This document shows, piece by piece, positions 1 to 64,000 of a stretch of DNA of 64,000 nucleotides. The translations under genes were made by a program, and so were the position numbers. Position 1 is the stretch's first letter. Each line of letters opens with the position of its first letter. The notes under the pieces were generated by a model. The model was not told the DNA's origin and searched no databases. It was given only the letters and a program-made list of their open reading frames with translations. The stretch covers positions 12,123 to 76,122 of IMG/VR virus record IMGVR_UViG_3300024999_000081; one strand, 5' to 3'. The stretch is from a virus.

Positions 1-411
1 GATATTATAGATGAAATTTGTGTAGAAGATTACGCTGATTTGATGGATGAATTATTAAAAGATAGTAAATATTCTGCTAGAGAACCTAAATATGATACTT
101 ATTTGGATTACACATTGGAAGAATTTAAAGCAAATTTAAAAGAAAATGCTTATTGGAGACATAAATATTTTACTCAAATAGACAACAAATATGTAAAATA
201 TCAAATCGAAAGATACAGTGACTATAGTTGGCATTATAATTATAATAAAGATCAAAAAAATTATACTTATGATGTTTATACTACGAATAAAAGACGTAGA
301 GATGAGAAAATAATGGGGTCTGCTTCTCCAGAGCAAATATTCAATAAACTAAATCCAAAATACCTAGTAACATATAATCAAAATAAAGAATTAATTAAGG
401 AGTGGAAATAA
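1..411 (+). CDS. Phage hypothetical protein, 5'-truncated by the window edge
   Basis: Frame is open from base 1 to the stop at 411. Confidence 0.6.
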   Translation, partial: DIIDEICVEDYADLMDELLKDSKYSAREPKYDTYLDYTLEEFKANLKENAYWRHKYFTQIDNKYVKYQIERYSDYSWHYNYNKDQKNYTYDVYTTNKRRRDEKIMGSASPEQIFNKLNPKYLVTYNQNKELIKEWK

Positions 412-413
412 AA

Positions 414-827
414 ATGGCAAATGAAACAAACGTTTCAAACGATTCAAAAATTATGGAATTAAAGAAACAAATTGAAGAAAAGAAAGCAAAGTTAATCAAA
501 TCTCAAAAGTTTTCACCTATTACAAATAGTTCAATTGAATTAGATGGGGTAAGAACTAATATCCAAGTTCTTAATAAAGAACAATTAACTTATCTATTAG
601 TTAAACTTAATTCATATGCAATATCTGCTAAAGAATTAGAAATTGATTTTGTTATCTCTGGTTATCATATTGTAGATTGGATTGCAGATATTAAATCTAA
701 ACTTGATTTTGTGAGTCGCAAAGAAGAAGAAAATAAACTAAAGGTTATGGAATCTAAATTACATCAATTACTTTCTAATGAAAAGAAAGTTGAACTTGAA
801 ATTGATGAAATTATGAAGAATTTGTAA
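414..827 (+). CDS. Phage hypothetical coiled-coil protein
   Basis: AAGGAG RBS before ATG 414; Lys/Glu-rich helical ORF. Confidence 0.7.
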   Translation: MANETNVSNDSKIMELKKQIEEKKAKLIKSQKFSPITNSSIELDGVRTNIQVLNKEQLTYLLVKLNSYAISAKELEIDFVISGYHIVDWIADIKSKLDFVSRKEEENKLKVMESKLHQLLSNEKKVELEIDEIMKNL

Positions 828-901
828 TTAGAATAAAGGGAGGGTGTTAAATAATCCTCCCAGAAAAGATACACTCTGTCTTATGAAAGGAGAAATATAA
901 A

Positions 902-1042
902 ATGAACGATCCAAACGATTTTCAATGTGATATTTGTGGCAATACATTAACTTCAGAATCTTGTTTTTGTGATAAATGTAAATCATGGTTATGTAATGGT
1001 TGTGCATTTGAAGATGAATGTGAAGAAAAACAGGGTAAATAA
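902..1042 (+). CDS. Small Cys-rich zinc-binding protein (46 aa, below ORF-track cutoff)
   Basis: AAAGGAG RBS; MNDPNDFQCDICGN...CFCDKC...CNGC. Confidence 0.6.
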   Translation: MNDPNDFQCDICGNTLTSESCFCDKCKSWLCNGCAFEDECEEKQGK

Positions 1043-1555
1043 TATTTGAGAAAGGAAAAATTATGAATTGGTGTAAAAGTCCAAGGAAATAAATCTTGAT
1101 TTTCTACATAGAAAAGGGGTATAATAAACACTAAATAAAGAAATAATATATCTTATCAACAAACTTCAAGAGAAGGGAGATAAGATATATTATGACAACC
1201 ATTCCAACGTCAAACGGTTATATTAAGTCATTTTTTGTTCTTGGAAATGAGTCAGGTAAAGCGTTTATCAATCATCATAGTAGTAAAGTTTTAATTTCAG
1301 ATCCAATGAAGTCAAGAATGTTTGATTCTTATAAGGATGCATTGGATTTTAATGTACAATTTAAAAATAATTATTCTGAAAAATTATTTGTATATCAGAT
1401 TAGAGTTACAGTAGAATTGGTTTAGATTTTTAATTTTAGTTGAGGTGTAATATATAGAGTTAAAAATAAAATGTATTACACCTTTATTTTTAGAAATAAT
1501 TTAAAGACTATATTTGATGCTATATTGAATTGAATAAAATAGACAGGAGGAAATC

Positions 1556-2707
1556 ATGTTAACTTCATGTAAAGAAAATCAATATCTTGTATTTTATCTT
1601 GATGATGGGAAAAATGTTAAATATAATTTATCAACAGGCGAAACTATTGGAAAACTTGGAAAACCAGTAAAAGATATTCGCACACAACTTAGAGGAAATG
1701 ATTTACTACAAGTTATCAATTCATTTCAGGATAAAAATTATAGTAATTTCTTAAATTTTCTGGATAGAAATTTTATCAATAAATCACATTCGGAAAAATA
1801 TCATTACGGCAGCAGGGTAGATCGCATTACAAATATAGGTAGTTTCTTATCTAAAATTGAGAATTATAAATATCTTGAACAATATTTTGCATGTGGGTTG
1901 AAAAAACTTGATCCTAAAATTAGATACAAATTAACTGAAATTCCAAAAAACCTAATTAAATTATGTAAAACGCATGATATTGAATTAAATAACAATTTAA
2001 TAGATTCCTATAAATTAAGTCCAGATTTATTTTCTAACTTATTAAATTATGAATTTACAACTATAAACAAAATGAACATTCAAGATATATTGTATTCAAA
2101 TGAATATGGTAAAAACAAATTCGATCAATTAATAAAGACACATAATTACAAACCAACATCGTTATTACAATACATAGATAATTTAATGACATTCGAGGCT
2201 TTAGATAACTTCCATTCAGTGGTTGGTGAGTTATTGGATTATTGCAACATGATGAGCAAAATAAGTCCAAAATATGAAAAGTATCCAAAGAATTTTTTAA
2301 CAACTCATAAGATTGCCACAAGAAATTATACTCGTTTAATACAAAAGTTCGTAGAAGAAGATTTTAAAAAAGTTATTGATCTAAAATTAGAGCATACATA
2401 TGATAAGTTTAAAATTGTTTATCCTAAAACTACACAAGATATTAAAGACGAGGCAGTACAGCAAAATCATTGTGTAGCAAGTTATATACAAAATGTCATT
2501 GATGGTAAAACGCATATTTTATTCTTAAGGGATAAAAAAAATATTGAAAGGAGTTTAATTACATTAGAAATTAAAAATTATAAAGTGGTTCAGGCCAGAG
2601 GAAAATTTAATAGAGACGTAACCAAAGAGGAACAAGGTGTTATTAATAAGTACAATGAAAAATTAAATAAAATTTATAATAAAAGAAAAGAGGAAATAGC
2701 ATGTTAA
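1556..2707 (+). CDS. PcfJ-like domain protein
   Basis: C-terminal YPKTTQDIKDEAVQQNHCVASY...ILFLR...SLITLEI...VVQARGKFNR signature. Confidence 0.8.
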   Translation: MLTSCKENQYLVFYLDDGKNVKYNLSTGETIGKLGKPVKDIRTQLRGNDLLQVINSFQDKNYSNFLNFLDRNFINKSHSEKYHYGSRVDRITNIGSFLSKIENYKYLEQYFACGLKKLDPKIRYKLTEIPKNLIKLCKTHDIELNNNLIDSYKLSPDLFSNLLNYEFTTINKMNIQDILYSNEYGKNKFDQLIKTHNYKPTSLLQYIDNLMTFEALDNFHSVVGELLDYCNMMSKISPKYEKYPKNFLTTHKIATRNYTRLIQKFVEEDFKKVIDLKLEHTYDKFKIVYPKTTQDIKDEAVQQNHCVASYIQNVIDGKTHILFLRDKKNIERSLITLEIKNYKVVQARGKFNRDVTKEEQGVINKYNEKLNKIYNKRKEEIAC

Positions 2708-5535
2708 AAAATATTAATAAAATTGAAGTAGGTATGAGGGTAAAACAAATTAAGGAGTTACCACGATTTAATTATATCGGTACAGAATTTGAGGTAACTG
2801 AAATTGTAGATTCAGTTGTAATGTGTAAAAATGGAATGATGGGATTTGGTTTATCTGAAAATGATTTCTTTGCATATTTTGAATCTGTTAAATCTGTCGC
2901 CAAACAAGAAATTGAGTTTATGACGATTGAAATTGTCGATGGTATCAAGACTACTAGAAAAGGATTATTAACTCTTGTAGAGCTTCCTAATGGATCTCAG
3001 GGTGCGTCTAAACCATTGCCTCAAGATAAATATGATGCTCAAAGAGGATACGATATTGCATTTCTAAAAGCAGATATTAGAGCTGATGAAAAAGTAATTA
3101 AGATGAAGAAAAGAAAATTAGAAGAGTTAAGAAAGTTTTAAGTAAAATATAGTATTGTGCTTTCTAGAAAACGTTGATATAAGCCACTTTTAGAAAGCAC
3201 AATATAAGATAAAACGAATCTTTCAAGGGATAAGAAAGGAGAATATCATGGCAGAATTTAAAATGGTTGATTTTGTTTGTTCGCTACAAATGCAAGTGAA
3301 GATTGAAGACAACGCTACAAATGAAGAAATTATTGATAGAATTGCAGAAACTTTTGAATTGGTTTGTGAATATGGATCAAGTGATTTTGATGAATCAGAA
3401 GAATTTTCAGCATACATAATCATGGATAATATACGGTTAATAGCAAGGGATAATTAATCGAATCAAAAACTGATTTCAAGGGTAAATAATATAAGAAAGA
3501 AGGAAAACTAAATTGAAGAAAATGCTTATTACTTTGTCATTAGGTTTGATTTTATCAGGAATCTTAACTGGATGTGGATCAGTTTCATATACGCCTCCTC
3601 CAGTTCCATCTGTACCACAATTTTCTTTCCCTGCGGAAAGCACATATGGTTCTGTAATTGATGTTGATTATGAGAAATCTGCCTTGGATTTTGTTGTGGT
3701 TAAATATCGAAAAGACGATGTATTAAATTTAGTCACGTATAAATTAGATTCAGTTCGAGGTTATACTAACTTAGAGTCAGTTATAACGATTCAAATCGGA
3801 AAATAAATATTAACATGAAAAAAGAATTTTAATGGATTTAGAAAGGAAAATAATATGTTAACTATACCAGAAGGAGCTATTGATATAAACTTAACAAATT
3901 TACAAATTGAAATTGGACAATATAGAAGGGCTGTAGAAACTTATTATAAAGCTCTTGGATTATATACATTAAAAGATGATGCAGAAATTAATTCGTTAAT
4001 GGAGATGAATCAGAAAATTATAAATTCAAAAAATAATTTAGTAAAAGCATGTCAACAATTTATTGATGAAGCCTAGCAAAAAGGAGTTTTAAACAATGCG
4101 TAGAGATCCAAAGAAACCATATACAATAAAAGGAATATACCCATTACTCTTTTGGCATAAGTGTGATATCTGTGGAGTTGAATTTAAAAGAGAATTTGGA
4201 TGGAAAATTAACTATTCTACTATATCTAGAATTATATGTTATGAATGTGCAAGATTTCATTTTGATGTAGAGAGGTTAGCTTTGACATGGGGTGAGTCAG
4301 GATGTGATAAACCTAGTATAAGAATTGGTAAATAAATGTACAGTTTTATTTGATGGAAATGAGTTGATTAATAATGATTAGAAAAACTCCATACTTATGT
4401 GAAATGTGCAAGAAGCATTTTGACGAACCAAATGTTGTTAAAGAAAAACATTGTGAATATAACGTATGCCCTCATTGTAATAGCAAGTGGATTACACAAC
4501 CATGTCATTGCACAAAATAATAATAATCATAACAAATGCAGTTTGAAAGGAGAATTTATGCAAGAAGACATTATTTACGTTGTCTATTTTGATGGAAAAA
4601 GATATGAAAAAGAAGGTTTAAAGATTGCTTACCTAAATAAAAGTTATGCAAAGCAAATTATTACTACTGAAGCTAAAAATAAAGCCAAAGATAAGTATGA
4701 TGAAGAAGTTACAAGTAAGGCGTTTAAATATTGGTATGAATTAACTGAGGAATTGCAAAGAGTGTTAATTAATGAAATGAAAGAAAGATTTACAATTGTA
4801 GAATATAAACCATGTTTGTAAATTTGGATGAATCATAATTAGGAGGATAGTATGAATAAATTTAAAAATTGGTTACGAATTAAACTAAGAGATTTTCTTG
4901 ACATAGGAAACCTTGAATCTAATTTTAAAGATCATGAAACATTTAATAGTATCAGATTTGCAGATATTGAAAGTGATATACATGATAAGTCTTCATATCT
5001 AAGAAAACTAATAAATAATTCTACAAACGATATTTCACATTGACAAGAATTTATAAATGTCTTACATAATACAATTGAAAATGTAGTACATATTGGTACG
5101 GATGTGGCTGTAAATCCTGATTATGGACGTAGTTGGGCAGTAGTGTGTATTGAGGGTAAATTAAATATAGTAAAGTTTGTAGATTTAGATAGAAGAGACG
5201 GAATGGAAGTTTTGAGATTCCTTAAACAATTTGAAGCAGGGAAACATTGTATAGATGCCCCTCATAAAGAATTTTTCTTAGAAGGTATTTTTAAATTTTA
5301 GATAGGTTAAAATCCAAATTTTCTGGGACTTTAGAAAGGAGTAATAATGAATAAAGAATATATGCCACTGTATGTAATTTATTATCATAATGAGATATCT
5401 GGAAAGTTTGAACCTTATCAAAGCGTATGTGGAATTACAGTTTTTTACATGGATATAAAAGATGCTAAAAAACAACTAAGAAAAATAACTAATTATCCAG
5501 AGAATTATGAAATAGTTGAATATGTAGCAAAATAA
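2701..5535 (+). other. Array of small phage accessory ORFs (2701-3141, 3248-3457, lipoprotein 3513-3806, 3855-4076, 4096-4335, 4558-4821, 5347-5535)
   Basis: Co-oriented short ORFs with AGGA/GGAG RBS; 3513 has lipobox LTGC. Confidence 0.65.
4852..5301 (+). pseudogene. Single ORF interrupted by in-frame TGA at 5041-5043
   Basis: 4852-5043 and 5104-5301 are in the same frame, the linker is open, and the second part has no clear RBS. Confidence 0.6.
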
Positions 5536-5555
5536 AAGTAAAATTGAATAAAAAC

Positions 5556-5584
5556 TTGTAATTCTATAATAACTAAGATATAAT
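5556..5584 (+). promoter_or_regulatory. Sigma-A promoter embedded in an 18 bp inverted repeat
   Basis: TTGTAA-17-TATAAT inside CTTGTAATTCTATAATAA...TTATTGTAGAATTACAAG (5555-5601). Confidence 0.6.
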
Positions 5585-5627
5585 TATTGTAGAATTACAA
5601 GATAAGAAAAGAGATGATACTTAATAT

Positions 5628-6983
5628 ATGGGTAATAGTTTAATAGCAGAAGGTAAACTCCAGTTTTATCCAACGGAGTTAAAAGAAACATATCGTATAC
5701 TTGGACTATTGGGACGAATAAGTATTGACTATGTAAAGAAAGGATATCTCAAGGAATACATATATACAAAAGAACAATGGAATGAATTTGCAATAAAATC
5801 GTTAGATAGTAATGTATCTATAGACATAATTCTATATGATCATTGGTTATTTTCAAATCAATACGAAATGATTAAAACATATTGTACCTATGAGATTGGA
5901 TCTAAAAATACTAATAAAGTAGTTGTCACAGATTATTTTGCTGGCGAGGGGTTGTTTCTAGATTGTATAAAGACTTTTATTCCATTAAGCTATAATAGCA
6001 ATGACTTTCTATTAATTGCTAATGAAATCGAAGAACATCGTTACAATGTTATAAAAAATAATAAAAATATTGATGAATGCTATAATTCTTCATTTGAGGA
6101 ACTCCAAATTACAAGAATAAAGAATAGTGTATCACTCATGCTTTACAACCCTCCATATGGACAAACATTAACTACTGATAATAGTGGAAAAACAATATCA
6201 ATCAGAAATGTCAAACACTACCTTCAAATGATCATAAATAGACAGATTTTATACAACCCAACATCATCAAAAGATTATAAATCTGGATATATGATTTTTG
6301 TCATAAGAAAAGACGATTTTTTGGATAGTTTGGATTTATTATCTCAACACTTTGATATTCTTAAAAACTCAATTTACAAAACAAATCAAGAAGAATATGC
6401 TAAATTCAAGCAATATATTTTCATTGCAAAACTCAAACGTAATCCATATGACTTTTCTAAATCAATTGACGCTCTCGATTTTCAAAAACAATATAATGAT
6501 GTAAAAGAAATAATCCTATCAGAACCAGAATTTAATCTCAGACAATACAACACATATCAATCCATGAATTACCCATACATCGACTATGACACAGCAAAAG
6601 AAAACAATAAATATATTGAATCTCCAACTACTCATATCAGTAAAAATGATTCCATATGGAAATGGGTCAAAGGAATTACTGAGTTGAAAGATTTAGGTGA
6701 AGAAAAATTAGTTGTTCCTAAGCCATTGAAATTAGGTGAAATTAGTAATCTTCTAGCATCTGGAATGATTAATGGAGAAATATCATTAGAAGATGGTACT
6801 GGTAGACATGTAGCAATTGGAGGTACAAAGAGTATTGAGAAGAAAGAAATAAATAAATATAAAGATGAAAATGGAGAAAGTTATACTGAAACAAAAATTA
6901 TTAAAATGAGCCTTCCTTATTTAAATGTTTTATGTTCTGACAATGGTCAATTAAAAATAAAAGAATTAGGAGATAATGAATGA
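5628..6983 (+). CDS. Class I SAM-dependent amino-DNA methyltransferase-like protein (DUF6094-type)
   Basis: FYPT, motif I DYFAGEG, ANEIE, motif IV LYNPPYG. Confidence 0.75.
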   Translation: MGNSLIAEGKLQFYPTELKETYRILGLLGRISIDYVKKGYLKEYIYTKEQWNEFAIKSLDSNVSIDIILYDHWLFSNQYEMIKTYCTYEIGSKNTNKVVVTDYFAGEGLFLDCIKTFIPLSYNSNDFLLIANEIEEHRYNVIKNNKNIDECYNSSFEELQITRIKNSVSLMLYNPPYGQTLTTDNSGKTISIRNVKHYLQMIINRQILYNPTSSKDYKSGYMIFVIRKDDFLDSLDLLSQHFDILKNSIYKTNQEEYAKFKQYIFIAKLKRNPYDFSKSIDALDFQKQYNDVKEIILSEPEFNLRQYNTYQSMNYPYIDYDTAKENNKYIESPTTHISKNDSIWKWVKGITELKDLGEEKLVVPKPLKLGEISNLLASGMINGEISLEDGTGRHVAIGGTKSIEKKEINKYKDENGESYTETKIIKMSLPYLNVLCSDNGQLKIKELGDNE

Positions 6984-9559
6984 TTCCATATCTACGAGCG
7001 ACAGATAAAAATACTATCAATTGCAATGCTGATTTAATTATTCTTGATAATGGAGATCCAATATTAATTTCTTTATGTGATTTGCATATCAAAAACAGAA
7101 AAATATGTTCTGATATTATCTCTCATTCATATCATATCTCATTACGTGATAGAGAAGATATATTCTTTGAACAAACATTATATGGCAGAGAAAATCATTA
7201 TAGATATAAATCTGACAGGATGGATAATGATTTAACACATACAATTATTTATAATACAAAAATAAATGATTATTGTATTAATTGGAATAATGAAGATAAG
7301 AATGAGATTATTACTAAGTATTTAAGGAATATTCATTATTTACCTGTGACTGCTGAGATTGTAAAAATGATTTTAGATAAAGATGAAGAAACAAATGCTA
7401 AATATAAAAGTAATTATAGTAATTATGGATGTATTAGCGAATGTACTGTTTATACTAACAATCCTTTATATACTGATTTGAAGGTTTATAAAATCAATGT
7501 AACTTATTTTAAACAGAGTTTAAATGCTTTGACATTAGAAGGATATGAGGAAGATTTTGATTGGAATGCGATTGAAGACATAGAAGAATACATTTTCGCT
7601 TTTCTTAGTCAGATTAAGGAAAGATTGAAGCAGAATGTTAGAGTTTTGTTTGATCCTAAGAATATTAATCAGAAAATTTTTGAAGGAAAAATGAAACCAT
7701 TTGAAGGTCAAGTTCCAATTATTCAAGCAGGGTTAGAAGTTTTAAAAAGAAGTAGATTTGTTTATTTGGCTTGTCAACAAGGTTTTGGGAAAACACTCAC
7801 AGCAACAAAGATTAATCACTGTCACCTGTATCAAAAGAAACAAAATTATGTTACTTTAATTATGGTTCCAGCCATCACACTATCTCAGTGGAAAGATGAG
7901 ATTAAAAACAGCATTGGTGATAAAGTTAATATTTACATAATTAAAAAGACATCTGAATTTATCCAAATTTATAATAAGACTCAATTACAATTTGATAAAC
8001 CTACATATTTTCTTGTAGGCAAAGAAACATTCAAACTTGATGCAAAAAGAGTATCTGGTGTAAATATTAGGACAATGGAAATCAAGCATAAAAAAGAGGT
8101 TCAAAGTGGTGGATATTATAGTTATTCGCAAATCAAAGAAGTCAAAGAGAAAATTACAATCGCATGTTGCCCAGACTGTGGAAGACCTTTGCAAAATGAA
8201 TTGAGAAAAAAAGAAGATGTATTCTTTACTGAAAAAGATTTTCAAGGAAATCCTAAGAAATCAAATTATAAATGTTCTAATTGTGGTGCTGTATTATGGC
8301 AATCTACATATGACAAGACAAAGAAAAGTAGTTTAATAAGATTTATTAAAACTAAGAATATTCATTTTGATTCTGTCGGGATCGACGAAGCACATCAGAA
8401 CAGAAATGGAGAATCGATTATCGGTAATTCTACTAGGACATTATTTAATTATGCTAAGAAAATATTGTTGCTCAGTGGTTCCAGTAACTCAGGATATAGT
8501 TCAAGTTTCCACAGTTTATTATTGGGATTAATACCAAATAAACTCAAAGCAAATGATGTTATGGAAATGGAAAAATTTATTAAGACTTATGGAACATTAA
8601 TGGCAGTCTCTAAAAAGAAAGATGGAGAATACTATCGTTCAGGTCGTAGTGAAATTAAAGATAGCGAATTCAAGGAGATAGAAGGCGTGAATCCAATTTG
8701 CTTCGCAAAATACTTAGTTGAGAACTACATATTTGCCACATTAGATGATCTAGGAAAGGATTTGCCGGACTTAAATGAGTTCTATGTACCAATTAGTCAA
8801 ACAGATGAAATGGAACGCTTAGAGAGGCATTTATGGGGAGAGATTAAGTCAGCAAACGCTTTCAATGCTAAAATGTACGAAGATTCTATTGTAAAACATT
8901 ATATTAATAATCCTTTTGACTGGAATTCTATTCCTATTAATCGTGGTGAAGAAAGTTATAAAGAAGTTCAACCAAGATGTATTAGTGATTGTATTTTACC
9001 TAAAGAACAAAAATTATTAGATATTGTATTGCAAGAGGTTTCTGAAGGAAGAAAATGTTGTATATATATTGATTTTAATAACGGTGGAGAATATATGCAA
9101 TCTGATACAATTGCAAAAAGAATCGAGACTTTATTGACAAAAAATAATATTAAATGTTTTACATTGAAAGCATCAACGGCAACTTATGATAGAAAGGAAT
9201 TATTAGACAAGAAGAAAGATGATTTTCAGGTATTAATTACGAATGCAAAATTAGTGGAAGTGGGATTAAATCTTATATACTTATCCAGTTTTATAAATTT
9301 CATGCCATCTTATCATTATGAAACTGTTGCTCAGAGCAATAGACGAGGATATAGGGCCAATAGCACACTAGAAAATAGGATTTATCATCTATATTATGAA
9401 AATTCATGCGAGAATGGGATTATTAAGAGATATCAACGCAAAATGGCTGAAGCACAAGCAATTGAGGGTAAATTTGATGCTTGTTTGGAAGACGATGAGA
9501 GTATAAGAACTGCTAGTAAGTTGGGGAAGAAAATAAGTGAAGGAGTTAATATAAAGTAA
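6980..9559 (+). CDS. SF2 (SNF2/DEAH-like) helicase with inserted zinc ribbon
   Basis: Walker A QQGFGKT, DEAH, LLSGS, EVGLNL, QSNRRGYR; CPDC...CSNC. Confidence 0.8.
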   Translation: MIPYLRATDKNTINCNADLIILDNGDPILISLCDLHIKNRKICSDIISHSYHISLRDREDIFFEQTLYGRENHYRYKSDRMDNDLTHTIIYNTKINDYCINWNNEDKNEIITKYLRNIHYLPVTAEIVKMILDKDEETNAKYKSNYSNYGCISECTVYTNNPLYTDLKVYKINVTYFKQSLNALTLEGYEEDFDWNAIEDIEEYIFAFLSQIKERLKQNVRVLFDPKNINQKIFEGKMKPFEGQVPIIQAGLEVLKRSRFVYLACQQGFGKTLTATKINHCHLYQKKQNYVTLIMVPAITLSQWKDEIKNSIGDKVNIYIIKKTSEFIQIYNKTQLQFDKPTYFLVGKETFKLDAKRVSGVNIRTMEIKHKKEVQSGGYYSYSQIKEVKEKITIACCPDCGRPLQNELRKKEDVFFTEKDFQGNPKKSNYKCSNCGAVLWQSTYDKTKKSSLIRFIKTKNIHFDSVGIDEAHQNRNGESIIGNSTRTLFNYAKKILLLSGSSNSGYSSSFHSLLLGLIPNKLKANDVMEMEKFIKTYGTLMAVSKKKDGEYYRSGRSEIKDSEFKEIEGVNPICFAKYLVENYIFATLDDLGKDLPDLNEFYVPISQTDEMERLERHLWGEIKSANAFNAKMYEDSIVKHYINNPFDWNSIPINRGEESYKEVQPRCISDCILPKEQKLLDIVLQEVSEGRKCCIYIDFNNGGEYMQSDTIAKRIETLLTKNNIKCFTLKASTATYDRKELLDKKKDDFQVLITNAKLVEVGLNLIYLSSFINFMPSYHYETVAQSNRRGYRANSTLENRIYHLYYENSCENGIIKRYQRKMAEAQAIEGKFDACLEDDESIRTASKLGKKISEGVNIK

Positions 9560-9572
9560 TAAATAATATTTC

Positions 9573-9601
9573 TTGACATTTATAATGGAATAATGTATTA
9601 T
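9573..9601 (+). promoter_or_regulatory. Sigma-A promoter
   Basis: TTGACA-17-TATTAT with upstream GTAATAAATAATATTT shared with the promoter at 22033. Confidence 0.7.
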
Positions 9602-9644
9602 TAGTATATGAATAATAAATAAAAATAAAGGAGGGATCACACAA

Positions 9645-9938
9645 ATGAAAAAACTACTTATCACATCAATTATTCCAATTCTAATATTATCGGGCTGTGG
9701 TGCAAAATCAAATCAAATCCAAAAACCTCAAACACAACAATCTCAAGATCAAGACGATGATGAAGAAATGGGATGGTTTGAAGATGAAGTTTTGGATCTT
9801 GATGATTGGGGCGAAAGTAAACACAAGAAAGTAAAACCTAAGACAAATACAGGCACTTCTAACGTGACAAAACCATCTGCTAATACAAAATCACCTACAG
9901 TTAAATCTAAGACTGCTACAAGCAAAAAGAAGGGTTGA
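9645..9938 (+). CDS. Small lipoprotein with acidic core and basic tail
   Basis: Signal peptide, lipobox LSGC. Confidence 0.7.
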   Translation: MKKLLITSIIPILILSGCGAKSNQIQKPQTQQSQDQDDDEEMGWFEDEVLDLDDWGESKHKKVKPKTNTGTSNVTKPSANTKSPTVKSKTATSKKKG

Positions 9939-12900
9939 GAAGTAAGAAATAAATTATCTCTTTTAAATGAAAGGTGGTTAAAAAGTGGAAACGATTAATT
10001 TACAAGATAATCATAGAAAAGTTCTGAATAGCAAAATTACTAAAGCAATCAATTCTATACCAGATGAAACTATTCAAGAAATATTTTTAGATTATATTGC
10101 AAGCGAGATTGATAGTTTGTATTCTGAAAGTAATTTTCAAGACATTGTAGAATCTCAATTAAGAGAAATGATTAGAAACATGTTTATTGAAAAAGGATTG
10201 CTAAAATCAACAAAAATTGAGGAGAGTATTTAATTAATGAAAAAGAAAATAGAATTAACTTATCTAACCCCTTTAGAATTTATTGCTACATATACAAGAG
10301 AAGAATTTTTTAGAGGAGAGCATGATAGTGAAAGAAAATGGTTAGAAGAGGATGCAGGAATGCCTATATTAAATATTATTGCAAAAATTACAACTGGTAA
10401 TTATGATCAGTTTATTATGAAAACTTTTGATAAATTTGCTCCAAAGGTAGGGTTTTTATATTGTGGAGAACATGATATATTTCATGAATATGAAAAATGC
10501 CCATTCTGTCAATTAGGGATACGAGTTGATTAATAAAAATAAATATTAGGAGGAATGCATAAGATGGAAGAATTAAAGTTATATAAATTTAATGATGGTG
10601 ATTATGAGCATTGGATTTTAGCAAACAATCTTGTTCAGGCTATTGATTATTTTGTTCATGATTATTGTGGAGAGGATGAGTCTCAATTTGAATATGGATT
10701 TACTATTAGTTTAGTAGATGATGAAACATTAGATATTGAATTTGAGGATGAAGGGGAAAATACTTCTTGGAGAAAAATCATGAATGAGTGTGAAGTTATA
10801 CCAAATTGCATTGGAACAAATGTAGATTAATTTTCATATTTTTAGGAAGTTGCGATTCTAAGAATCAAGTTATAGGTTGGTTTCATGGTTCGTAACTTCC
10901 CATAAAAAGTCGATTTTAATGGAGTAGGAGGAGTAAAATGACAACAGTTAGAGATATTCAAAAAGATATTGCAGAATTATTAATATTCATTGCTGAATTT
11001 TATAATTTTGACGATGACGCAGGATTAACTGATATAGCATCAAGACTATATCAAATCACAGATAAAATGTAAGTATATTAAAAATTAGTTTGATGGCAAA
11101 GAAAGAAGGGAACTAAAAATGGGAATGTTTGATGCCTTTTATGGAGAAGTCCAATGTCCACATTGCAGAGATGTTCATAAATTTGAAGAACAAACTAAAC
11201 AATATGATTGTATATTAGCAGAATTTCTTATTGGCGATTATGTAGAAAAGGGTAATGCTAATTTTACATATAAATTTGAGTGGTTTTGTGAAAAAGATAG
11301 AGATAAAACATTTGATATTGGTATTGCTTTCCACAGAGGACAAATAGTTAAATTTTTAGTGAATGAAGAAATAGAAACTGTTAATCCTGAATTATTAGAT
11401 AATATTAAAGATGGTTTAGGCAGAAGGTTACTTTATGAAAAGAAATGTAGAAAAGCTGATGGTATTCCCAAAGAACATCTTGAGTATGAATTAAACCCAT
11501 TGTCAGAAGGATATAAATTTATTGCTTTTGAAGTTGAATGGGAAGTTATAAAACTTTATAGGCAGAAAGAGCATTGGATGTTTAATGGTATGGAATATTA
11601 TTATGAAATTAAATCCAAGGAGCATGGGACGAGAATCATGCATGCTTCAAAAAGATTTTGGGATAGTGGTATGGAGATTATAACTTTCAACCATGCCAAT
11701 AAATATAAGTCTCTATATTTTGATGAATAATCCTAGCAAAATTCCATTTTATCGTACAAATAAGGAGGAAACAATAATGAAAATTGAAATACAAACTTCT
11801 CAAATAAGTGAACAGTATATTAAAGACACATTTAGCCAATATACAGAAGTATATCAAATGCCTAAACTAATTAAAGGAAGATGCATATTTCATATGTATC
11901 CTTATCAAGATACAACAAATGAAGATGGTAGTTTAGTAGGATATAATGATGCAATGTTATTCAACTTACATATTTATGATATTGAGAATATGAATGTTTG
12001 GAAAACAAGCAATAAAGATTCACTTGATATTGATGTTCCTTGTAAAATTAGGATATTCAAAGATTTGAGTACAATGGTAGTTATTGATGGTGGAGTTGAA
12101 CTACATTCATTTCAAGCATTTGAAGTCTGTAAAATAGGAAAATATGATAGAATATAAAATAGTATATGAAGTGATTAGAAAGGAAGAAAACAACAATGAA
12201 AATGTGGGCTTGTACTTATCAATATGAAGAAGATTATTTTCATGATTTTGCAAAAAATGATATTACATATGGAATTGAACCTACTCAATTGCTACCAACA
12301 AAAAAAATTAGCAGAACAAATGATTGAAGATTTATTGAGTGATGATTATGTTCCTGTTGAAATTGAAATATATAGCTATAAAGAGAAAGGTGTATTGTCT
12401 TATAGTATTGGTAGAGTGGATATGTGGGGCAGAAGATAATGAATGGGAGGATGATGAATAAATGGATATTCTAAACTTACATACAAACGTATATGATTGT
12501 TACACCAACAAAGTAAAAGGAAATAAACTTCTTACATATGAAATGGTTCAGAAGAAACTCACCAGAAACTATCACTTATCAAAGAAAGTAAAATTAGGTT
12601 CACAAGAATTATGCCTATATGGATGCCTTACCTTTCTAGTAAGTGAAAATTGTGTCTTATGGTTAAAGAATTACATAGGAACAGATACCTCTTGGTTTGT
12701 TAAGGATATCAAGAAGTACAACAAACTCAATGAGCAATTAGGAATTGACAATAATGCAAAAGAATTTAAACTTGACTAAATATGAAAATAATTATATAAT
12801 GAAAGAGGAATAATGAATTGGCTGAAATGATATTATCATATCTTAAAAAGGAAGCAGATAAAGAAGTTATAAGAAAAGCTAAAGCAAAAGAGCAAGATAT

Positions 12901-13940
12901 AAGAGGATACATAATTGGAAGTGTTTATAAAACACAAAAGAAGCGAAGAAAGTATATGGGGAAGTAGGTGTATGAATAAATTTGAGTATAAATTAACTTT
13001 CAAATCTGATTCAGAGAATATTATTGAGATTTTAGATAATATTTCTGAGACAATTAGAATGGAATTATTAGATAAAATAATTAATCCTATGCCGTTGATT
13101 ACTATGTTAGAAGAAGATTAGAACGTATAATTTTTTTAAAGTAAAAAATAAAGGAGATAATTTTATGAAAAGAGTTAAGGAATTAGAAAGAAAGATGAAC
13201 AGAAAGATTTTTACTGTTCGTGGGTATTTAATAACTACAGATACAAATGATAAATATGTTTTGTGGGCAAAAAATATGGCGAATGCTTGTGAATTAGTTC
13301 CATTGAAGTTATGTAATGGAACAACTAATATTTATGAAATTGAAAATAAATATTGTAAACCTTATGATAAAACTCAAGGAAAACAATATGAGAAATCATT
13401 TTGGTATTATGGAAGAGTATATAAGGTATCATAAATACAAACAAACGACTCATTTATTGGTAAAAGAAAGGATATTAAAATGAAATTAATTGGAACAGAA
13501 AACTTAGAAAGACAATTTACTATTTCAATTTCAGAAAGTGATTTAGGAACATTATTTTTAGCTTTAGGAAAATGTTCAGATATGGATATTAGAGAACACA
13601 GGGATGAATGTTATTCAGGATTAAAATACAATCCAGATGCTCTTGTAGTATACCAAGAAATAAGAAATATATTAGAATCATGAAATTAAGATTTGCTGTG
13701 GAAAGGAGAATAAGTTACGTGTGATGAATTAGACAAACTAAGAAATAAAATAAGCAAACTAATTGTTGACAGAGATAATTTAAAAGATGCCTTAGAATAT
13801 TTATTAGACATGTATATTCAATTGGTTGATAATGCTTGCCAGTGCAAGAATATGTATTTTGATGATCCTACAGAATTATGTCCATATTGTAATGCTAAAG
13901 AAGTATTAAAAGAGATTGAATAAAAAGGAGTGTAAAATTT

Positions 13941-14333
13941 ATGTCAATGTCCATAGGTGTAATTACTGGTTTTGTTGCTCTAGGTGGTTTAGGAATAGGA
14001 TATTATATAATTAACTCCAAAAATACTAAAAGTAAAAAATCAGAAAAAGAAATTATCGTTCCATATACCAAACCAGCACAAGAAAGAATTAAGTTTGCTA
14101 AAGTAAATACAGATATTAAAACTACACCAATTTCCACATCAACTACAAAGCAAACAAAAACACCTTCAAAAACTTCAAATACTATTCGTAATCACAATAC
14201 ATATGATGATTTTTATCCTACATGTCATGATTATGGAAGTAGTTCTCATAGCAGTTCGTATGATTCTCATAGTTCTTGTGACTCTGGTAGTAGTGATTCA
14301 GGAGATTGCGACTGTGGTGGAGGATGTGATTAA
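13941..14333 (+). CDS. Membrane-anchored protein with Ser/Gly/Cys low-complexity tail
   Basis: N-terminal TM; ends SSHSSSYDSHSSCDSGSSDSGDCDCGGGCD. Confidence 0.7.
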   Translation: MSMSIGVITGFVALGGLGIGYYIINSKNTKSKKSEKEIIVPYTKPAQERIKFAKVNTDIKTTPISTSTTKQTKTPSKTSNTIRNHNTYDDFYPTCHDYGSSSHSSSYDSHSSCDSGSSDSGDCDCGGGCD

Positions 14334-14897
14334 TATCCTGCAAAAATTTTATAAAATTAGAAAGGAGAAATAATATCATGAAAATAAGATTTAACAAATA
14401 CGCATTAATTACAAAAGAAAGACCTATGAAGTTTATTGATGGAAACTGTAATACCACAGATAGAATAGAAGAGGCAATGTTAAATGATTCTGAAATAATT
14501 GTGAATGACGTTTTAAAAACATTTGACAATCCAGAAGAGTTTGAAGTATTGCCAGTTAATATTACCTACGAACTGTAGTTTTTAACGGTATTAGAAAGGA
14601 GTTAATTATGGGATACACAACAAAATTTAATATTGGTGACATTGTATGGTTTGTGGAAGAAGAAATGGTATATGAAAACAACTGTCCATGTTGTAATGGA
14701 AGATTGCCTAATTCTAAGGTAATGAAGTTTCATAAAACTACAGTTAAAGAAATATTTATTGGGAATGGATATAATAAACCATACGAACAATATAATTTAA
14801 CATATCCACGCAGTCTTTCTGCGAGCAAACTCTATGCAACTAAAAATGAGGCAGAAGAATCAATCAAAGCTTTAGATTATAAAGGAGAGATATAAAA

Positions 14898-15302
14898 TTG
14901 AAAAATAAAAAGTTAATTGCAGGTCTTTTGTGTATAGGATTATTATAAATCCCTTTAACTGGCTGTGGTCAAACTGAAGCAGATAAAGTATCTTACAATT
15001 TATCATTAGAGGCAGATAATTTCAATGTTGTGCGTCAACTTACAGTAATTAATTGTATTACAAGTGATGTATTGTTTCAAATGACAGGAAGAATATCTAT
15101 TAAAGCTGATAAAGAAGATAACCAACTCGAAGTAACAGTAGAAGACGAAAATGGTAATTATCAAAAACATTTTGTAGGCTTATCAGATAATGTAACATAT
15201 GTTGTTGAGCAATTGAGAAGTAAGAATGTTGATAAGTATAAATATACATTGAACTATAATCCTAAAATGTGGATTCCGATTGGTGTGGATAAGATTGATT
15301 AG
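14898..15302 (+). pseudogene. Phage lipoprotein with a nonsense codon in the signal peptide
   Basis: RBS plus TTG 14898; TAA at 14946-14948 precedes lipobox LTGC; same frame as ORF 15030-15302. Confidence 0.65.
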
Positions 15303-16513
15303 TAAAAGAAAATGTAATTAAGAAAGGAAGAAAATATTAATGACAAGTCAAGAACAAAAAACCATAGATAAATTATATCAATTAATGTCTGATATCCAAA
15401 AAGAGAATAATGAGTTTAGAAAACAAGTAAATGATCTCACCACTAAAATTAATACAAAATTAGAAACCAAACATCTTCCTATTACTTTAGAACAAGACAT
15501 CTTATCTGTAGCACAACAATCAGTACAGAAAGCAATTCAAGAATCTATGACCAAGTACGATAGTCCTTTGATTAAACTTGTTTCTTCTGTGATAAATGAA
15601 CATTCAATAGAGTTGAGAAAAATTATTTCAGATAGTTTTAATGAAGTAATCAAGAAAGAAGATTTTAAGCAATCAATTATAGCAGGATTTTCACATAAAG
15701 TTGCTAGAAGTATTATCAGTAATAATGATGGATTATTTGATAAGGTGAGCAATGAATTAAAACAAGATGCTGTATTTAAGTCCAAGATGGCTTTAGCTGT
15801 AGCAAATGTTGTTAATGAGTGTTTAGAAAGAGGTAGTAAATAAATTGAGTTCATTCAGAAAAGAATTTAATACATATACTTTGGAAGAATTAAAAGATAA
15901 TGATTTTGGTTTTACTCTTAAAGAATCATTCGTCCATGAAGATGAAGTTAAAAGTATGCTTGACTCAATAGAAAATGGCGTAAATATTATCAAAGAAGGA
16001 TTGGAGAGTATTAAAGGATTAAGCGAAATTGATGACATTTATACTATAGTAAAATTATTATCTGATAAATTATATTAATTCTTGATTGAAGGAGGATTTT
16101 ATGAATACGAATAAGTTAATCGTTAAACTTTTAATTCGTTGTCTTAAATTATTAATGGATATCAAAAGCGAACAAACTGGTTCAAATTATTCTTTTGAAA
16201 AAGAAAGTGAAACAATTAGAGAAGCTAGAAAATATATAGGTGATTAAATTAATTGGAAAGGAGAAAATAATTTGATGTAATTGAATTGAAGGGAGGTGAA
16301 TTAATTTTGCGTACATTAGAAATATACTTAAAAAGTGGTCATACAATCAATGTAAAATGTAAAGATTGGTCTTTTCAAACAGACGATGTTACAGGTGAAT
16401 TCACTGGTTATAATTTTACAGACTTAGATAGTCCTTCAACATTAGAAATTGTACCTGCTCAAATTGTTGGTTATATTCAAATATAAATAAATAAAAATAT
16501 AAAGGAGTTAAAA

Positions 16514-17095
16514 ATGAAACAAGTCAAAATATTATGGACATTTTTAATAGTATTCATGTTAGCACTTCAACCTATGATTACATTAGCAAAAAGTTCTTCA
16601 ACATCATCTAGCAGTAAACCTTCTACTTCTACTAGTACTTCAAAAAATTCTAATACAGCACCAAAAAGCTCAATTGATTTAAGTAAAAAACCAACTTCGT
16701 CTGGCACTTCTACTTCATCAACATCGACTAGTGTGAGTAAAAGCGTACCTTCTACAAGTGGTTTAACAAGTACAACGAGTTCAAAATATATTCCACCAAG
16801 CAATACCACTGTAACAAAGAAAACATTTTTAGGTTCTACATATAGCAATGGCAATAGCACATCATTTCATTTTGGAGGAACACCTTATAATTATGGGTAT
16901 CATCCTAGATTTACTCCTAGTTGGTATAGTCCTTATTGGTACAATCCATATTACTACATGCATCCTGCACCTGTAATCGTAACAAGTGGTGACTTTGGAT
17001 TTAGTTTCTTGATTATGTTAATTATCTTAGGAGCAATTGGTTATGGAGTTTATAGATATATTAAGCGAAAAAATACTCTTGATGTTAAAAAATAA
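16514..17095 (+). CDS. Ser/Thr-rich exported protein with C-terminal membrane anchor, first gene of the ter cluster
   Basis: Signal peptide, Ser/Thr tract, Tyr/Pro segment, TM helix and basic tail. Confidence 0.7.
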   Translation: MKQVKILWTFLIVFMLALQPMITLAKSSSTSSSSKPSTSTSTSKNSNTAPKSSIDLSKKPTSSGTSTSSTSTSVSKSVPSTSGLTSTTSSKYIPPSNTTVTKKTFLGSTYSNGNSTSFHFGGTPYNYGYHPRFTPSWYSPYWYNPYYYMHPAPVIVTSGDFGFSFLIMLIILGAIGYGVYRYIKRKNTLDVKK

Positions 17096-17117
17096 AAAAT
17101 GTAAGGGGAGATTAAAA

Positions 17118-17829
17118 TTGATTAATTTAGTTAAAGGCCAAAAAATTGATTTAACCAAAGATAATCCAAATTTGCAACAGGTTAATATGTGTTTGGGTTG
17201 GGACTCAATTAAAGAAGGTAAAAAGAAAACCAAAATTAAGAAAAAGGGATTCTTCAATACTTTAGGAGAAGTATTTCAAGGTAAAGCATCGTTAAGACAG
17301 GTGGTAGATAGTATAACTTCGTCTGCATCTAATGCAGTAGATGATATTATTGAATCACAACATCAATCTAATATTGACATTGATGCTTCAGCAATAGTTT
17401 TGCATAATGATAAATATATTAATGGTTCAAATGATTTAGTTTACTATGGTAATACACGCCATTATAGCGGATCAATAAATCATTCGGGAGATAATTTAAC
17501 TGGTGAAGGAGATGGAGATGACGAAATAATCAATGTTAACTTTAGCCAAAATTCCTTCAAATGTAAACAAAGTAGTATTTGTAGTAAATATTTATGGTTG
17601 TCAAAGTAGGAAACAGCATTTTGGTATGATTTCAAATGCTTATATTAGAGTAGTTAATCCGTTAATTAATCAAGAACTTTGTAAGTTTGATTTAACCGAC
17701 GACTATTCAAAACATACTGCTATTTATGTAGCTGAACTTTATCGACATAATGGCGAGTGGAAATTTACTGCTATTGGGGTTGGATCAAAAGATACATCAG
17801 TAAAGGATATGACACGTAAATATAGATAA
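17118..17829 (+). pseudogene. terD: TerD-family protein split by a 1-nt frameshift near 17541
   Basis: INLVKGQKIDLTK, DIDASA, HSGDNLTGEGDGDDE in the first frame; FVVNIY...HFGMISNAYIR...ELYRHNGEWKFTAIG in the next. Confidence 0.8.
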
Positions 17830-17869
17830 GTAATATATAAATTTAATAATTAAAGGAGAGATATTTAAT

Positions 17870-18448
17870 ATGATTAATTTACAAAAAGGGCAAAAAATTG
17901 ATTTGACAAAGGGGAACCCAAGTTTAAAAAAGGTTGTTGTAGCTTTAGGTTGGAGTCCTCAAACAAAAGTTGGAGAACAATTTGATTTAGATGCTTCTGT
18001 ATTCATGGGAAATTCTAATGGTAAATGCATGAAAGATGAAGATTTTATTTTCTACAATAATCTTAAACATTCTTCTGAGGCAGTTATTCATTCTGGGGAT
18101 GATCATACAGGAGATGGAGAAGGTGATGATGAAGTCATTACTGTTGATTTTTCTAAAATGCCAATCAATATTGAAGAATTAGATTTTATTGTAACAATTC
18201 ATGATGCACATAATCGAAGAAACCAAAATTTTGGTCAAGTAAACGATGCTTATGTTAGGGTTTTAGATCCTGAACAAAATAATATTCAATTATTAAAATT
18301 TGATTTAGGTGAAGATTTTTCCGTTGAAACAGCAGTATCAGTTTGTAAAATTTATCGTAAAGATGGAGAATGGAAGTTCTCTGCCGAAGGTGTTGGGTAT
18401 GCTCATGGGTTAGATGGATTTGTTAGAGATCATGGATTAATGGCATAG
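17870..18448 (+). CDS. terD: TerD-family stress protein
   Basis: MINLQKGQKIDLTK, FDLDAS, HSGDDHTGDGEGDDE, QNFGQV, YRKDGEWKF. Confidence 0.92.
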   Translation: MINLQKGQKIDLTKGNPSLKKVVVALGWSPQTKVGEQFDLDASVFMGNSNGKCMKDEDFIFYNNLKHSSEAVIHSGDDHTGDGEGDDEVITVDFSKMPINIEELDFIVTIHDAHNRRNQNFGQVNDAYVRVLDPEQNNIQLLKFDLGEDFSVETAVSVCKIYRKDGEWKFSAEGVGYAHGLDGFVRDHGLMA

Positions 18449-18470
18449 AGAAAGGAAGTAATAAATAATA

Positions 18471-19217
18471 ATGAATGAATTTATAAACAATATTCTTATC
18501 AATCTACATCACTTCAATCTTGCGGAACTAAAAATGGTATTTCAAAGTCCTCAAGATATACTCCTGATACTTTCTCTAGTTGTTATGGAAGTTATCTTAT
18601 CTGTTGATAATGCTCTTGTGTTGGCGATTATGGTGAAAAATCTTCCAAAGAAGCAACAAAAATTGGCGTTAACGTTGGGTATTGCTGGTGCTTATACATT
18701 TAGATTGATAGCAATTGTTCTTGGGGTATATTTAGTTAAGATTGCTTGGATTAAGTTGGTTGCTTCATTGTATCTTGCTTACATAGTGTTTAATTTCTTC
18801 AAAAATAAAGATGAAAATCACGATGAAGTCAATGATGCTTTGCAAAAAGGGTTGCTTGCAACAATCGTATCAGTAGAACTAGCCGATATTGCTTTTAGTA
18901 TTGATTCAGTAGTTGCAGCATTCGGAGTATCAGATATACCTTGGGTAATTCTAATTGGTGGAATGGTTGGTATTTTATGCATGAGGGAAGTTGCTCAAGT
19001 ATTTGTGAAATTAATCGAGCGTGTTCCAGAGTTAAATTATACTGCTCATATTTTAATTGGGATTGTTTCACTAAAAATGTTTGTTGGTGTATTTGGTATC
19101 GAAGCCCCTGATTGGTTATTTTTAAGCACGCTATTTACTACTTTTATTGGTACATTCGTAGTTCATAGATTTAGAAAGTCATCGAATGGGAGTGGGACTA
19201 ATGAAAAATACGTTTAA
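18471..19217 (+). CDS. terC: TerC-family integral membrane protein
   Basis: EVILSVDNALVLA and ADIAFSIDSV motifs; multiple TM helices. Confidence 0.92.
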   Translation: MNEFINNILINLHHFNLAELKMVFQSPQDILLILSLVVMEVILSVDNALVLAIMVKNLPKKQQKLALTLGIAGAYTFRLIAIVLGVYLVKIAWIKLVASLYLAYIVFNFFKNKDENHDEVNDALQKGLLATIVSVELADIAFSIDSVVAAFGVSDIPWVILIGGMVGILCMREVAQVFVKLIERVPELNYTAHILIGIVSLKMFVGVFGIEAPDWLFLSTLFTTFIGTFVVHRFRKSSNGSGTNEKYV

Positions 19218-19416
19218 TGCATTAAAGAAAATATTTCTAATCATGCTAGGTGTGATGTTAACATTTTTAGCAATAAAATTAGCATTTTTCTTAGTGCCAA
19301 TATTTATTAAAGCAACAATTGCGTTAGTAGTTATTCTTTGTATAGGTGGAGTTTTAGGTGTAGGTTATTTGATAAATAGATTAAGAATGGTTATGTTTAG
19401 GCGAGAGAGGGATTAA
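19201..19416 (+). CDS. Small two-TM membrane protein
   Basis: Hydrophobic ORF overlapping the terC stop. Confidence 0.6.
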   Translation: MKNTFNALKKIFLIMLGVMLTFLAIKLAFFLVPIFIKATIALVVILCIGGVLGVGYLINRLRMVMFRRERD

Positions 19417-19479
19417 CTTTCCTCTCCAATCCCAACAAAATATCCGTTTGGTAGGAAATAAGAAAGGAAGAAAAATGTA

Positions 19480-21813
19480 GTGAACGAAAAAGAAATGATT
19501 GAGAAAATTAAAGAACTTGTTAATAGAAGATATAATGCTGTTAAATGTGGTTGGACAGAACAAAGATCAGAAGGAAATTCTACAGATGTATTTCAAGATG
19601 GATATGATTGTGGAGAGTCTTCTGTTTTATATGAAATTGGAATTGTCCTTGACATGAAGTTGAAAGATCCAGAGGAACAAGAGTATGATTATTAATAACT
19701 CGATTATTGAATTTGCTAATGGAAGTAAAATTACTCCTCTAGAATCAACCACAAATAGTAGAGGATATAGAAAGGGTGTGTATTTTATGAGAGAGTCAAT
19801 ATCATTAGAGGATGGGAAATATGAGGTTATCTTTGATCAAAACGATAGAGTAAGTGAATTTTACGCTCTAAGATATGGTGAAGAGTGGAGAAGTCTTACA
19901 GGAGATAATATGGTTTTGTGTATGTTTCAGAGAATTAAAGAATTAGAAAATAAATTATTAGTTCATGGGATATCTTAAAATGTTAGTTTGATAGAAGTAT
20001 TTAAAATTAATTTAAAATAAAAGGGGATAAATACAAATGAATAATATTAATGATACAGTAAAGATATTGCTAAATATCAACAATAATGATAAAGATGAAA
20101 TAATTAATTACCATTCAAAATCAATAAAGCAATCAATATTAAATACATGCAATTTATCTGTTTTTCCTAATGAATTAGAATATATAGTAATTGAAATAGT
20201 TAAAGAAAAATTATCCTCTAAAAACCCAAAGAGTACATTTGAATATTTAAAAGAATATAAAAATGAATTAGATAATTTTAATTATGTTCAAATAATTTAA
20301 ATTATAATATAAATAGATGGCAAACACAAGAGTAACATTGATGCTCAATGAAGATAGGGTTAGATATTAGGATTTAGAAAATAATTTAAGAATAGAAAGG
20401 AGCAATATTAATGTTAATTCATTGTAGAAACTCGCTTTGCAAATATTATTGGGAAGACTCATGTACTATTATTTTAGAGAATAAACTTGTAGGACTTGAT
20501 GAGAACGGTAAATGCGAAGAGCAAAGAGAAGGAATTAGCGATTGGTATAAAGAAGGATAATTTTATTAAATATAAAAATAAAATTATTTGACATTGGTAT
20601 GATAATGGAGTATAATTATTATGAGTCCAGAAATTAGAGAAAGGAGAGTAAATTATGAGAATATCAAATTTAACAAACATCTTCAAATCTATGCAAACCA
20701 AATTCCCAGTGGAAGAATGCATAGAAAAAGACAAGAAAGAAGAAGCAATGTATAATTCAAAAAATAAATATATCTGCATGATTATAGACAAAAGATTTAA
20801 AGATAATATAGAATTAAAAATTATGACTCCTTACATATGGGTAGGAAACGAATCAAGATATTCAGGACATGAAGATTTTAAAGATTTTGTTGGTTATGGA
20901 TGGATTGATGAAAATGGTCATTATATTGATAACTTTGAAAATCCAATACATGTTGTTGATAATGAAATTGTAATAGGATTTGTGCCATATGAAGATAAAA
21001 ATAGCGACGATCTAAAATTATGGGAAATATATGAGTTATTTTTAGAATATGTTGATTTACTTTAGAACATTTGACTTATTAAAGGAGGTGATTATATAAA
21101 ATGCGAAAAGTAAGATTCCTTAAAGATTATAAATCATTCAAGAAAGACACATATAGAGTTATTATGGAAGAAACTGCGTTGCATTGTCGTATCCAAGTTA
21201 ATTTAGATAGTGATGAGTTATATTGGTTACATAAAGCAGATTGTGGTGTTTTGTTTCAAGTGGTAGAGAGGAGTTAAAATGCTTAATGTTTTAGAACTCA
21301 AACGATTATTATCTGACATCCCAGACAATGCAGTTATTTATATAGAAGCAGATCATGGACAACAATCAGAGCAAGCTGGAGATATATTAATATCAGATGA
21401 TGAATTTGAAGATGGTGAAATACCTCATTATGGTGAAGATATTGGTTGGAAAGATATTTCTGAGTGCGATATAAGTTTAATTACTGCTGTATTGATTAGT
21501 TATTAAAGTCGAAAATAATTAAAAGAAAGTAGGAATAATAATGAAAATGTTTAAAAAGAGTGTAGTAACCCCTTCCATGATGATTGACAATGCAGTAGGT
21601 ATTGTAGATAGTGCAGTAACCGCATTCAAAATTGCGGTTGCTAAAATAGATCAAGCCAATGAGATGTTAACTCAATCTAAAGAACAAAGCCAAGCAAAGA
21701 TCGAAGCATTAGAACAAGAATTATTAAATCATAAACAAGTTAAAGAGGATGCTGAAGCAAAAATTAATTCACATTTAGAGTTAAGGGATAAATTAAGTCA
21801 ATTTGTGATGTAA
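19480..21813 (+). other. Small accessory ORFs (19480-19695, 19685-19978, 20037-20300, 20655-21065, 21279-21506, coiled-coil 21541-21813)
   Basis: RBS-led ORFs; promoter TTGACA-17-TATAAT at 20588-20616. Confidence 0.65.
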
Positions 21814-22032
21814 AAATAACTACCTCAAGAAATTTTGATTTTATGGGGTTATTCCCAAAATGACAAAATATACAGGTTTTAAGTAAAAATCACTAAAATA
21901 GCCCTGTAACCGTTGCTACATAAGGGTTTATGGTCATTAAATAGGCATAAATAATTATGTTATATATGGCATCCTTTGAAAGTGGAATTTTATCTGGTTT
22001 ATGTTTTTGTTAGAAGTAATAAATAATATTTG

Positions 22033-22061
22033 TTGACATGGTTTTGGTTGTATGGTATAAT
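22033..22061 (+). promoter_or_regulatory. Consensus sigma-A promoter of the replication operon
   Basis: TTGACA-17-TATAAT with extended -10 TG. Confidence 0.8.
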
Positions 22062-22232
22062 TATTAAGTAGGTTAAAAATAAATAATATTTTAGAGAAAG
22101 GACTGATTGGTTGAAGAATAAAGGTAATTGTTGGAAACCTGTCAAGAGAAGCAAACCGCCTCCTTCTTTCAATATATTTTAATAGATCATGTGAATAATA
22201 AAATAAAAATATTGAAAGAAGGAATACATATA

Positions 22233-23480
22233 ATGGCAAAAGTTAAAGATGAACAATTAGGTCTAAAAAAAGGTAAAGCACAATTCCTACTCATCGGTGA
22301 AGCAAAAGTAAATGATTATACTTTCACAATGGATAAAGATACTACAAAATCAGATTGGGTTTGGAATCAAATGAATCTTGGTGTAGATTGTGGAAATGGA
22401 AATGTTATCTATTCAGATATGATGGGTGGTTACGGATCAGAAAGAGATAATGTAGTATATGTTCATGGTATAAAAGAAGTAGATGGTAAAAAACAAGAAG
22501 ACTTTGATAATAAATTTACCATTGATTGGGACGATAGATTTGACGAAACAATTCTTGAATCTGTGGCAGACTCTTGTTTCATCAAAGTTGGTTTAGAAAA
22601 AGATACAAAAGATAAGACGTTCAAAAATAAATTTTTATCTGCCTATGATGCAATTCAATACATACAACAACATCTTGAAAATGGAATGGTAGTAAATGTT
22701 AAAGGAAAATTAAAATATCAAGCTTATAATGATAGTGTATCTATTAAGAAAGAAGTAAATTCTGTATTCTTATCAAAAGCAAAACCAGAAGAATATAAAG
22801 CAGTATTTACACAAACATTGCTTTGTGACGCAAATGCAGTTGGTAAATTAGATAGAGAAAAGGCATCATTTCCAATTACAGGATATGTAGTTGATTATGT
22901 CGGTAAATACGATGGTAAAGAAATTAAGAAAACAGTTGCATTTACAAAGACATTTGAACTAGAAGTTGATAAGGCAAAACCAGAAAATACAAAGAAACTT
23001 ATTGCTAAATGTTTTGCTCCTGCTAAAAAAGGCACTCTTGTTGAAGTAACAGTAGAAGGAGAAATGCTTGAAGGGGCAAGTGTAGTAAGCATTACACTAG
23101 ATGATCTTCCAGAGGATATTCGAGAACTTATTGAACTTAATGTTATCACAGAGGAAGAGGCTCTTAGTAAATGTGCAATTGGTGGTAATAAAGAAAAAAG
23201 AATGCTTATTAAAAGACCTTTAATTACATTTGAAGGTGAAGGAGAAACAAAAGTTCCAATTTTGGCAATCAATAAAGATAAATATAAAGAAAGTGATTTA
23301 GTTTTCCTTTCTCAATTTATTGAAGTTGAAGAAGAGAAGGAGGAAGAAACAGAAGATTTAGAAGAAAGTGTTACTGAGTTTGAAAAAGCATTAGATAAGA
23401 AAAAAGAAGATGATGATACTGAGGATGACGAAGAAATAGCAGTTGATGATGAAGCATGGATGAAATTGTTAGATGTATAA
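22233..23480 (+). CDS. Putative phage ssDNA-binding protein (SPbeta YorF-like position)
   Basis: Beta-rich body, very acidic C-terminal tail, first gene of the replication operon; likely start MAKVK. Confidence 0.55.
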   Translation: MAKVKDEQLGLKKGKAQFLLIGEAKVNDYTFTMDKDTTKSDWVWNQMNLGVDCGNGNVIYSDMMGGYGSERDNVVYVHGIKEVDGKKQEDFDNKFTIDWDDRFDETILESVADSCFIKVGLEKDTKDKTFKNKFLSAYDAIQYIQQHLENGMVVNVKGKLKYQAYNDSVSIKKEVNSVFLSKAKPEEYKAVFTQTLLCDANAVGKLDREKASFPITGYVVDYVGKYDGKEIKKTVAFTKTFELEVDKAKPENTKKLIAKCFAPAKKGTLVEVTVEGEMLEGASVVSITLDDLPEDIRELIELNVITEEEALSKCAIGGNKEKRMLIKRPLITFEGEGETKVPILAINKDKYKESDLVFLSQFIEVEEEKEEETEDLEESVTEFEKALDKKKEDDDTEDDEEIAVDDEAWMKLLDV

Positions 23481-23513
23481 TTAATAATTGTATATTAATA
23501 TTTTCACAGGATA

Positions 23514-23540
23514 AATCAGGAGGTTAAATTCCTCCTGATA
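23514..23540 (+). terminator. Stem-loop
   Basis: ATCAGGAGG-ttaaatt-CCTCCTGAT. Confidence 0.5.
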
Positions 23541-23591
23541 ATCACAATAATCATTTAAATAATAAAATAAATAATAAAGGGGATTAAATAA

Positions 23592-24572
23592 ATGGGATTT
23601 CAGAAAAAAGAAGAAGTATTAGCGTATGTAGGTGGTAAAGTATTAGCATTTGGGGCAACTGGGTCAGGAAAATCAACGTTTGCAGGTACATTTCCTAATA
23701 TTAATTTAGTAGATAGTGAAGATGGTAATACATATTATCTTGAAAGTAATCCTAATATTATTGGAGTTATGCGTACAACATCTGCATCTGAGGTTCAAGA
23801 AACATTAGATGAATTAAATGATGAGGAAGCATTAAAAGATTTTGATACTATTGCAATTGATAGTGGAACAAAATTATATGAAAATATGCAAGCAGCGGCG
23901 TATGAAGTTGTTGAAAAAAGATCAAGAAAACAAATGAGAAAAGGTAAAGAAGTAGATATGGGAGACCTGGGTTTGGCTACAAGAGATTGGGGTCATATTA
24001 AAAGATGGAATCAAGCTCTAAAAACAGCATATATTATATTTTCATCCCTCGGCAAGTGGGTAGTTGAAATTGCTCATCAAAAAGATATTTTCGATGATCC
24101 ATCTTCTCTTAATAAAAAGAAAATTGGAGAAGCACCGGATTTAGCTAAGAAGGCAGAACATGATTTTGATATTGTACTTCAAATGTTTACTAAAGAAGAT
24201 AAAGATGGTAATGTAACTTACTTTGGTAAAATTTATAAAGATAGAACTGGAGTAACCAAAAAAGGAGAGATCATTGAAAATCCTTCTTTTGAAATTTGGA
24301 GAGCAAAATGGGAAAGCACAAAGAAATTTGGAGTTAAAAAAGCATTAGACTTATCAGTAGGGGTAAGTAAAGACACTGAATTTATGGAAGCAGAAGATGA
24401 ACAAGCAGAAGATGTTGCTAACCAAATTAAAGCATTACTAAAAACTAGTTCTGAAGAAAATCAAAAGAAGATTGGAAAGAAAATTAGAGACTTAGAAATC
24501 AATATCAAAGATTTAGTTAATAATGATATTGAAAAATTGAATCAAGTGTTAGAATTCGCCGAAATGCTGTAA
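23592..24572 (+). CDS. AAA_24/Sak4-like ATPase (YorG-like recombination protein)
   Basis: Walker A GATGSGKST, IAIDS, DWGHIK, IAHQK, KDRTG. Confidence 0.8.
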   Translation: MGFQKKEEVLAYVGGKVLAFGATGSGKSTFAGTFPNINLVDSEDGNTYYLESNPNIIGVMRTTSASEVQETLDELNDEEALKDFDTIAIDSGTKLYENMQAAAYEVVEKRSRKQMRKGKEVDMGDLGLATRDWGHIKRWNQALKTAYIIFSSLGKWVVEIAHQKDIFDDPSSLNKKKIGEAPDLAKKAEHDFDIVLQMFTKEDKDGNVTYFGKIYKDRTGVTKKGEIIENPSFEIWRAKWESTKKFGVKKALDLSVGVSKDTEFMEAEDEQAEDVANQIKALLKTSSEENQKKIGKKIRDLEINIKDLVNNDIEKLNQVLEFAEML

Positions 24573-24658
24573 AGATACACATATCTGATGAATTAATAGG
24601 GATTATTGAACCAACCAATAATCCCTATTAATATCAAATTAATATTTGAGGTGATCAA

Positions 24659-25129
24659 ATGGAAGAGAAAATAACTAAAAAACAAGAGCAAGTCGAATGG
24701 TTAGAAATGTGTTCCTATATTTTTAAAGAAGTATTACAGTATGAAGAAGGTAAAAAATTTCCAAAATACTTAGCATTGAGGTTAAGGGGTTTACATGAAG
24801 GAAAGTTTATGGCAAATACAAAACAAAAACCACAAGCAAGTTATGATTATAAACTTATACTACTAACCTTTAAATTTTGTAAATATAGTATTCTTCAATA
24901 TTTAGGCCCAAGCAGAGAGAAGATTAAAGATGAACGGCATTTAATAAATACCATAATGAGTTTTGTAGAAAATGAAATAAATAATGTTGTATCAAGATTA
25001 AAAAATTCTAAGAAGGCAGAAGAAAAAACTATGAACATTGAATTAAATAATCAAGTACATGAAGGAGCTGAATATAAACCAAAATCAAAAGATAAAAAGA
25101 TTGATAAGGAATTGGAGGAATTATGGTAA
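24659..25129 (+). CDS. Replication accessory protein (YorH-like position, possible helicase loader)
   Basis: Lies between the AAA ATPase and helicase; LRLRGL motif. Confidence 0.5.
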   Translation: MEEKITKKQEQVEWLEMCSYIFKEVLQYEEGKKFPKYLALRLRGLHEGKFMANTKQKPQASYDYKLILLTFKFCKYSILQYLGPSREKIKDERHLINTIMSFVENEINNVVSRLKNSKKAEEKTMNIELNNQVHEGAEYKPKSKDKKIDKELEELW

Positions 25130-26659
25130 ATGGTTGTTGCTACAAAAACAAAGACAAAAACTACTGTTGCTAAAAAAGAAATAAGTCCTTATGAACAATT
25201 ACTTATTGATGCTGTAAAAAAAGTAAAAGAGTTTAAATTATCAGCAGAAGCCAATATAACGTCTATATTTTTTAAGAATCCAGAACTAATTTATTCTTAT
25301 GATAATTTAACATTGCAAGATTTCTCCAATAATGAATGGAAAGTATTATTTACAATTGCTCACGATATTATCAAAAAAGAAAAGAAACAATCTTTAGATG
25401 AAATCACAGTTGGTTTATATCTTGAGAAACATGCTAAATTAAAGGTTAAATATGAGGACTATGGTGGATATGATACTATTGAAAAAGCTAAAGAATATAT
25501 AAAAGAAGAAAATATTAATGGATACGTAGATGAATTACATAAATGGAATGCAGTTTTAGGATTATTAAAAGCTAAATTTCCTGTATATGATCAACTTAGT
25601 AAATTTGCAGATATGAACGTAGAAGAGATATATGCTTATTATGAAACACACCTTAATCATATATTTATTAATGCGGAAGGAGATGTTACAAGTTACAATA
25701 TAGCAGATGATATTGATAGTCTAATTGAAGAACTAAATGAAGGATTAGCTGTTGGATTACCTTATTATAATTTACCAATGTTAACAAAAGAAACAGGAGG
25801 TATGTTATGTGGGAACATTACTCTAATAGGGGGATTATCAAATGTAGGTAAAACAACTTTTGCTAGAAATGCGATTCTTCAAAGTATCATTGATACTAAT
25901 GAAAAGATAGTAATTATGTTAAACGAAGATGGTCTAAAGAAGTGGCAGCGCGAAATAATTGTGTATATTGCCAATAATATATTCAAATACGAATTGCAAA
26001 AATATATTGTTAGAGATGGCAAATATTCAGAAGAAGTAAAAGAAATATTATATAAAAGTGCTAATTGGTTAAAACAACAAAAAGATGCAAAGTTAATTAC
26101 TATTATACCTTTTAAAAGATGGTCTTCTGCGAATGCAATTAAAATAATGAAAAAATTCTCAAGCTTGAATGTTTATCATTACATGATTGATACCTTCAAA
26201 AATGATGCAGGTAACGTACAAGATAATGCATGGTTGAGTATGATGCAAAGTATGGTAGATTTATATGATATCGTAAAACCAGATGTAAAAAATCTACATC
26301 TAACCGCAACTTTTCAATTAGAAAAAGGTAAAACGGCAAGGCAAAGATACTACTCTCAGGATAACGTTGGATTGGCTAAGAACATTATTGATCCTGTTTC
26401 TACATGTCTTATGATTAGGAATTTATTTGAAGATGAATATCCTGATGGAAAGAATGCTTTAAAAGTATATAGATTAGAAGGTAAAAGGGGGTTAACGAAG
26501 ATACCTGTAATATTAAATAAAGATAAAAATTATCAACTAATATTCATAGTTAAAAACAGAGAGGGTTCGGCAAATACATTTCAGATTGTTATTGAACATA
26601 ATTTATCGCAAAATACATTAAAAGAAATTGGAATTACCTCCGTACCAGTTGATTTTTGA
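25130..26659 (+). CDS. dnaB: DnaB-like replicative helicase
   Basis: Walker A GGLSNVGKT, IDTFK, TFQL, KNREG. Confidence 0.8.
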   Translation: MVVATKTKTKTTVAKKEISPYEQLLIDAVKKVKEFKLSAEANITSIFFKNPELIYSYDNLTLQDFSNNEWKVLFTIAHDIIKKEKKQSLDEITVGLYLEKHAKLKVKYEDYGGYDTIEKAKEYIKEENINGYVDELHKWNAVLGLLKAKFPVYDQLSKFADMNVEEIYAYYETHLNHIFINAEGDVTSYNIADDIDSLIEELNEGLAVGLPYYNLPMLTKETGGMLCGNITLIGGLSNVGKTTFARNAILQSIIDTNEKIVIMLNEDGLKKWQREIIVYIANNIFKYELQKYIVRDGKYSEEVKEILYKSANWLKQQKDAKLITIIPFKRWSSANAIKIMKKFSSLNVYHYMIDTFKNDAGNVQDNAWLSMMQSMVDLYDIVKPDVKNLHLTATFQLEKGKTARQRYYSQDNVGLAKNIIDPVSTCLMIRNLFEDEYPDGKNALKVYRLEGKRGLTKIPVILNKDKNYQLIFIVKNREGSANTFQIVIEHNLSQNTLKEIGITSVPVDF

Positions 26660-26685
26660 TAATGGAAGTAGGTGAAAATAATTGA

Positions 26686-27726
26686 ATGACCTCTATTGAA
26701 TTAAAACAATACATATTAGATAATAATAAACTACAAGAAATACTAAAATCCCTAGATTGTCATGGTATTAAGGAATACACCAAAGAATTAAGATGTGGAT
26801 TGCCCAATCATACATCTAATAATAATATTGCAATAAATAAAGAAACGTTATCTACTAAAATATTTCAATCTGATAGTGAAATAATAAGAGGTGATCTGCT
26901 AACTTTAGTTATGACAATAAAAAATATTTCATTTCCAGAAGCAAATAAATATTTACATAAGTTACTTGGCTTAGAGTACAAATTTAAAATAAAAGAAGAT
27001 AAATCTGATAAAAAAGATCCATTGAACGTATTCAAGAAAGTTAAAAGAAAAAGATGTGTTGTTAATCTAGATGACATTGAGTTGTATGATGAAGGAATTA
27101 TTAAAGAGTACATTCCATTACCTCACATTGATTGGATAAGAACAGATGGTATTCTACCATTTACATGTGAATTATTTAAAGTTGGTTATAGTGCAGATAA
27201 GAGAAGAATTACACTTCCTTGGCGTATATGGTATGGGGAAGAAAATGATTTTGCGGGTGTGATAGGGCGTACAACCATAAAGGAATATTCCATGTTGGAT
27301 ATCCCTAAATATTTTCCATTGAAGAAGTTTCCTAAATCAATGCATTTATATGGATTACAAGAAAATTACAAAACAATTCAAGAGGCAGGTTATGTTTTGG
27401 TTTACGAATCTGAAAAATCAACATTAAAAAGACACAGTAGAAAAGATGGTACTGGAGTATCTATTGGTTCTCATTGTCTAAGCGAAGAGCAAGTAAAAAT
27501 ATTGATTGGATTGAACGTATCTGTGATTATAGCTTATGACAAAGATGTATCTTTACAATATATTCGTTCTGAATGTGAAAAATTTAAATTTATTAGACCA
27601 ATATATTTTATATATGATAAATATGATTTGCTTGAAGATAAAATGAGTCCGGCAGACGCAAGTAATACTATTTTTAATTATTTATTAAAACATAAAATAA
27701 AATATGATAAATCTGAACATAAATAA
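26686..27726 (+). CDS. DNA primase (TOPRIM), YorJ-like
   Basis: RITLPWR, GVIGRT, LYGL, YESEKS, IAYDKD, SPAD. Confidence 0.8.
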   Translation: MTSIELKQYILDNNKLQEILKSLDCHGIKEYTKELRCGLPNHTSNNNIAINKETLSTKIFQSDSEIIRGDLLTLVMTIKNISFPEANKYLHKLLGLEYKFKIKEDKSDKKDPLNVFKKVKRKRCVVNLDDIELYDEGIIKEYIPLPHIDWIRTDGILPFTCELFKVGYSADKRRITLPWRIWYGEENDFAGVIGRTTIKEYSMLDIPKYFPLKKFPKSMHLYGLQENYKTIQEAGYVLVYESEKSTLKRHSRKDGTGVSIGSHCLSEEQVKILIGLNVSVIIAYDKDVSLQYIRSECEKFKFIRPIYFIYDKYDLLEDKMSPADASNTIFNYLLKHKIKYDKSEHK

Positions 27727-27751
27727 TATACGAAAGAAGATTGATATAACA

Positions 27752-28444
27752 ATGAATAAAAAATTAGATGTTGAGTTAAAAGTTAATAAAAGTAAAAAAT
27801 ATATAAATGATTCAATATGGGAAACTAATAATTTTGGTAAGATTAAAATAATTGGTAAAATTGATAAATCACATTATCTAGTAGAATTTATAGATGATGG
27901 AACACAGGTAATCACTCAAGGAGGTTCTATTTGTGGTAAGACAGTTAAAAATCCATATTATCCATTAATTTATAATATTGCATGTCTAGGAAGGATATCT
28001 CAATATCATTTTTTACATAAAAGATGGGAAAGTATGATAATGAGAATTTATGATAAAAATTGCAAAGCATATAAAAATTACGGAGGAAGAAATATAGATA
28101 TTGATTCAGAATTATTATGTTTTGAAAATTATGTTGAATATATTTCATCATTAAATAATTATAATGATTTAGTAAATAATAAGAGAAAATATGATATTGA
28201 TAGAATAAATAATGATGAAGGATATAAAAAAGGAAATATAAGGATAGCTACTCATTCTATAAATCAAAGAAATACTAGAAGTAATAATATTATTAAAATG
28301 AGTAAAGATAATGTAATCATAGATGAAGATATTATTATAAGATTAGTAGAAAAATATCCTCAATATGATTTAAGACAAGGTGGAATTAGTTTTGTCGTTA
28401 ATGGAAATCAAAAATCACATAGGGTTTTACTTTTGAAAAAGTAG
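27752..28444 (+). CDS. Free-standing HNH homing endonuclease with NUMOD-like tail
   Basis: W..MIMRIY, YKNYGGRNI, DIDRINNDEGY...NIRIAT..NQRN. Confidence 0.75.
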   Translation: MNKKLDVELKVNKSKKYINDSIWETNNFGKIKIIGKIDKSHYLVEFIDDGTQVITQGGSICGKTVKNPYYPLIYNIACLGRISQYHFLHKRWESMIMRIYDKNCKAYKNYGGRNIDIDSELLCFENYVEYISSLNNYNDLVNNKRKYDIDRINNDEGYKKGNIRIATHSINQRNTRSNNIIKMSKDNVIIDEDIIIRLVEKYPQYDLRQGGISFVVNGNQKSHRVLLLKK

Positions 28445-28461
28445 AAAAGGAGATAAAATAA

Positions 28462-29616
28462 ATGAGAAAACAATTTGAAGAAATTAAATTAATAGCAAAT
28501 AAATTAGATTGTGATGAGATTTACTCATGGTCAAAATATAATCAATATAAAGGAGATCCTTATACTTTTTACCTTAAATACATCCTTAAAATCCCAGAGG
28601 ATAGAAAGGATTCAATATATGGAGTATTAGGAAATGCTTCACATGATATATTAGAGAAATATTATAATAAAGAAATATCATACACAGATATGATAGAAAT
28701 ATTTGAAGAAAAATTATTTGAATTTACTATTGGTAATCTAAAATATGATAGAAGTGATGAAGAAAAAAATAAAAAGATAGGAAATAAATATGAATCATGT
28801 ATGAGACACTTCTTTAAAAATCATCAACGAATACCTAATAAATTGAAATTAGAAGTATTTGTTCCCATAAAGATAAATAATATATTAATTCAAGCTTATA
28901 TAGATGCTATACATATGGAAAAAAGAGAAGATAAAGATATTTGCATAATTACAGATTGGAAAACAAGCTCTTTATATAAAGGGAAAAAGGTATTAAAGGA
29001 GCGTGGTCAGTTATTACTTTATAGTTATGGCGTTCACAAAAAACTAAACATACCAATGGATCAAATTATAGCTAGATGGGCGTTCCTTAAATATGTAGAA
29101 GTAGAATGTATGCAAGCAAATGGAAAATTAAAAAGTCGCATTATTGAAAGGAATTCCATAGGAAGTAGTTTATCGTCAAATGCTAAAATGTGGTTAAAGA
29201 AATTAGATAGTAAATTTTCAGAAGAACAAATTGATGATTATCTTAGTCAAATGGTAGTTGATAATTCTATAGATTGTTTGCCAGATGATGTTAAGAGTAA
29301 ATTTGTAGTGAAAGATTGCTATGTTGAAATATCTTTAGATGATGAATCTATTCAAGAATTATTAGATGATATCGTGAAGACTGTTGAAGAGATTAAGCAA
29401 AAACAAGAAGAGTATAAATTAACATTGGATAATAAAATATGGTGGCAAGATGTTACTGATACAGAGAGTTATTTCTTGGCGAATTTAAATGGGTATTCGT
29501 CAGCGATTCATAAACCATATAGAGAATACCTTGATGCCTTGGGGATGTTTAAGGATAAAGAAAATAGTAAAGTTGATGAAAATGATCTTTCTTGGATGGA
29601 AGGACTTATGGATTAG
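28462..29616 (+). CDS. PD-(D/E)XK exonuclease (AddB/Cas4-like fold)
   Basis: YSWSK, GNASHDILE, AYIDAI...ITDWKTS, QLLLY. Confidence 0.8.
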   Translation: MRKQFEEIKLIANKLDCDEIYSWSKYNQYKGDPYTFYLKYILKIPEDRKDSIYGVLGNASHDILEKYYNKEISYTDMIEIFEEKLFEFTIGNLKYDRSDEEKNKKIGNKYESCMRHFFKNHQRIPNKLKLEVFVPIKINNILIQAYIDAIHMEKREDKDICIITDWKTSSLYKGKKVLKERGQLLLYSYGVHKKLNIPMDQIIARWAFLKYVEVECMQANGKLKSRIIERNSIGSSLSSNAKMWLKKLDSKFSEEQIDDYLSQMVVDNSIDCLPDDVKSKFVVKDCYVEISLDDESIQELLDDIVKTVEEIKQKQEEYKLTLDNKIWWQDVTDTESYFLANLNGYSSAIHKPYREYLDALGMFKDKENSKVDENDLSWMEGLMD

Positions 29617-29627
29617 GAGGAATGAGT

Positions 29628-32048
29628 ATGAATAATATTTTTTATGACTTCGAAGTATTCAAATTAGACTGGATGGTAGTATGTATCAATCAAACTACAA
29701 AAGAAAAAACACAAATTATAAACAATCCTGATGAATTACGTGAATTTTATGAGTTGCACAAAGAAGATATCTGGATAGGATATAATAGTCGTAATTATGA
29801 TCAATACATACTTAAAGGAATTTTATTAGGTATGAATCCATACAAAATCAATAATGAAATTATTCTCAATGATAAAAAAGGTAATCAAGTAGTAAAAAAA
29901 TCAAATACTTTTCCACTAAATAATTTTGATATTTCTACTGGTTTTCATAGTTTGAAACAATTGGAAGGATTTCTTGGATCTAAAATCCAAGAGTCCTCAG
30001 TACCATTTACTATAAACAGAAAACTAACACCAGAAGAATTAGATGAAGTATTAGAATATTGTACACATGACGTTGAACAAACAATTGAAGTATTCAATCA
30101 TAGAAAGGAAGAATTCGACAGTCAATTATCTTTAATTCAAGCATTTAATATGCCAATGACTATGTTTACAAAAACAAAAGCACAACTTTCAGCTATTATT
30201 TTAGATTCACAAAAAACCGAAAGAAATGATGAATTTGAATTAACTATACCTGACACACTACTTATATCTGATAAATATAAGTATATCGTGGATTGGTATA
30301 AAGTTAAAGAGAATATGAATTATAAGAAAAGCTTAATTACAGATGTAGCAGGGGTTCAACATGTATTTGCTTGGGGAGGAATTCATGGTGCAATACCAAA
30401 TTATTCATATGAAGGAATTATACTTTGTTGTGATGTTGCATCTCTTTATCCTGCATTAATGATAGAATATGGTTTTGTAAGTAGAAATGTAAGTGATTCT
30501 AGTAAATACAAAGAAATAAGGGATACTCGTTTAAAATTAAAAGCAGCAAAAAACCCCATGCAATTACCTTATAAAATTGTTCTTAATGCTACCTACGGAG
30601 CAATGAAAGATGAATATAATAATTTATATGATCCTTTAATGGCTAATAATGTGTGCATTGCTGGACAATTATTATTACTAGACTTAATAGATAAAATTGA
30701 GCCATTCTGTGAATTAATACAATCGAATACAGATGGTTTATTCCTTAAAATTAATAACATTGAAGATATTGAAAAGATAAAAAACGTAGCAAAAGAATGG
30801 GAAATAAGAACAAGATTAGATTTAGAATGGGAAATATTTGATAAGATTTTTCAAAAAGACGTTAATAACTATATTATTATTGATGCTAAAGGAAAGTATA
30901 AATCCAAAGGGGCATATGTAAAAAAACTAAATGCAATTGATTATGATTTACCAATTATTAACGATGCTTTAATAAATTATTTTGTAAATGGTAAACAAAT
31001 TGAAGATACTATTAATGAATGTAATGATCTTATCAAATATCAGAAGATTGTTAAAGTATCAAGATTATACCAACACGCTTTGTATGGAGATGTAAAAATA
31101 AACGAAAGAGTATTAAGAGTTTTTGCTAGTATGGAGGAATCATCCCCAGGAGTATTCAAAGTAAAAGGAGAAGATAAAATTGAGAAAATAGGTAATACTC
31201 CAGAACATTGTTTTATTTACAATGAAGAAGTTTTACATGAAAGTATTCCAAAAGAATTGAATAAACAATATTATTTGGATATGGCAAATAAAAGATTACA
31301 TGACTTCTTAGACCCAAAAGTAAAGAAACAAAAATTACCAAGTGATATTAAATTTATAACTAATGCAATTAGAGATTCTATCTGTAATATTATTGATGAA
31401 AATCCGAATATTAATTTTATTGATTTATTAAATATTATCTTTGAAAATGTAAAAGTTAGTGCTAGACAAATAAATATTCTTATTATATTGAACTATTTTA
31501 TTAATTATGGAAAAAATAAAAAACTTATGCAAATTCTTGATCTATATAATAAACATGGCAAACGTAAACAATTAAAAATAAAGGATCTTGAAAAACTAGA
31601 AATAAAGGAGAATATATTAATAAAATATTCTCAAGATAAAACTGAAAACCAATATCGTAAATTAGATATGACTGGATATATAAAAGAAGTGAGCGTGGAA
31701 TTTGAAGATAAGGCATTGTCTATCAAAGAACAAATTAAGAATGAATTGGAATATGCTGATACGATTTTCACCACTTATGAACAAGCTGGAGATAACTTCT
31801 ATATTGTAATTGATTTAAAAAATACTGATAAATTTAAACCGCATGTAATTCTGAGACAAATCAATTCAGGAGAAGAAGTACGAACAAAAATTAAAGAAGC
31901 TACTATTTATATTGAAAATCCTTTTAAATTATTCTCTGTTTTGAAAGTGAGAGAATTTAACCATCAAAAGAAAAGTATAATGATTGATGGTAAATGGGGA
32001 AAATCAAGTGAAACTGAAAAAATATTATTTGACTATGAGGTGTATTAA
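29628..32048 (+). CDS. Family B DNA polymerase with 3'-5' exonuclease and long C-terminal extension
   Basis: Exo I YDFEV, Exo II GYNSRNYD, Exo III YCTHDV; Pol A DVASLYP, B KIVLNATYG, C NTDG. Confidence 0.88.
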   Translation: MNNIFYDFEVFKLDWMVVCINQTTKEKTQIINNPDELREFYELHKEDIWIGYNSRNYDQYILKGILLGMNPYKINNEIILNDKKGNQVVKKSNTFPLNNFDISTGFHSLKQLEGFLGSKIQESSVPFTINRKLTPEELDEVLEYCTHDVEQTIEVFNHRKEEFDSQLSLIQAFNMPMTMFTKTKAQLSAIILDSQKTERNDEFELTIPDTLLISDKYKYIVDWYKVKENMNYKKSLITDVAGVQHVFAWGGIHGAIPNYSYEGIILCCDVASLYPALMIEYGFVSRNVSDSSKYKEIRDTRLKLKAAKNPMQLPYKIVLNATYGAMKDEYNNLYDPLMANNVCIAGQLLLLDLIDKIEPFCELIQSNTDGLFLKINNIEDIEKIKNVAKEWEIRTRLDLEWEIFDKIFQKDVNNYIIIDAKGKYKSKGAYVKKLNAIDYDLPIINDALINYFVNGKQIEDTINECNDLIKYQKIVKVSRLYQHALYGDVKINERVLRVFASMEESSPGVFKVKGEDKIEKIGNTPEHCFIYNEEVLHESIPKELNKQYYLDMANKRLHDFLDPKVKKQKLPSDIKFITNAIRDSICNIIDENPNINFIDLLNIIFENVKVSARQINILIILNYFINYGKNKKLMQILDLYNKHGKRKQLKIKDLEKLEIKENILIKYSQDKTENQYRKLDMTGYIKEVSVEFEDKALSIKEQIKNELEYADTIFTTYEQAGDNFYIVIDLKNTDKFKPHVILRQINSGEEVRTKIKEATIYIENPFKLFSVLKVREFNHQKKSIMIDGKWGKSSETEKILFDYEVY

Positions 32049-34307
32049 TTGGCAAACAAAAATAAAATAATTTACGAATTCAAAGGTGTTGTAGTCGCAA
32101 ACCCCTATAATACTGACGATTATAAAATATATGCCTTAGAGGTTGATGATATTAAATACCCACATATAGCGAGAAATACATATCAAAATGTTAGTATTTT
32201 AGGTAATCTGCCTGACTTAGAGATAGGTATAGAATATTCAGTAAAAGGCGAAGAAAAAGAAGGCAAGAATGGTATATCGTATAAGGTAATTAATATTGGA
32301 AGAGATATACCTAAAACAGAAACAGCAACTAGATTATTTTTACAAAGTATATTAGATAGTAATAGTCATGTTGATGAGGTAATGCGCGAATATCCTGATA
32401 TTATTGATAGAGTTATCAATAATCGTTTAGATGACATTGACTTAAACAAACTCTATAATATTGGGAAAGTTAGATTCGAGGTTATTAAAAGAAAAATAAT
32501 TGAAAACTTTGTATTAAGTGAGTTGGTCACGGAATTTAAGGGATTTATCGAATTCAAAATCTTAAAGGCATTATATGATAAATATGGTTCAGTGGATAAT
32601 ATTAAAGAAAAACTTCAAAATGATCCGTACAAGTGCTTATGCGGTCTCTCACATACGGCCTTCAAAACAGCAGACAAAATACTCCTTGAATTTAACAAAG
32701 ACTGCATTGCAACAAAAGCTAAAGGAGAAGTCCCTCCAATTGATTTCACTTTCGATTTACAAACTTCTAGTCAAAGACAAAAATCAGCAATCATGTTTTT
32801 ACTAGAAGAAAATGAGAACGATGGTAATACAAAAATTGATATTAAAGTTTTAAGAAAACAATCCGAATCTTTAGCAAAAAAATGTATTGAACACTTTGTT
32901 AATATTATCAAGAATGATAAAGATATTCATTTTGATAAGGGGTTAAATACTGTTGCTTTAGAAGAAACATATCAAACAGAATTATACATTGCTAATAGAA
33001 TTTTAGAAGGCTTGAAGGTGGATAATAAGTGGGATATTGATACTGAAAAATATAGAGATAATGGTGATATTGTTCTAACTGATCAACAACATAAAGTTTT
33101 ACCTATGGTGTGTAATTCTAATGTATGTATTCTCAATGGGTTTTCAGGAAGTGGAAAGTCAGCAACTACTAAATCAGTAATTGATATGCTCAAAGATAAT
33201 AATAAGTCATTTTGTTTATTTGCACCTACGGGAAGAGCTGCAAAGGTATTATCAGAATTTACCAAAGAAAATGCATCTACTATACATAGAGGGTTGGCTT
33301 ATATGCCTCCAGATTGGGGGTATAATGAGGAACATAAATTACCTTATGATGTAGTGGCGGTAGACGAATTCGGGATGTGCGATGTATTTTTAATGAAACA
33401 TCTTTTAGAAGCAATTGATTTTAGAAAAACTAAATTATTAATGATTGGAGATTCAAGTCAAATTCCATCTGTTGGAGCAGGAAATGCTTTCTATGACTTA
33501 ATTAATTCAAACCTAATACCCATAATTTCTTTAACACAAATATTTAGATATGGAGAAGGAGGAGTCTTGACTGTAGCAACTAAAACTAGAAATTGTGAAA
33601 AGTTTCTGGAATATTCTTCGAAACCGCAAGTATTTGGAAATGATAAAGGATATATGTTTGTTCCAATGCAACAAGAAAAAATAATTAAAAATGTTGTAGC
33701 TTTATATCAAAAATTATTGTCATCTGGAAATTTAAGAGAAGATATAATGATTTTATCTTCATATAATGTTGGAGATTATGGAACAATTGCTATAAATAAA
33801 TATCTACAACCTATCGCCAATCCTAATGTCACACAAAAAGGAATTAATGTTCAAATTGGTGAAACAAAGTTTTATGAAAATGATCTAATTATTCAAACAG
33901 TAAATAATTATAAAGCAATAAGATATAAAGATGGTTGGATAGACGAAGATGATAAAACATTTGTTGCAAATGGTGAGATTGGTAAAGTAATTAAAATTGA
34001 ATACGGCAAAGTAATTATAATGTTTGATGAATTGGTTGTTTATACTAAGAATGATTTATTAAATGTTAAGCTTGGATATTCAATATCTACATTTAAAGCA
34101 CAAGGCGGTCAGGCTAAAATAGTTATTATGATTACCCCTAAAGCTCATACCTTTATGCTTAATAGTAATCTTATCTATGTTGCACAAACAAGGGCTAAAC
34201 AAAAAGTATTTCATTTTGGAGAAAATGAGACAGTAAATAGAGCTATTAAAAAGAAAGCAGATTTTAATAGAAAAACCCATCTTAAAGAATTATTGTTAAA
34301 CTCTTAA
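32049..34307 (+). CDS. recD2: RecD2-like SF1B helicase
   Basis: GFSGSGKS, APTGRAAK, TIHR, VDEFGM, GDSSQIPSVGAG, NGEIG, KAQG, YVAQTRAK. Confidence 0.88.
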   Translation: MANKNKIIYEFKGVVVANPYNTDDYKIYALEVDDIKYPHIARNTYQNVSILGNLPDLEIGIEYSVKGEEKEGKNGISYKVINIGRDIPKTETATRLFLQSILDSNSHVDEVMREYPDIIDRVINNRLDDIDLNKLYNIGKVRFEVIKRKIIENFVLSELVTEFKGFIEFKILKALYDKYGSVDNIKEKLQNDPYKCLCGLSHTAFKTADKILLEFNKDCIATKAKGEVPPIDFTFDLQTSSQRQKSAIMFLLEENENDGNTKIDIKVLRKQSESLAKKCIEHFVNIIKNDKDIHFDKGLNTVALEETYQTELYIANRILEGLKVDNKWDIDTEKYRDNGDIVLTDQQHKVLPMVCNSNVCILNGFSGSGKSATTKSVIDMLKDNNKSFCLFAPTGRAAKVLSEFTKENASTIHRGLAYMPPDWGYNEEHKLPYDVVAVDEFGMCDVFLMKHLLEAIDFRKTKLLMIGDSSQIPSVGAGNAFYDLINSNLIPIISLTQIFRYGEGGVLTVATKTRNCEKFLEYSSKPQVFGNDKGYMFVPMQQEKIIKNVVALYQKLLSSGNLREDIMILSSYNVGDYGTIAINKYLQPIANPNVTQKGINVQIGETKFYENDLIIQTVNNYKAIRYKDGWIDEDDKTFVANGEIGKVIKIEYGKVIIMFDELVVYTKNDLLNVKLGYSISTFKAQGGQAKIVIMITPKAHTFMLNSNLIYVAQTRAKQKVFHFGENETVNRAIKKKADFNRKTHLKELLLNS

Positions 34308-34323
34308 ATTAATAAATAAATAT

Positions 34324-34353
34324 TTGACAATACGATACTCAACATGCTATAAT
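34324..34353 (+). promoter_or_regulatory. Sigma-A promoter
   Basis: TTGACA-18-TATAAT with TG extension. Confidence 0.7.
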
Positions 34354-34607
34354 ATTCACAGATAGTAAATTAACTCTGAAACACAAATCCAACTCAAAAG
34401 AAGGCAAAAATTATGTAAATTTACATATTTAATCATTTTTACAATAATACCCAACCATACAACTCTACTACCACAACGATTACAAAATTATAAAATCTCA
34501 AATTATCCCTTAAAATGTTCAACTTAAAGGATTATTAATTTAGGAGGTGATATAATGGAAGATTAAAACAATATAATTTACATTAATTTAAGGAGGTGAA
34601 AACAAAA

Positions 34608-34754
34608 ATGAACACTCAAAAAGTTATCAATCGCATCGACGGTCAATGGATTACCTGCTCTTCACAAGAATACAATTCCCAAGACAAAGTAAACTTCATG
34701 TTCAGCAAAAGTGATCTAACCAATACAACTACATATTACAAAAAGATTGGTTAA
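34608..34754 (+). CDS. Small protein (48 aa), paralogue 1
   Basis: AAGGAGGTG RBS; MNTQKVINRIDGQWITCSSQEYNSQDKVNF... Confidence 0.65.
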   Translation: MNTQKVINRIDGQWITCSSQEYNSQDKVNFMFSKSDLTNTTTYYKKIG

Positions 34755-34875
34755 ATAATCATAATTTCAAAACACAAATCATAAAATAATTATCATAATA
34801 TCAGCAAGGATTTGATCACATAGATTATAAATACCACCAATCAAATTCTTGCTAAATTAAAAGAGGTGAATACAT

Positions 34876-35022
34876 ATTAAAATTCTACATGGCAGAGATG
34901 GCGATTGGATTCAATGTGACTTTGAAGAATATAAAAATAATTATACTGATAAAGTTAACTATGCATTTATTGTCGATCAAGATACCAATAGAGGTAATTA
35001 TTTTAAAAAAAGTAATCATTGA
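34876..35022 (+). CDS. Small protein (48 aa), paralogue 2, ATT start
   Basis: GAGGTG RBS; IKILHGRDGDWIQCDFEEYKNNYTDKVNY... aligns with paralogue 1. Confidence 0.55.
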   Translation: MKILHGRDGDWIQCDFEEYKNNYTDKVNYAFIVDQDTNRGNYFKKSNH

Positions 35023-35778
35023 AGTATTTGATAAGGAATCAGAAATTAAAAATGAGAGGATGGAAGATTAATCTGTGTTCGATTTCTGCTTATGTGAATA
35101 CTCCGATTGCATACAATCAATGGTATGTAGTAGATTCTTATATAAAAATTCTTCTAATCCTGTTTATATTAAATTTAAAAACATCTGTTCAAAAGATGAC
35201 AATTGGCAATGGTTTTATGGAGATAGAAGTAAGATGATGGTTCAAGTAGAATTGATTGAAGATAAAGAAGGTGAATAAAAACATTTGAGTGTTAATTTAA
35301 GTGGTGCAGACTTCAATAAATATTTTATCATCAAACAAGAAGATATGATTAAACATGCTTCAGAACAAGATAGGATAGATTTAGCAAGAATACTTAAAAA
35401 TATTAGAATCAGTAGATATAAATTCAATAAGAATACAGGAAATAAATATCTCGTTATTAATGTTGATGAGAGTTATGCAGAAGATGTTGTGGAGATTTTG
35501 AAGAAGAAAAATCATTGGAAGTAATTGAAGGGAGGTGATACATATGGATTATGATTGTATGGACATTTTTGATGAAGTTAGAGAGTTGAAGGTATTGTTA
35601 GATAAATTCCCTAATTTAAACAAAGAAGAATGGGAGCAATTGAGAGTTTTAGCAAATAATATTAGTGTTGATGCAAAGAGTGTATTGTATGATTGGGGAA
35701 AGTAGACTCAATTAAAACAATCTTTTTAACCTATAATGACCTGTAAATACTAAAATAAAAATATTGGGGGATACATAA

Positions 35779-38700
35779 TTGACAAAAATGAATGATAATG
35801 TAGAAAAACTTTTAGAAAAAAGATATTACTTGAGAGATAATAATGATAATTTTACGGAACATTCATGGTCAGACATATCTCAAAGAATCGCAAATAGTAT
35901 TGCTCAAGCTGAAAATGAAAAGGATATTCCTTATTACATAAAACAATTTTATAATAAGATCAATGATATGGAGTTCATTCCTTCTTCTCCGTGTATCTTT
36001 AACGCAGGAACACCTTCCCAATCATTGAGTTCATGTTTTGTAGTAGATATTGAAGATAATATTGAAGGTATCTTTTCCACTGTTGCAGAATGTGCAAAGA
36101 TTTTTCAAATGAGTGGCGGAGCAGGATTCTCAATGAGAAAGATTCGCCCCAAAGGTTCATTGTGCAAATCATCTGGTTCTAATGCTTCAGGAGTATGTTC
36201 TTTTATGCATGTTTTTAATGAAGTTGTAAATAGGGTTAAACAAGGAAATAAAAGAAATGGTGCATTAAAAATCGACCTACCTTGTACTCATCCAGAGATT
36301 TTTGATTTTATTCACTCTAAAGACATTACTGAAGATTTAAAAAACATGAATATATCCGTTAGTATCACAGATGAATTTGTTAAAGCAGTAGAAAATAGCG
36401 AAGACTGGGATTTAAAATTCAATGGATTAGTTTATCAAACAATCAAAGCAATTGATTTGTGGAATGAAATTATGCTATGCGCTTGGAAGACAGGGGAGCC
36501 AGGATTGAGTTATCAGTCCAATATGGATAAAGGAAATATGAATCCTCAATTAAATGAATCTGTATATGGTAATCCTTGTTTTTCTGGGGATATGAGATTA
36601 CTAACTGTAGATGGGTATAAAACATTTGAAGAATTATCTGAAACAACAGTTAAGATTATTAATTCAAATGGAGATATATCTGATAGTAATGTTTGGTGTA
36701 GTGGAGAGAAAGATACTATTGAATTAACAACCAGTAATAAGAAGAAAATTAGATGTACTCCAGATCATATTGTTATGCTGAACGATAATGAAGAATGTGA
36801 GATTCAATATGCTTTAAAGAAAAGAGTTATGCCATATCACGGAAAAACAAATGTTTCTAAAGATTTGTTTGTTCAATTAGGTTTCTTACAAGGAGATGGT
36901 GGCATTGGAAGAATTAATTCTGAAGCGCATCTTGGTTTAGAAATAAATATTGGAGAAAAAGATAAAGAAATATTTGAATTATTTAATATTGTGCCTATTG
37001 ATGGAAAAAAGGCATATTATACTAATGGATATAATAATACTTTAGTTAAGTATGGGTTTGACGGAAGTCCTTTGCCAGAAAGAGTATTTCCTATTACATA
37101 TACTAATTGGACAAAAGAACAAAAATTAAATTTCTTAAAAGGTTGTTATTCTGCAAATGGTTGTGTGATAAAGACGCATAGGATTTCTTATAAAACAACT
37201 TCTAAAGTATTCTCTTTGCAATTAAAAAAGGCATTAGAAGAGTTTGATATTGTTTCATATATTACTACCAATAAACCTACAATGGTAAAGTTTACAAATG
37301 GTGATTATCTGTGTAAAGAAAGTTATGATATAAATATTGGTAGATTAGATGATGTAATTTTCTTCTATCAAAATATTGGGTTTATGCAACAATATAAAAT
37401 AAATGATCTTGTAGATTTAATTAAACTAAAAAGCCCAAAAATAATGACCATGAAGCAGTTGGGAAAACAAAAGGTTTATGACTTTTCAGAACCATTGACA
37501 CATTGGGGAGTAGTAGAAGGATTAGTAGTACATAATTGTCATGAATATGTCAATATTCCATATTCTTCATGCAACTTAGCTTCGGTAAATCTTAAAAAAG
37601 TAATTGAACACAGCAAAGTAAATTGGTTTAAATTAAAAGAAAATATTGAATTAACTTTCAGATTCCTAGATGACATGATTACCATGAATAGACTTCCTCT
37701 TGAAAAGATTAAAACTATTACACATCTAATTAGACCAATAGGGCTTGGGACAATGGGTTTTGCTCAATTACTATATGAATTAAAAATACCTTATAATTCT
37801 CAAGAATGCTTAGACTTTATTGATGTGCTATATGGTTTTATTGAGAAAACGTGTCTTGAATACAATGTAAAACTTGGAAAAGAAAGAGGAATCTATCCTG
37901 CATGGAAGGGAAGTAAATGGGAAGAAGAAAACCTTGAAGTTAGATGCTCTAGTATGACTAGTATTGCTCCAAATGGAAGTATTGCATTTATTGCGGATAC
38001 AACAGGGGGAATCGAGCCTCAATTTGCCCTTGTCTACAAGCGCAGAGACAAAGAAAATGATGAATATATGGTTGCAGATAGTGTTTTCGAAAATTATCTC
38101 AAAGAGAATGGTCTTTACACAAAAGAGATATTAGATAAAATTAATGAAAATAAAGGTTCTATTAAAGGATTGGATAGCATATTCACTCAAGAAATACAAA
38201 ACATATTTGTAACTGCAAATGATATTTCACCAGAATGGCATGTGAAAGTATTAGCACAAATACAGAAATACATATGTTTAAGTATCTCCAAGACAGTCAA
38301 TTTGCCAAATAATGCAACTATAGAAGATGTAGGAAATGTATATTTAATGGCAGCTAAATTAGGAATCAAAGGTGTTACTGTATATCGCGATGGTTGCAGA
38401 TCCAATCAAATATTAAGTGTTGGAGAAGCAACTGAAGAAATTCCTAAACAAGAATTTGTTTTTCCTGCTGAGACATTAAAATATGCACATGCTGAAAGAT
38501 TCAAGGTTGATTCTGGATGTGGGAGTTTTTGGTTATTCTTATGTTTTGATGATAATGAAAATCTTAGAGAAATATTTTCTCAATCAGCAACTCAAGGAGG
38601 ATGCCAAGGTTTAACCGAAGCATTATCAAGAATGACTTCGTTGGCACTGAAATCTAATATCCATCCTGAAGTAATTATTGACCAACTTAAATCAGTTAGA

Positions 38701-38946
38701 TGTCCTGTTAGTATGATGATGAGAAAGGAAAAAGGATTGGATTCTAGGTCGTGTGCAGATGCAATTGGTAATGCTATTAGAGATTTTATCAAAGGTAAAG
38801 ATTTAAAAGTAGCAATAGTAAAAGAAACAAAAACCATTCAAATTGAAAATTCAGATTCAACTAAATGTCCTGAATGTGGTGCAGAATTAGGTATGACTGA
38901 GGGTTGCAGAACGTGTCCTAATTGCTTTTATAGTAAATGCTCATAA
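35779..38946 (+). CDS. nrdJ: Class II (adenosylcobalamin-dependent) ribonucleotide reductase with intein and C-terminal TSCPD-like/Zn-ribbon domain
   Basis: FIPSSPCIFNAG, LSSCFV, GEPG, NP-C-HEY after splicing, CNLASVN, SIAPNGS, SKTVNLP, KGVTVYRDGCR, SCADAI, EGCRTCPNCFYSKC; no nrdB partner nearby. Confidence 0.9.
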   Translation: MTKMNDNVEKLLEKRYYLRDNNDNFTEHSWSDISQRIANSIAQAENEKDIPYYIKQFYNKINDMEFIPSSPCIFNAGTPSQSLSSCFVVDIEDNIEGIFSTVAECAKIFQMSGGAGFSMRKIRPKGSLCKSSGSNASGVCSFMHVFNEVVNRVKQGNKRNGALKIDLPCTHPEIFDFIHSKDITEDLKNMNISVSITDEFVKAVENSEDWDLKFNGLVYQTIKAIDLWNEIMLCAWKTGEPGLSYQSNMDKGNMNPQLNESVYGNPCFSGDMRLLTVDGYKTFEELSETTVKIINSNGDISDSNVWCSGEKDTIELTTSNKKKIRCTPDHIVMLNDNEECEIQYALKKRVMPYHGKTNVSKDLFVQLGFLQGDGGIGRINSEAHLGLEINIGEKDKEIFELFNIVPIDGKKAYYTNGYNNTLVKYGFDGSPLPERVFPITYTNWTKEQKLNFLKGCYSANGCVIKTHRISYKTTSKVFSLQLKKALEEFDIVSYITTNKPTMVKFTNGDYLCKESYDINIGRLDDVIFFYQNIGFMQQYKINDLVDLIKLKSPKIMTMKQLGKQKVYDFSEPLTHWGVVEGLVVHNCHEYVNIPYSSCNLASVNLKKVIEHSKVNWFKLKENIELTFRFLDDMITMNRLPLEKIKTITHLIRPIGLGTMGFAQLLYELKIPYNSQECLDFIDVLYGFIEKTCLEYNVKLGKERGIYPAWKGSKWEEENLEVRCSSMTSIAPNGSIAFIADTTGGIEPQFALVYKRRDKENDEYMVADSVFENYLKENGLYTKEILDKINENKGSIKGLDSIFTQEIQNIFVTANDISPEWHVKVLAQIQKYICLSISKTVNLPNNATIEDVGNVYLMAAKLGIKGVTVYRDGCRSNQILSVGEATEEIPKQEFVFPAETLKYAHAERFKVDSGCGSFWLFLCFDDNENLREIFSQSATQGGCQGLTEALSRMTSLALKSNIHPEVIIDQLKSVRCPVSMMMRKEKGLDSRSCADAIGNAIRDFIKGKDLKVAIVKETKTIQIENSDSTKCPECGAELGMTEGCRTCPNCFYSKCS
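36577..37536 (+). mobile_element. Intein (320 aa) with LAGLIDADG homing endonuclease, inserted at the RNR catalytic NPCxE cysteine
   Basis: Starts CFSGD, block B CTPDH, LGFLQGDG and FLKGCYSANG motifs, ends VYDF...VVHN/C. Confidence 0.92.
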
Positions 38947-38973
38947 TAATAAAATGAAAAGAGGAAAATTAAA

Positions 38974-39576
38974 ATGAATAAAGAACAATTAAAAGCTAAA
39001 TATGGTGACGTAGAAGTATTTGTAGTAAGTAATGAATTAACAAAGGATTTTGATACATTTGTTGAATTAGATAAAGATAATAAATATAGTGATATCTTTA
39101 ATTCAGTAGGTAAATTTATTCCTCGATATGATGCAGAATTAAATCTTGAAAATCGTCAAATCATTCCTTATTGTTTAGTAAAATGTGGCGATAATTATTT
39201 TATTACTCGCAGACTTGAAGGTGATGCAAGACTCACAGGTAAATATTCTCTTGGTGTAGGAGGTCATTTAGAGCGCGTAGATGGAACAGATAATGATTAT
39301 ATTAAGTCTGGCATGATGAGAGAATTAGACGAAGAAATTGACATTAAGTCTAGTATTAAATCTATTGATCTAATTGGTATGATTTGCTCAAATAATACAG
39401 AAGTTGACTCAGTGCATTTGGGTCTAGTGTATGTAGTGGAAGTTGCCGGATTAGATGTTAGTGTTAAAGAAACCGACACTTTAGTTGGTGATTGGATTTC
39501 TAAAAATGATTTACTTAATTTTGAAGGAGAACTAGAATCTTGGAGTAAAATTGCTGTAGAACATTTTATTAAGTAA
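38974..39576 (+). CDS. Nudix-family hydrolase
   Basis: RQIIPY, GVGGHLE...GMMRELDEEI, VHLG, LESWS. Confidence 0.85.
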   Translation: MNKEQLKAKYGDVEVFVVSNELTKDFDTFVELDKDNKYSDIFNSVGKFIPRYDAELNLENRQIIPYCLVKCGDNYFITRRLEGDARLTGKYSLGVGGHLERVDGTDNDYIKSGMMRELDEEIDIKSSIKSIDLIGMICSNNTEVDSVHLGLVYVVEVAGLDVSVKETDTLVGDWISKNDLLNFEGELESWSKIAVEHFIK

Positions 39577-39586
39577 ATAAAAACAT

Positions 39587-39620
39587 GGTAGTAGTAAGGT
39601 TTAATTTCCTTACTGCTACC
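39587..39620 (+). terminator. Stem-loop
   Basis: GGTAGTAGTAAGG-tttaattt-CCTTACTGCTACC. Confidence 0.5.
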
Positions 39621-39642
39621 TCATAAAAAGAAAGGATAAAAA

Positions 39643-40410
39643 ATGATAGGATTACAAGAATTAATTATAGAACGAAAAATAATAATTACTCATTTAGCAA
39701 GGGAATTAGGGATTAGACCAGAACGTATTTGGGACTGGATTAAGAAGAATAAAGTTCCTAAAGATTGTTTAAGCATGTTAACAGATAAATTTAATGTAGG
39801 AGAAGAATATTTAAATAAAGTGGTAAATAATATCAATACATATCAACCAAAAAAATTTGGATTTTGCAATGAATACATAATCGAAGGAAATATTACAAAA
39901 TTAATTCTCAATAGGAAGAAAGGTGATAATTTAATTGCTTTAATAGACACTGAAGATTTGCAAAGATTGAAGGAGTATGGTCGTACTTGGACCGCTAGTT
40001 ATAGGGAAAATATAGATAATTATTATGTATCAACAAATATACGAGATAATAATCCAAATACAAAATCAAAGTATAAGTCAGTATTACTTCATCAATTTAT
40101 TGCAGGAATGCCAGATAATTGTGTGGTTGATCATAGAAATTCACAATATACATTAGATAACAGAAAAGAAAATTTGCGTTCAACAGCATATAATAATAAT
40201 TCTTCCAATAGAAAAGGAGCAAATAAAAATAGTAAAACAAGTGTACGAAATGTTTGTTATAATGGAGAAAAAACAGAGTATTGGGAACAATTTATGAGGA
40301 AAGGAGAAAGATTTAAATGGATATTCCCACTTGATCAATTTGAAGAAGCATGTAAATTTGCCGAAATAAAAAGAAAAGAAATATTTGGAGAATTTGCTGG
40401 TGAAGGATAA
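39643..40410 (+). CDS. HTH-HNH homing endonuclease with AP2-like C-terminus
   Basis: N-terminal XRE-like HTH; LHQFI..VVDHRN..LDNRKENLR..N..N; RKEIFGEFA. Confidence 0.8.
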   Translation: MIGLQELIIERKIIITHLARELGIRPERIWDWIKKNKVPKDCLSMLTDKFNVGEEYLNKVVNNINTYQPKKFGFCNEYIIEGNITKLILNRKKGDNLIALIDTEDLQRLKEYGRTWTASYRENIDNYYVSTNIRDNNPNTKSKYKSVLLHQFIAGMPDNCVVDHRNSQYTLDNRKENLRSTAYNNNSSNRKGANKNSKTSVRNVCYNGEKTEYWEQFMRKGERFKWIFPLDQFEEACKFAEIKRKEIFGEFAGEG

Positions 40411-40465
40411 ATAAAAATCCCATAAGCTAAACATTTCAAACCATTCTAACAGGAGGTAAAACAAA

Positions 40466-40876
40466 GTGAATAAACATAACTCAGAACTATTAACCAAAGA
40501 AGAAATAGATAGTCTTCTACAAGTTCTTTCTGAAGGGTATCCCAAAGAAGAATCAAGTTCTATTAAAATCAATTATAATCCAGTTAATAAGATGAAATTG
40601 ATCACGGATATTATTGATAAGAATAGATATAGTGAAAAATATTTCTCATGGTGTATTGCTGATGAAATTAATCATATTTACAAAAATGCAGGAAAAGAAT
40701 TTTCATCAATAAGTTTGGAATTTCTTAATAAGAATACACTAAATTTCTCTATTTCAGATGAAAAGGTAAAGTTATTTACAAATATTTTTGATGATAATCC
40801 TGATCTTATACTTAATAAATCAGATTTAATAAGACTTAATATTATAATTCAAAAAATTATTGCACAAATGAAATAA
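40466..40876 (+). CDS. Hypothetical protein with FliM-like N-terminal peptide
   Basis: GGAGG RBS; LLTKEEIDSLLQVLSEG. Confidence 0.55.
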   Translation: MNKHNSELLTKEEIDSLLQVLSEGYPKEESSSIKINYNPVNKMKLITDIIDKNRYSEKYFSWCIADEINHIYKNAGKEFSSISLEFLNKNTLNFSISDEKVKLFTNIFDDNPDLILNKSDLIRLNIIIQKIIAQMK

Positions 40877-41283
40877 AATTAAAAGGAGAGAATGATCAAT
40901 AAAAACATTAAATCCACAAAAGTCTGAAGAATTATGGAAAGAAATAAAAAACATTGAATATCTTGTTTCTAAATTAGGCGGTTGTGTTCAAAATCCAGAC
41001 TTTGTAAACGAAGAAAATGCAGTAGAAAATTATAGATTTTTCTTAAATGATTATACAAAACTAATTGATAGATTGAGAATTTTAAGAGAAAATATCGCAA
41101 TATTACATGAAGATATTATTATAAATAATTAATATAAAGAGTATACTTTAATATATTAAAAGGAGTTACATCAAAAATGAAACAATGTGTACATTTCGAC
41201 AGTGGAGTTTGCTATTCACCTGATTGGGAAGAACCATATTCATTACTAAATATTTCATTAATTTATTTTTTCCTGTCATTTAA

Positions 41284-41541
41284 CTAATCCTCCTTAATAA
41301 ATTCAATAATATCCATTAAGGCATAAGTTCTTAGAGCATCTTTATCTACATCAAATACATCCATTAACCATTGCTCTGTTTTGTGGTAATCGGTATTGCC
41401 ATAATAAATAGTTTGAGGAATAATTGTTCTAATTCCAATATTACCTTGCCAATTTTTATATTTTACTTTGATTGAAGTAGTTGGAATATAATGAGGACAT
41501 GAATTTTTATGATTTAACAAGCATCCTTCTCCAAATCCAGA
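41284..41541 (-). pseudogene. WYL-like domain coding segment in inverted orientation, detached from its 5' end
   Basis: IKVKYKNWQGNIGIRTIIP...QWLMDVFDVDKDALRTYALMDI; no own RBS/start on the minus strand. Confidence 0.65.
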
Positions 41542-42485
41542 TAGGTTTAAATTAAATAGACTTATTACAACTTGTAAGGACAATTCTAGGTGCGCTGAAT
41601 GTTGGAAATTAGAACTGGAGGAAGAATTTAATGAATAAACTACCAGAACCAAAATGGGATAAACCTCCTGTAAACAATAATAAAATAAATATGGAAGATA
41701 AATTATTAGAATTAAAAGAACAATTCTGCAAATGGTATTGTTTAAATAAATCAACAGGAATTAAAGATTATGATGAAGAGATTTTAGATAAGCAATTCGT
41801 TTGTAAAATTTGTCAAATCACAGAGTATATAACTTTCATAAGAGATGAGTTATAATGTTCACCATTTCGCTTAAATAAACATAAAATAAAACAGACAGAA
41901 GGGAGGTGAATAAATAAGAAAGGAGAATAATTATGATGAAAGAATTAAAAGGATGGTTAATTAACGAAATAAATTCTATCAATATAGATTATCATAATGA
42001 AAGTACCTATGCTTGGTCAAAAGGATATAAGAAATCTTTATTAGAAACTTTGGATACTATTAAAAGAATTGAAAAGAATAAATCAAATACCAAGAAATGA
42101 TAGTTTAAAAGGATGTGAAATTATTGGCAAAAAACATAGTCGTTTATGGTTAAACTGTAGAAAAATCATTCAATAAATTACAGGAATTACTTGACAATAT
42201 GAATCCAAAAGATATTAGAAAAGTTATAAAAACGTCTCTTAATACTAGTATATTTACTATTGAATTAAATAATGGAGATTACTACAAAGCAATAAGAGCA
42301 AGTGATAGTGCTAGAGGATATAAATGGCAGTATGCGTATATAGATAAGGATATTAATCGAGAATCACTTGATCATGTTGTTTTTTGTAAATTTATACCTG
42401 AGTATGGTACTGAAGATTATTATAATTATGATAAAAATTTTAAAGATTACTATGAGTGGTATTAAATAATAAAGGAGAATAAATA

Positions 42486-43183
42486 ATGTCAATAAGAACT
42501 GAACAAATTGATGTGTCATTTAACCTAAAACTTAAAAAAGACCTACAAGAACATGAAGTTATTTGTTCTCACTGTAGAGGTACAGGACTTCAAGTAGATG
42601 ATAATCCTTTTGGTATTAAAGAAGAAAATAGTAAAATTCATTTTCCATATAAACAACAAACCATTGTTGGTTGTCGACATTGTTATAATGGAGTTCAAAG
42701 TAAATGTTTATATTGTGATAAAATTCTTGATAGAGGAACTTCTAGATGTGATTGTAAACAGTCAAATTTAGAACGCATTCAAGAACAATATGAAAAAGAT
42801 GTAGATACATGGAATAAAGCAAAGAAAATATCTTATGAACAAGCAATAAAAGATAATATTATGATTTATATTGACAATTATGATAAATATCTCATGGCTG
42901 AAAAATTAGAGGAATGGATAGAAGATAAAGAAAGTGAAGCAGACCAATCAATATGTCGTGAAGAATTAAGAGTTTATGGTACACAATCAATTGAATTATC
43001 TATGGACGCATATAAATTATTGAAGATGCTTGTAGTGATTTACATGAAGATGCAATGGATAATATCTCAGATGAAGATCAAAAAGAACTTCAAGTATTAT
43101 TAGATAAGTGGTGTGAAGAGAATAAACAAGGAACTACTACTTATTATGCTGATTTTAGTGTTGGGATATTATTAAGGATGTGA
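42486..43183 (+). pseudogene. DnaJ-type zinc-finger protein, frameshifted near 43012
   Basis: CSHCRGTG, CRHCYNG; continues IIEDACSDLHEDAMD... in another frame. Confidence 0.6.
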
Positions 43184-43748
43184 TTAAACTTTGGAATCTT
43201 GGAAACATTGTGCTAAAACTTGGTATTGTATTGATATTTCATTAGCAATAAAAAATATTAAATATTAAATCTGGCTCTATTGTAAAATGTAAAATAAATG
43301 ATGAAGGTTATTTGTTTAATATTCCTGATAAAGTAAATCCAAATATAACTCCAGAAATGATTAAGAATGGAAAATGGTATGTTTATACTTGGTCTGATTA
43401 GGTTAATTAAAATAATGATTTTATTTGAAAGGAGTTAAACTTATGACAGCAGAAATTTATTATCATAATGAATTTGAAATCATTTAATCTTTAATTATTA
43501 TCAATAAAGGAGGAAACACCATAGATATTCTACTCTACAACTCCAAAGACGAAGTAGTAACCGCATACACCTCTAACAATCATAATTATCAAAAACAATG
43601 ACCAAATCGCAATTAAAGAAAGCAATAAAAACTACAAAGTTGTTGATATCAATAAGTATCGTGTTATGGGCAGAGAGCAGTATGTAGCATTGGAATTAAA
43701 AGTTATTAAATCATAAATCATAAAATAATTATTAAGGAGTGAAATAAA

Positions 43749-45489
43749 ATGCTTGATATAAATATTCTAATTACTCAATTACAAGAGCAATTAGAATCAT
43801 CTAATCAAGAGTTAGATAATATTAGAACAGAAATTCTTGAATTAGGAATTAAAAGAGACATACGTAAATCACACATCAAAGAAATTCAAAATCAAATTAC
43901 GCAAATTCAAGCCGATCAATATGAAAAAGAAGCACAGAAGAGACTAATCAGAAAAGGATACACTTTTATTGGCAAGACAGATAAAATGAATCCACAAGGA
44001 ATTTATGCAGAATGTGACAAATGTCATCAGTATCTTTTATTGTTTGAATATGGAACTGGGATTGGTTCTACATATAAAGGCGTATGTCCTGAGTGTGATA
44101 TTGTAATTGATTTCACTGATTATAAGAGTTGGTAGGAGGTTATTTTATTATGTATAAACAATGTAATATTATTGAATGTATACATAATCAAGCAAATTCA
44201 ATTGCTTTATGTTTAGGATTAGGATTAGAAAAGTTGGATTGTGATTATATGAATGTTTGTTGGTTAAATCAAGATGTACAATGCAATAGTCTTAATTGTT
44301 TAAAATATAAAGTATCTAAAGTGAAATAAGTAATATAAAATATTTTATTATTTCACTTTGCCGCATATTAATGAAATAAAATTTAAAAGGAGAATGATTA
44401 ATATGAGAAATAATGTAAATATATTAAACAAAGAGATTTTAACCAAAGAGGAATTAGAAGCAAAACATTATGACAGAATGATGGAATTCTTAATTGCTGA
44501 TTTTGAGGGTAAAGATTTTAACGAGTGTGATATTATTCTTAGACAAATTATTAAGGTCGCATACGATTTGTTGAATGAACCTGATGTTATGAAGTAGAAT
44601 TGATTTGAGAGCGACAGAAAGGCGTGTAGGTTGGATTAGAATTTTGTTCGGGTGGGAATTATTTGTGAATGGTTAGATAGGCAAATTAGAGGAGGAATAC
44701 ATATGTTAGTAAAAATTGGAGACAAAATTTATGACTCTACTCAAGTCCCTATTTTATTAATATTTGATGCAAAAGAAATTAAGGATATGCAAAATTTAGC
44801 AGACAACAATCATAAATATTGTTCATGTCCAGATGATACAGAGGAGAAAGATATTGTAGAATTTATGAGAACTGATGATGTAGAAATTGAGATTACTGGT
44901 TATGTAAGGTATTAAATTGACTTTGTGTATAAAGTAATATATAATATCATTAGTTGGAATACATATAAAATAAATTGTAGAGGTGGTGAAAATTATAGCA
45001 AAGGGAAAAAGTTTATTGAGTCAAACTAGTAAACCAAAAAAACAAGATAAATATGACGAAACATCATCTATAGTAAAAGAATATGAATTTAATATAGATG
45101 ATAGAGTTGTATTTTTAGGATTGGTTAGTGACTATAGAGGACTAGAATGTATAATTGTAAAAAGAACTATGAAAAAGAAGACAACGGATTATTATGCTGT
45201 AAAGTTCGATGATGGAAATGTAATTGAATCTGTTGTTTATGGGTTTTTAAGAACTCCTGAACAATATGAATTAGAGTTAGAAGAGCAAAAAAATAAAAAC
45301 GAAGATGATCATAGTGATTTACCTGAAATTGAGTTAGAAATGATTAAACATGGGATAGAAAGTCATAAGAACTATCATTCTTGTCTTTCACCATTAAATT
45401 TCCACTATATGGATTGTATTTCTTGTACTTATAAATCAAAATGTGTATACGAAAACAAATTTGATTATAAAAAAGCTAAATTTAATTAG
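43749..45489 (+). other. Small accessory ORFs (Zn-ribbon/coiled-coil 43749-44135, 44150-44329, 44403-44597, 44702-44915, 44983-45489)
   Basis: RBS-led ORFs; promoter TTGACT-17-TATAAT at 44917-44945. Confidence 0.6.
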
Positions 45490-45660
45490 GAGAGGAAGAT
45501 TATATGATTAAAGTAACATTATTAAATCCAGTGCAAATTAAAAATATATTTAAGGAATGGGGAGGAGATAAAAATAATTAAAGATAAAACAGGCGAAACT
45601 TCAGTAAATAAATTTGGATCATTATTAACAATTGTAAAATATAATAATGCAAGAAATATT

Positions 45661-46320
45661 ATGGTTCAATTCGAGAATGGATATGTTGTACCAAAAACAA
45701 GATATGAATTTTTCGTAAAAGGGAATATTACTAGTCCATATGATAAAACTGTCCATAATGTAGGATATTTTGGTGAAGGAGAATATAAATCAAGTTTTAA
45801 TGGTAAACAAACAAAACAATATGCATATTGGCATCAGATGATGAATAGGTGTTATGCCTCATTTTATAATATAGAGGCATATAAATATTGTACTGTTTGT
45901 GAAGAGTGGCATAATTATCAAGTGTTTGCTAAATGGTATGATGAGAATTATTATGAAGTACAAAACGAAGTCATGTGTTTAGATAAAGATATCTTAATCA
46001 AAGGGAATAAGATTTATAGTCCGGAGACTTGCGTTTTTGTACCTCAATATATAAATACTTTATTTATTAAAACATTAGAAAGAAAAAATGAATTACCAAT
46101 AGGGGTTGTTTTAGATAAAAATAAAAATCGAAAGAAAAGGTATAGAGCTTCTGCTGATAAAATATTTATAGGAATGTTTGAAACTCCTGAAGAAGCTTTT
46201 AATGGTTATAAGAATGTCAAAGAATTACATATTAAGCAAGTTACAGATAAATATAAAAAATATATACCTAAAATATTGTATGATGCAATGTATAATTATA
46301 AGGTAGAAATAACTGACTAA
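45661..46320 (+). CDS. HNH-type homing endonuclease (frame is open about 30 codons upstream; true start probably earlier)
   Basis: WHQMMNRCY, VCEEWHNYQVFAKW, LDKDILIKGNKIYSPETCVFVP, GMFETPEEAF. Confidence 0.8.
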   Translation: MVQFENGYVVPKTRYEFFVKGNITSPYDKTVHNVGYFGEGEYKSSFNGKQTKQYAYWHQMMNRCYASFYNIEAYKYCTVCEEWHNYQVFAKWYDENYYEVQNEVMCLDKDILIKGNKIYSPETCVFVPQYINTLFIKTLERKNELPIGVVLDKNKNRKKRYRASADKIFIGMFETPEEAFNGYKNVKELHIKQVTDKYKKYIPKILYDAMYNYKVEITD

Positions 46321-46360
46321 ATACATATGTAATATTTAATTAGAGAGGAAGATACTATAA

Positions 46361-47026
46361 ATGATTAAAGTAGAAAATATATCAGTTATGAATTTTGAAA
46401 ATGCGATTAGAGGAATGAGAAATCCTCTAGAAAGTTGGGATCAATCAGATAGTTATTGGAAATATAACTCTGAGTTAAGAAGTGGAATGGAGTATATTAT
46501 TGGCCCAAAAGATATGGAAGTTGCACTTAAACTTATTAAAGCTGGTTCAGATCACTCCAAATTCATTCGTCAAGTGTTTGTGTCAATGGATATAACCGCT
46601 CCTATGTCATGGTGGTGGGACTTCGATACATATAAGGTTTCTACAGTAAGAAATAGCACAAGTAGAATGCATAAATTAGGAACCAGATTATTAACAATTG
46701 ATGATTTCAGTTATGATAATGAAGATGGAGAAATAAATATTACTCCATTGAGAAAATATGTAATGGATGATTTAAACAAACGAATAGTAGAATATCAACA
46801 ACTCAAAGAAACAGATATTAAATCAGCAATGAAACTATGGAGAGAAATTGTATTTGATTCTCCTCAAAATTATAATTTTTTATCCACTTGGACTGGAAAT
46901 TATGAAAATCTTAGAAATGTATATCATGGTAGAAAAAATCACAAGCAAAGAGAATTTCCTGATTTTTGTGAAGTAATTGAAGGATTGCCATATAGTCAAT
47001 TAATTACTATTGAGAGGAAGAAATAA
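46361..47026 (+). CDS. Divergent ThyX-like protein
   Basis: AIRGMRNP, DHSKFIRQ, DITAP..WW..FDTYK..T..NSTSRMH, NYENLRNVY..RKNHK..EF..FC. Confidence 0.6.
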   Translation: MIKVENISVMNFENAIRGMRNPLESWDQSDSYWKYNSELRSGMEYIIGPKDMEVALKLIKAGSDHSKFIRQVFVSMDITAPMSWWWDFDTYKVSTVRNSTSRMHKLGTRLLTIDDFSYDNEDGEINITPLRKYVMDDLNKRIVEYQQLKETDIKSAMKLWREIVFDSPQNYNFLSTWTGNYENLRNVYHGRKNHKQREFPDFCEVIEGLPYSQLITIERKK

Positions 47027-47027
47027 T

Positions 47028-47549
47028 ATGGATATAATAATATTTGGTCAAATGGGGGCAGGAAAAAGCACTGTAGCAAATTATTTAAGAGATAAATATG
47101 GTTATTCTAAATTTTCTCTTGGTTCTAAGATACATAGTGAATGTAAAACACATGGAAATGAAACTCGAACAGAAATGCAAAGTTATGGTCAGGCAATGCG
47201 TAATATATTTGGAATTGATGTATGGTGTAATTATGTTAATAATAAGACATTTGATACAGACAGAGTAGTTATTGACGATGCTAGACAACTCAATGAATAC
47301 GATTACTTTAAGAATTTAGAATATCTAACGGTAGCAATTGTAGCAGATGATGATAAAAGAATCGAAAGACTTAAAAATAGAGTTGGCTATGTTGTTGATC
47401 CTAATACTTTTAATCACGAAACTGAGGTTCAGGCTAGAGCATGTATTAATAAATGTGAAATAAAAATCTATAATAATTCAGACGATATTAAAGAATTAAT
47501 TGAAGCAATTGAATATAAATTAGGTGAATATTTAGGAGGCAAGATTTAA
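47028..47549 (+). CDS. P-loop dNMP kinase-like protein
   Basis: GQMGAGKST, R..MQSYG..MR, VIDDARQLNE, HETE. Confidence 0.75.
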   Translation: MDIIIFGQMGAGKSTVANYLRDKYGYSKFSLGSKIHSECKTHGNETRTEMQSYGQAMRNIFGIDVWCNYVNNKTFDTDRVVIDDARQLNEYDYFKNLEYLTVAIVADDDKRIERLKNRVGYVVDPNTFNHETEVQARACINKCEIKIYNNSDDIKELIEAIEYKLGEYLGGKI

Positions 47550-47974
47550 TGTATATTTATCTCGCTGGAGCATTAACTGTACATCATCGCAACAAAGAAA
47601 TGCATAAAGCAACCAATTGGAGAAATATATTAGATACATGGGCAAACAACAATGATGTAGATACCTATAATCCTGCTAAAACATTTCTTAAAGAAATTAA
47701 TCATACATATGATAGTCGAATGTGTGTTGACCAAAACGAATATTATTTGCATAAATGCGACATTATGATTGTTAATTTAGATGATATAGAATTTAGCCCA
47801 GGTACAATTTATGAATTAGTTAGATTTAAAGATATGAGAAAACCTGTTATTGCTTTTGGAAATAAACATTGGAGTCCACATATTAATTCATGTATTTCAA
47901 ATCATTGTGAAAATTTAGATGATGTAATAAAACTTATTTATAACATGTTTGATCAGGGAAACTTGGATATTTAA
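47549..47974 (+). CDS. Nucleoside 2-deoxyribosyltransferase/N-glycosidase-like protein
   Basis: IYLAGA, WR, YNP, CDIMIVNL, SPGTIYEL, KPVIAF. Confidence 0.8.
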   Translation: MYIYLAGALTVHHRNKEMHKATNWRNILDTWANNNDVDTYNPAKTFLKEINHTYDSRMCVDQNEYYLHKCDIMIVNLDDIEFSPGTIYELVRFKDMRKPVIAFGNKHWSPHINSCISNHCENLDDVIKLIYNMFDQGNLDI

Positions 47975-47996
47975 TATTTATTAAAAGGAGAAATAA

Positions 47997-48431
47997 ATGA
48001 AAGAAAACTATAAAGAAATACATAAAATGTGTAATATGTGTGATAGAGCGAAGAATAGTTCTTGTAACTTCCCATGTAATGATTATGCAGATTATATGTA
48101 TAATCAATCGCTGAAAAACAATATCAATGATGATGTATCAGATGATTTATTGAAAAATAATAATTGTGTCAATGATATATCAGATTTTATTGAATATGAT
48201 GTTTCTGATAATGAATGGATTAGGTTAATTAATAAAGAAATTCCCATTATAGATATACTAGATGAAAATGCTTTCTATGAGTATCTTGAAACAGAAAATA
48301 CAAGATATTGTAAACAAGAGGTATTGTGTCCTGAATGTAGAGGAAAACTTGTAGAGAAGATTGAATATGAAGAAATTTGGGGTAGTCGCAGGGAATCTGA
48401 GAGATACTTAATTTGTGAGAACGGATGTTAA
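47997..48431 (+). CDS. Cys-rich zinc-finger protein
   Basis: CNMC...CNFPC; CPECRG...CENGC. Confidence 0.6.
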   Translation: MKENYKEIHKMCNMCDRAKNSSCNFPCNDYADYMYNQSLKNNINDDVSDDLLKNNNCVNDISDFIEYDVSDNEWIRLINKEIPIIDILDENAFYEYLETENTRYCKQEVLCPECRGKLVEKIEYEEIWGSRRESERYLICENGC

Positions 48432-48456
48432 AATAAAATTTTAGGAGGAATTCAAT

Positions 48457-48915
48457 ATGACAATGACAAAATATGAAACAATGTGTGATACATATAAACA
48501 TAAACAATTGGTAAATAAATATATGAATCAAGTAATAAAATCTTTATCAGAAAGAGCAATTAATCATGACAATTCAAAATTAGAGGACGTAGAAGTTGAT
48601 ATTTTTACGGAATATACTCCTAAATTATCTAAATCAACATATGGGAGTGAGGAGTATTATCAATTTCTTAAAGAAATGAAACCTGCATTGGATCATCATT
48701 ATGCTAAAAATTTACATCATCCCGAACACTACCCTAATGGAGTTAAGGATATGACATTGATTGATTTAATTGAAATGATATGTGATTGGAAGGCATCTAC
48801 TATGAGACACAATGATGGAAACATTTTGACTAGTATTGATAAAAATCAAGATAGGTTTGGTTATTCAAGTGATATGGCAGGGTGCTTTAAGAATACTGTT
48901 AAGTTGTTTGAATAG
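48457..48915 (+). CDS. DUF5662-like HD-fold protein
   Basis: HDNSKL, ALDHHYAKNLHHPEHY, EMICDWKA. Confidence 0.75.
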   Translation: MTMTKYETMCDTYKHKQLVNKYMNQVIKSLSERAINHDNSKLEDVEVDIFTEYTPKLSKSTYGSEEYYQFLKEMKPALDHHYAKNLHHPEHYPNGVKDMTLIDLIEMICDWKASTMRHNDGNILTSIDKNQDRFGYSSDMAGCFKNTVKLFE

Positions 48916-49155
48916 GGGGGGGATGTTAACAATCAGAATGATTCATAATCTCTCCCTAATAACCCTATTTTTAAAATTTTCTAAATTAGGTTCTAAATTA
49001 TTAAGAAAACTAGTTATTGCTATCTCTTTAGCAATAACTTTCATTCTTTCACTTACTGGGATTTCCATTTCTTCAACTGAATTAATTAATTCTAAATATG
49101 AATCTTTACATTCTTTTAGTTCCCATGTTTTTTGTCTTTGCATTTAAATCCTCCC

Positions 49156-49327
49156 TGTGGATAACTCTCCTTCTAAATGGTAATAATAGTAAGATATATA
49201 CACCTTGTATTAGTTTCTTTTGTGAGTCTAAAATTTAGACTGGTCGGGTATAAAACTTAGACGGGTCAAGATTTTAGACAGGTGTTTTCTGTGGATAAAT
49301 AGCTATAAACCAGTATAAAAATTAGAC
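49156..49327. repeat. Putative plasmid origin: four 15-bp iterons with two DnaA boxes
   Basis: GTCTAAAATTTAGAC 49226, GTATAAAACTTAGAC 49248, GTCAAGATTTTAGAC 49265, GTATAAAAATTAGAC 49313; TGTGGATAA at 49156 and 49290. Confidence 0.75.
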
Positions 49328-49342
49328 AGGTTGACATTTCAA

Positions 49343-49741
49343 TTACTCCCTTTCTTCCATCATTTTTTCATATAATTTATCTGCACTAATTACCCCTTCT
49401 TTAAAAGATTGTTCAACAATTTCTGTCTCTTCTGAACATAGAAAAATCATCTTTTTGATATTGCCATTTACACCTGCACTAGCTGTCCACACATAACCAT
49501 TCTCTTCTAGCCAATTTAAACCATTGATACAAGATTGGCGAGATAGTCCTGTAAGTTTAATCAATTGAGATATACTGATCCAATCTCCTGTCTTGGCAAA
49601 ACCCCATGTTTTTCTAATCATCAATAAATAAACCTTTAAAGCAGAGAAATTACTTATTCTAGGTATTAACTCGTCAAATACAATATTAGGGACTTCCATG
49701 TAATTCTTCTGTGGTTTTGGCAATCTAAACATGTTTATCAT
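49343..49741 (-). CDS. Small winged-HTH replication initiator (lambda O N-terminal-like)
   Basis: YMEVPNIVFD, LKVYLLMIRKTWGF...DWISISQLIKLTGLSRQSCINGLNWLEENGYV. Confidence 0.75.
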   Translation of the reverse strand: MINMFRLPKPQKNYMEVPNIVFDELIPRISNFSALKVYLLMIRKTWGFAKTGDWISISQLIKLTGLSRQSCINGLNWLEENGYVWTASAGVNGNIKKMIFLCSEETEIVEQSFKEGVISADKLYEKMMEERE

Positions 49742-49798
49742 CCTCTTTCAAGCAATAAAAATAGCAATGCTAGAGGACTATACAAAAATTTCTTTTTT

Positions 49799-49890
49799 TG
49801 ATATAATGAATATATAGAAATTTCATCTAGTCTTCTGGGTCTCCTAAAGCGATGTGTCGGCAAAACTCTACGCTTTAGGAGATTTTTCAT
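49799..49890 (+). ncRNA. Putative antisense (copy-control) RNA 1
   Basis: TGaTATAAT at 49799-49807, 12-bp stem TCTCCTAAAGCG/CGCTTTAGGAGA plus T-tract; antisense to the rep leader. Confidence 0.5.
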
Positions 49891-49998
49891 TTGCTTTATT
49901 AAGTTAATAAATCTAACTCAATAAAAAGTTGGCAGTATGTTCTTTTACACACTACCAACTTTTGACATTCTTTGTTTAATTAATACCAAAATATAGAC

Positions 49999-50122
49999 TT
50001 GATTTTTTTCTATATCTGACTATAATTAATATCAAGAGCGTCAAGTAAATGTTGTGTTGGAACATTACTTGATCAAGAGCCTGTCAAGTCCTTGCAAGAC
50101 ATGATGGGCTTTGCTTATTTTA
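49999..50122 (+). ncRNA. Putative antisense RNA 2
   Basis: TTGATT-16-TATAAT followed by two stem-loops and a T-rich end; antisense to the rep leader. Confidence 0.45.
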
Positions 50123-50191
50123 TTGAGTTAATTTGTTAGAGTTATATATTCGACACGCTATGTCAAATCTCCTTTTAAGTATACATGAAAT

Positions 50192-50239
50192 TTGTCCACA
50201 GGTATATATGTCTAGAAAATTTTATCCACATGTGTATAA
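50192..50239. promoter_or_regulatory. DnaA-box cluster upstream of the rep leader
   Basis: TTGTCCACA 50192, TTATCCACA 50222, TGTGTATAA 50231. Confidence 0.65.
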
Positions 50240-50270
50240 CTCATAAGGCCCAAATAAAAAACGAAAAAAT

Positions 50271-50302
50271 AAGCACTATCTAAAATTAAATAGATAGTGC
50301 TT
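50271..50302 (-). terminator. Rho-independent terminator (probably bidirectional)
   Basis: AAGCACTATCTA-aaattaaa-TAGATAGTGCTT with A/T tracts on both sides. Confidence 0.7.
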
Positions 50303-50325
50303 TTATAAATTCAACCAAATTCATA

Positions 50326-51147
50326 TCACCTGACATTCAGTGGCAACCATATTTTCTCCTTAATTTCTAATCTTTCATTTTCTCTTTTCATCTCATTAAT
50401 CCTATTATCACATTCATCTTTCATTTCTTGTCTCATTGCCCTTAATTCCAATATATAACTTTCTCTCAATTCATTAATCTCCTTCAATCTATCCTGCTTT
50501 GATTCAACCAATTGCCCTTCTAAAAACACTGATTTATTCTCAGATTCCTTTAATTGAAGTTGCAAATACTTGTTAGAATCTTCTAATTCACCAATTGAAA
50601 ATTCTAATTCATCTACAGCCCCGATTCTTTTTCTCATTTCATCATTTTCTAACCTTAATGTTTCAATCAAATAATTTGAGTTATTATGTCCGGCCTCTAA
50701 CTCAATATTTCTTTTGGATAAAGTCTCCGACTTATCTTCTGCTTCTTTTCTTGCTTTATCAGAATCCTTTTTGTTGTTTTCAGCAATATCAATTCTTTCT
50801 CTTAGAGAATCTAAAGTTGTTTTAAAATCATTTGTTAAAGTTTGAACTGTTTCCATATGGAATTTCTTTTGGTCTGCTTCACTACGAGTAATCTCTGTAA
50901 ACATTTGAATTATACGTTCAGTGTGTTCTTTCATTTTCAACATGTTTGGAGTTATAAGTTCAGATATTCCACCTGATTCTGCTTCTAGTTGATCTTTCTT
51001 TAATCTTATTATATCTAAAAACAAATCTTTTGATTTCAAACCTGTACGAGCCTGAAGTGAATCCCATTCAGTTTTACCTTCTTCATTGTCTAACCGGATT
51101 GATAGGGTAGAAGAGGATGGTTTTCTTTGCTCTTCGGAATCGCTCAT
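50326..51147 (-). CDS. KfrA-like protein: N-terminal ribbon-helix-helix-like DNA-binding domain plus long coiled coil
   Basis: TLSIRLD...WDSLQARTGLKSKDLFLDII followed by about 200 aa of heptad-rich sequence. Confidence 0.55.
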   Translation of the reverse strand: MSDSEEQRKPSSSTLSIRLDNEEGKTEWDSLQARTGLKSKDLFLDIIRLKKDQLEAESGGISELITPNMLKMKEHTERIIQMFTEITRSEADQKKFHMETVQTLTNDFKTTLDSLRERIDIAENNKKDSDKARKEAEDKSETLSKRNIELEAGHNNSNYLIETLRLENDEMRKRIGAVDELEFSIGELEDSNKYLQLQLKESENKSVFLEGQLVESKQDRLKEINELRESYILELRAMRQEMKDECDNRINEMKRENERLEIKEKIWLPLNVR

Positions 51148-51197
51148 TGATTAATTCCTCCTAAATTTGTTTTTGGATTTTAGGTTATATGAAATAT

Positions 51198-51260
51198 GTT
51201 TACATTTTAGGTGGATATAACGGTAGGTTTACGTTGTTTACAAGTAAACATTTGTTTACA
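51198..51260. repeat. Five GTTTAC boxes (one inverted) between the divergent kfrA-like and parM genes
   Basis: GTTTAC four times and GTAAAC once within 63 bp. Confidence 0.6.
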
Positions 51261-51341
51261 TTATGATTTGTATTGATTATATCAAGGATTATTGGATTAG
51301 GCAAGTAGGAGGATTTTATTCTTATGTCACATAAAAATGTG

Positions 51342-51370
51342 TTGCAAAGTGTGATATTAACCTATATACT
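51342..51370 (+). promoter_or_regulatory. Sigma-A promoter of parMR
   Basis: TTGCAA-17-TATACT, overlapped by GTGTGAT/ATCACAC-like repeats. Confidence 0.55.
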
Positions 51371-51422
51371 AAGCTTAACAGCATATCAATCATCACACTA
51401 AAATATTAAGGAGGAATTATAA

Positions 51423-52277
51423 ATGGTTCAAGTAATACCTATTGATACGGGCCGAAGTTCTACTAAACTTATAAATGGAGTGTCTTTTAGATCAGTGGTT
51501 GGTGAATGGCATCATAGAGAAATTTCTGATAATGAGGAATACGAAGTAATTATTGATGGTGAAAAGTATTTTGTTGGTCAGCTTGCCATAGATGAATCAA
51601 TTGCCCCAGTGGAATTTAATACATCTTCGAAGATAACCAATGAGAACAAAGTCCTTTTTCTAACTGGTGTTGCTCTATCGGCAGTTGAAAATGATGAAGA
51701 TACTAGTCTTTTTGTTGTAACTGGTGTACCTGTTGATATGTTTAATGTGGCAACAAAGACTGCATTAGAAAACTTATTATATGGAGAGTATAATATTAGA
51801 GTTAATGATAAACATATCAAGAAGTTATGTATTGATAGTGTTACAATTGTCCCTGAAGGGGTCGCAGCTTATCAATATCAATTATCTAAAGATGATAGTT
51901 TAAGACTTGGCAAAAAGAGAATAATTGATATTGGTTCTCTCACAGTGAATTTTTCGACAATATCAGACACTAAGTTCATTAATCGTGACTCAGGAACTCT
52001 GGCGTTCGGCATGATCAAGATCAGAGGAAATCAGGTTAGCAATGAACAGTATGTAAAACGTATTATCGCGGAATTATCTCAGAAATTCAGTGATTATGAC
52101 CCTTCTGATCGCGTATTACTTACTGGTGGCGGAGCTTTGCAATTTAGTGAATTATTTAGAAAACATTATAAGAATTTAGAGATAATTGATAATCCTGTAT
52201 TTGCTAATACTCTTGGGTATTATAGAATGGGTGTGAGTAGATGCATCAAGGAGAACATGAAAGTAAAAGCAGAGTAA
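51423..52277 (+). CDS. parM: ParM/StbA-family actin-like segregation ATPase
   Basis: IDTGRSSTK, YFVG, VTGVP, IVPEG, IIDIGSLT, LLTGGGA, FANTLGYY. Confidence 0.88.
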   Translation: MVQVIPIDTGRSSTKLINGVSFRSVVGEWHHREISDNEEYEVIIDGEKYFVGQLAIDESIAPVEFNTSSKITNENKVLFLTGVALSAVENDEDTSLFVVTGVPVDMFNVATKTALENLLYGEYNIRVNDKHIKKLCIDSVTIVPEGVAAYQYQLSKDDSLRLGKKRIIDIGSLTVNFSTISDTKFINRDSGTLAFGMIKIRGNQVSNEQYVKRIIAELSQKFSDYDPSDRVLLTGGGALQFSELFRKHYKNLEIIDNPVFANTLGYYRMGVSRCIKENMKVKAE

Positions 52278-52486
52278 GAAGAAAAGTTGTTTATTTTAAT
52301 TTGGAAGATGAAGACGAGTTAATACTTTTTGAAAAAGCAACTAAAATGAATAATTTTAGTAAATGGGTTAAAAAGTGCCTCATTAATAATGGGAAGAACG
52401 TAATAAAAGAACCAATTATTGAGCAACCTAAGATTGAAAGAAAGACGAGGATAGAGAAAGATGATTTTGAAGATATAATGATGTGA
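52241..52486 (+). CDS. ParR-like centromere-binding adaptor
   Basis: Overlaps the parM end; KVVYFN...NFSKWVKKCLI RHH-like; acidic tail. Confidence 0.65.
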   Translation: MHQGEHESKSRVRRKVVYFNLEDEDELILFEKATKMNNFSKWVKKCLINNGKNVIKEPIIEQPKIERKTRIEKDDFEDIMM

Positions 52487-52528
52487 GATGCAATTGTAAT
52501 GATTGTGTCTTCTTTTTTTTGTTTTATC

Positions 52529-52601
52529 AAGTATGACTAAAAGTATGATAGATCGTGTGATTATAGGGGTTAGAGATAATGAAGTATGCTATAAAGTATT
52601 A
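52529..52601 (+). repeat. Two pairs of AAGTAT(G) direct repeats (candidate parC or resolution site)
   Basis: AAGTATGAC-taa-AAGTATGAT ... AAGTATGCT-ata-AAGTATTA, 12-bp period within each pair. Confidence 0.4.
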
Positions 52602-52741
52602 AGTCTTGAAAAATCAGGGCTTTTTATTTTTGTTTAATATAAATTACCATTTATTGCTATACATAACGTACAAACAATGCTCAATAAGATTAATCATGAA
52701 ACATTTTCAGACATTGAAAAAGATTGAGGGTGATTATCTAA

Positions 52742-52984
52742 ATGCTCAATAAAGTAGAAGTAGAAATATTGCAACATATGTTGCAAAACAAATTAACCGA
52801 TCAAATCAATAGTCGTACTATCCGTAATATCAGTAAGGGGATTGAGATTAATTATTTCAGAACTAGAAATTATGTAAATCACTTGAAACTTCTTGGGTTA
52901 TTGGACTCTGGATTTAAGGAGTTGAACAGTGGAACTTTTTACATTACTAAAAAAGGGGTTGAAATTATCAATGAAAAAACCTGA
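52742..52984 (+). CDS. Winged-HTH protein
   Basis: TIRNISKGIEINYFRTRNYVNHLKLLGLL...FYITKKG. Confidence 0.75.
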   Translation: MLNKVEVEILQHMLQNKLTDQINSRTIRNISKGIEINYFRTRNYVNHLKLLGLLDSGFKELNSGTFYITKKGVEIINEKT

Positions 52985-53213
52985 AATTAGATTAAAAACA
53001 AAACCAATATTAACCAGTAAACCAATTATTCCAACACAATGTCCCAATCCTAAATGTAGATCATCAAACATTATTGGCAAAGGAATGGTAATCGGTATGG
53101 CTTATATTAATCTTGAAACTATGAATGTCGATGAACTAGGTGACGATTTTGAAGTTTGTGATAAAGATAATTTAACGTATAGGTGTTTTGATTGTGAGTG
53201 GGATTGGGAGTAA
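52971..53213 (+). CDS. Zinc-ribbon protein
   Basis: CPNPKC...CFDC. Confidence 0.6.
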   Translation: MKKPEIRLKTKPILTSKPIIPTQCPNPKCRSSNIIGKGMVIGMAYINLETMNVDELGDDFEVCDKDNLTYRCFDCEWDWE

Positions 53214-53233
53214 TTATTTAAGGAGGAATTATT

Positions 53234-53407
53234 ATGTATAAAGAAATTTTACAGATTATTGCAATTATTTCTATAATTAGCGTAGGTTTATATCCTCTCT
53301 TATCAAAAAGGAATAAGCCTTGGACATGGTATATCAAAAGTAATTTATGTATATATGTGGTTTATACCATCGGGGTATTTGTTGTTATAGCATTACATTT
53401 AAATTAG
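53234..53407 (+). CDS. Small two-TM protein (57 aa)
   Basis: AAGGAGG RBS; MYKEILQIIAIISIISVGLYPLL... Confidence 0.6.
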   Translation: MYKEILQIIAIISIISVGLYPLLSKRNKPWTWYIKSNLCIYVVYTIGVFVVIALHLN

Positions 53408-53541
53408 AAACTAAAGAATTATAAAGAAAAATCGCCTAAGTTGGCGATTTGGTGAAAAGGTAGACTCTAACTAAGTTTCATCTTCCATGAATTCTCATGT
53501 TCATATGAATATGCCATCTATTTCTGAATTATGCTAGTACA

Positions 53542-53637
53542 CTACTGTAAAAACTGACTGCCAATATTTACTATCTGTGCAACGCTATATCCAAACCCTA
53601 CTAAACCTGTAAAAATTAATCCTGCCCCTAAGATCAT
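53542..53637 (-). CDS. 31-aa hydrophobic peptide
   Basis: GAAGGAGG RBS; MILGAGLIFTGLVGFGYSVAQIVNIGSQFLQ. Confidence 0.6.
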   Translation of the reverse strand: MILGAGLIFTGLVGFGYSVAQIVNIGSQFLQ

Positions 53638-53762
53638 ATTAATTACCTCCTTCAAATTTTCAATTATTTTTCGTTTAATAAATTAAATGATTTCTTGCTC
53701 ACGACCATGATTGTATTGTGTCCTAAATCAATTAATTTATACATGGGAAGGAAGATTAATTT

Positions 53763-53885
53763 ATGAAAATTTTAGAGACTTTGTTGAATATTGCTTCATA
53801 TGCATTTCTAGCAATGTTTTGTGTCACTGTTGTAAAAATCGGAATGAAACTTTGTGGAATTAGAATTTTTGGCAATAAAAACTAG
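53763..53885 (+). CDS. 40-aa single-TM peptide
   Basis: MKILETLLNIASYAFLAMFCVTVVKIGMKLCGIRIFGNKN. Confidence 0.45.
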   Translation: MKILETLLNIASYAFLAMFCVTVVKIGMKLCGIRIFGNKN

Positions 53886-53904
53886 TCACAAAGGAGGAAG
53901 TTAC

Positions 53905-54135
53905 ATGCTAGTAGAACCTTTCAGACAAAGCATTCTGCCTATTTTAGTTCAGATTGGCATGGTAATGGTGATATACTCTGTTACTGTTTTAGGATATCAA
54001 CAAATCAGGCGACCAGATATGGTTCAAATGATTGAAAAATTAAGAGGATTATTATTCGGATTTCTTCTGGTTAAATGTAGTTATTTAGCTGTAATGTTTA
54101 TCAATAATACTGTAGATAAAATCGTATTAAAATGA
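53905..54135 (+). CDS. VirB2/TrbC-like pilin-type membrane protein
   Basis: AAGGAGG RBS; two TM segments joined by a ...MIEKLRGLLFGFLLV loop. Confidence 0.5.
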   Translation: MLVEPFRQSILPILVQIGMVMVIYSVTVLGYQQIRRPDMVQMIEKLRGLLFGFLLVKCSYLAVMFINNTVDKIVLK

Positions 54136-54136
54136 G

Positions 54137-54493
54137 GTGACATTAATGGCAGGAAGTATTTTAAAAGATTTCTTTATTCCAAATCCTAATTTCAATTCAA
54201 TGCCTGAAGAAAATTTTATTGAACGTGGAATATCATCTGGCATCGAAAAAGGCATGGGGAAGGTTGGTGAGAATCTTCTCCATGCAGGTCAAGTTAAAAC
54301 AAGATCGTTTGCTGAAAACCTTCCAGAACTTGCATCTTTGGCAATGATTAGTTATTTAATATATTTAGGTTATATGTCATTTATAAAAAATGGTAAAACC
54401 GTAGAAGTTGAAGCATTATTTCAAAAAATATATCCTGCTTTTATGATATATATTATTTTCAAACTGTTTTTTAGAGTTGTATTAAAAATTTAA
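54137..54493 (+). CDS. Two-TM membrane protein
   Basis: Hydrophobic C-terminal half; translationally coupled to neighbours. Confidence 0.65.
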   Translation: MTLMAGSILKDFFIPNPNFNSMPEENFIERGISSGIEKGMGKVGENLLHAGQVKTRSFAENLPELASLAMISYLIYLGYMSFIKNGKTVEVEALFQKIYPAFMIYIIFKLFFRVVLKI

Positions 54494-54505
54494 GGAGTGA
54501 TAATT

Positions 54506-56911
54506 ATGGAACAAAATACATTGATTAATTTTAGAAAAAAGGAAATTGTCCCAAGATTAAAGAAAGAAACTTTTGATTATAAAGTATTTGAAGTTACTCC
54601 TAGTAGATTTATAGAATCTGGAAAATCAATCGAGTCTATTCTTGACACAATTCATGCAATTAGCGAAGGGAAGGTTAAGTATGATTATTTAAACAAAAAT
54701 ATTGTTATCAATCAATCAAGTCCTATTTATTATGAAATTTTATTTGAAGGTAAAAATATTAAATTTAATTATGTTATTCCAGACAAATATACTGTGGTAT
54801 TAGTAAATAAAATTGATAAAGTATTTAGAGTTGCAGCAGTTAAAGAAATTGAAGATTATTTTCCTCAATTTGTTAATAAATATTATTGCACATTTTCACA
54901 GAAAAAACACTTTATGTTCTCATTGAACTCAAATTACACAGATAATACAGGATTATTGGATAATTTATTATCTGTTATTAATTCGGTATTGCCAGAGGAT
55001 AAAGTTTTATTGCAGTTGGGCGTATTACCATTACATGAAAAATGGAAAGAGAATTGGGGCAAAGCGAATATTAAACATAAAAATGGAGAAGAATTACCAG
55101 TTCATCCTAGCACAATTATTGCAGTTGCAGAAAAATTAATTGGAAGTGTTGAAGGATTTTTAGATTTATTAGATGTGGCTATTGGAGTTGATAAAAAAGA
55201 AAAAGAAGCATATTCAAAGAAAACAAAACAAGTTGAAAAATGGGGTAATAATGTTTACAGGAATGCTCATATGTCAACTCAAAAAGTTACATTTAATGGA
55301 TTTGAGACTCAAATTAGGGTTTATTGCACAAGTGAAGAAAGGACTAGGTATTATCAAAAGACATTTTCTGGAGTATTTAAAATATTAGATGGAGAGCAGG
55401 AATTAGAGTTTATTGATGTTGGAAAACATAAAGGAAATAAAAGAGAATTTATTAAGAGATTGACTGGTAAGAATATTTTTTGTACAAAGGAATTAGTGAG
55501 TTTCTTAAAATTACCGGATAGAAGGATGCAGATGGATTTCAAGAGTGCAATGAAGAATACAATTGAGAATACTGAGAATAAGATTCCTATTGAATTAAGA
55601 GAGGGTGGTAAAATTAAAATTGGTGACGCTAGTTTTAAAGGAACTAAAATTCCAACGTATTTTCCCACAGAATATTCCATGAATGCAATTGTAAAGGTTA
55701 TTGTAGCTCCAGTTAGAGCAGGTAAGACCGAAAAAACTAAGCATTTTATTCTTGAAGCAATTAAAGCAGGAGATAGTGTTATTTGTATAGATACAATTAA
55801 AAATTGTGAAATTGTAGAAGATGTTAGAGATCATATGCCAGAAGAATTTAAGGATAAGTTAGTGATATTGGATTACAGCAATATTAGACAAAGACTTCCA
55901 TTGGATTTTAATGAATTACTTAATGTTGAAACAAAAGATCATATAGATGAAATGATGTTAGCTAGTCATTTAACCTCTTCTCTTTGTGGATTTGTAAATG
56001 CTGTATCAGGATTTGATTCTGAAGGGGAACTTAAACCAAGAATGAAAAGATTTTTAAGTATAGCAGGAAAGATTGTTTTATCCCAAAAGGGAAGCACTCT
56101 TAAGGATGTTTTTGATGTTTTACAAGAATTTGATATTAGAGAAAAATTTATCAAATCATCTGGATTACCAGAAACCAATAGTATGATTCAACAATTAAGA
56201 TTGTTAGACGATGGAAAAGGGGGAACAAATTATTCTATGGTGTCAGGTATCCTAGATAGGGCAAGTGCAATTATGAATGATTATATTTCAGAAACACTTC
56301 TTTCTACGCCTTCTAATCCAGAAATTAACTTTACTAAATTTGCTAATGAGGGGAAATGCGTTTTAATTAAAATGAGCGATAGCGTATTTGATTTAGAAGT
56401 ATTAAAACCTATGGTGACATTCATGTATTTCAAGATTTGGTTAGCTCTTGCTACCGCTAGGTCTAAAACTAAAAATCCTAGAATGTGCCATGTCATATTA
56501 GATGAAATACACAGACTACCAGAGGTTGCTAGTTTCTTATCATCAAAGGCAAAGGAGTCTCCAAAATTTGGATTGAGCTATGTGATCACATCCCATTATT
56601 TACCAGATATGAAAAGGCTCTTGCCTAATTTAAAATCTGCTCAAGCGAATTTTATGTTTCTTGGTGGAGCAAGTAAGGAAAATTTCAAGTTATTAGAAAC
56701 TGAATTGATGCAAGGTAACATATCAATTGAAGAAGCAATGGAGACTAAACCTTTTCACGCTCTCAATATCATAAATTTTAATAGAGAATATGCAATATTT
56801 ACAACCAAGTCATATCCTGAGTGGAAGAAATGTGGATGGTTAAAAAAAGTAGATAGGAGTTATTTAGATTTAGAACATTCAATGAAATATGGTTTACCAT
56901 TTGAAGGTTGA
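54506..56911 (+). CDS. VirD4/VirB4/HerA-FtsK-superfamily P-loop ATPase
   Basis: Walker A VAPVRAGKT, VICID, Walker B VILDEIH, KESPKFGLSYVITSH. Confidence 0.75.
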   Translation: MEQNTLINFRKKEIVPRLKKETFDYKVFEVTPSRFIESGKSIESILDTIHAISEGKVKYDYLNKNIVINQSSPIYYEILFEGKNIKFNYVIPDKYTVVLVNKIDKVFRVAAVKEIEDYFPQFVNKYYCTFSQKKHFMFSLNSNYTDNTGLLDNLLSVINSVLPEDKVLLQLGVLPLHEKWKENWGKANIKHKNGEELPVHPSTIIAVAEKLIGSVEGFLDLLDVAIGVDKKEKEAYSKKTKQVEKWGNNVYRNAHMSTQKVTFNGFETQIRVYCTSEERTRYYQKTFSGVFKILDGEQELEFIDVGKHKGNKREFIKRLTGKNIFCTKELVSFLKLPDRRMQMDFKSAMKNTIENTENKIPIELREGGKIKIGDASFKGTKIPTYFPTEYSMNAIVKVIVAPVRAGKTEKTKHFILEAIKAGDSVICIDTIKNCEIVEDVRDHMPEEFKDKLVILDYSNIRQRLPLDFNELLNVETKDHIDEMMLASHLTSSLCGFVNAVSGFDSEGELKPRMKRFLSIAGKIVLSQKGSTLKDVFDVLQEFDIREKFIKSSGLPETNSMIQQLRLLDDGKGGTNYSMVSGILDRASAIMNDYISETLLSTPSNPEINFTKFANEGKCVLIKMSDSVFDLEVLKPMVTFMYFKIWLALATARSKTKNPRMCHVILDEIHRLPEVASFLSSKAKESPKFGLSYVITSHYLPDMKRLLPNLKSAQANFMFLGGASKENFKLLETELMQGNISIEEAMETKPFHALNIINFNREYAIFTTKSYPEWKKCGWLKKVDRSYLDLEHSMKYGLPFEG

Positions 56912-56929
56912 TAAAGGTAGGTGATTATT

Positions 56930-57463
56930 ATGGCAATTGCTAATTATCCGATTACAACACATTTTTATCAAATAGATTCTATGCACCCTAAAATTCCTCA
57001 TTCCGGCACAGATTATGCCCTGCCACAGAATACACCATTAGAAGCAATTTCAGATGGGATTATCACAGGAGTATCAACTAATGAAATGCTAGGCAACAAC
57101 ATACGTTACAAGACTCCTAATGGAGAAGTAATTGTCTATGGTCATCTATCCTCATTTAAATCTAAAGTAGGAGATGTGATTCATAAAGGTGATATTATTG
57201 GGTATTCTGGGGGAGATCCTAAGATACAACCATCTGGTCATTCCAATGGAAGTCACTTGCATTTGAGCGTTTATAGTAGAGATGGGATTCTTGTTAATCC
57301 TGAACCATATGTATTAGGGCAAGTACAAACAAATAATCATAGTTCATTTTTATTTCCTACGATATTAATTTTATTATTATTTATTACATGGAAATTTAGA
57401 CGAACATTTATATATAGTATATTAATTATGTTGGGATTACTTGTAATATTTATTGTATCTTAA
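56930..57463 (+). CDS. M23-family peptidoglycan endopeptidase with C-terminal TM anchors
   Basis: HSGTD, YGHLS, GDIIGYSG, GSHLHL; two C-terminal hydrophobic segments. Confidence 0.88.
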   Translation: MAIANYPITTHFYQIDSMHPKIPHSGTDYALPQNTPLEAISDGIITGVSTNEMLGNNIRYKTPNGEVIVYGHLSSFKSKVGDVIHKGDIIGYSGGDPKIQPSGHSNGSHLHLSVYSRDGILVNPEPYVLGQVQTNNHSSFLFPTILILLLFITWKFRRTFIYSILIMLGLLVIFIVS

Positions 57464-57759
57464 TTATTGAATAAAAGGAGTGGATATTAATGGGGATGAT
57501 TAAAAATATTATCGACAATTTTACTAAACAAGAAATTTATATTGATGATTTGATAGTTGAAGAAACACATATTAAAAGAAATACTGTTGAATTAATTTTG
57601 GACACAGAGGAAATTTATCTAAGAATGAAAGGAATTATTATTGATTAATGGAGTGTGACTTGTTCACTCTTTTCTTTTTGAGATTTTTAATAAAAACTGG
57701 CATTAAAACTTGCTAAACTAATAAAATAGATTATAATAGTGTGAAAGGGTTGATTTGAG

Positions 57760-59328
57760 ATGATTTTTAAATTCGATAAAAGTGGAAATATGGAAAATAT
57801 AGGAATGGAAGGAGATATACAGGATATGACAAGGAAGGGTAATAAGGATAAAGACAGAGAAAGGTTTAATCAAATGGATATGAATGTGGTCAATCAAGTT
57901 AAGGAAGAGGTAATTAATGCAATGAGCGAAACTGCTGCAGGATTTGAGAGTCTGGATGAAATTATTGGTGATGAAGATATGGTTCAAAAACATGAAATGG
58001 AATTGGTTAAGGAAATGGATGCGGAAGTAGATGATGAAAAATTAAAGCAACAAATGAGGGAATTGAATATGCGGAATATGCCTAGCTTGAGTAATTTGAA
58101 TAGAATGAAAGATGAAGGGGATGGGAAGGAAAGTGAAACTGACAAAGAGCAGATTCCGAAGGAAGAATTTAATGAAGAATACAGTGATACTCAAAGGAAG
58201 AAAGATGAATTAGCGAAGAAAAGGGAACTACGCAAACTCAAACAAGAATTAAAACAAAATGACTTAAAATTAAAAGAAAGTACAAGTTGGTCATTCTCTC
58301 CGGTTATTCCTGTTTATAATCAAGGAGAAATTACTAAGTATATTTGTACAATCTCTTCATTTGACCTTGCCTCCTACTTTGAAAATTTTATTATTCGTTT
58401 CATTCCTAGCATTCAGAGGGGAAGCGTTGTGACACCATCGGGGAAAGAAAAAGACAATTTCTCCAATAAACATGTAAATGATATTTTTCAAGCTTTTACA
58501 CAAAAGAAAATTTTTGGAAATACAATTGTCTTAAATTATTCAACGAGCAACGAATCAGATTTAGTGTATAATCAAGAGGACAATAGTATTACAGGAGAAG
58601 GATATTTACAGGGAATAGATTTTAGTCACCGTGCTAGAGCTTCCATAAAATGGAAAAACGCTTGGATTAAACATCCAGACCAATATGATGATCCTAGACA
58701 ATTTTATTTTAATTGCGAAGTAAATGTGGTATCTGACGAAGATGCGAGACAAATGTTCGCGGAATTGAACAATTTTTCGCTTAGAGTCAACCCCACAAGA
58801 ACACATTATCTTGATAATAGTAATTATGCTAACAAAATTGCAAGAAGAATTGAAAAAGAGTCTGATTTAAAAAACAAAATCGAAACAGTTAGCACAACAA
58901 TCAAGAGTTCCAGCCCTAATGTTTGCAGTTATGGAGTTTTAACGAATGCAATCAAAAAAAATTATAAAGAGCCTCAAACTAAATTAGAACAAACGAATGT
59001 TGAAAATTGGTTAATAGAGTATGTCGATGAATTAGTATCTATCTTCCCTCAATTTATGGCTAATTCTGATTTAGAGTCTAAAAACAATTTAAAGAAACAA
59101 TATTTCACAATCGAACCTTTAGCAATTGGTGCAATGATAGCATTGAGTGCAGTTTTAAAGGATGATTCAGACTGGAAAATTAAACTTGCTAAATTAACTG
59201 AAAATGATTTCTTTTTAAGAACTGCAAGTCGATGGAGGCCAGTCCTTAAAGAAGGAGGGAAAATTATCAATGGCACATCAAGTGTTAAGCATTTTAATGA
59301 GACTGTAATTAATTGGTGTACTAAATAA
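57760..59328 (+). CDS. DndB/DGQHR-like (ParB/Srx-related) protein with acidic coiled-coil N-terminus
   Basis: IQRG, TIVLN, GIDFSHR (DGQHR variant), ARQMFAELN. Confidence 0.7.
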   Translation: MIFKFDKSGNMENIGMEGDIQDMTRKGNKDKDRERFNQMDMNVVNQVKEEVINAMSETAAGFESLDEIIGDEDMVQKHEMELVKEMDAEVDDEKLKQQMRELNMRNMPSLSNLNRMKDEGDGKESETDKEQIPKEEFNEEYSDTQRKKDELAKKRELRKLKQELKQNDLKLKESTSWSFSPVIPVYNQGEITKYICTISSFDLASYFENFIIRFIPSIQRGSVVTPSGKEKDNFSNKHVNDIFQAFTQKKIFGNTIVLNYSTSNESDLVYNQEDNSITGEGYLQGIDFSHRARASIKWKNAWIKHPDQYDDPRQFYFNCEVNVVSDEDARQMFAELNNFSLRVNPTRTHYLDNSNYANKIARRIEKESDLKNKIETVSTTIKSSSPNVCSYGVLTNAIKKNYKEPQTKLEQTNVENWLIEYVDELVSIFPQFMANSDLESKNNLKKQYFTIEPLAIGAMIALSAVLKDDSDWKIKLAKLTENDFFLRTASRWRPVLKEGGKIINGTSSVKHFNETVINWCTK

Positions 59329-59338
59329 AACGAAAAAA

Positions 59339-59380
59339 ATAGAGAGTAATCACATTAATTTGTTTGTGATTACTCTCTAT
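59339..59380. terminator. Bidirectional terminator between convergent genes
   Basis: ATAGAGAGTAATCACA-loop-TGTGATTACTCTCTAT. Confidence 0.75.
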
Positions 59381-59384
59381 AATA

Positions 59385-61096
59385 TTATTTGCTATTTTCT
59401 AAATATTCATCATAGTACATCCATATAAGAGGTTCATTAGTGATGGGGTGCTTACCTGCAGAATTCTTTTTATTTCTACAGCATTTACTTAAATCACTAT
59501 GATCAACTTTAAATTTTTTTGATATTTCTGATTGTTTATTAAAAATCTCTCCAGTTGTGACACAAATAATTTTTCTATTTATAGAATCCAATATATCTTT
59601 AATTTCTTTTTCACTTTTTAAAATATAGTCTTCATAATACATCCATATAAGTTTAGTTCCATCTGGAAGTTTACCTGCTGATTTCTTTTTATCATCACTA
59701 CAACATGCAGATATACTTGGACTTCCAACATTATATTTATTTGATGCATCCCTTAAACTATTAAATATTTCTTTAGTTGTTAAACATACTACTCTATGAC
59801 ATACCTCTTCTTGTGGATTATAATTGCACCATCCTAATTCCACTCCTTGTTTTAAATATCTTCCAACGGACTGTAGACTAATTTTTAATATTTCGCTAAT
59901 TTTTACTGTTTTATAAATTCCTTGATTCCAAATTTCACAAACTGTTTTTACTAAACTCTTACATCCTGTTTCGTAGCAATTTAACCAATCTATATCATCT
60001 TCTGAGAAATTAAACAATTGTGGTAATTCGCTATTCATTATACTATTTTTAATCCATTCCAAATTAGAATATCTACAGTCTAAAATTATGTAAGTTATGT
60101 TATTATTTTTAGCTAATTGTTCTTTAATAGCATCGTTGTTTTGTATTTCGTTTAATGAACCCCATGATTTTTTCTCTTCATAATGCTGTATCCCATGTGT
60201 TTCTATTATACAATGTTCGCTATTAATATAAAAATCATACTTATAGTCTTTACACCACTCAAAAGTAGTTTTTGATAATTGAATTTGGAATAATACTTTT
60301 AGTTGTTCTAAAAAACTAAAGAAAAAACGTTCTGGAAAACTAATACCATCCCCGCATTTCGGACAGCCAAATCCTTGACTTATTAAACTATAAATTCTCA
60401 GATTTTTATCATAGCCACAATCTGGACACTTCATAGGAATTTTATTATGATACCCCACAGAATATTTTGAAGCATCTTCCATATTTACTAAATATTTTAC
60501 TAAATATGGATGAGTCATTGCTACAGTGTTACATTGATTACAGGTAATATTTAATGGATGCTTACTGCTATTAGTAAAACTACCTATATTTTTTGCTCTG
60601 ATCCATGCTCTGGATGTTTCAAACATTTAAACCAGTAACCTTTGCCATCTATGCCAGTTGAACCATAAGTAACATCTTTAGGACTTAATTTGTTTCCGTT
60701 TTTATCAATGTTTAGATTATAATCCCATCTAGATAATAATAAATTTGCTTCTTCCTTTGATAAATTTATATAGCACCATTCTTCAAAAGAAATATATTTT
60801 TTATATTTTCCTTTCTTAGAACATTTCTGACAATAGTATTCTCCATTGTCTTTTACATATCTATTATAAACTTCCCAATTTATTTGTCTTGGTGTGCTAC
60901 AACCATCACATTCAATATCAATAGACACTTCAGAACCTTTTGATAAATCATTAACATTAACCAGTATTTTTGTCCCTCTTTTTATTTTATTTCTTCCTTT
61001 ATTATCTATGTATCTAGATATTTTATAGTCTTTATCCTCATAGTATTTTGAATTTCTAGAACTTACTTCTACTTCAACCTCTTTTGTTATTAACAT
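59385..61096 (-). pseudogene. Zn-ribbon / PD-(D/E)XK(Vsr-like) / NUMOD1-repeat homing endonuclease, frameshifted near 60590
   Basis: 60584-61096 and 59385-60626 join at an A-tract (HGSEQK|NIGSF); CPKCGDGISFPE, YDFYI..IIETHGIQHY; two C.TT.EIFN repeats. Confidence 0.7.
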
Positions 61097-61289
61097 AATT
61101 ATTCCTTCTTTCTTTCCTTTAATAAAGATTAGTGGATTTAAGAAATTTCCATTGTAAAGGTCAATAGAAGTTTTCTTAGTTTTACTCTCATCAGGTTTGC
61201 AACCCTAATGAGAAACCACCATTAATATATAACTTAATTATACTATATTATTTAAATTTTGTAAATATTTTATTTCTAACTCTCAATCC

Positions 61290-61571
61290 CTATTCCTCGC
61301 ACAACCTACTAATCCAACCTAAATCATCCCTATTCACTCCACATTTAGTACACTTAAATTCCTCATCTGCATATTGCATTCTCATAAAATCATGCTCACA
61401 CCCACCAATCAAAACCTTCTTCTTGCCACTCAAAACATCCTCAGACCAATTAATAGGAATAATATCTTCTAAAGACTCTTCCATCGACAGTAAACTCAAA
61501 CAAACCTTCCCTGAATACTTACCCATCATCTGTTTTAATTCTTCTTTCTTTTTAGGTGTTAATCCAGACAT
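61290..61571 (-). CDS. Small hypothetical protein with Zn-ribbon tail
   Basis: AGGAGG RBS; CEH...CTKCG. Confidence 0.6.
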   Translation of the reverse strand: MSGLTPKKKEELKQMMGKYSGKVCLSLLSMEESLEDIIPINWSEDVLSGKKKVLIGGCEHDFMRMQYADEEFKCTKCGVNRDDLGWISRLCEE

Positions 61572-61971
61572 AATTTCCTCCTATCATAAATTCAAATATA
61601 CTAGGAAAACATACTTTTATTGGATTTTATTTGTTTATTTTTTAGTTTGCTTCCACACATTAGATAATAATCATTAAATTAAAAAATATATCCCAAATTG
61701 AGCGTCAAGCGAAATTTGGTAAGGTAATCTTTTGGCACAAAAGTTACCGCACACCCTCGTCGTTCCTTTGACATGTCACATAATTATTGATTATATTATA
61801 ATGAATATACATGTCCTTGCAGGAGGCTTTTCATTCCAGTAATTTTGTTGTCACAAAATTCCTTCCATGGTTATATTATAATTATTATTTTTACAATTTG
61901 TATCCCTAAATTATACATTTATCTATAATATAGAAAGATGTATAGAAAAGGGATACATTATTTTATAATTT

Positions 61972-63594
61972 TTATAATTCTAATGTTTTTATAATTGTCC
62001 AATAAGTATATTTTTTCACTTTTCCTTCTTCTCTTTTAGAAGTTTTTGTTGCAGTTACTTTATATGGTAATTTTAATGTTTTCTCCATAATACTATTAAA
62101 TGTATCTGGGTGCATCTTTTTAGTTCCTTGAAGTAACCCTCTATCAATTTGATATGCTTCACTTGTTAATAATTCCTTGAGTTTTATTTGATCTTCCTCT
62201 AATACTTTTGTATCAAGTAAAGATTCCAAATAATTCTCTAATGTTTCAATATCAGAATCTAACATTACTTCTTCTATTAAATATTCTTCCTCAAACATAC
62301 TTTCCAAATCCAACCATCCTAACTGCTCACGAATATATGCGAATTTATCAGTCATTTCAAATTGTTTAATCATATATTCGGCAAATTTAATATCTTTCTT
62401 CAACCTTACTTCCCCTATAGGGTTAACCATAAATTCATTTGTTCCAGAGTCTTTATAGATAATATCATCACTAATCTTGCTTAATTTATTATCATAACGA
62501 TAATTAAAACTATTTTTATTGTCATCTTCAAGCATCAATAAATCAATATCTGCTAATTTTCTATTATACTTTCTCAATAATCCTTGAAATGCTTTCTTTG
62601 ATCTTGTTGAAATATATAAATTAATTTCTTGTGGATTATCAATTAAAATCCTCTTTCTGCCTAACATTTGTAAAGTCGATACTTTATCCCATGCTAATAT
62701 TACTATATTTGTAAGAAGATCATCCTTTATATTGATTCCATTGTCTAACGCCTTACTAGCAATTAACACCTTTTTCTGAAATATATCCTCATTAATTATA
62801 GACATCAATTCATCAGATTTTGTTCTTGATTTAATTATAGAGCATTTATCTTCTCCAATATCATCCATTATTTTCTTGCCATCTTTTAAATCACTAATGA
62901 ATATTAACCATTTTTCATCACTTGTATCATTTAATATCATATTAGTAATTATTTCCACATAATTATAATGTTCAATATATTTTACTTTTACATTTGAATA
63001 ATCCTTACCAGTTTTATAGGTATATATCTTTGGTTTGTTTCCCATTATTTTATCTATAGCACTATTCATATGGAATGTAATAGGTTTACCAATTTCATCC
63101 ATTGTAGCACTCATAAATACTTTTATAAGGTTAGGATATTGTGCTACAATCAATTTTTTATATGTAAATCTACATAAATTATTATATCCTGAGTCTGATA
63201 ATACAAAGTGACATTCATCTAAAATTATTGCTGAATATTTACTTAGATCAAATAATTTACCTTTATATTTCTCATTTAAAGATGAATGTTGCAGAGCATG
63301 ATATGAACAAACTGTAACATGACCAATAGTTTTTGTTCCATCCAGTTCTTCTAATGTTTCAGGTATTTTTAATCCATGTGATTCTAATAAACGTTTTTTA
63401 ACTTGTCTTTTTAAATTTGTTCTATTTGATACGAATAATACTTTATTTGGTGACATATAAGGCATGAAAATATTCTCTATGAAATAATTTTTACCTGTTC
63501 CTGTCTGTGCTTCAATAATTACTATATCTCTTGGTTTCCATTTTCTATAAGTTTCTCCTATAATATTTGATACATAATCTAGATTTAATTTCAT
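61972..63594 (-). CDS. SF2 DExH helicase-like protein (possible plasmid-type replication protein)
   Basis: AQTGTGKN, ILDECH, MSAT, LDNGINI, QMLGRKR. Confidence 0.8.
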   Translation of the reverse strand: MKLNLDYVSNIIGETYRKWKPRDIVIIEAQTGTGKNYFIENIFMPYMSPNKVLFVSNRTNLKRQVKKRLLESHGLKIPETLEELDGTKTIGHVTVCSYHALQHSSLNEKYKGKLFDLSKYSAIILDECHFVLSDSGYNNLCRFTYKKLIVAQYPNLIKVFMSATMDEIGKPITFHMNSAIDKIMGNKPKIYTYKTGKDYSNVKVKYIEHYNYVEIITNMILNDTSDEKWLIFISDLKDGKKIMDDIGEDKCSIIKSRTKSDELMSIINEDIFQKKVLIASKALDNGINIKDDLLTNIVILAWDKVSTLQMLGRKRILIDNPQEINLYISTRSKKAFQGLLRKYNRKLADIDLLMLEDDNKNSFNYRYDNKLSKISDDIIYKDSGTNEFMVNPIGEVRLKKDIKFAEYMIKQFEMTDKFAYIREQLGWLDLESMFEEEYLIEEVMLDSDIETLENYLESLLDTKVLEEDQIKLKELLTSEAYQIDRGLLQGTKKMHPDTFNSIMEKTLKLPYKVTATKTSKREEGKVKKYTYWTIIKTLEL

Positions 63595-63628
63595 TAATTG
63601 CTTGCCTCCTTCAAAATGGTATAGAAAA

Positions 63629-63805
63629 TTAAGTGTTTCTTAATTTTTCTTTTAATTGATTTAATTCAGTCATTGCCTTAGAAAATTTATCAGTGTCCTC
63701 AAAACTATAAACGGTATCTGAACCAAAACCTTGCTTATAATATCTAAACCCCAAATAGGATAAAGCTTCTGCCAAATACCTCTTGCGAACTTCATAAGTT
63801 TTCAT
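63629..63805 (-). CDS. Small DUF5659-like protein (58 aa)
   Basis: GAAGGA RBS; MKTYEVRKRYLAEALSYLGFRYYK...VYSFEDTDKF. Confidence 0.55.
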   Translation of the reverse strand: MKTYEVRKRYLAEALSYLGFRYYKQGFGSDTVYSFEDTDKFSKAMTELNQLKEKLRNT

Positions 63806-64000
63806 TAATAATCATTCCTTCTTATTTATTTTTATTTTTGCTAATAGGATAGGTTGCCTAAATTTACTTTTCACATTTTTCAACATCTCGCTTTCTTTTT
63901 AATTTATTAATTTGTTTACTCGCCCAAAAATAGAGAACTAGCAGGATAAGATGCGAGTTATCTTCTAATAATGAATGGCCTATCCATTACTCCTGCTAGT

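Follow-up and report, generated by a model that had tools for sequence, protein, structure and literature searches.

A phage family-B DNA polymerase with a DnaE-type C-terminal tail in the DnaE slot of a replication module ordered as in Clostridium phage c-st

The exchange of DNA polymerases in situ is known in Caudoviricetes, where unrelated families are found at one unchanged locus, and in a clade that comprises Spbetavirus and phages of 61-185 kb the family-C enzyme is regarded as ancestral (Yutin et al. 2024, Virol J 21:200, PMC11348598). The swaps described in that work concern whole genes, and are of two kinds, between families A and B and from C to A (PMC11348598). In the replication module of Clostridium phage c-st, a YorL-type DnaE of 1032 aa (CST061), with PHP and Pol III alpha palm and fingers domains, lies between an exonuclease (CST060) and a RecD2 helicase (CST062). 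This phage has been noted to have no known processivity factor, and the C-terminus of its DnaE to be divergent (PMC3201878).

The window analysed here is a stretch of 64,000 nucleotides (positions 12,123 to 76,122 of the IMG/VR record IMGVR_UViG_3300024999_000081), in which a module of the same gene order is found on the plus strand. It begins with a DnaB-like helicase (25130-26659) and a primase-like protein (26686-27726; phrog_19 and phrog_6444 for the pair), 57% and 51% identical to CST058 and CST059, respectively, followed by a PD-(D/E)XK exonuclease of 384 aa (28462-29616; PF12705, phrog_1218), 44% identical over its full length to CST060, the polymerase, and a RecD2-type SF1B helicase of 752 aa (32049-34307; TIGR01448, phrog_4412), which abuts the polymerase stop codon and is 46% identical to CST062. 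Whereas these four neighbours are 44-57% identical to their c-st counterparts, the position of CST061 is occupied by a family-B (PolB) core, with no trace of PHP, palm or fingers domains. Moreover, in sibling phages among the IMG/VR loci used for the comparison (L022, L017/18 and L015) whose flanking genes are 79-89% identical at the amino acid level, a DnaE of 1098 aa lies at exactly this position, and in the window and L004-L008 the slot holds PolB plus a tail. The two polymerases thus belong to different families, share one position and have unchanged neighbours, as in an in-situ polymerase swap.

The original prediction had compared the locus with SPbeta, in which recJ and dnaE stand at this place, and had remarked that both are missing. 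The replacement at the DnaE slot is borne out; the absence of RecJ does not belong to the swap, since the exonuclease that precedes the polymerase is of the c-st type, and the proper comparator is phage c-st, with its PD-(D/E)XK exonuclease, DnaE and RecD2, not SPbeta. In Goe12, an SPbeta-like phage, PolA is found in place of DnaE. The same slot of an SPbeta-like Bacillus prophage is filled by a tail-less PolB of 574 aa (core 66% identical), so the tail is not indispensable to this PolB family. The 238-aa ORF that follows the Bacillus gene was considered as a split-off tail and rejected, as it encodes a peptidase-like protein, and a tail profile found no match in Goe12, a Bacillus rugosus genome or phage Wanderer in a search run without a positive control.

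The polymerase gene, P0001 (29628-32048, plus strand), is one open frame of 806 aa plus stop, starting with an ATG at 29628 behind an AGGAGG at 29615-29620 and ending with a stop codon at 32046-32048; its translation contains neither an internal stop nor a frameshift. Its product is a chimeric replicative polymerase, consisting of a complete family-B enzyme, a short linker and the last ~235 residues of a DnaE-type phage polymerase. The peptides quoted when the chimera was first suggested are all present in the translation, namely LNKQYYLDMANKRLHDF (aa 544-560), SDIKFI (at 572), NFIDLL, VSARQINILIILNYFINYGKNKKL, LSIKEQIKNELEY, ENPFK and DGKW. Coverage of the protein by records of cultured phages does not exceed 73%, and 18 kb around the gene gave no megablast match to cultured phages. 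Neither the whole protein nor the tail alone had a significant match in Pfam or NCBIfam (weak matches to OB_YrrC, E 0.086, and DUF1955 were set aside), and a single-sequence search of the PDB returned chance matches only.

The core comprises aa 1-566 (29628-31325), with 3'-5' exonuclease, palm, fingers and thumb, and belongs to phrog_1252 (E 8e-162); the 1304-position profile phrog_4210 also matched it. Although Pfam gave no match on P0001 at E<0.1, PF00136 is precomputed for several close relatives; a family profile of the core matched only PolBs in the PDB, and the top 50 Foldseek matches of the full-length model (pLDDT 88.9) were all family-B polymerases (E ~1e-14, probability 1.00). The motifs anticipated from the sequence are complete. 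Those of the exonuclease (Exo I D7/E9, Exo II N53/D58, Exo III Y144/D148), motif A (D269VASLYP; D269-S272-Y274-P275) and motif B (K316IVLNATYG; K316-N320-G324) are invariant in 47 relatives, while motif C reads NTD (N367-T368-D369) and not DTD, with N367 invariant across the family and the second, catalytic metal-binding Asp retained. As predicted, a search with these 566 residues finds stand-alone phage PolBs, the closest cultured relatives being enzymes of 563-574 aa, among them the 563-aa polymerase of Paenibacillus phage Wanderer (56% identical). The stand-alone phrog_1252 polymerases as a whole (Wanderer, Staphylococcus PI-Sepi-HH2, Bacillus BMBtp15, Bacillus prophages) are 54-68% identical over aa 1-566 and share the motifs of the core, including NTD in motif C; unlike P0001, all of them, at 556-621 aa, lack a tail. 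Most come from phages of ~35-40 kb or from Bacillus prophages.

Given that these relatives stop at the equivalent of about aa 566, the last ~240 residues are a true extension, as had been claimed. The junction, aa 567-571 (31326-31340; the KKQKL P region), is marked by a dip of pLDDT to ~63 in the full-length model, and every alignment to DnaE tails begins at S572. The likeness of this tail to DnaE C-termini had been proposed, and a separate search of the last 235 residues has substantiated it, the matches being C-termini of DnaE-type phage DNA Pol III alpha instead of PolBs alone or proteins unrelated to DnaE. Thus, aa 572-806 match a phage DnaE-type C-terminus over 100% of the tail (tblastn E 7e-15), and align end to end with residues 795-1032 of CST061 (33% identity, pairwise E 8e-35); identity to metagenomic DnaE C-termini is 49-52%, and to the DnaE P0006, into whose tail the NCBIfam profiles of cellular DnaE extend, 49%. 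Among the best 150 tail relatives out of 1.8 billion representatives, the tail follows a DnaE core in 87 and this PolB core in 2; a few longer relatives are unclassified, and those scanned were mostly DnaE pieces, the remaining unclassified ones being short. Clusters with the tail number ~386.

The tail consists of most of the helix-hairpin-helix (HhH) domain, a small connector and the OB fold of a family-C phage polymerase. Its first part, aa 572-645 (31341-31562), is homologous to the beta-binding/HhH domain of DnaE, with a conserved LNYFxxYGKNKKL, four helices in the model and a pI of 9.4, so that a basic HhH part follows an acidic PolB core; it aligns to residues 795-867 of the c-st DnaE, overlapping the Pfam HHH_6 match of that protein at 767-854. 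The second, aa 646-715 (31563-31772), is a small alpha/beta connector according to the secondary structure of the model, and falls within the DnaE-aligned span of the VIA-align matches. The third, aa 716-806 (31773-32045; model residues 159-247), is an OB-fold barrel matching the OB folds of SSB, PriB, RPA and ExoVII (Z 6.3-7.4), as well as the OB domain of Pol III alpha. When the AlphaFold model of the tail (pLDDT 92.6) was compared exhaustively with 48,161 chains by VIA-align, the top three matches were Pol III alpha from E. coli, Thermus and M. tuberculosis (Z 8.3-8.7, 171-187 residues, rmsd 4.7-5.4 Å), covering the whole tail model and residues ~809-1121 of Pol III alpha, although a Z of 8-9 counts as modest, at an rmsd of ~5 Å; Foldseek gave no match for the tail at E<=0.001. 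The C-terminal region of cellular Pol III alpha (5fku, 2hpi, 7pu7), also HhH followed by OB, is therefore what the tail as a whole resembles most closely in structure, but sequence identity is 12-14% and P0001, which stops with the OB fold, lacks the tau-binding terminal domain. By inspection, the tail has no convincing QLxLF-like clamp-binding motif; the internal clamp-binding motif of E. coli Pol III alpha is QADMF. Since PHP, Pol III alpha palm (PF07733) and fingers (PF17657) were found neither in P0001 nor in the 76-kb record beyond the tail nor in a complete relative of 178 kb, P0001 is not a family-C polymerase, and only its tail derives from that family.

A 178-kb relative with the same gene, complete according to CheckV (100%), has no PF07733 and no PF00712, that is, neither a DnaE core nor a beta clamp, and the window's own record is 45% complete by the same tool. 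Judged from this one relative and two Pfam models, P0001 appears to be the only replicative polymerase of the phage, and it could make use of the host beta clamp. In the mechanism proposed, the PolB core would perform synthesis and proofreading, and the tail would hold DNA, with the duplex product contacted by the HhH part and the single-stranded template by the OB fold, as a grip for a clamp-less phage polymerase whatever its catalytic fold. Such a role, in DNA holding and processivity without a clamp, is favoured on account of the HhH and OB folds, the basic HhH part beside an acidic core, tail alleles that vary independently of those of helicase, primase and RecD2, and the processivity factor reported as missing from c-st. 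The tail may instead be mainly a protein-docking adaptor, along the lines of the original prediction, tethering any catalytic core in front of it to a lineage-specific partner in the replisome (the DnaB-like helicase, the primase or RecD2) or to the host beta clamp, a possibility that we consider rather doubtful, and one compatible with DNA binding by the tail. The equivalent region of cellular DnaE bears an established clamp-binding site (discussed in PMC3201878), RecD2 starts directly at the stop codon of the polymerase in the window as in c-st, and a tail group that is sister to the DnaE tails from the closest phage relatives would suit a lineage-matched tail. However, tail alleles do not co-vary with those of the helicase, primase or RecD2: a 100% identical tail is found beside a helicase of just 60% identity, and one of 49% identity beside a RecD2 that is 89% identical. 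Furthermore, the tail exists without RecD2 in Geobacillus virus E3 and in the SPbeta-like loci L035-L042, there is neither a clamp gene nor an obvious motif for binding a clamp, and a tail-less PolB works in the similar module of Bacillus prophages.

It had also been suggested that the core was swapped while the tail was kept. Synteny supports the swap at the DnaE slot, but not a recent retention of the tail at this locus, since the tail is 49% identical to that of the siblings' DnaE while their flanks are 84-89% identical. Compared with L022, the exonuclease gene is 83-93% and RecD2 83-90% identical in nucleotides, the tail 60-69%; the steps between them are sharp and fall at the start and stop codons of the polymerase gene. 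A tail so much more diverged than its flanks, and steps at both gene ends, indicate that the fusion is old and that the whole chimeric gene is now exchanged. A recombination breakpoint was sought at the core/tail junction, but the 1345-nt tract that is identical in L004 has its start within the core, at 30711, and ends at the polymerase/RecD2 border. In quick trees, DnaE tails enclose the tail group of the window, which is sister to those of its closest phage relatives and not to other PolB-linked tails; the AU test spoke marginally against a single clade of all PolB-linked tails (p 0.064 and 0.036), the branches being long. It is proposed that DnaE was the ancestral occupant of the slot, that a PolB core of the phrog_1252 family would have been fused ahead of a DnaE tail within this phage group, and that the chimera may later have diversified, the entire gene being swapped with DnaE alleles through recombination at the gene borders. 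The opposite direction, in which this PolB family would be the original owner of the HhH-OB tail and phage DnaEs the recipients, is highly improbable. In the core tree, fused PolBs lie at a base that is not resolved, so that the ancestor of their subclade may have had a tail, but DnaE tails surround the window's tail group, the great majority of tail clusters are DnaE-linked across distant phage groups, fold and NCBIfam profiles both point to the corresponding region of cellular DnaE, and PolBs that are more distantly related (Wanderer, Enterococcus phages, a Clostridium MAG) have no tail.

The fusion is not restricted to the window. Intact copies of P0001, near-identical or related, occur on five further IMG/VR contigs, giving six independent contigs from several samples, and the fusion recurs in metagenomic protein clusters of 773-822 aa, at least 41 in number (JGI, ENA, NCBI, MGnify, Logan). 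Purifying selection acts on both parts, with dN/dS values of 0.04-0.07 for the core and 0.12-0.17 for the tail. An artefact, either a chimeric assembly or two adjoining genes read as one, deserves almost no credence even though every copy comes from metagenome assemblies and a related 349-kb contig, itself possibly a joined assembly, has both polymerase types ~170 kb apart, because the uninterrupted frame recurs on these contigs and in clusters from five sources, core and tail are both constrained, and the junction lies within the tract identical in a second contig. Taken as a whole, the explanation of a chimera in the DnaE slot, arising from an old fusion exchanged as a cassette and carrying a DNA-holding tail, is considered likely.

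The maintenance of a DnaE end piece behind an unrelated core suggests a portable module. The catalytic folds of families B and C being unrelated, a natural chimera between them indicates that the DnaE end works independently of the fold, and sibling phages that differ essentially in the polymerase gene alone constitute a ready-made comparison for the role of the DnaE C-terminus. More tentatively, and with the chances rather against it, the HhH-OB tail might be a self-sufficient module, required by phages of the c-st type instead of a sliding clamp, that is matched to the phage lineage and not to the catalytic core, has been exchanged between DnaE and PolB more than once, and into which any fold could be plugged. 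If true, it would be a natural transferable domain for processivity or replisome coupling, and would account for the divergent C-terminus of phage family-C polymerases, unexplained since 2011.

In engineered fusions, the HhH domains of topoisomerase V or Sso7d raise the processivity of Taq and Pfu polymerases. As may also be the case in P0001, a non-specific DNA-binding module is appended to the enzyme, the differences being that those fusions are man-made and this one natural, and that the effect in P0001 is putative; if the tail does raise processivity, it is a possible natural fusion partner for engineered polymerases. Compared with the swaps described by Yutin et al. 2024 (PMC11348598), whose text does not contain the words chimeric, fusion or C-terminal, the exchange at this locus is between families C and B and the incoming enzyme bears a piece of the outgoing family, so that the picture of polymerase swapping is widened by a C/B pair and by a partial-gene outcome.

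The chimeric polymerase is encoded on the plus strand by a single open frame of 806 codons (29628-32048), whose ATG lies seven bases past an AGGAGG at 29615-29620 and directly downstream of the stop codon of the preceding gene. All the peptides quoted in the original prediction are found in its translation. By its motifs and fold, the protein (P0001) belongs to family B. All of this family's exonuclease motifs (I-III) and polymerase motifs (A, B and C) are present and invariant in an alignment of 47 relatives, motif C being NTD, not DTD, family-wide, with the second, metal-binding Asp retained. P0001 itself is not recognised by Pfam or NCBIfam; residues 2-566 match PHROG 1252 ('DNA polymerase', E 8e-162), and several of its close relatives carry precomputed PF00136 matches. 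Searched against PDB sequences, the family profile retrieves family-B polymerases only (Sulfolobus PolB1, E 6e-7, then KOD, Pol zeta and Pol II), as do all top 50 Foldseek matches of the full-length AlphaFold model (pLDDT 88.9, pTM 0.71; E about 1e-14). Lacking the PHP, palm and fingers domains, P0001 does not belong to family C. The nearest cultured relatives of the core are, as had been anticipated, stand-alone phage enzymes ending where the tail of P0001 starts, among them those of Paenibacillus phage Wanderer (563 aa, 56% identity to the core), Staphylococcus phage PI-Sepi-HH2 and Bacillus phage BMBtp15.

The likeness of the tail to a DnaE C-terminus, as initially proposed, has been borne out by searches with the tail alone and by its fold. 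Among cultured phages, the best match of the last 236 aa is the C-terminus of CST061 from Clostridium phage c-st, annotated as 'DNA polymerase III alpha / YorL homologue' (E 7e-15, 100% coverage), followed by weaker matches to DnaE genes of Geobacillus virus E3 and of Thomasclavelia, Bacillus and Lactococcus phages. Pairwise, S572 to the last residue aligns with CST061 795-1032 (33% identity, E 8e-35). CST061 contains PHP, Pol III alpha palm, fingers and HHH_6 (767-854) domains, and thus the tail begins about one third into the HhH domain. Identity rises to 49-52% over the same span of metagenomic DnaE proteins, in one of which (P0006) NCBIfam DnaE profiles, derived from cellular enzymes, reach into the tail. 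Exhaustive searching of 1.8 billion representatives with HMMER gave 386 tail clusters; in nearly all of the best 150 the match lies at or near the C-terminal end, with a recognisable DnaE upstream in 87 and this PolB core in 2, while the few longer unclassified relatives among them that were scanned are mostly DnaE pieces. An AlphaFold model of aa 560-806, built on 47 tails (pLDDT 92.6, pTM 0.84), was compared with 48,161 PDB representatives. The three best matches, each covering the whole model, are the Pol III alpha subunits of E. coli (5fku_A, Z 8.7, 171 residues, rmsd 5.1 Å, chain 809-1071), Thermus (2hpi_A, Z 8.4) and M. tuberculosis (7pu7_A, Z 8.3); these Z values are modest, yet first-ranked, full-length and consistent with the sequence evidence. 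Generic OB folds such as SSB, PriB and RPA are matched, too, by the final ~90 residues. The tail thus corresponds to the HhH (beta-binding) and OB domains of DnaE, without the tau-binding end.

Other architectures were seen among the tail relatives. The very long DnaEs scanned contain inteins, and P0012 (1535 aa) and P0053 (1748 aa) are phage DnaEs with one or two of them bearing LAGLIDADG domains, one of these inteins separating the fingers from the HhH region. In P0063 (422 aa), the tail's OB part follows an N-terminal fragment of a class-I (leucyl-type) tRNA synthetase, which reflects either contig chimerism or one more fusion.

The polymerase belongs to a replication module comprising a Sak4-like ATPase (23592-24572), a conserved 156-aa ORF (24659-25129), a DnaB-like helicase (25130-26659), a primase-like protein (26686-27726), a PD-(D/E)XK exonuclease (28462-29616) and, downstream, a RecD2 helicase (32049-34307). 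Phage c-st has the same gene order, with DnaE in the polymerase slot; identities to the window's proteins are 57% (helicase), 51% (primase), 44% (exonuclease) and 46% (RecD2). The proper comparator is thus c-st, with the same order and neighbours 44-57% identical, and not SPbeta, the one first chosen. Closer still, sibling phages on IMG/VR contigs of the same metagenome series (L022, L017/L018 and L015) share exonuclease (79-88%), RecD2 (83-89%) and Sak4-like protein (83-85% identical), and carry a 1098-aa DnaE in place of the P0001-type gene found in L004-L008.

Three further genes of the region deserve mention. A free-standing HNH endonuclease gene between primase and exonuclease (27704-28444, plus strand) looks like a mobile insertion, being absent here from L022 and present, 61% identical, in loci L071/L074. 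A 450-aa phrog_2367 protein (22128-23480, plus strand), with a weak SSB-like OB match below the cut-off (PF00436, E 7.5e-4), may be the single-strand-binding protein of the module. The large subunit of ribonucleotide reductase (35779-38946, plus strand, 1055 aa) is interrupted by an intein whose endonuclease domain is of the LAGLIDADG type, as judged from Intein_splicing and LAGLIDADG_3 matches within the Ribonuc_red_lgC barrel.

Besides the tail, no DnaE similarity was found in the window's 76-kb record, which CheckV rates as 45% complete. A 178-kb record (CheckV 100% complete) contains a gene 98-100% identical to that of P0001 and has neither PF07733 (DnaE palm) nor PF00712 (beta clamp). In a 349-kb contig, IMGVR_UViG_3300024999_000029 (L074 and L096), a DnaE-plus-tail module lies near one end and, about 170 kb from it, a PolB-plus-tail gene belonging to another module, whose primase is only 26% identical; downstream patches are 84-97% identical at the nucleotide level. 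The assembly may have merged two related genomes of ~175 kb into this contig, or the contig may be a true double replicon.

Comparison with L022 bears on the age of the fusion. Nucleotide identity is 83-93% from the exonuclease gene through the first three polymerase codons; the core is then not alignable, the tail is uniformly 60-69% identical, and identity returns to 83-90% from the first codons of RecD2. At the protein level, the tail is 48-49% identical and the flanks 88-89%, the first ~35 tail residues by the junction being the most diverged (20-37%). The ribosome-binding region and first three codons (MNN) are common to both alleles (29628-29636, and 8001-8009 in L022), placing the left recombination border just inside the ORF, and the identity steps indicate that, in the latest exchange, the polymerase ORF was transferred as a whole, its two ends being the breakpoints. 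An identical 1345-nt tract shared with L004 (30711-32055), ending at the polymerase/RecD2 border, points the same way. Thus, the fusion appears to be older than the latest exchange, and the chimeric gene would move as a cassette. The initial proposal that the core was swapped and the DnaE tail kept is supported by the DnaE slot and the DnaE tail, but the identity steps suggest an old fusion, now exchanged as a whole gene.

In tail trees, the window's PolB-linked group is a supported clade nested among DnaE tails, sister to those of its closest phage relatives. When more tails are sampled, four or five PolB-linked groups emerge, and forcing them into a single clade costs 56-57 log-likelihood units (AU test, p 0.064 with LG+G4 and 0.036 with the C20 mixture model). 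Repeated tail exchange is thereby suggested, the signal not being decisive because of long branches. In the core tree, eighty stand-alone Bacillaceae forms make up one supported clade, and the fused forms lie in an unresolved base. Among the 120 best core matches, the tail is present in all 41 proteins of 773-822 aa and in none of the 80 of 556-621 aa. The fusion is common in metagenomes, and none of the fused clusters found is of cultured-phage origin. Both parts are under purifying selection, the tail being less constrained (dN/dS against three relatives, 0.12-0.17 for the tail and 0.04-0.07 for the core).

As to function, the PolB core would replicate the genome, and the tail would contact DNA, its HhH part binding the duplex and its OB fold single-stranded DNA. 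Structural work has established such contacts for these domains in Pol III alpha. With a median pI of 8.6-8.7 (HhH part, 9.4), the tail is mildly basic, the core being acidic (5.5). A partner-independent DNA-binding role would fit this basic pI, the absence of a clamp gene from the complete relative, and the lack of co-variation, among the compared loci, of tail alleles with those of helicase, primase or RecD2: an identical tail can accompany a helicase of only 60% identity, and a tail of 49% identity a RecD2 of 89%. Alternatively, the tail may dock to a phage partner or to the host clamp, although the same lack of co-variation speaks against helicase, primase and RecD2 as partners. An essential role of the tail is made less probable by a Bacillus rugosus SPbeta-like prophage, in which a tail-less PolB of 574 aa follows helicase, primase and exonuclease, ordered as in the window.

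In this prophage (L090, strain SPB7, NZ_JABUXO010000018.1, 5397-11441), the tail-less enzyme occupies the polymerase slot; a split-off tail downstream was considered and rejected, the next gene encoding a peptidase-like protein. Similar stand-alone PolBs, in about 80 clusters, are found in B. velezensis, B. amyloliquefaciens, B. subtilis, B. atrophaeus and related genomes, which points to an additional replacement of the polymerase in SPbeta-like prophages.

By domain composition, homology and genomic slot, the gene combines a family-B core with a DnaE-derived tail in a DnaE slot, a finding relevant to phage replication and polymerase evolution. The C-terminal region of phage family-C polymerases, c-st being named, has been described as unlike that of E. 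coli, and c-st as having no known processivity factor (Kazlauskas and Venclovas 2011, PMC3201878). The replication of SPbeta-like phages is said to be unstudied (PMC8270828). In tailed phages, in-situ swapping of polymerase genes between families has been reported by Yutin et al. (2024, PMC11348598), including a clade with Spbetavirus and phages of up to 185 kb in which family C is taken as ancestral and replaced by PolA. Their text mentions neither a C-to-B replacement nor a chimeric enzyme, and thus the P0001 gene extends the known phenomenon; here, in contrast to those swaps, the allele pair at one locus is C/B, and the family-B allele bears a family-C accessory end.

Follow-up and report, generated by a model that had tools for sequence, protein, structure and literature searches.

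A clostridial-phage version of the SPP1 gp31-gp32 and SPO1 gp27.8-gp27.4 accessory module, with evidence for its descent from type IV secretion

Single-ATPase DNA pumps are exemplified by SpoIIIE/FtsK, Streptomyces TraB and Thermus TdtA. The crenarchaeal Ced system for DNA import combines a VirB4/HerA-like ATPase, CedB, with the very small membrane proteins CedA1/A2 and has no relaxase. VirB4 proteins of type IV secretion systems (T4SSs) are generally considered to power the assembly of the pilus and channel, not the pumping of DNA. The closest described phage counterparts of the locus analysed here are found in SPP1 and SPO1. In SPP1, gp31.1, gp31.2 and gp32 have been proposed to form a membrane translocon (Godinho et al. 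2018; PMC6316719). The genes of this SPP1 module are early, and in the laboratory SPP1 forms plaques without 31.2 and 32 (PMC6316719), which fits an accessory role but points to no function. Spores can trap the genome of SPO1, and the ParM gene 27.9 of this phage has been discussed in connection with this trapping (PMC12991052).

The window, a 64,000-nt stretch of viral DNA, comes from a large Clostridium-type phage. At 53763-57463, it carries five tightly packed genes, all in the same orientation, coding for membrane proteins of 40 and 76 aa, a 115-aa protein, an 801-aa ATPase and an M23 peptidase. We are highly confident of the family and architecture assignment of this module, which represents in clostridial phages the accessory module known as gp31-gp32 in SPP1 and gp27.8-gp27.4 in SPO1. 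The module and its surroundings comprise the following features.

51196-51260, no strand assigned: GTTTAC(A) motif, repeated four to five times ahead of the Alp gene, possibly a centromere or operator
51423-52277, plus strand: actin-like Alp/ParM protein, 284 aa (PF17989 ALP_N, E 4e-22; phrog_691 partition protein, E 3e-48)
52241-52486, plus strand: 81-aa protein, a small DNA-binding adaptor of the RHH type located where ParR would be expected, overlapping the end of the Alp gene
52742-52984, plus strand: winged-helix regulator, 80 aa, upstream of the module here and in related loci (PF14947, E 4e-7; homologues in related loci L005-L010)
53545-53637, minus strand: divergent hydrophobic 31-aa ORF with a GGAGG site, in the same relative position in 7/7 related loci (tblastn E 1e-6 to 4e-13)
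53690-53755, plus strand: intergenic motif (CACGACCATnnTTGTA ... TATACAT) upstream of the operon, conserved in an alignment of eight loci and occurring once in the window; a probable promoter or operator
53763-53885, plus strand: first gene of the operon, 40-aa single-helix membrane protein with a ribosome-binding site, present in 7/7 related loci
53905-54135, plus strand: orfA, 76 aa, a hairpin of two hydrophobic helices around a basic QIRRPD loop, pilin-like by topology only
54146-54493, plus strand: orfB, 115 aa, a conserved soluble N-terminal part (NFIERGISxGIEKG) followed by two C-terminal helices
54506-56911, plus strand: soluble ATPase, 801 aa (phrog_5156, E 5.5e-101)
56930-57463, plus strand: M23 metallopeptidase, 177 aa, lacking a signal peptide and anchored by two C-terminal helices (PF01551, E 4e-18)
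57760-59328, plus strand: DndB-like (ParB-fold) protein downstream of the module (PF14072, E 1.9e-17; phrog_5732)

A GGAGG-type ribosome-binding site lies 6-9 nt ahead of the ATG of each of the orfA, orfB, ATPase and M23 genes, and seven related contigs of viral origin keep all five operon genes, with identities of 34-82%. This conservation of the whole set shows that it is not a chance arrangement. The four genes described in an earlier note on this DNA are real. That note had presented them as a coupled four-gene module; they are indeed co-oriented and closely spaced (gaps of 10, 12 and 18 nt from orfA through the M23 gene) but do not overlap, and the gene for the 40-aa protein makes a fifth. 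All six related loci that extend far enough keep the DndB-like gene 3' of the module, and its membership in the module is uncertain. The module falls inside the replication and partition region of the window, an early/replication setting that in a near-complete relative is distant from the late genes.

Residues 14-801 of the ATPase match phrog_5156, and an hhalign comparison with SPP1 gp32 covers 765 columns (probability 100%, E 6e-74). PF26449 (DUF8128), the current Pfam name of the gp32 family, is likewise assigned to it. The protein is homologous over its full length to SPP1 gp32 and SPO1 gp27.4, in a family whose members have about 750-900 aa. This family is large: of the clusters formed at 50% identity, 2460 match at E 0.001 or better and 268 at 1e-30. 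The ATPase had been described as atypical in its Walker A motif; on the contrary, APVRAGKT conforms to the canonical [AG]xxxxGK[ST], the family consensus being GxQRxGKT. The ATPase looks active because K407, the Walker B pair D666/E667 and R585 are invariant among 49 diverse members. As claimed earlier, it has no obvious transmembrane segment: no hydrophobic segment was found at the threshold used, and most of 181 family members have none, the exceptions having one internal rather than N-terminal window.

In its predicted structure, the C-terminal domain is RecA-type with a helical insertion, and its best score, against VirB4 (4ag5, Z 25.9), is tied with those against TrwB (25.1), DndH-C (25.1) and HerA (22.6); fold matches also cover HerA-NurA, DndH and TdpAB. 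The scores against FtsK (Z 15.6) and TcpA (Z 15.8) are far weaker. The N-terminal domain alone, although modeled with a pLDDT of only 60, has one clear match, the TrwK/VirB4 N-domain (7o42_A, Z 12.0, rmsd 4.3 over 218 residues; the next at 7.8), with a Foldseek E of 6e-4. On these models, the ATPase looks like a VirB4-like N-domain of ~350 aa joined to a VirB4/VirD4/HerA-type C-domain and looks nearer VirB4 than FtsK. Sequence profiles lean toward TrwB/VirD4: the family profile reaches E 4.6e-5 against TrwB/VirD4 versus 0.05 against a VirB4 chain; neither TrwB_AAD_bind nor T4SS-DNA_transf passes its Pfam cut-off in the ATPase, TrwB_AAD_bind scoring 17.0 bits against a cut-off of 20.5; 13/49 relatives have matches at E up to 0.01, and in some relatives TrwB_AAD_bind is above threshold. 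The Pfam AAA_10/CagE_TrbE_VirB signature was not found in the ATPase, and AAA_10 was detected in 1/49 family members (E 0.003). The pairing of a VirB4-like N-domain with a VirB4/VirD4-like C-domain supports descent of the module from type IV secretion. The label VirD4/HerA-FtsK-type used earlier is corrected accordingly, toward VirB4.

Among known systems, the locus resembles VirB4 (TrwK) encoded with VirB3 and VirB2 in conjugative T4SSs, with which it shares a soluble, two-domain ATPase of ~800 aa whose N-domain fold matches only VirB4, small two-helix protein genes followed by the ATPase gene, and a wall hydrolase in the set, as VirB1; unlike in those systems, no Pfam VirB4 signature and no VirB6, VirB8, VirB10, VirD4 or relaxase was seen, and the setting is a phage. 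VirD4/TrwB coupling proteins share the nucleotide-binding domain with an inserted helical domain and the weak TrwB_AAD_bind match, whereas the ATPase of the window lacks their N-terminal membrane anchor and relaxase partner and has the extra VirB4-like N-domain. With SpoIIIE/FtsK, TraB and TdtA, it has in common the HerA-FtsK superfamily and a single ATPase without a relaxase; however, the FtsK_SpoIIIE family (PF01580) was not detected in the window's record, the fold similarity is much weaker, and the ATPase has no membrane domain, anchor or helices of its own. We therefore reject a SpoIIIE/FtsK- or TraB-type pump. By description only, Ced is similar in its VirB4/HerA-like ATPase encoded with tiny membrane proteins and no relaxase and differs in being archaeal and having a polytopic CedA.

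The SPP1 31/31.1/31.2/32 and SPO1 27.9-27.3 genes resemble the window in the full-length homology of a soluble ATPase and in having small membrane-protein genes directly upstream of its gene. SPP1 further shares a homologue of the RHH protein (gp31), and SPO1 shares an adjacent Alp gene. In contrast, their small membrane proteins have no sequence similarity to those of the window, which adds the M23 peptidase, the 40-aa membrane protein and the DndB-like neighbor; SPO1 instead has a Replic_Relax protein, and SPP1 has no Alp gene within the stretch examined. Small membrane-protein genes lie directly upstream of the ATPase gene in every case examined (SPP1, SPO1, CP-51, Wes44, a Terrisporobacter phage, pCLK, a Clostridium tetani plasmid and D6E).

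Only the clostridial lineage has the M23 gene. Its product has the HxxxD and HxH motifs of the family (H27-x3-D31, H75 and H112-x-H114; PF01551, 65.8 bits), and all five of these residues are invariant among seven homologues, as are the C-terminal helices around a KFRK/KFRR loop; the catalytic residues are, as judged from the alignment, intact. The earlier description of a peptidase without a signal peptide, anchored by a C-terminal membrane hairpin, holds.

Homologues of the ATPase occur in 102 phage records, from Bacillus, Geobacillus, Lysinibacillus, Clostridium, Alicyclobacillus and Terrisporobacter, and in 56 plasmid records, from Clostridium, Bacillus, Alicyclobacillus and Laceyella; SPP1 gp32 as the query gave the same host pattern. 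As had been asked of a neighborhood survey, the named phage and plasmid records are almost only from endospore formers, although the phage library searched also contains many phages of Enterococcus and Leuconostoc. Weighing against a spore link, nonsporulating Actinomycetota and Saccharimonadota have more remote relatives of identical domain content, the host pattern could stem from gene flow within one phage pool, and Spo0A boxes are no more or less frequent than expected by chance.

From the genes, conservation, homologies, folds, active-site residues and host distribution described above, we infer that the proteins would form a complex, that DNA would be its substrate and that its use would be linked to the forespore. 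The best explanation as a whole, which we put forward tentatively, is a T4SS-derived envelope machine that would hand phage DNA into the forespore. The soluble, ring-type ATPase would dock on a platform of the small membrane proteins (40, 76 and 115 aa), the membrane-tethered and apparently intact M23 peptidase would open the peptidoglycan locally, and the RHH protein, a homologue of SPP1 gp31, would with the Alp filament bring phage DNA to the machine. Its most likely job would be to move that DNA across a membrane or septum of the sporulating host, leaving the genome in the forespore (a "virospore"). In favor of this reading are the T4SS-type homologies and pilin-type neighbors, the RHH, Alp and Replic_Relax genes as a link to DNA, the host distribution, the trapping of SPO1 in spores and the translocon proposed for SPP1; against it are the lack of a VirB6-like channel protein among those seen, the unrelated small membrane proteins of SPP1, SPO1 and the plasmids, the confinement of M23 to the clostridial lineage and the assembly role ascribed to VirB4. 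Transfer into the forespore is a plausible, if somewhat unlikely, function that is compatible with all of the observations. Distinctly less likely is the specific version in which the RHH and Alp proteins deliver an unintegrated genome to the VirB4-like motor at the asymmetric septum, where M23 thins the septal wall and the genome enters the forespore through a relaxase-free conduit.

The small membrane proteins bear on an alternative to which we give the same low probability as that conduit, namely, that the module handles pilins or other membrane proteins rather than DNA, building two-helix proteins into a surface fiber or envelope complex that might exclude other phages or plasmids, cause clumping or export proteins. 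The ATPase N-domain matches VirB4 specifically, and both in phage D6E and on Clostridium plasmids the gene next to the ATPase homologue codes for a TrbC/VirB2 pilin: the pCLK protein encoded directly upstream passes the Pfam TrbC/VirB2 cut-off (28.5 versus 27.9 bits), and D6E carries its homologue (E 1e-22), likewise directly upstream. A leader-like segment followed by two helices is seen in SPP1 gp31.1, Wes44 gp20, Terrisporobacter CDS24 and a 129-aa C. tetani protein, the genes are early and dispensable (PMC6316719), as expected of a moron, and in temperate phages the module occupies the accessory slot between the lysis genes and the integrase. Against this, orfA, previously called pilin-like, retains that likeness in its two-helix topology but has neither a leader segment nor a TrbC signal, and it matched no Pfam, NCBIfam or PHROG family. 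The second membrane protein of the earlier note, orfB, does have two C-terminal helices and is the positional counterpart of SPP1 gp31.2 and Wes44 gp19, all three having NLP[ED] just ahead of helix 1; its hhalign match to gp31.2 is not significant (E 0.003), and no relation in sequence could be detected between the window's small membrane proteins and their SPP1, SPO1 or plasmid counterparts. Further, a role with DNA is suggested by the conserved DNA-binding RHH partner, by the Alp genes and by Replic_Relax, and no match to known defence families was found.

The placement of the module beside ParMR, as the earlier note had it, is borne out by the Alp/ParM gene and RHH adaptor upstream. The ParMRC comparison gives a clear match for the Alp protein, which is 28.5% identical to D6E ORF22, also encoded upstream of a homologous ATPase, and places the GTTTAC repeats ahead of its gene. 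The RHH protein, plausibly a ParR-like adaptor, has BLASTP matches to SPP1 gp31 (E 7e-5) and an unannotated D6E ORF (E 1.3e-6) and a weak MobC_2 hit (E 0.019); it is common to the window, SPP1, D6E and the Terrisporobacter phage. Alp genes adjoin the module in the window, related loci L008 and L010, SPO1, CP-51 and D6E. Another alternative is that the module is a membrane-anchored motor acting inside one cell, which with Alp tethers, resolves or positions replicating DNA without any transfer. The replication and partition setting, the adjacent Alp and RHH genes, the pairing of HerA-clade ATPases with nucleases in DNA processing, illustrated by the fold matches to HerA-NurA, DndH and TdpAB, and the DndB-like or Replic_Relax genes downstream are in its favor. 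We nevertheless consider it rather improbable, as it does not account for the pilin-type neighbors, for the VirB4-type N-domain or for an operon-encoded peptidoglycan peptidase whose catalytic residues are intact.

Eight Pfam families covering relaxases, VirD4, VirB4 and FtsK were searched over the whole 76-kb record (45% complete) and over the records of four relatives, of which one is 92% complete. No relaxase, coupling protein, second VirB4 or FtsK was found in any of these partly incomplete records, including by Relaxase, Mob_Pre, MobA_MobL and Rep_trans; no relaxase of six families was found in the searched records, where the Replic_Relax blank carries no weight because that search was silent in every control genome too. 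In the window's record and in the 92%-complete relative, a single T4SS-type ATPase was found. A membrane-protein survey of both saw no VirB8-like or polytopic VirB6-like protein, the only polytopic proteins being a TerC protein 35 kb away and an acyltransferase in the relative, so that a pore would need building from one- and two-helix proteins; the two-helix proteins encoded with the ATPase, in the place of a VirB3-type partner, gave no family signal. Of a conjugative set of VirB4, coupling protein, relaxase and channel proteins, there is one ATPase only. The earlier note's statement that these components are missing from the window therefore extends to the record, and the full T4SS and relaxase that it named as a refutation were found neither there nor in the near-complete relative.

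That note had also suggested that the module moves a phage-plasmid between cells without virions, that is, that a plasmid-state genome spreads through a minimal, relaxase-free, single-ATPase channel. We judge this quite unlikely. The T4SS ancestry, the wall hydrolase, the Replic_Relax protein encoded directly 3' in SPO1 and CP-51, and homologues on large Clostridium plasmids reported to transfer (PMC5814558) are consistent with it, as are the tyrosine recombinases and Alp system of the window's relatives, which fit a plasmid prophage. However, the core module is present in the strictly lytic SPP1, SPO1, CP-51 and Wes44 and in the integrating temperate Terrisporobacter TPDSL_ph2 and D6E alike; plasmid-like conjugation hence cannot be its general job. 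The blank searches also stand against it, 48/56 of the homologue-bearing plasmids are typed as nonmobilizable by PLSDB, and the plasmid papers link transfer with a different large region (PMC5814558). Rep_O-like and Alp genes are present in the window, and portal, terminase, tape-measure and tail genes in the 92%-complete relative; the designation phage-plasmid is weakened by the incompleteness of the record and by the Alp genes beside the module in strictly lytic SPO1 and CP-51. Finally, a lysis accessory, with M23 as a tethered second endolysin, holin-like small proteins and a functionally unrelated ATPase, is highly improbable: M23 domains do occur in phage endolysins (PHROG matches), the small hydrophobic proteins are holin-like in size and the SPP1 operon also contains lysis genes 25 and 26 (PMC6316719), but the small-protein and ATPase genes stay paired in many phages without an M23 gene, and the module lies in the early/replication region, far from the late genes.

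Published explanations of how lytic phage genomes enter spores invoke host Spo0A and Par-like elements. If the module is a relaxase-free conduit into the forespore, spore carriage would be active, phage encoded and shared by numerous phages and plasmids whose hosts form endospores. A phage-encoded, secretion-type motor that in named records is nearly restricted to sporulating hosts is a concrete and genetically tractable candidate for spore entry, in a family that includes the textbook phages SPP1 and SPO1, and the wall hydrolase added in the clostridial variant makes an envelope role more explicit. If the module instead serves surface remodeling or exclusion, no smaller functional descendant of a T4SS ATPase would be known.

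The ATPase gene of the window sits in an operon of five co-oriented genes, spaced 10 to 19 nt apart and each preceded by a GGAGG-type ribosome-binding site. The locus around it is laid out as follows:

49343-49741 (-), Rep O-like protein, 132 aa
51196-51260, GTTTAC(A) repeats, four to five copies in both orientations
51423-52277 (+), Alp, an actin-like (ParM) protein
52241-52486, RHH protein, a small DNA-binding adaptor in the ParR position, its gene overlapping the end of the Alp gene
53545-53637 (-), very hydrophobic ORF, 31 aa
53690-53755, intergenic motif
53763-57463 (+), the operon, with the five genes in this order:
40-aa protein, one hydrophobic helix
orfA, 76 aa, two helices with a basic QIRRPD loop between them
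orfB, 115 aa, a soluble conserved N-terminal part followed by two helices
ATPase, 801 aa, without any hydrophobic segment
M23 peptidase, 177 aa, two C-terminal helices around a KFRR loop
57760-59328 (+), DndB-like protein
59385-61096 (-), homing-endonuclease-like gene

Seven related viral contigs keep the five operon genes and the 31-aa ORF ahead of them in the same order, at 34-82% identity. The coupling of membrane-protein, ATPase and M23 genes described in the earlier note is therefore real, and the four genes it listed are all present, its total falling short by one further co-oriented gene. The M23 peptidase keeps all of its catalytic residues (H27, D31, H75, H112 and H114). Its C-terminal loop reads KFRK in most relatives and, by the positive-inside rule, would be cytoplasmic, which would place the enzyme domain outside the membrane. 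The orfA and orfB products belong to no Pfam, NCBIfam or PHROG family and have no Atlas neighbor.

Several further elements flank the operon. The 31-aa ORF points away from the operon, is preceded by a strong ribosome-binding site and is conserved in all seven related loci (55-89% identity); candidate roles are those of a small membrane toxin, a regulator or a further part of the module. The strongly conserved intergenic motif (TTTCTTGCTCACGACCATnATTGTA, about 25 nt, then TATACAT) directly precedes the first gene and has no second copy in the window. Judged by eye, it could be assigned to no sigma factor, the sporulation type included. The Spo0A box TGTCGAA occurs four times against 3.3 expected, a sigma-70 scan was uninformative in DNA this AT-rich, and an Rfam search around the operon leader gave no match. 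The GTTTAC(A) repeats lie upstream of the Alp gene and may be a centromere or an operator. The Rep O-like protein (PF04492, E 3e-9) adjoins the Alp locus and shares 72% identity with the corresponding protein of the 154-kb relative. The homing-endonuclease-like gene is split into two frames (413 and 170 aa) that overlap at 60584-60626; three related loci (L004, L006 and L008) have a single ORF of 511-615 aa, and the split version is probably a frameshift or a gene in decay.

An AlphaFold2 model of the ATPase, based on 23 homologues, reached a mean pLDDT of 80. Several structures match its C-terminal domain (residues 355-781) about equally well, namely, the VirB4 C-domain (Z 25.9), TrwB/VirD4 (Z 25.1), the DndH C-domain (Z 25.1), DotL (Z 23.7) and HerA (Z 22.6), with FtsK (Z 15.6) and the clostridial coupling protein TcpA (Z 15.8) far behind. 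The enzyme had been described as of the VirD4/HerA-FtsK type, without an obvious transmembrane segment and endowed with an atypical Walker A motif; the VirD4/HerA likeness and the missing membrane segment stand, the FtsK likeness is much the weaker, and the Walker A motif is an ordinary A variant of [AG]xxxxGK[ST]. A separate model and search of the first 350 residues gave a single outstanding match, the N-domain of TrwK/VirB4 (Z 12.0, rmsd 4.3 Å over 218 residues, next best 7.8; Foldseek E 6e-4), which we take as good and not final because confidence in the model of this domain is moderate (pLDDT 60).

At the sequence level, a profile of the wider family gave weak, P-loop-centered matches to PDB sequences (TrwB, 4.6e-5; HerA, 7e-4; VirB4, 0.05) that lean slightly toward TrwB over VirB4. 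PDB sequence searches with the protein itself and with a close-family profile gave no match, and Pfam returned TrwB_AAD_bind below threshold only. Together, the fold and sequence matches place the ATPase in a lineage of its own, DUF8128 in Pfam 38, within the VirB4/VirD4 clade; our literature search found no paper mentioning that name. The family comprises 2,460 clusters (50% identity) at E 0.001 or better. The enzyme appears to be active, given that K407, D666, E667 and R585 do not vary among 49 diverse members. No membrane segments are fused to the N terminus of its longer members. Between the N-domain halves, a low-confidence helix at residues ~200-235 (window ~55100-55210) has a hydrophobic score of up to 2.0 in many members and could serve as a membrane-docking or partner-binding helix. 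PADLOC found nothing beyond a weak P-loop match to mad8, which indicates no defense system. The DndB-like protein is DGQHR-related, has a ParB fold and begins with a long acidic and basic region. Throughout this lineage its gene lies downstream of the module wherever the contig extends that far; the coincidence with a DndH-C-like ATPase domain may reflect a functional pairing or may be fortuitous.

Homologues of the ATPase were retrieved by tblastn from 102 phage and 56 plasmid records. Others are metagenomic, one of them on a 175-kb contig, and a scan of genome contigs gave a single 3.7-kb contig of a MAG. By hhalign, 765 columns of SPP1 gp32 pair with the window ATPase (probability 100%, E 6e-74). 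The gp32 C terminus has been described as TrwB-, VirB4- and FtsK-like, genes 31.1 and 31.2 code for membrane proteins, genes 31.2 and 32 are early and dispensable, and gp31.1, gp31.2 and gp32 were suggested to form a possible translocon whose role "remains to be established" (Godinho et al. 2018, PMC6316719). SPO1 and CP-51 have Alp first, followed by a small DNA-binding protein, three tiny membrane proteins, the ATPase and finally a Replic_Relax protein. In the temperate phages D6E and Terrisporobacter TPDSL_ph2, the module lies between the lysis genes and the integrase, and in D6E the Alp, RHH and pilin-like genes are all 5' of the ATPase homologue. Two D6E genes (4333-4512 and 4636-5016) lack annotation in the public record; one product is an RHH protein with homology to SPP1 gp31, and the other is a TrbC/VirB2-like pilin, its gene overlapping the start of the ATPase gene. 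This pilin-like protein is homologous (E 1e-22) to a protein of plasmid pCLK that scores above the Pfam TrbC/VirB2 cutoff and is likewise encoded overlapping the ATPase homologue. SPP1 gp31 and the RHH proteins of D6E and the Terrisporobacter phage are all homologues of the window RHH protein, and the DNA-binding adaptor thus accompanies the ATPase even without Alp.

The small membrane proteins of these modules fall into several unrelated sequence families, with no match between those of the window and the rest. In hhalign comparisons with the small proteins of SPP1, SPO1, Wes44 and plasmids, orfA and orfB gave nothing significant (the best value for the small proteins of the window, E 0.003 to gp31.2, is below significance), and BLASTP against the pCLK TrbC protein reached E 4.1 only. 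Complex prediction for the ATPase with orfB scored 0.00 in both runs and weighs neither way. We are highly confident that this is a membrane-associated ATPase module derived from a T4SS and of the same kind as SPP1 gp31-gp32, with a wall peptidase as the addition in this clostridial variant.

The window (G+C ~28%) covers the rightmost 64 kb of an IMG/VR virus record of 76,122 bp, 45% complete by CheckV. Most of the window is taken up by phage genes for replication and nucleotide metabolism, which encode a DnaB-type helicase, DNA polymerase, exonucleases, a Dda-like helicase and ribonucleotide reductase. Among public runs, its DNA occurs in groundwater metagenomes from two studies, and no RNA run containing it was found. 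Pfam Terminase_6N, Phage_sheath_1 and Phage_capsid matched none of five records (this one and four relatives); PHROGs recognized portal, terminase, tape-measure and tail proteins in the 153,759-bp relative (92% complete), which identifies the lineage as a true tailed phage. In the same five records, the 92%-complete relative among them, Pfam detected no Relaxase, Mob_Pre, MobA_MobL, Rep_trans, T4SS-DNA_transf, AAA_10 or FtsK_SpoIIIE, in agreement with the earlier note that relaxase and a second T4SS ATPase are missing from the window. Replic_Relax was likewise blank, but that search was silent in every control genome too and counts for little. Polytopic membrane proteins are limited to a TerC-family protein 35 kb from the module and an acyltransferase in the relative. 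The former (18471-19217 (+); PF03741, E 3e-48) is encoded inside the replication region. As far as the data reach, the genome thus shows no full T4SS elsewhere, a result that would have counted against the proposal of the earlier note.

With the window ATPase as the query, all named phage records have Bacillus, Geobacillus, Lysinibacillus, Clostridium, Alicyclobacillus or Terrisporobacter hosts, and all plasmid records come from Clostridium, Bacillus, Alicyclobacillus or Laceyella; SPP1 gp32 adds Brevibacillus, D6E and one Microcystis record. Enterococcus and Leuconostoc phages, many of which are in the same phage library, yielded no homologue. The pattern spans two Bacillota classes, skipping their non-sporulating members, and is suggestive of endospore formers, these being raw counts of named phage and plasmid records without denominators. 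More distant relatives of the ATPase occur in Actinomycetota and Saccharimonadota. A 2026 paper (PMC12991052) shows SPO1 genomes trapped in spores and raises a possible involvement of the phage's ParM gene 27.9.

The shared RHH adaptor, the recurrent Alp neighbor and the Replic_Relax gene of SPO1 suggest DNA as the most likely cargo, and the host pattern points to the sporulation septum as the most likely place of action. The strongest rival is a VirB4-like role, in which the ATPase would build a surface or envelope structure from the small proteins. Purely intracellular handling of DNA and a role in lysis both rank below envelope assembly. Because the module is present in lytic and in integrating phages, plasmid-style conjugation is an unlikely general role for it.

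The literature has described the core module since 2018, without assigning the gene set a function (PMC6316719). New here are the fold match of the ATPase N-domain, the RHH link from SPP1 gp31 to the ParR-position gene, the unannotated pilin-like gene of D6E, the fifth and sixth small genes at the module and the relaxase checks in a near-complete relative. The earlier note had proposed virion-free transfer between cells or into the forespore; that the module moves DNA at the sporulation septum is a possibility that we put forward tentatively.
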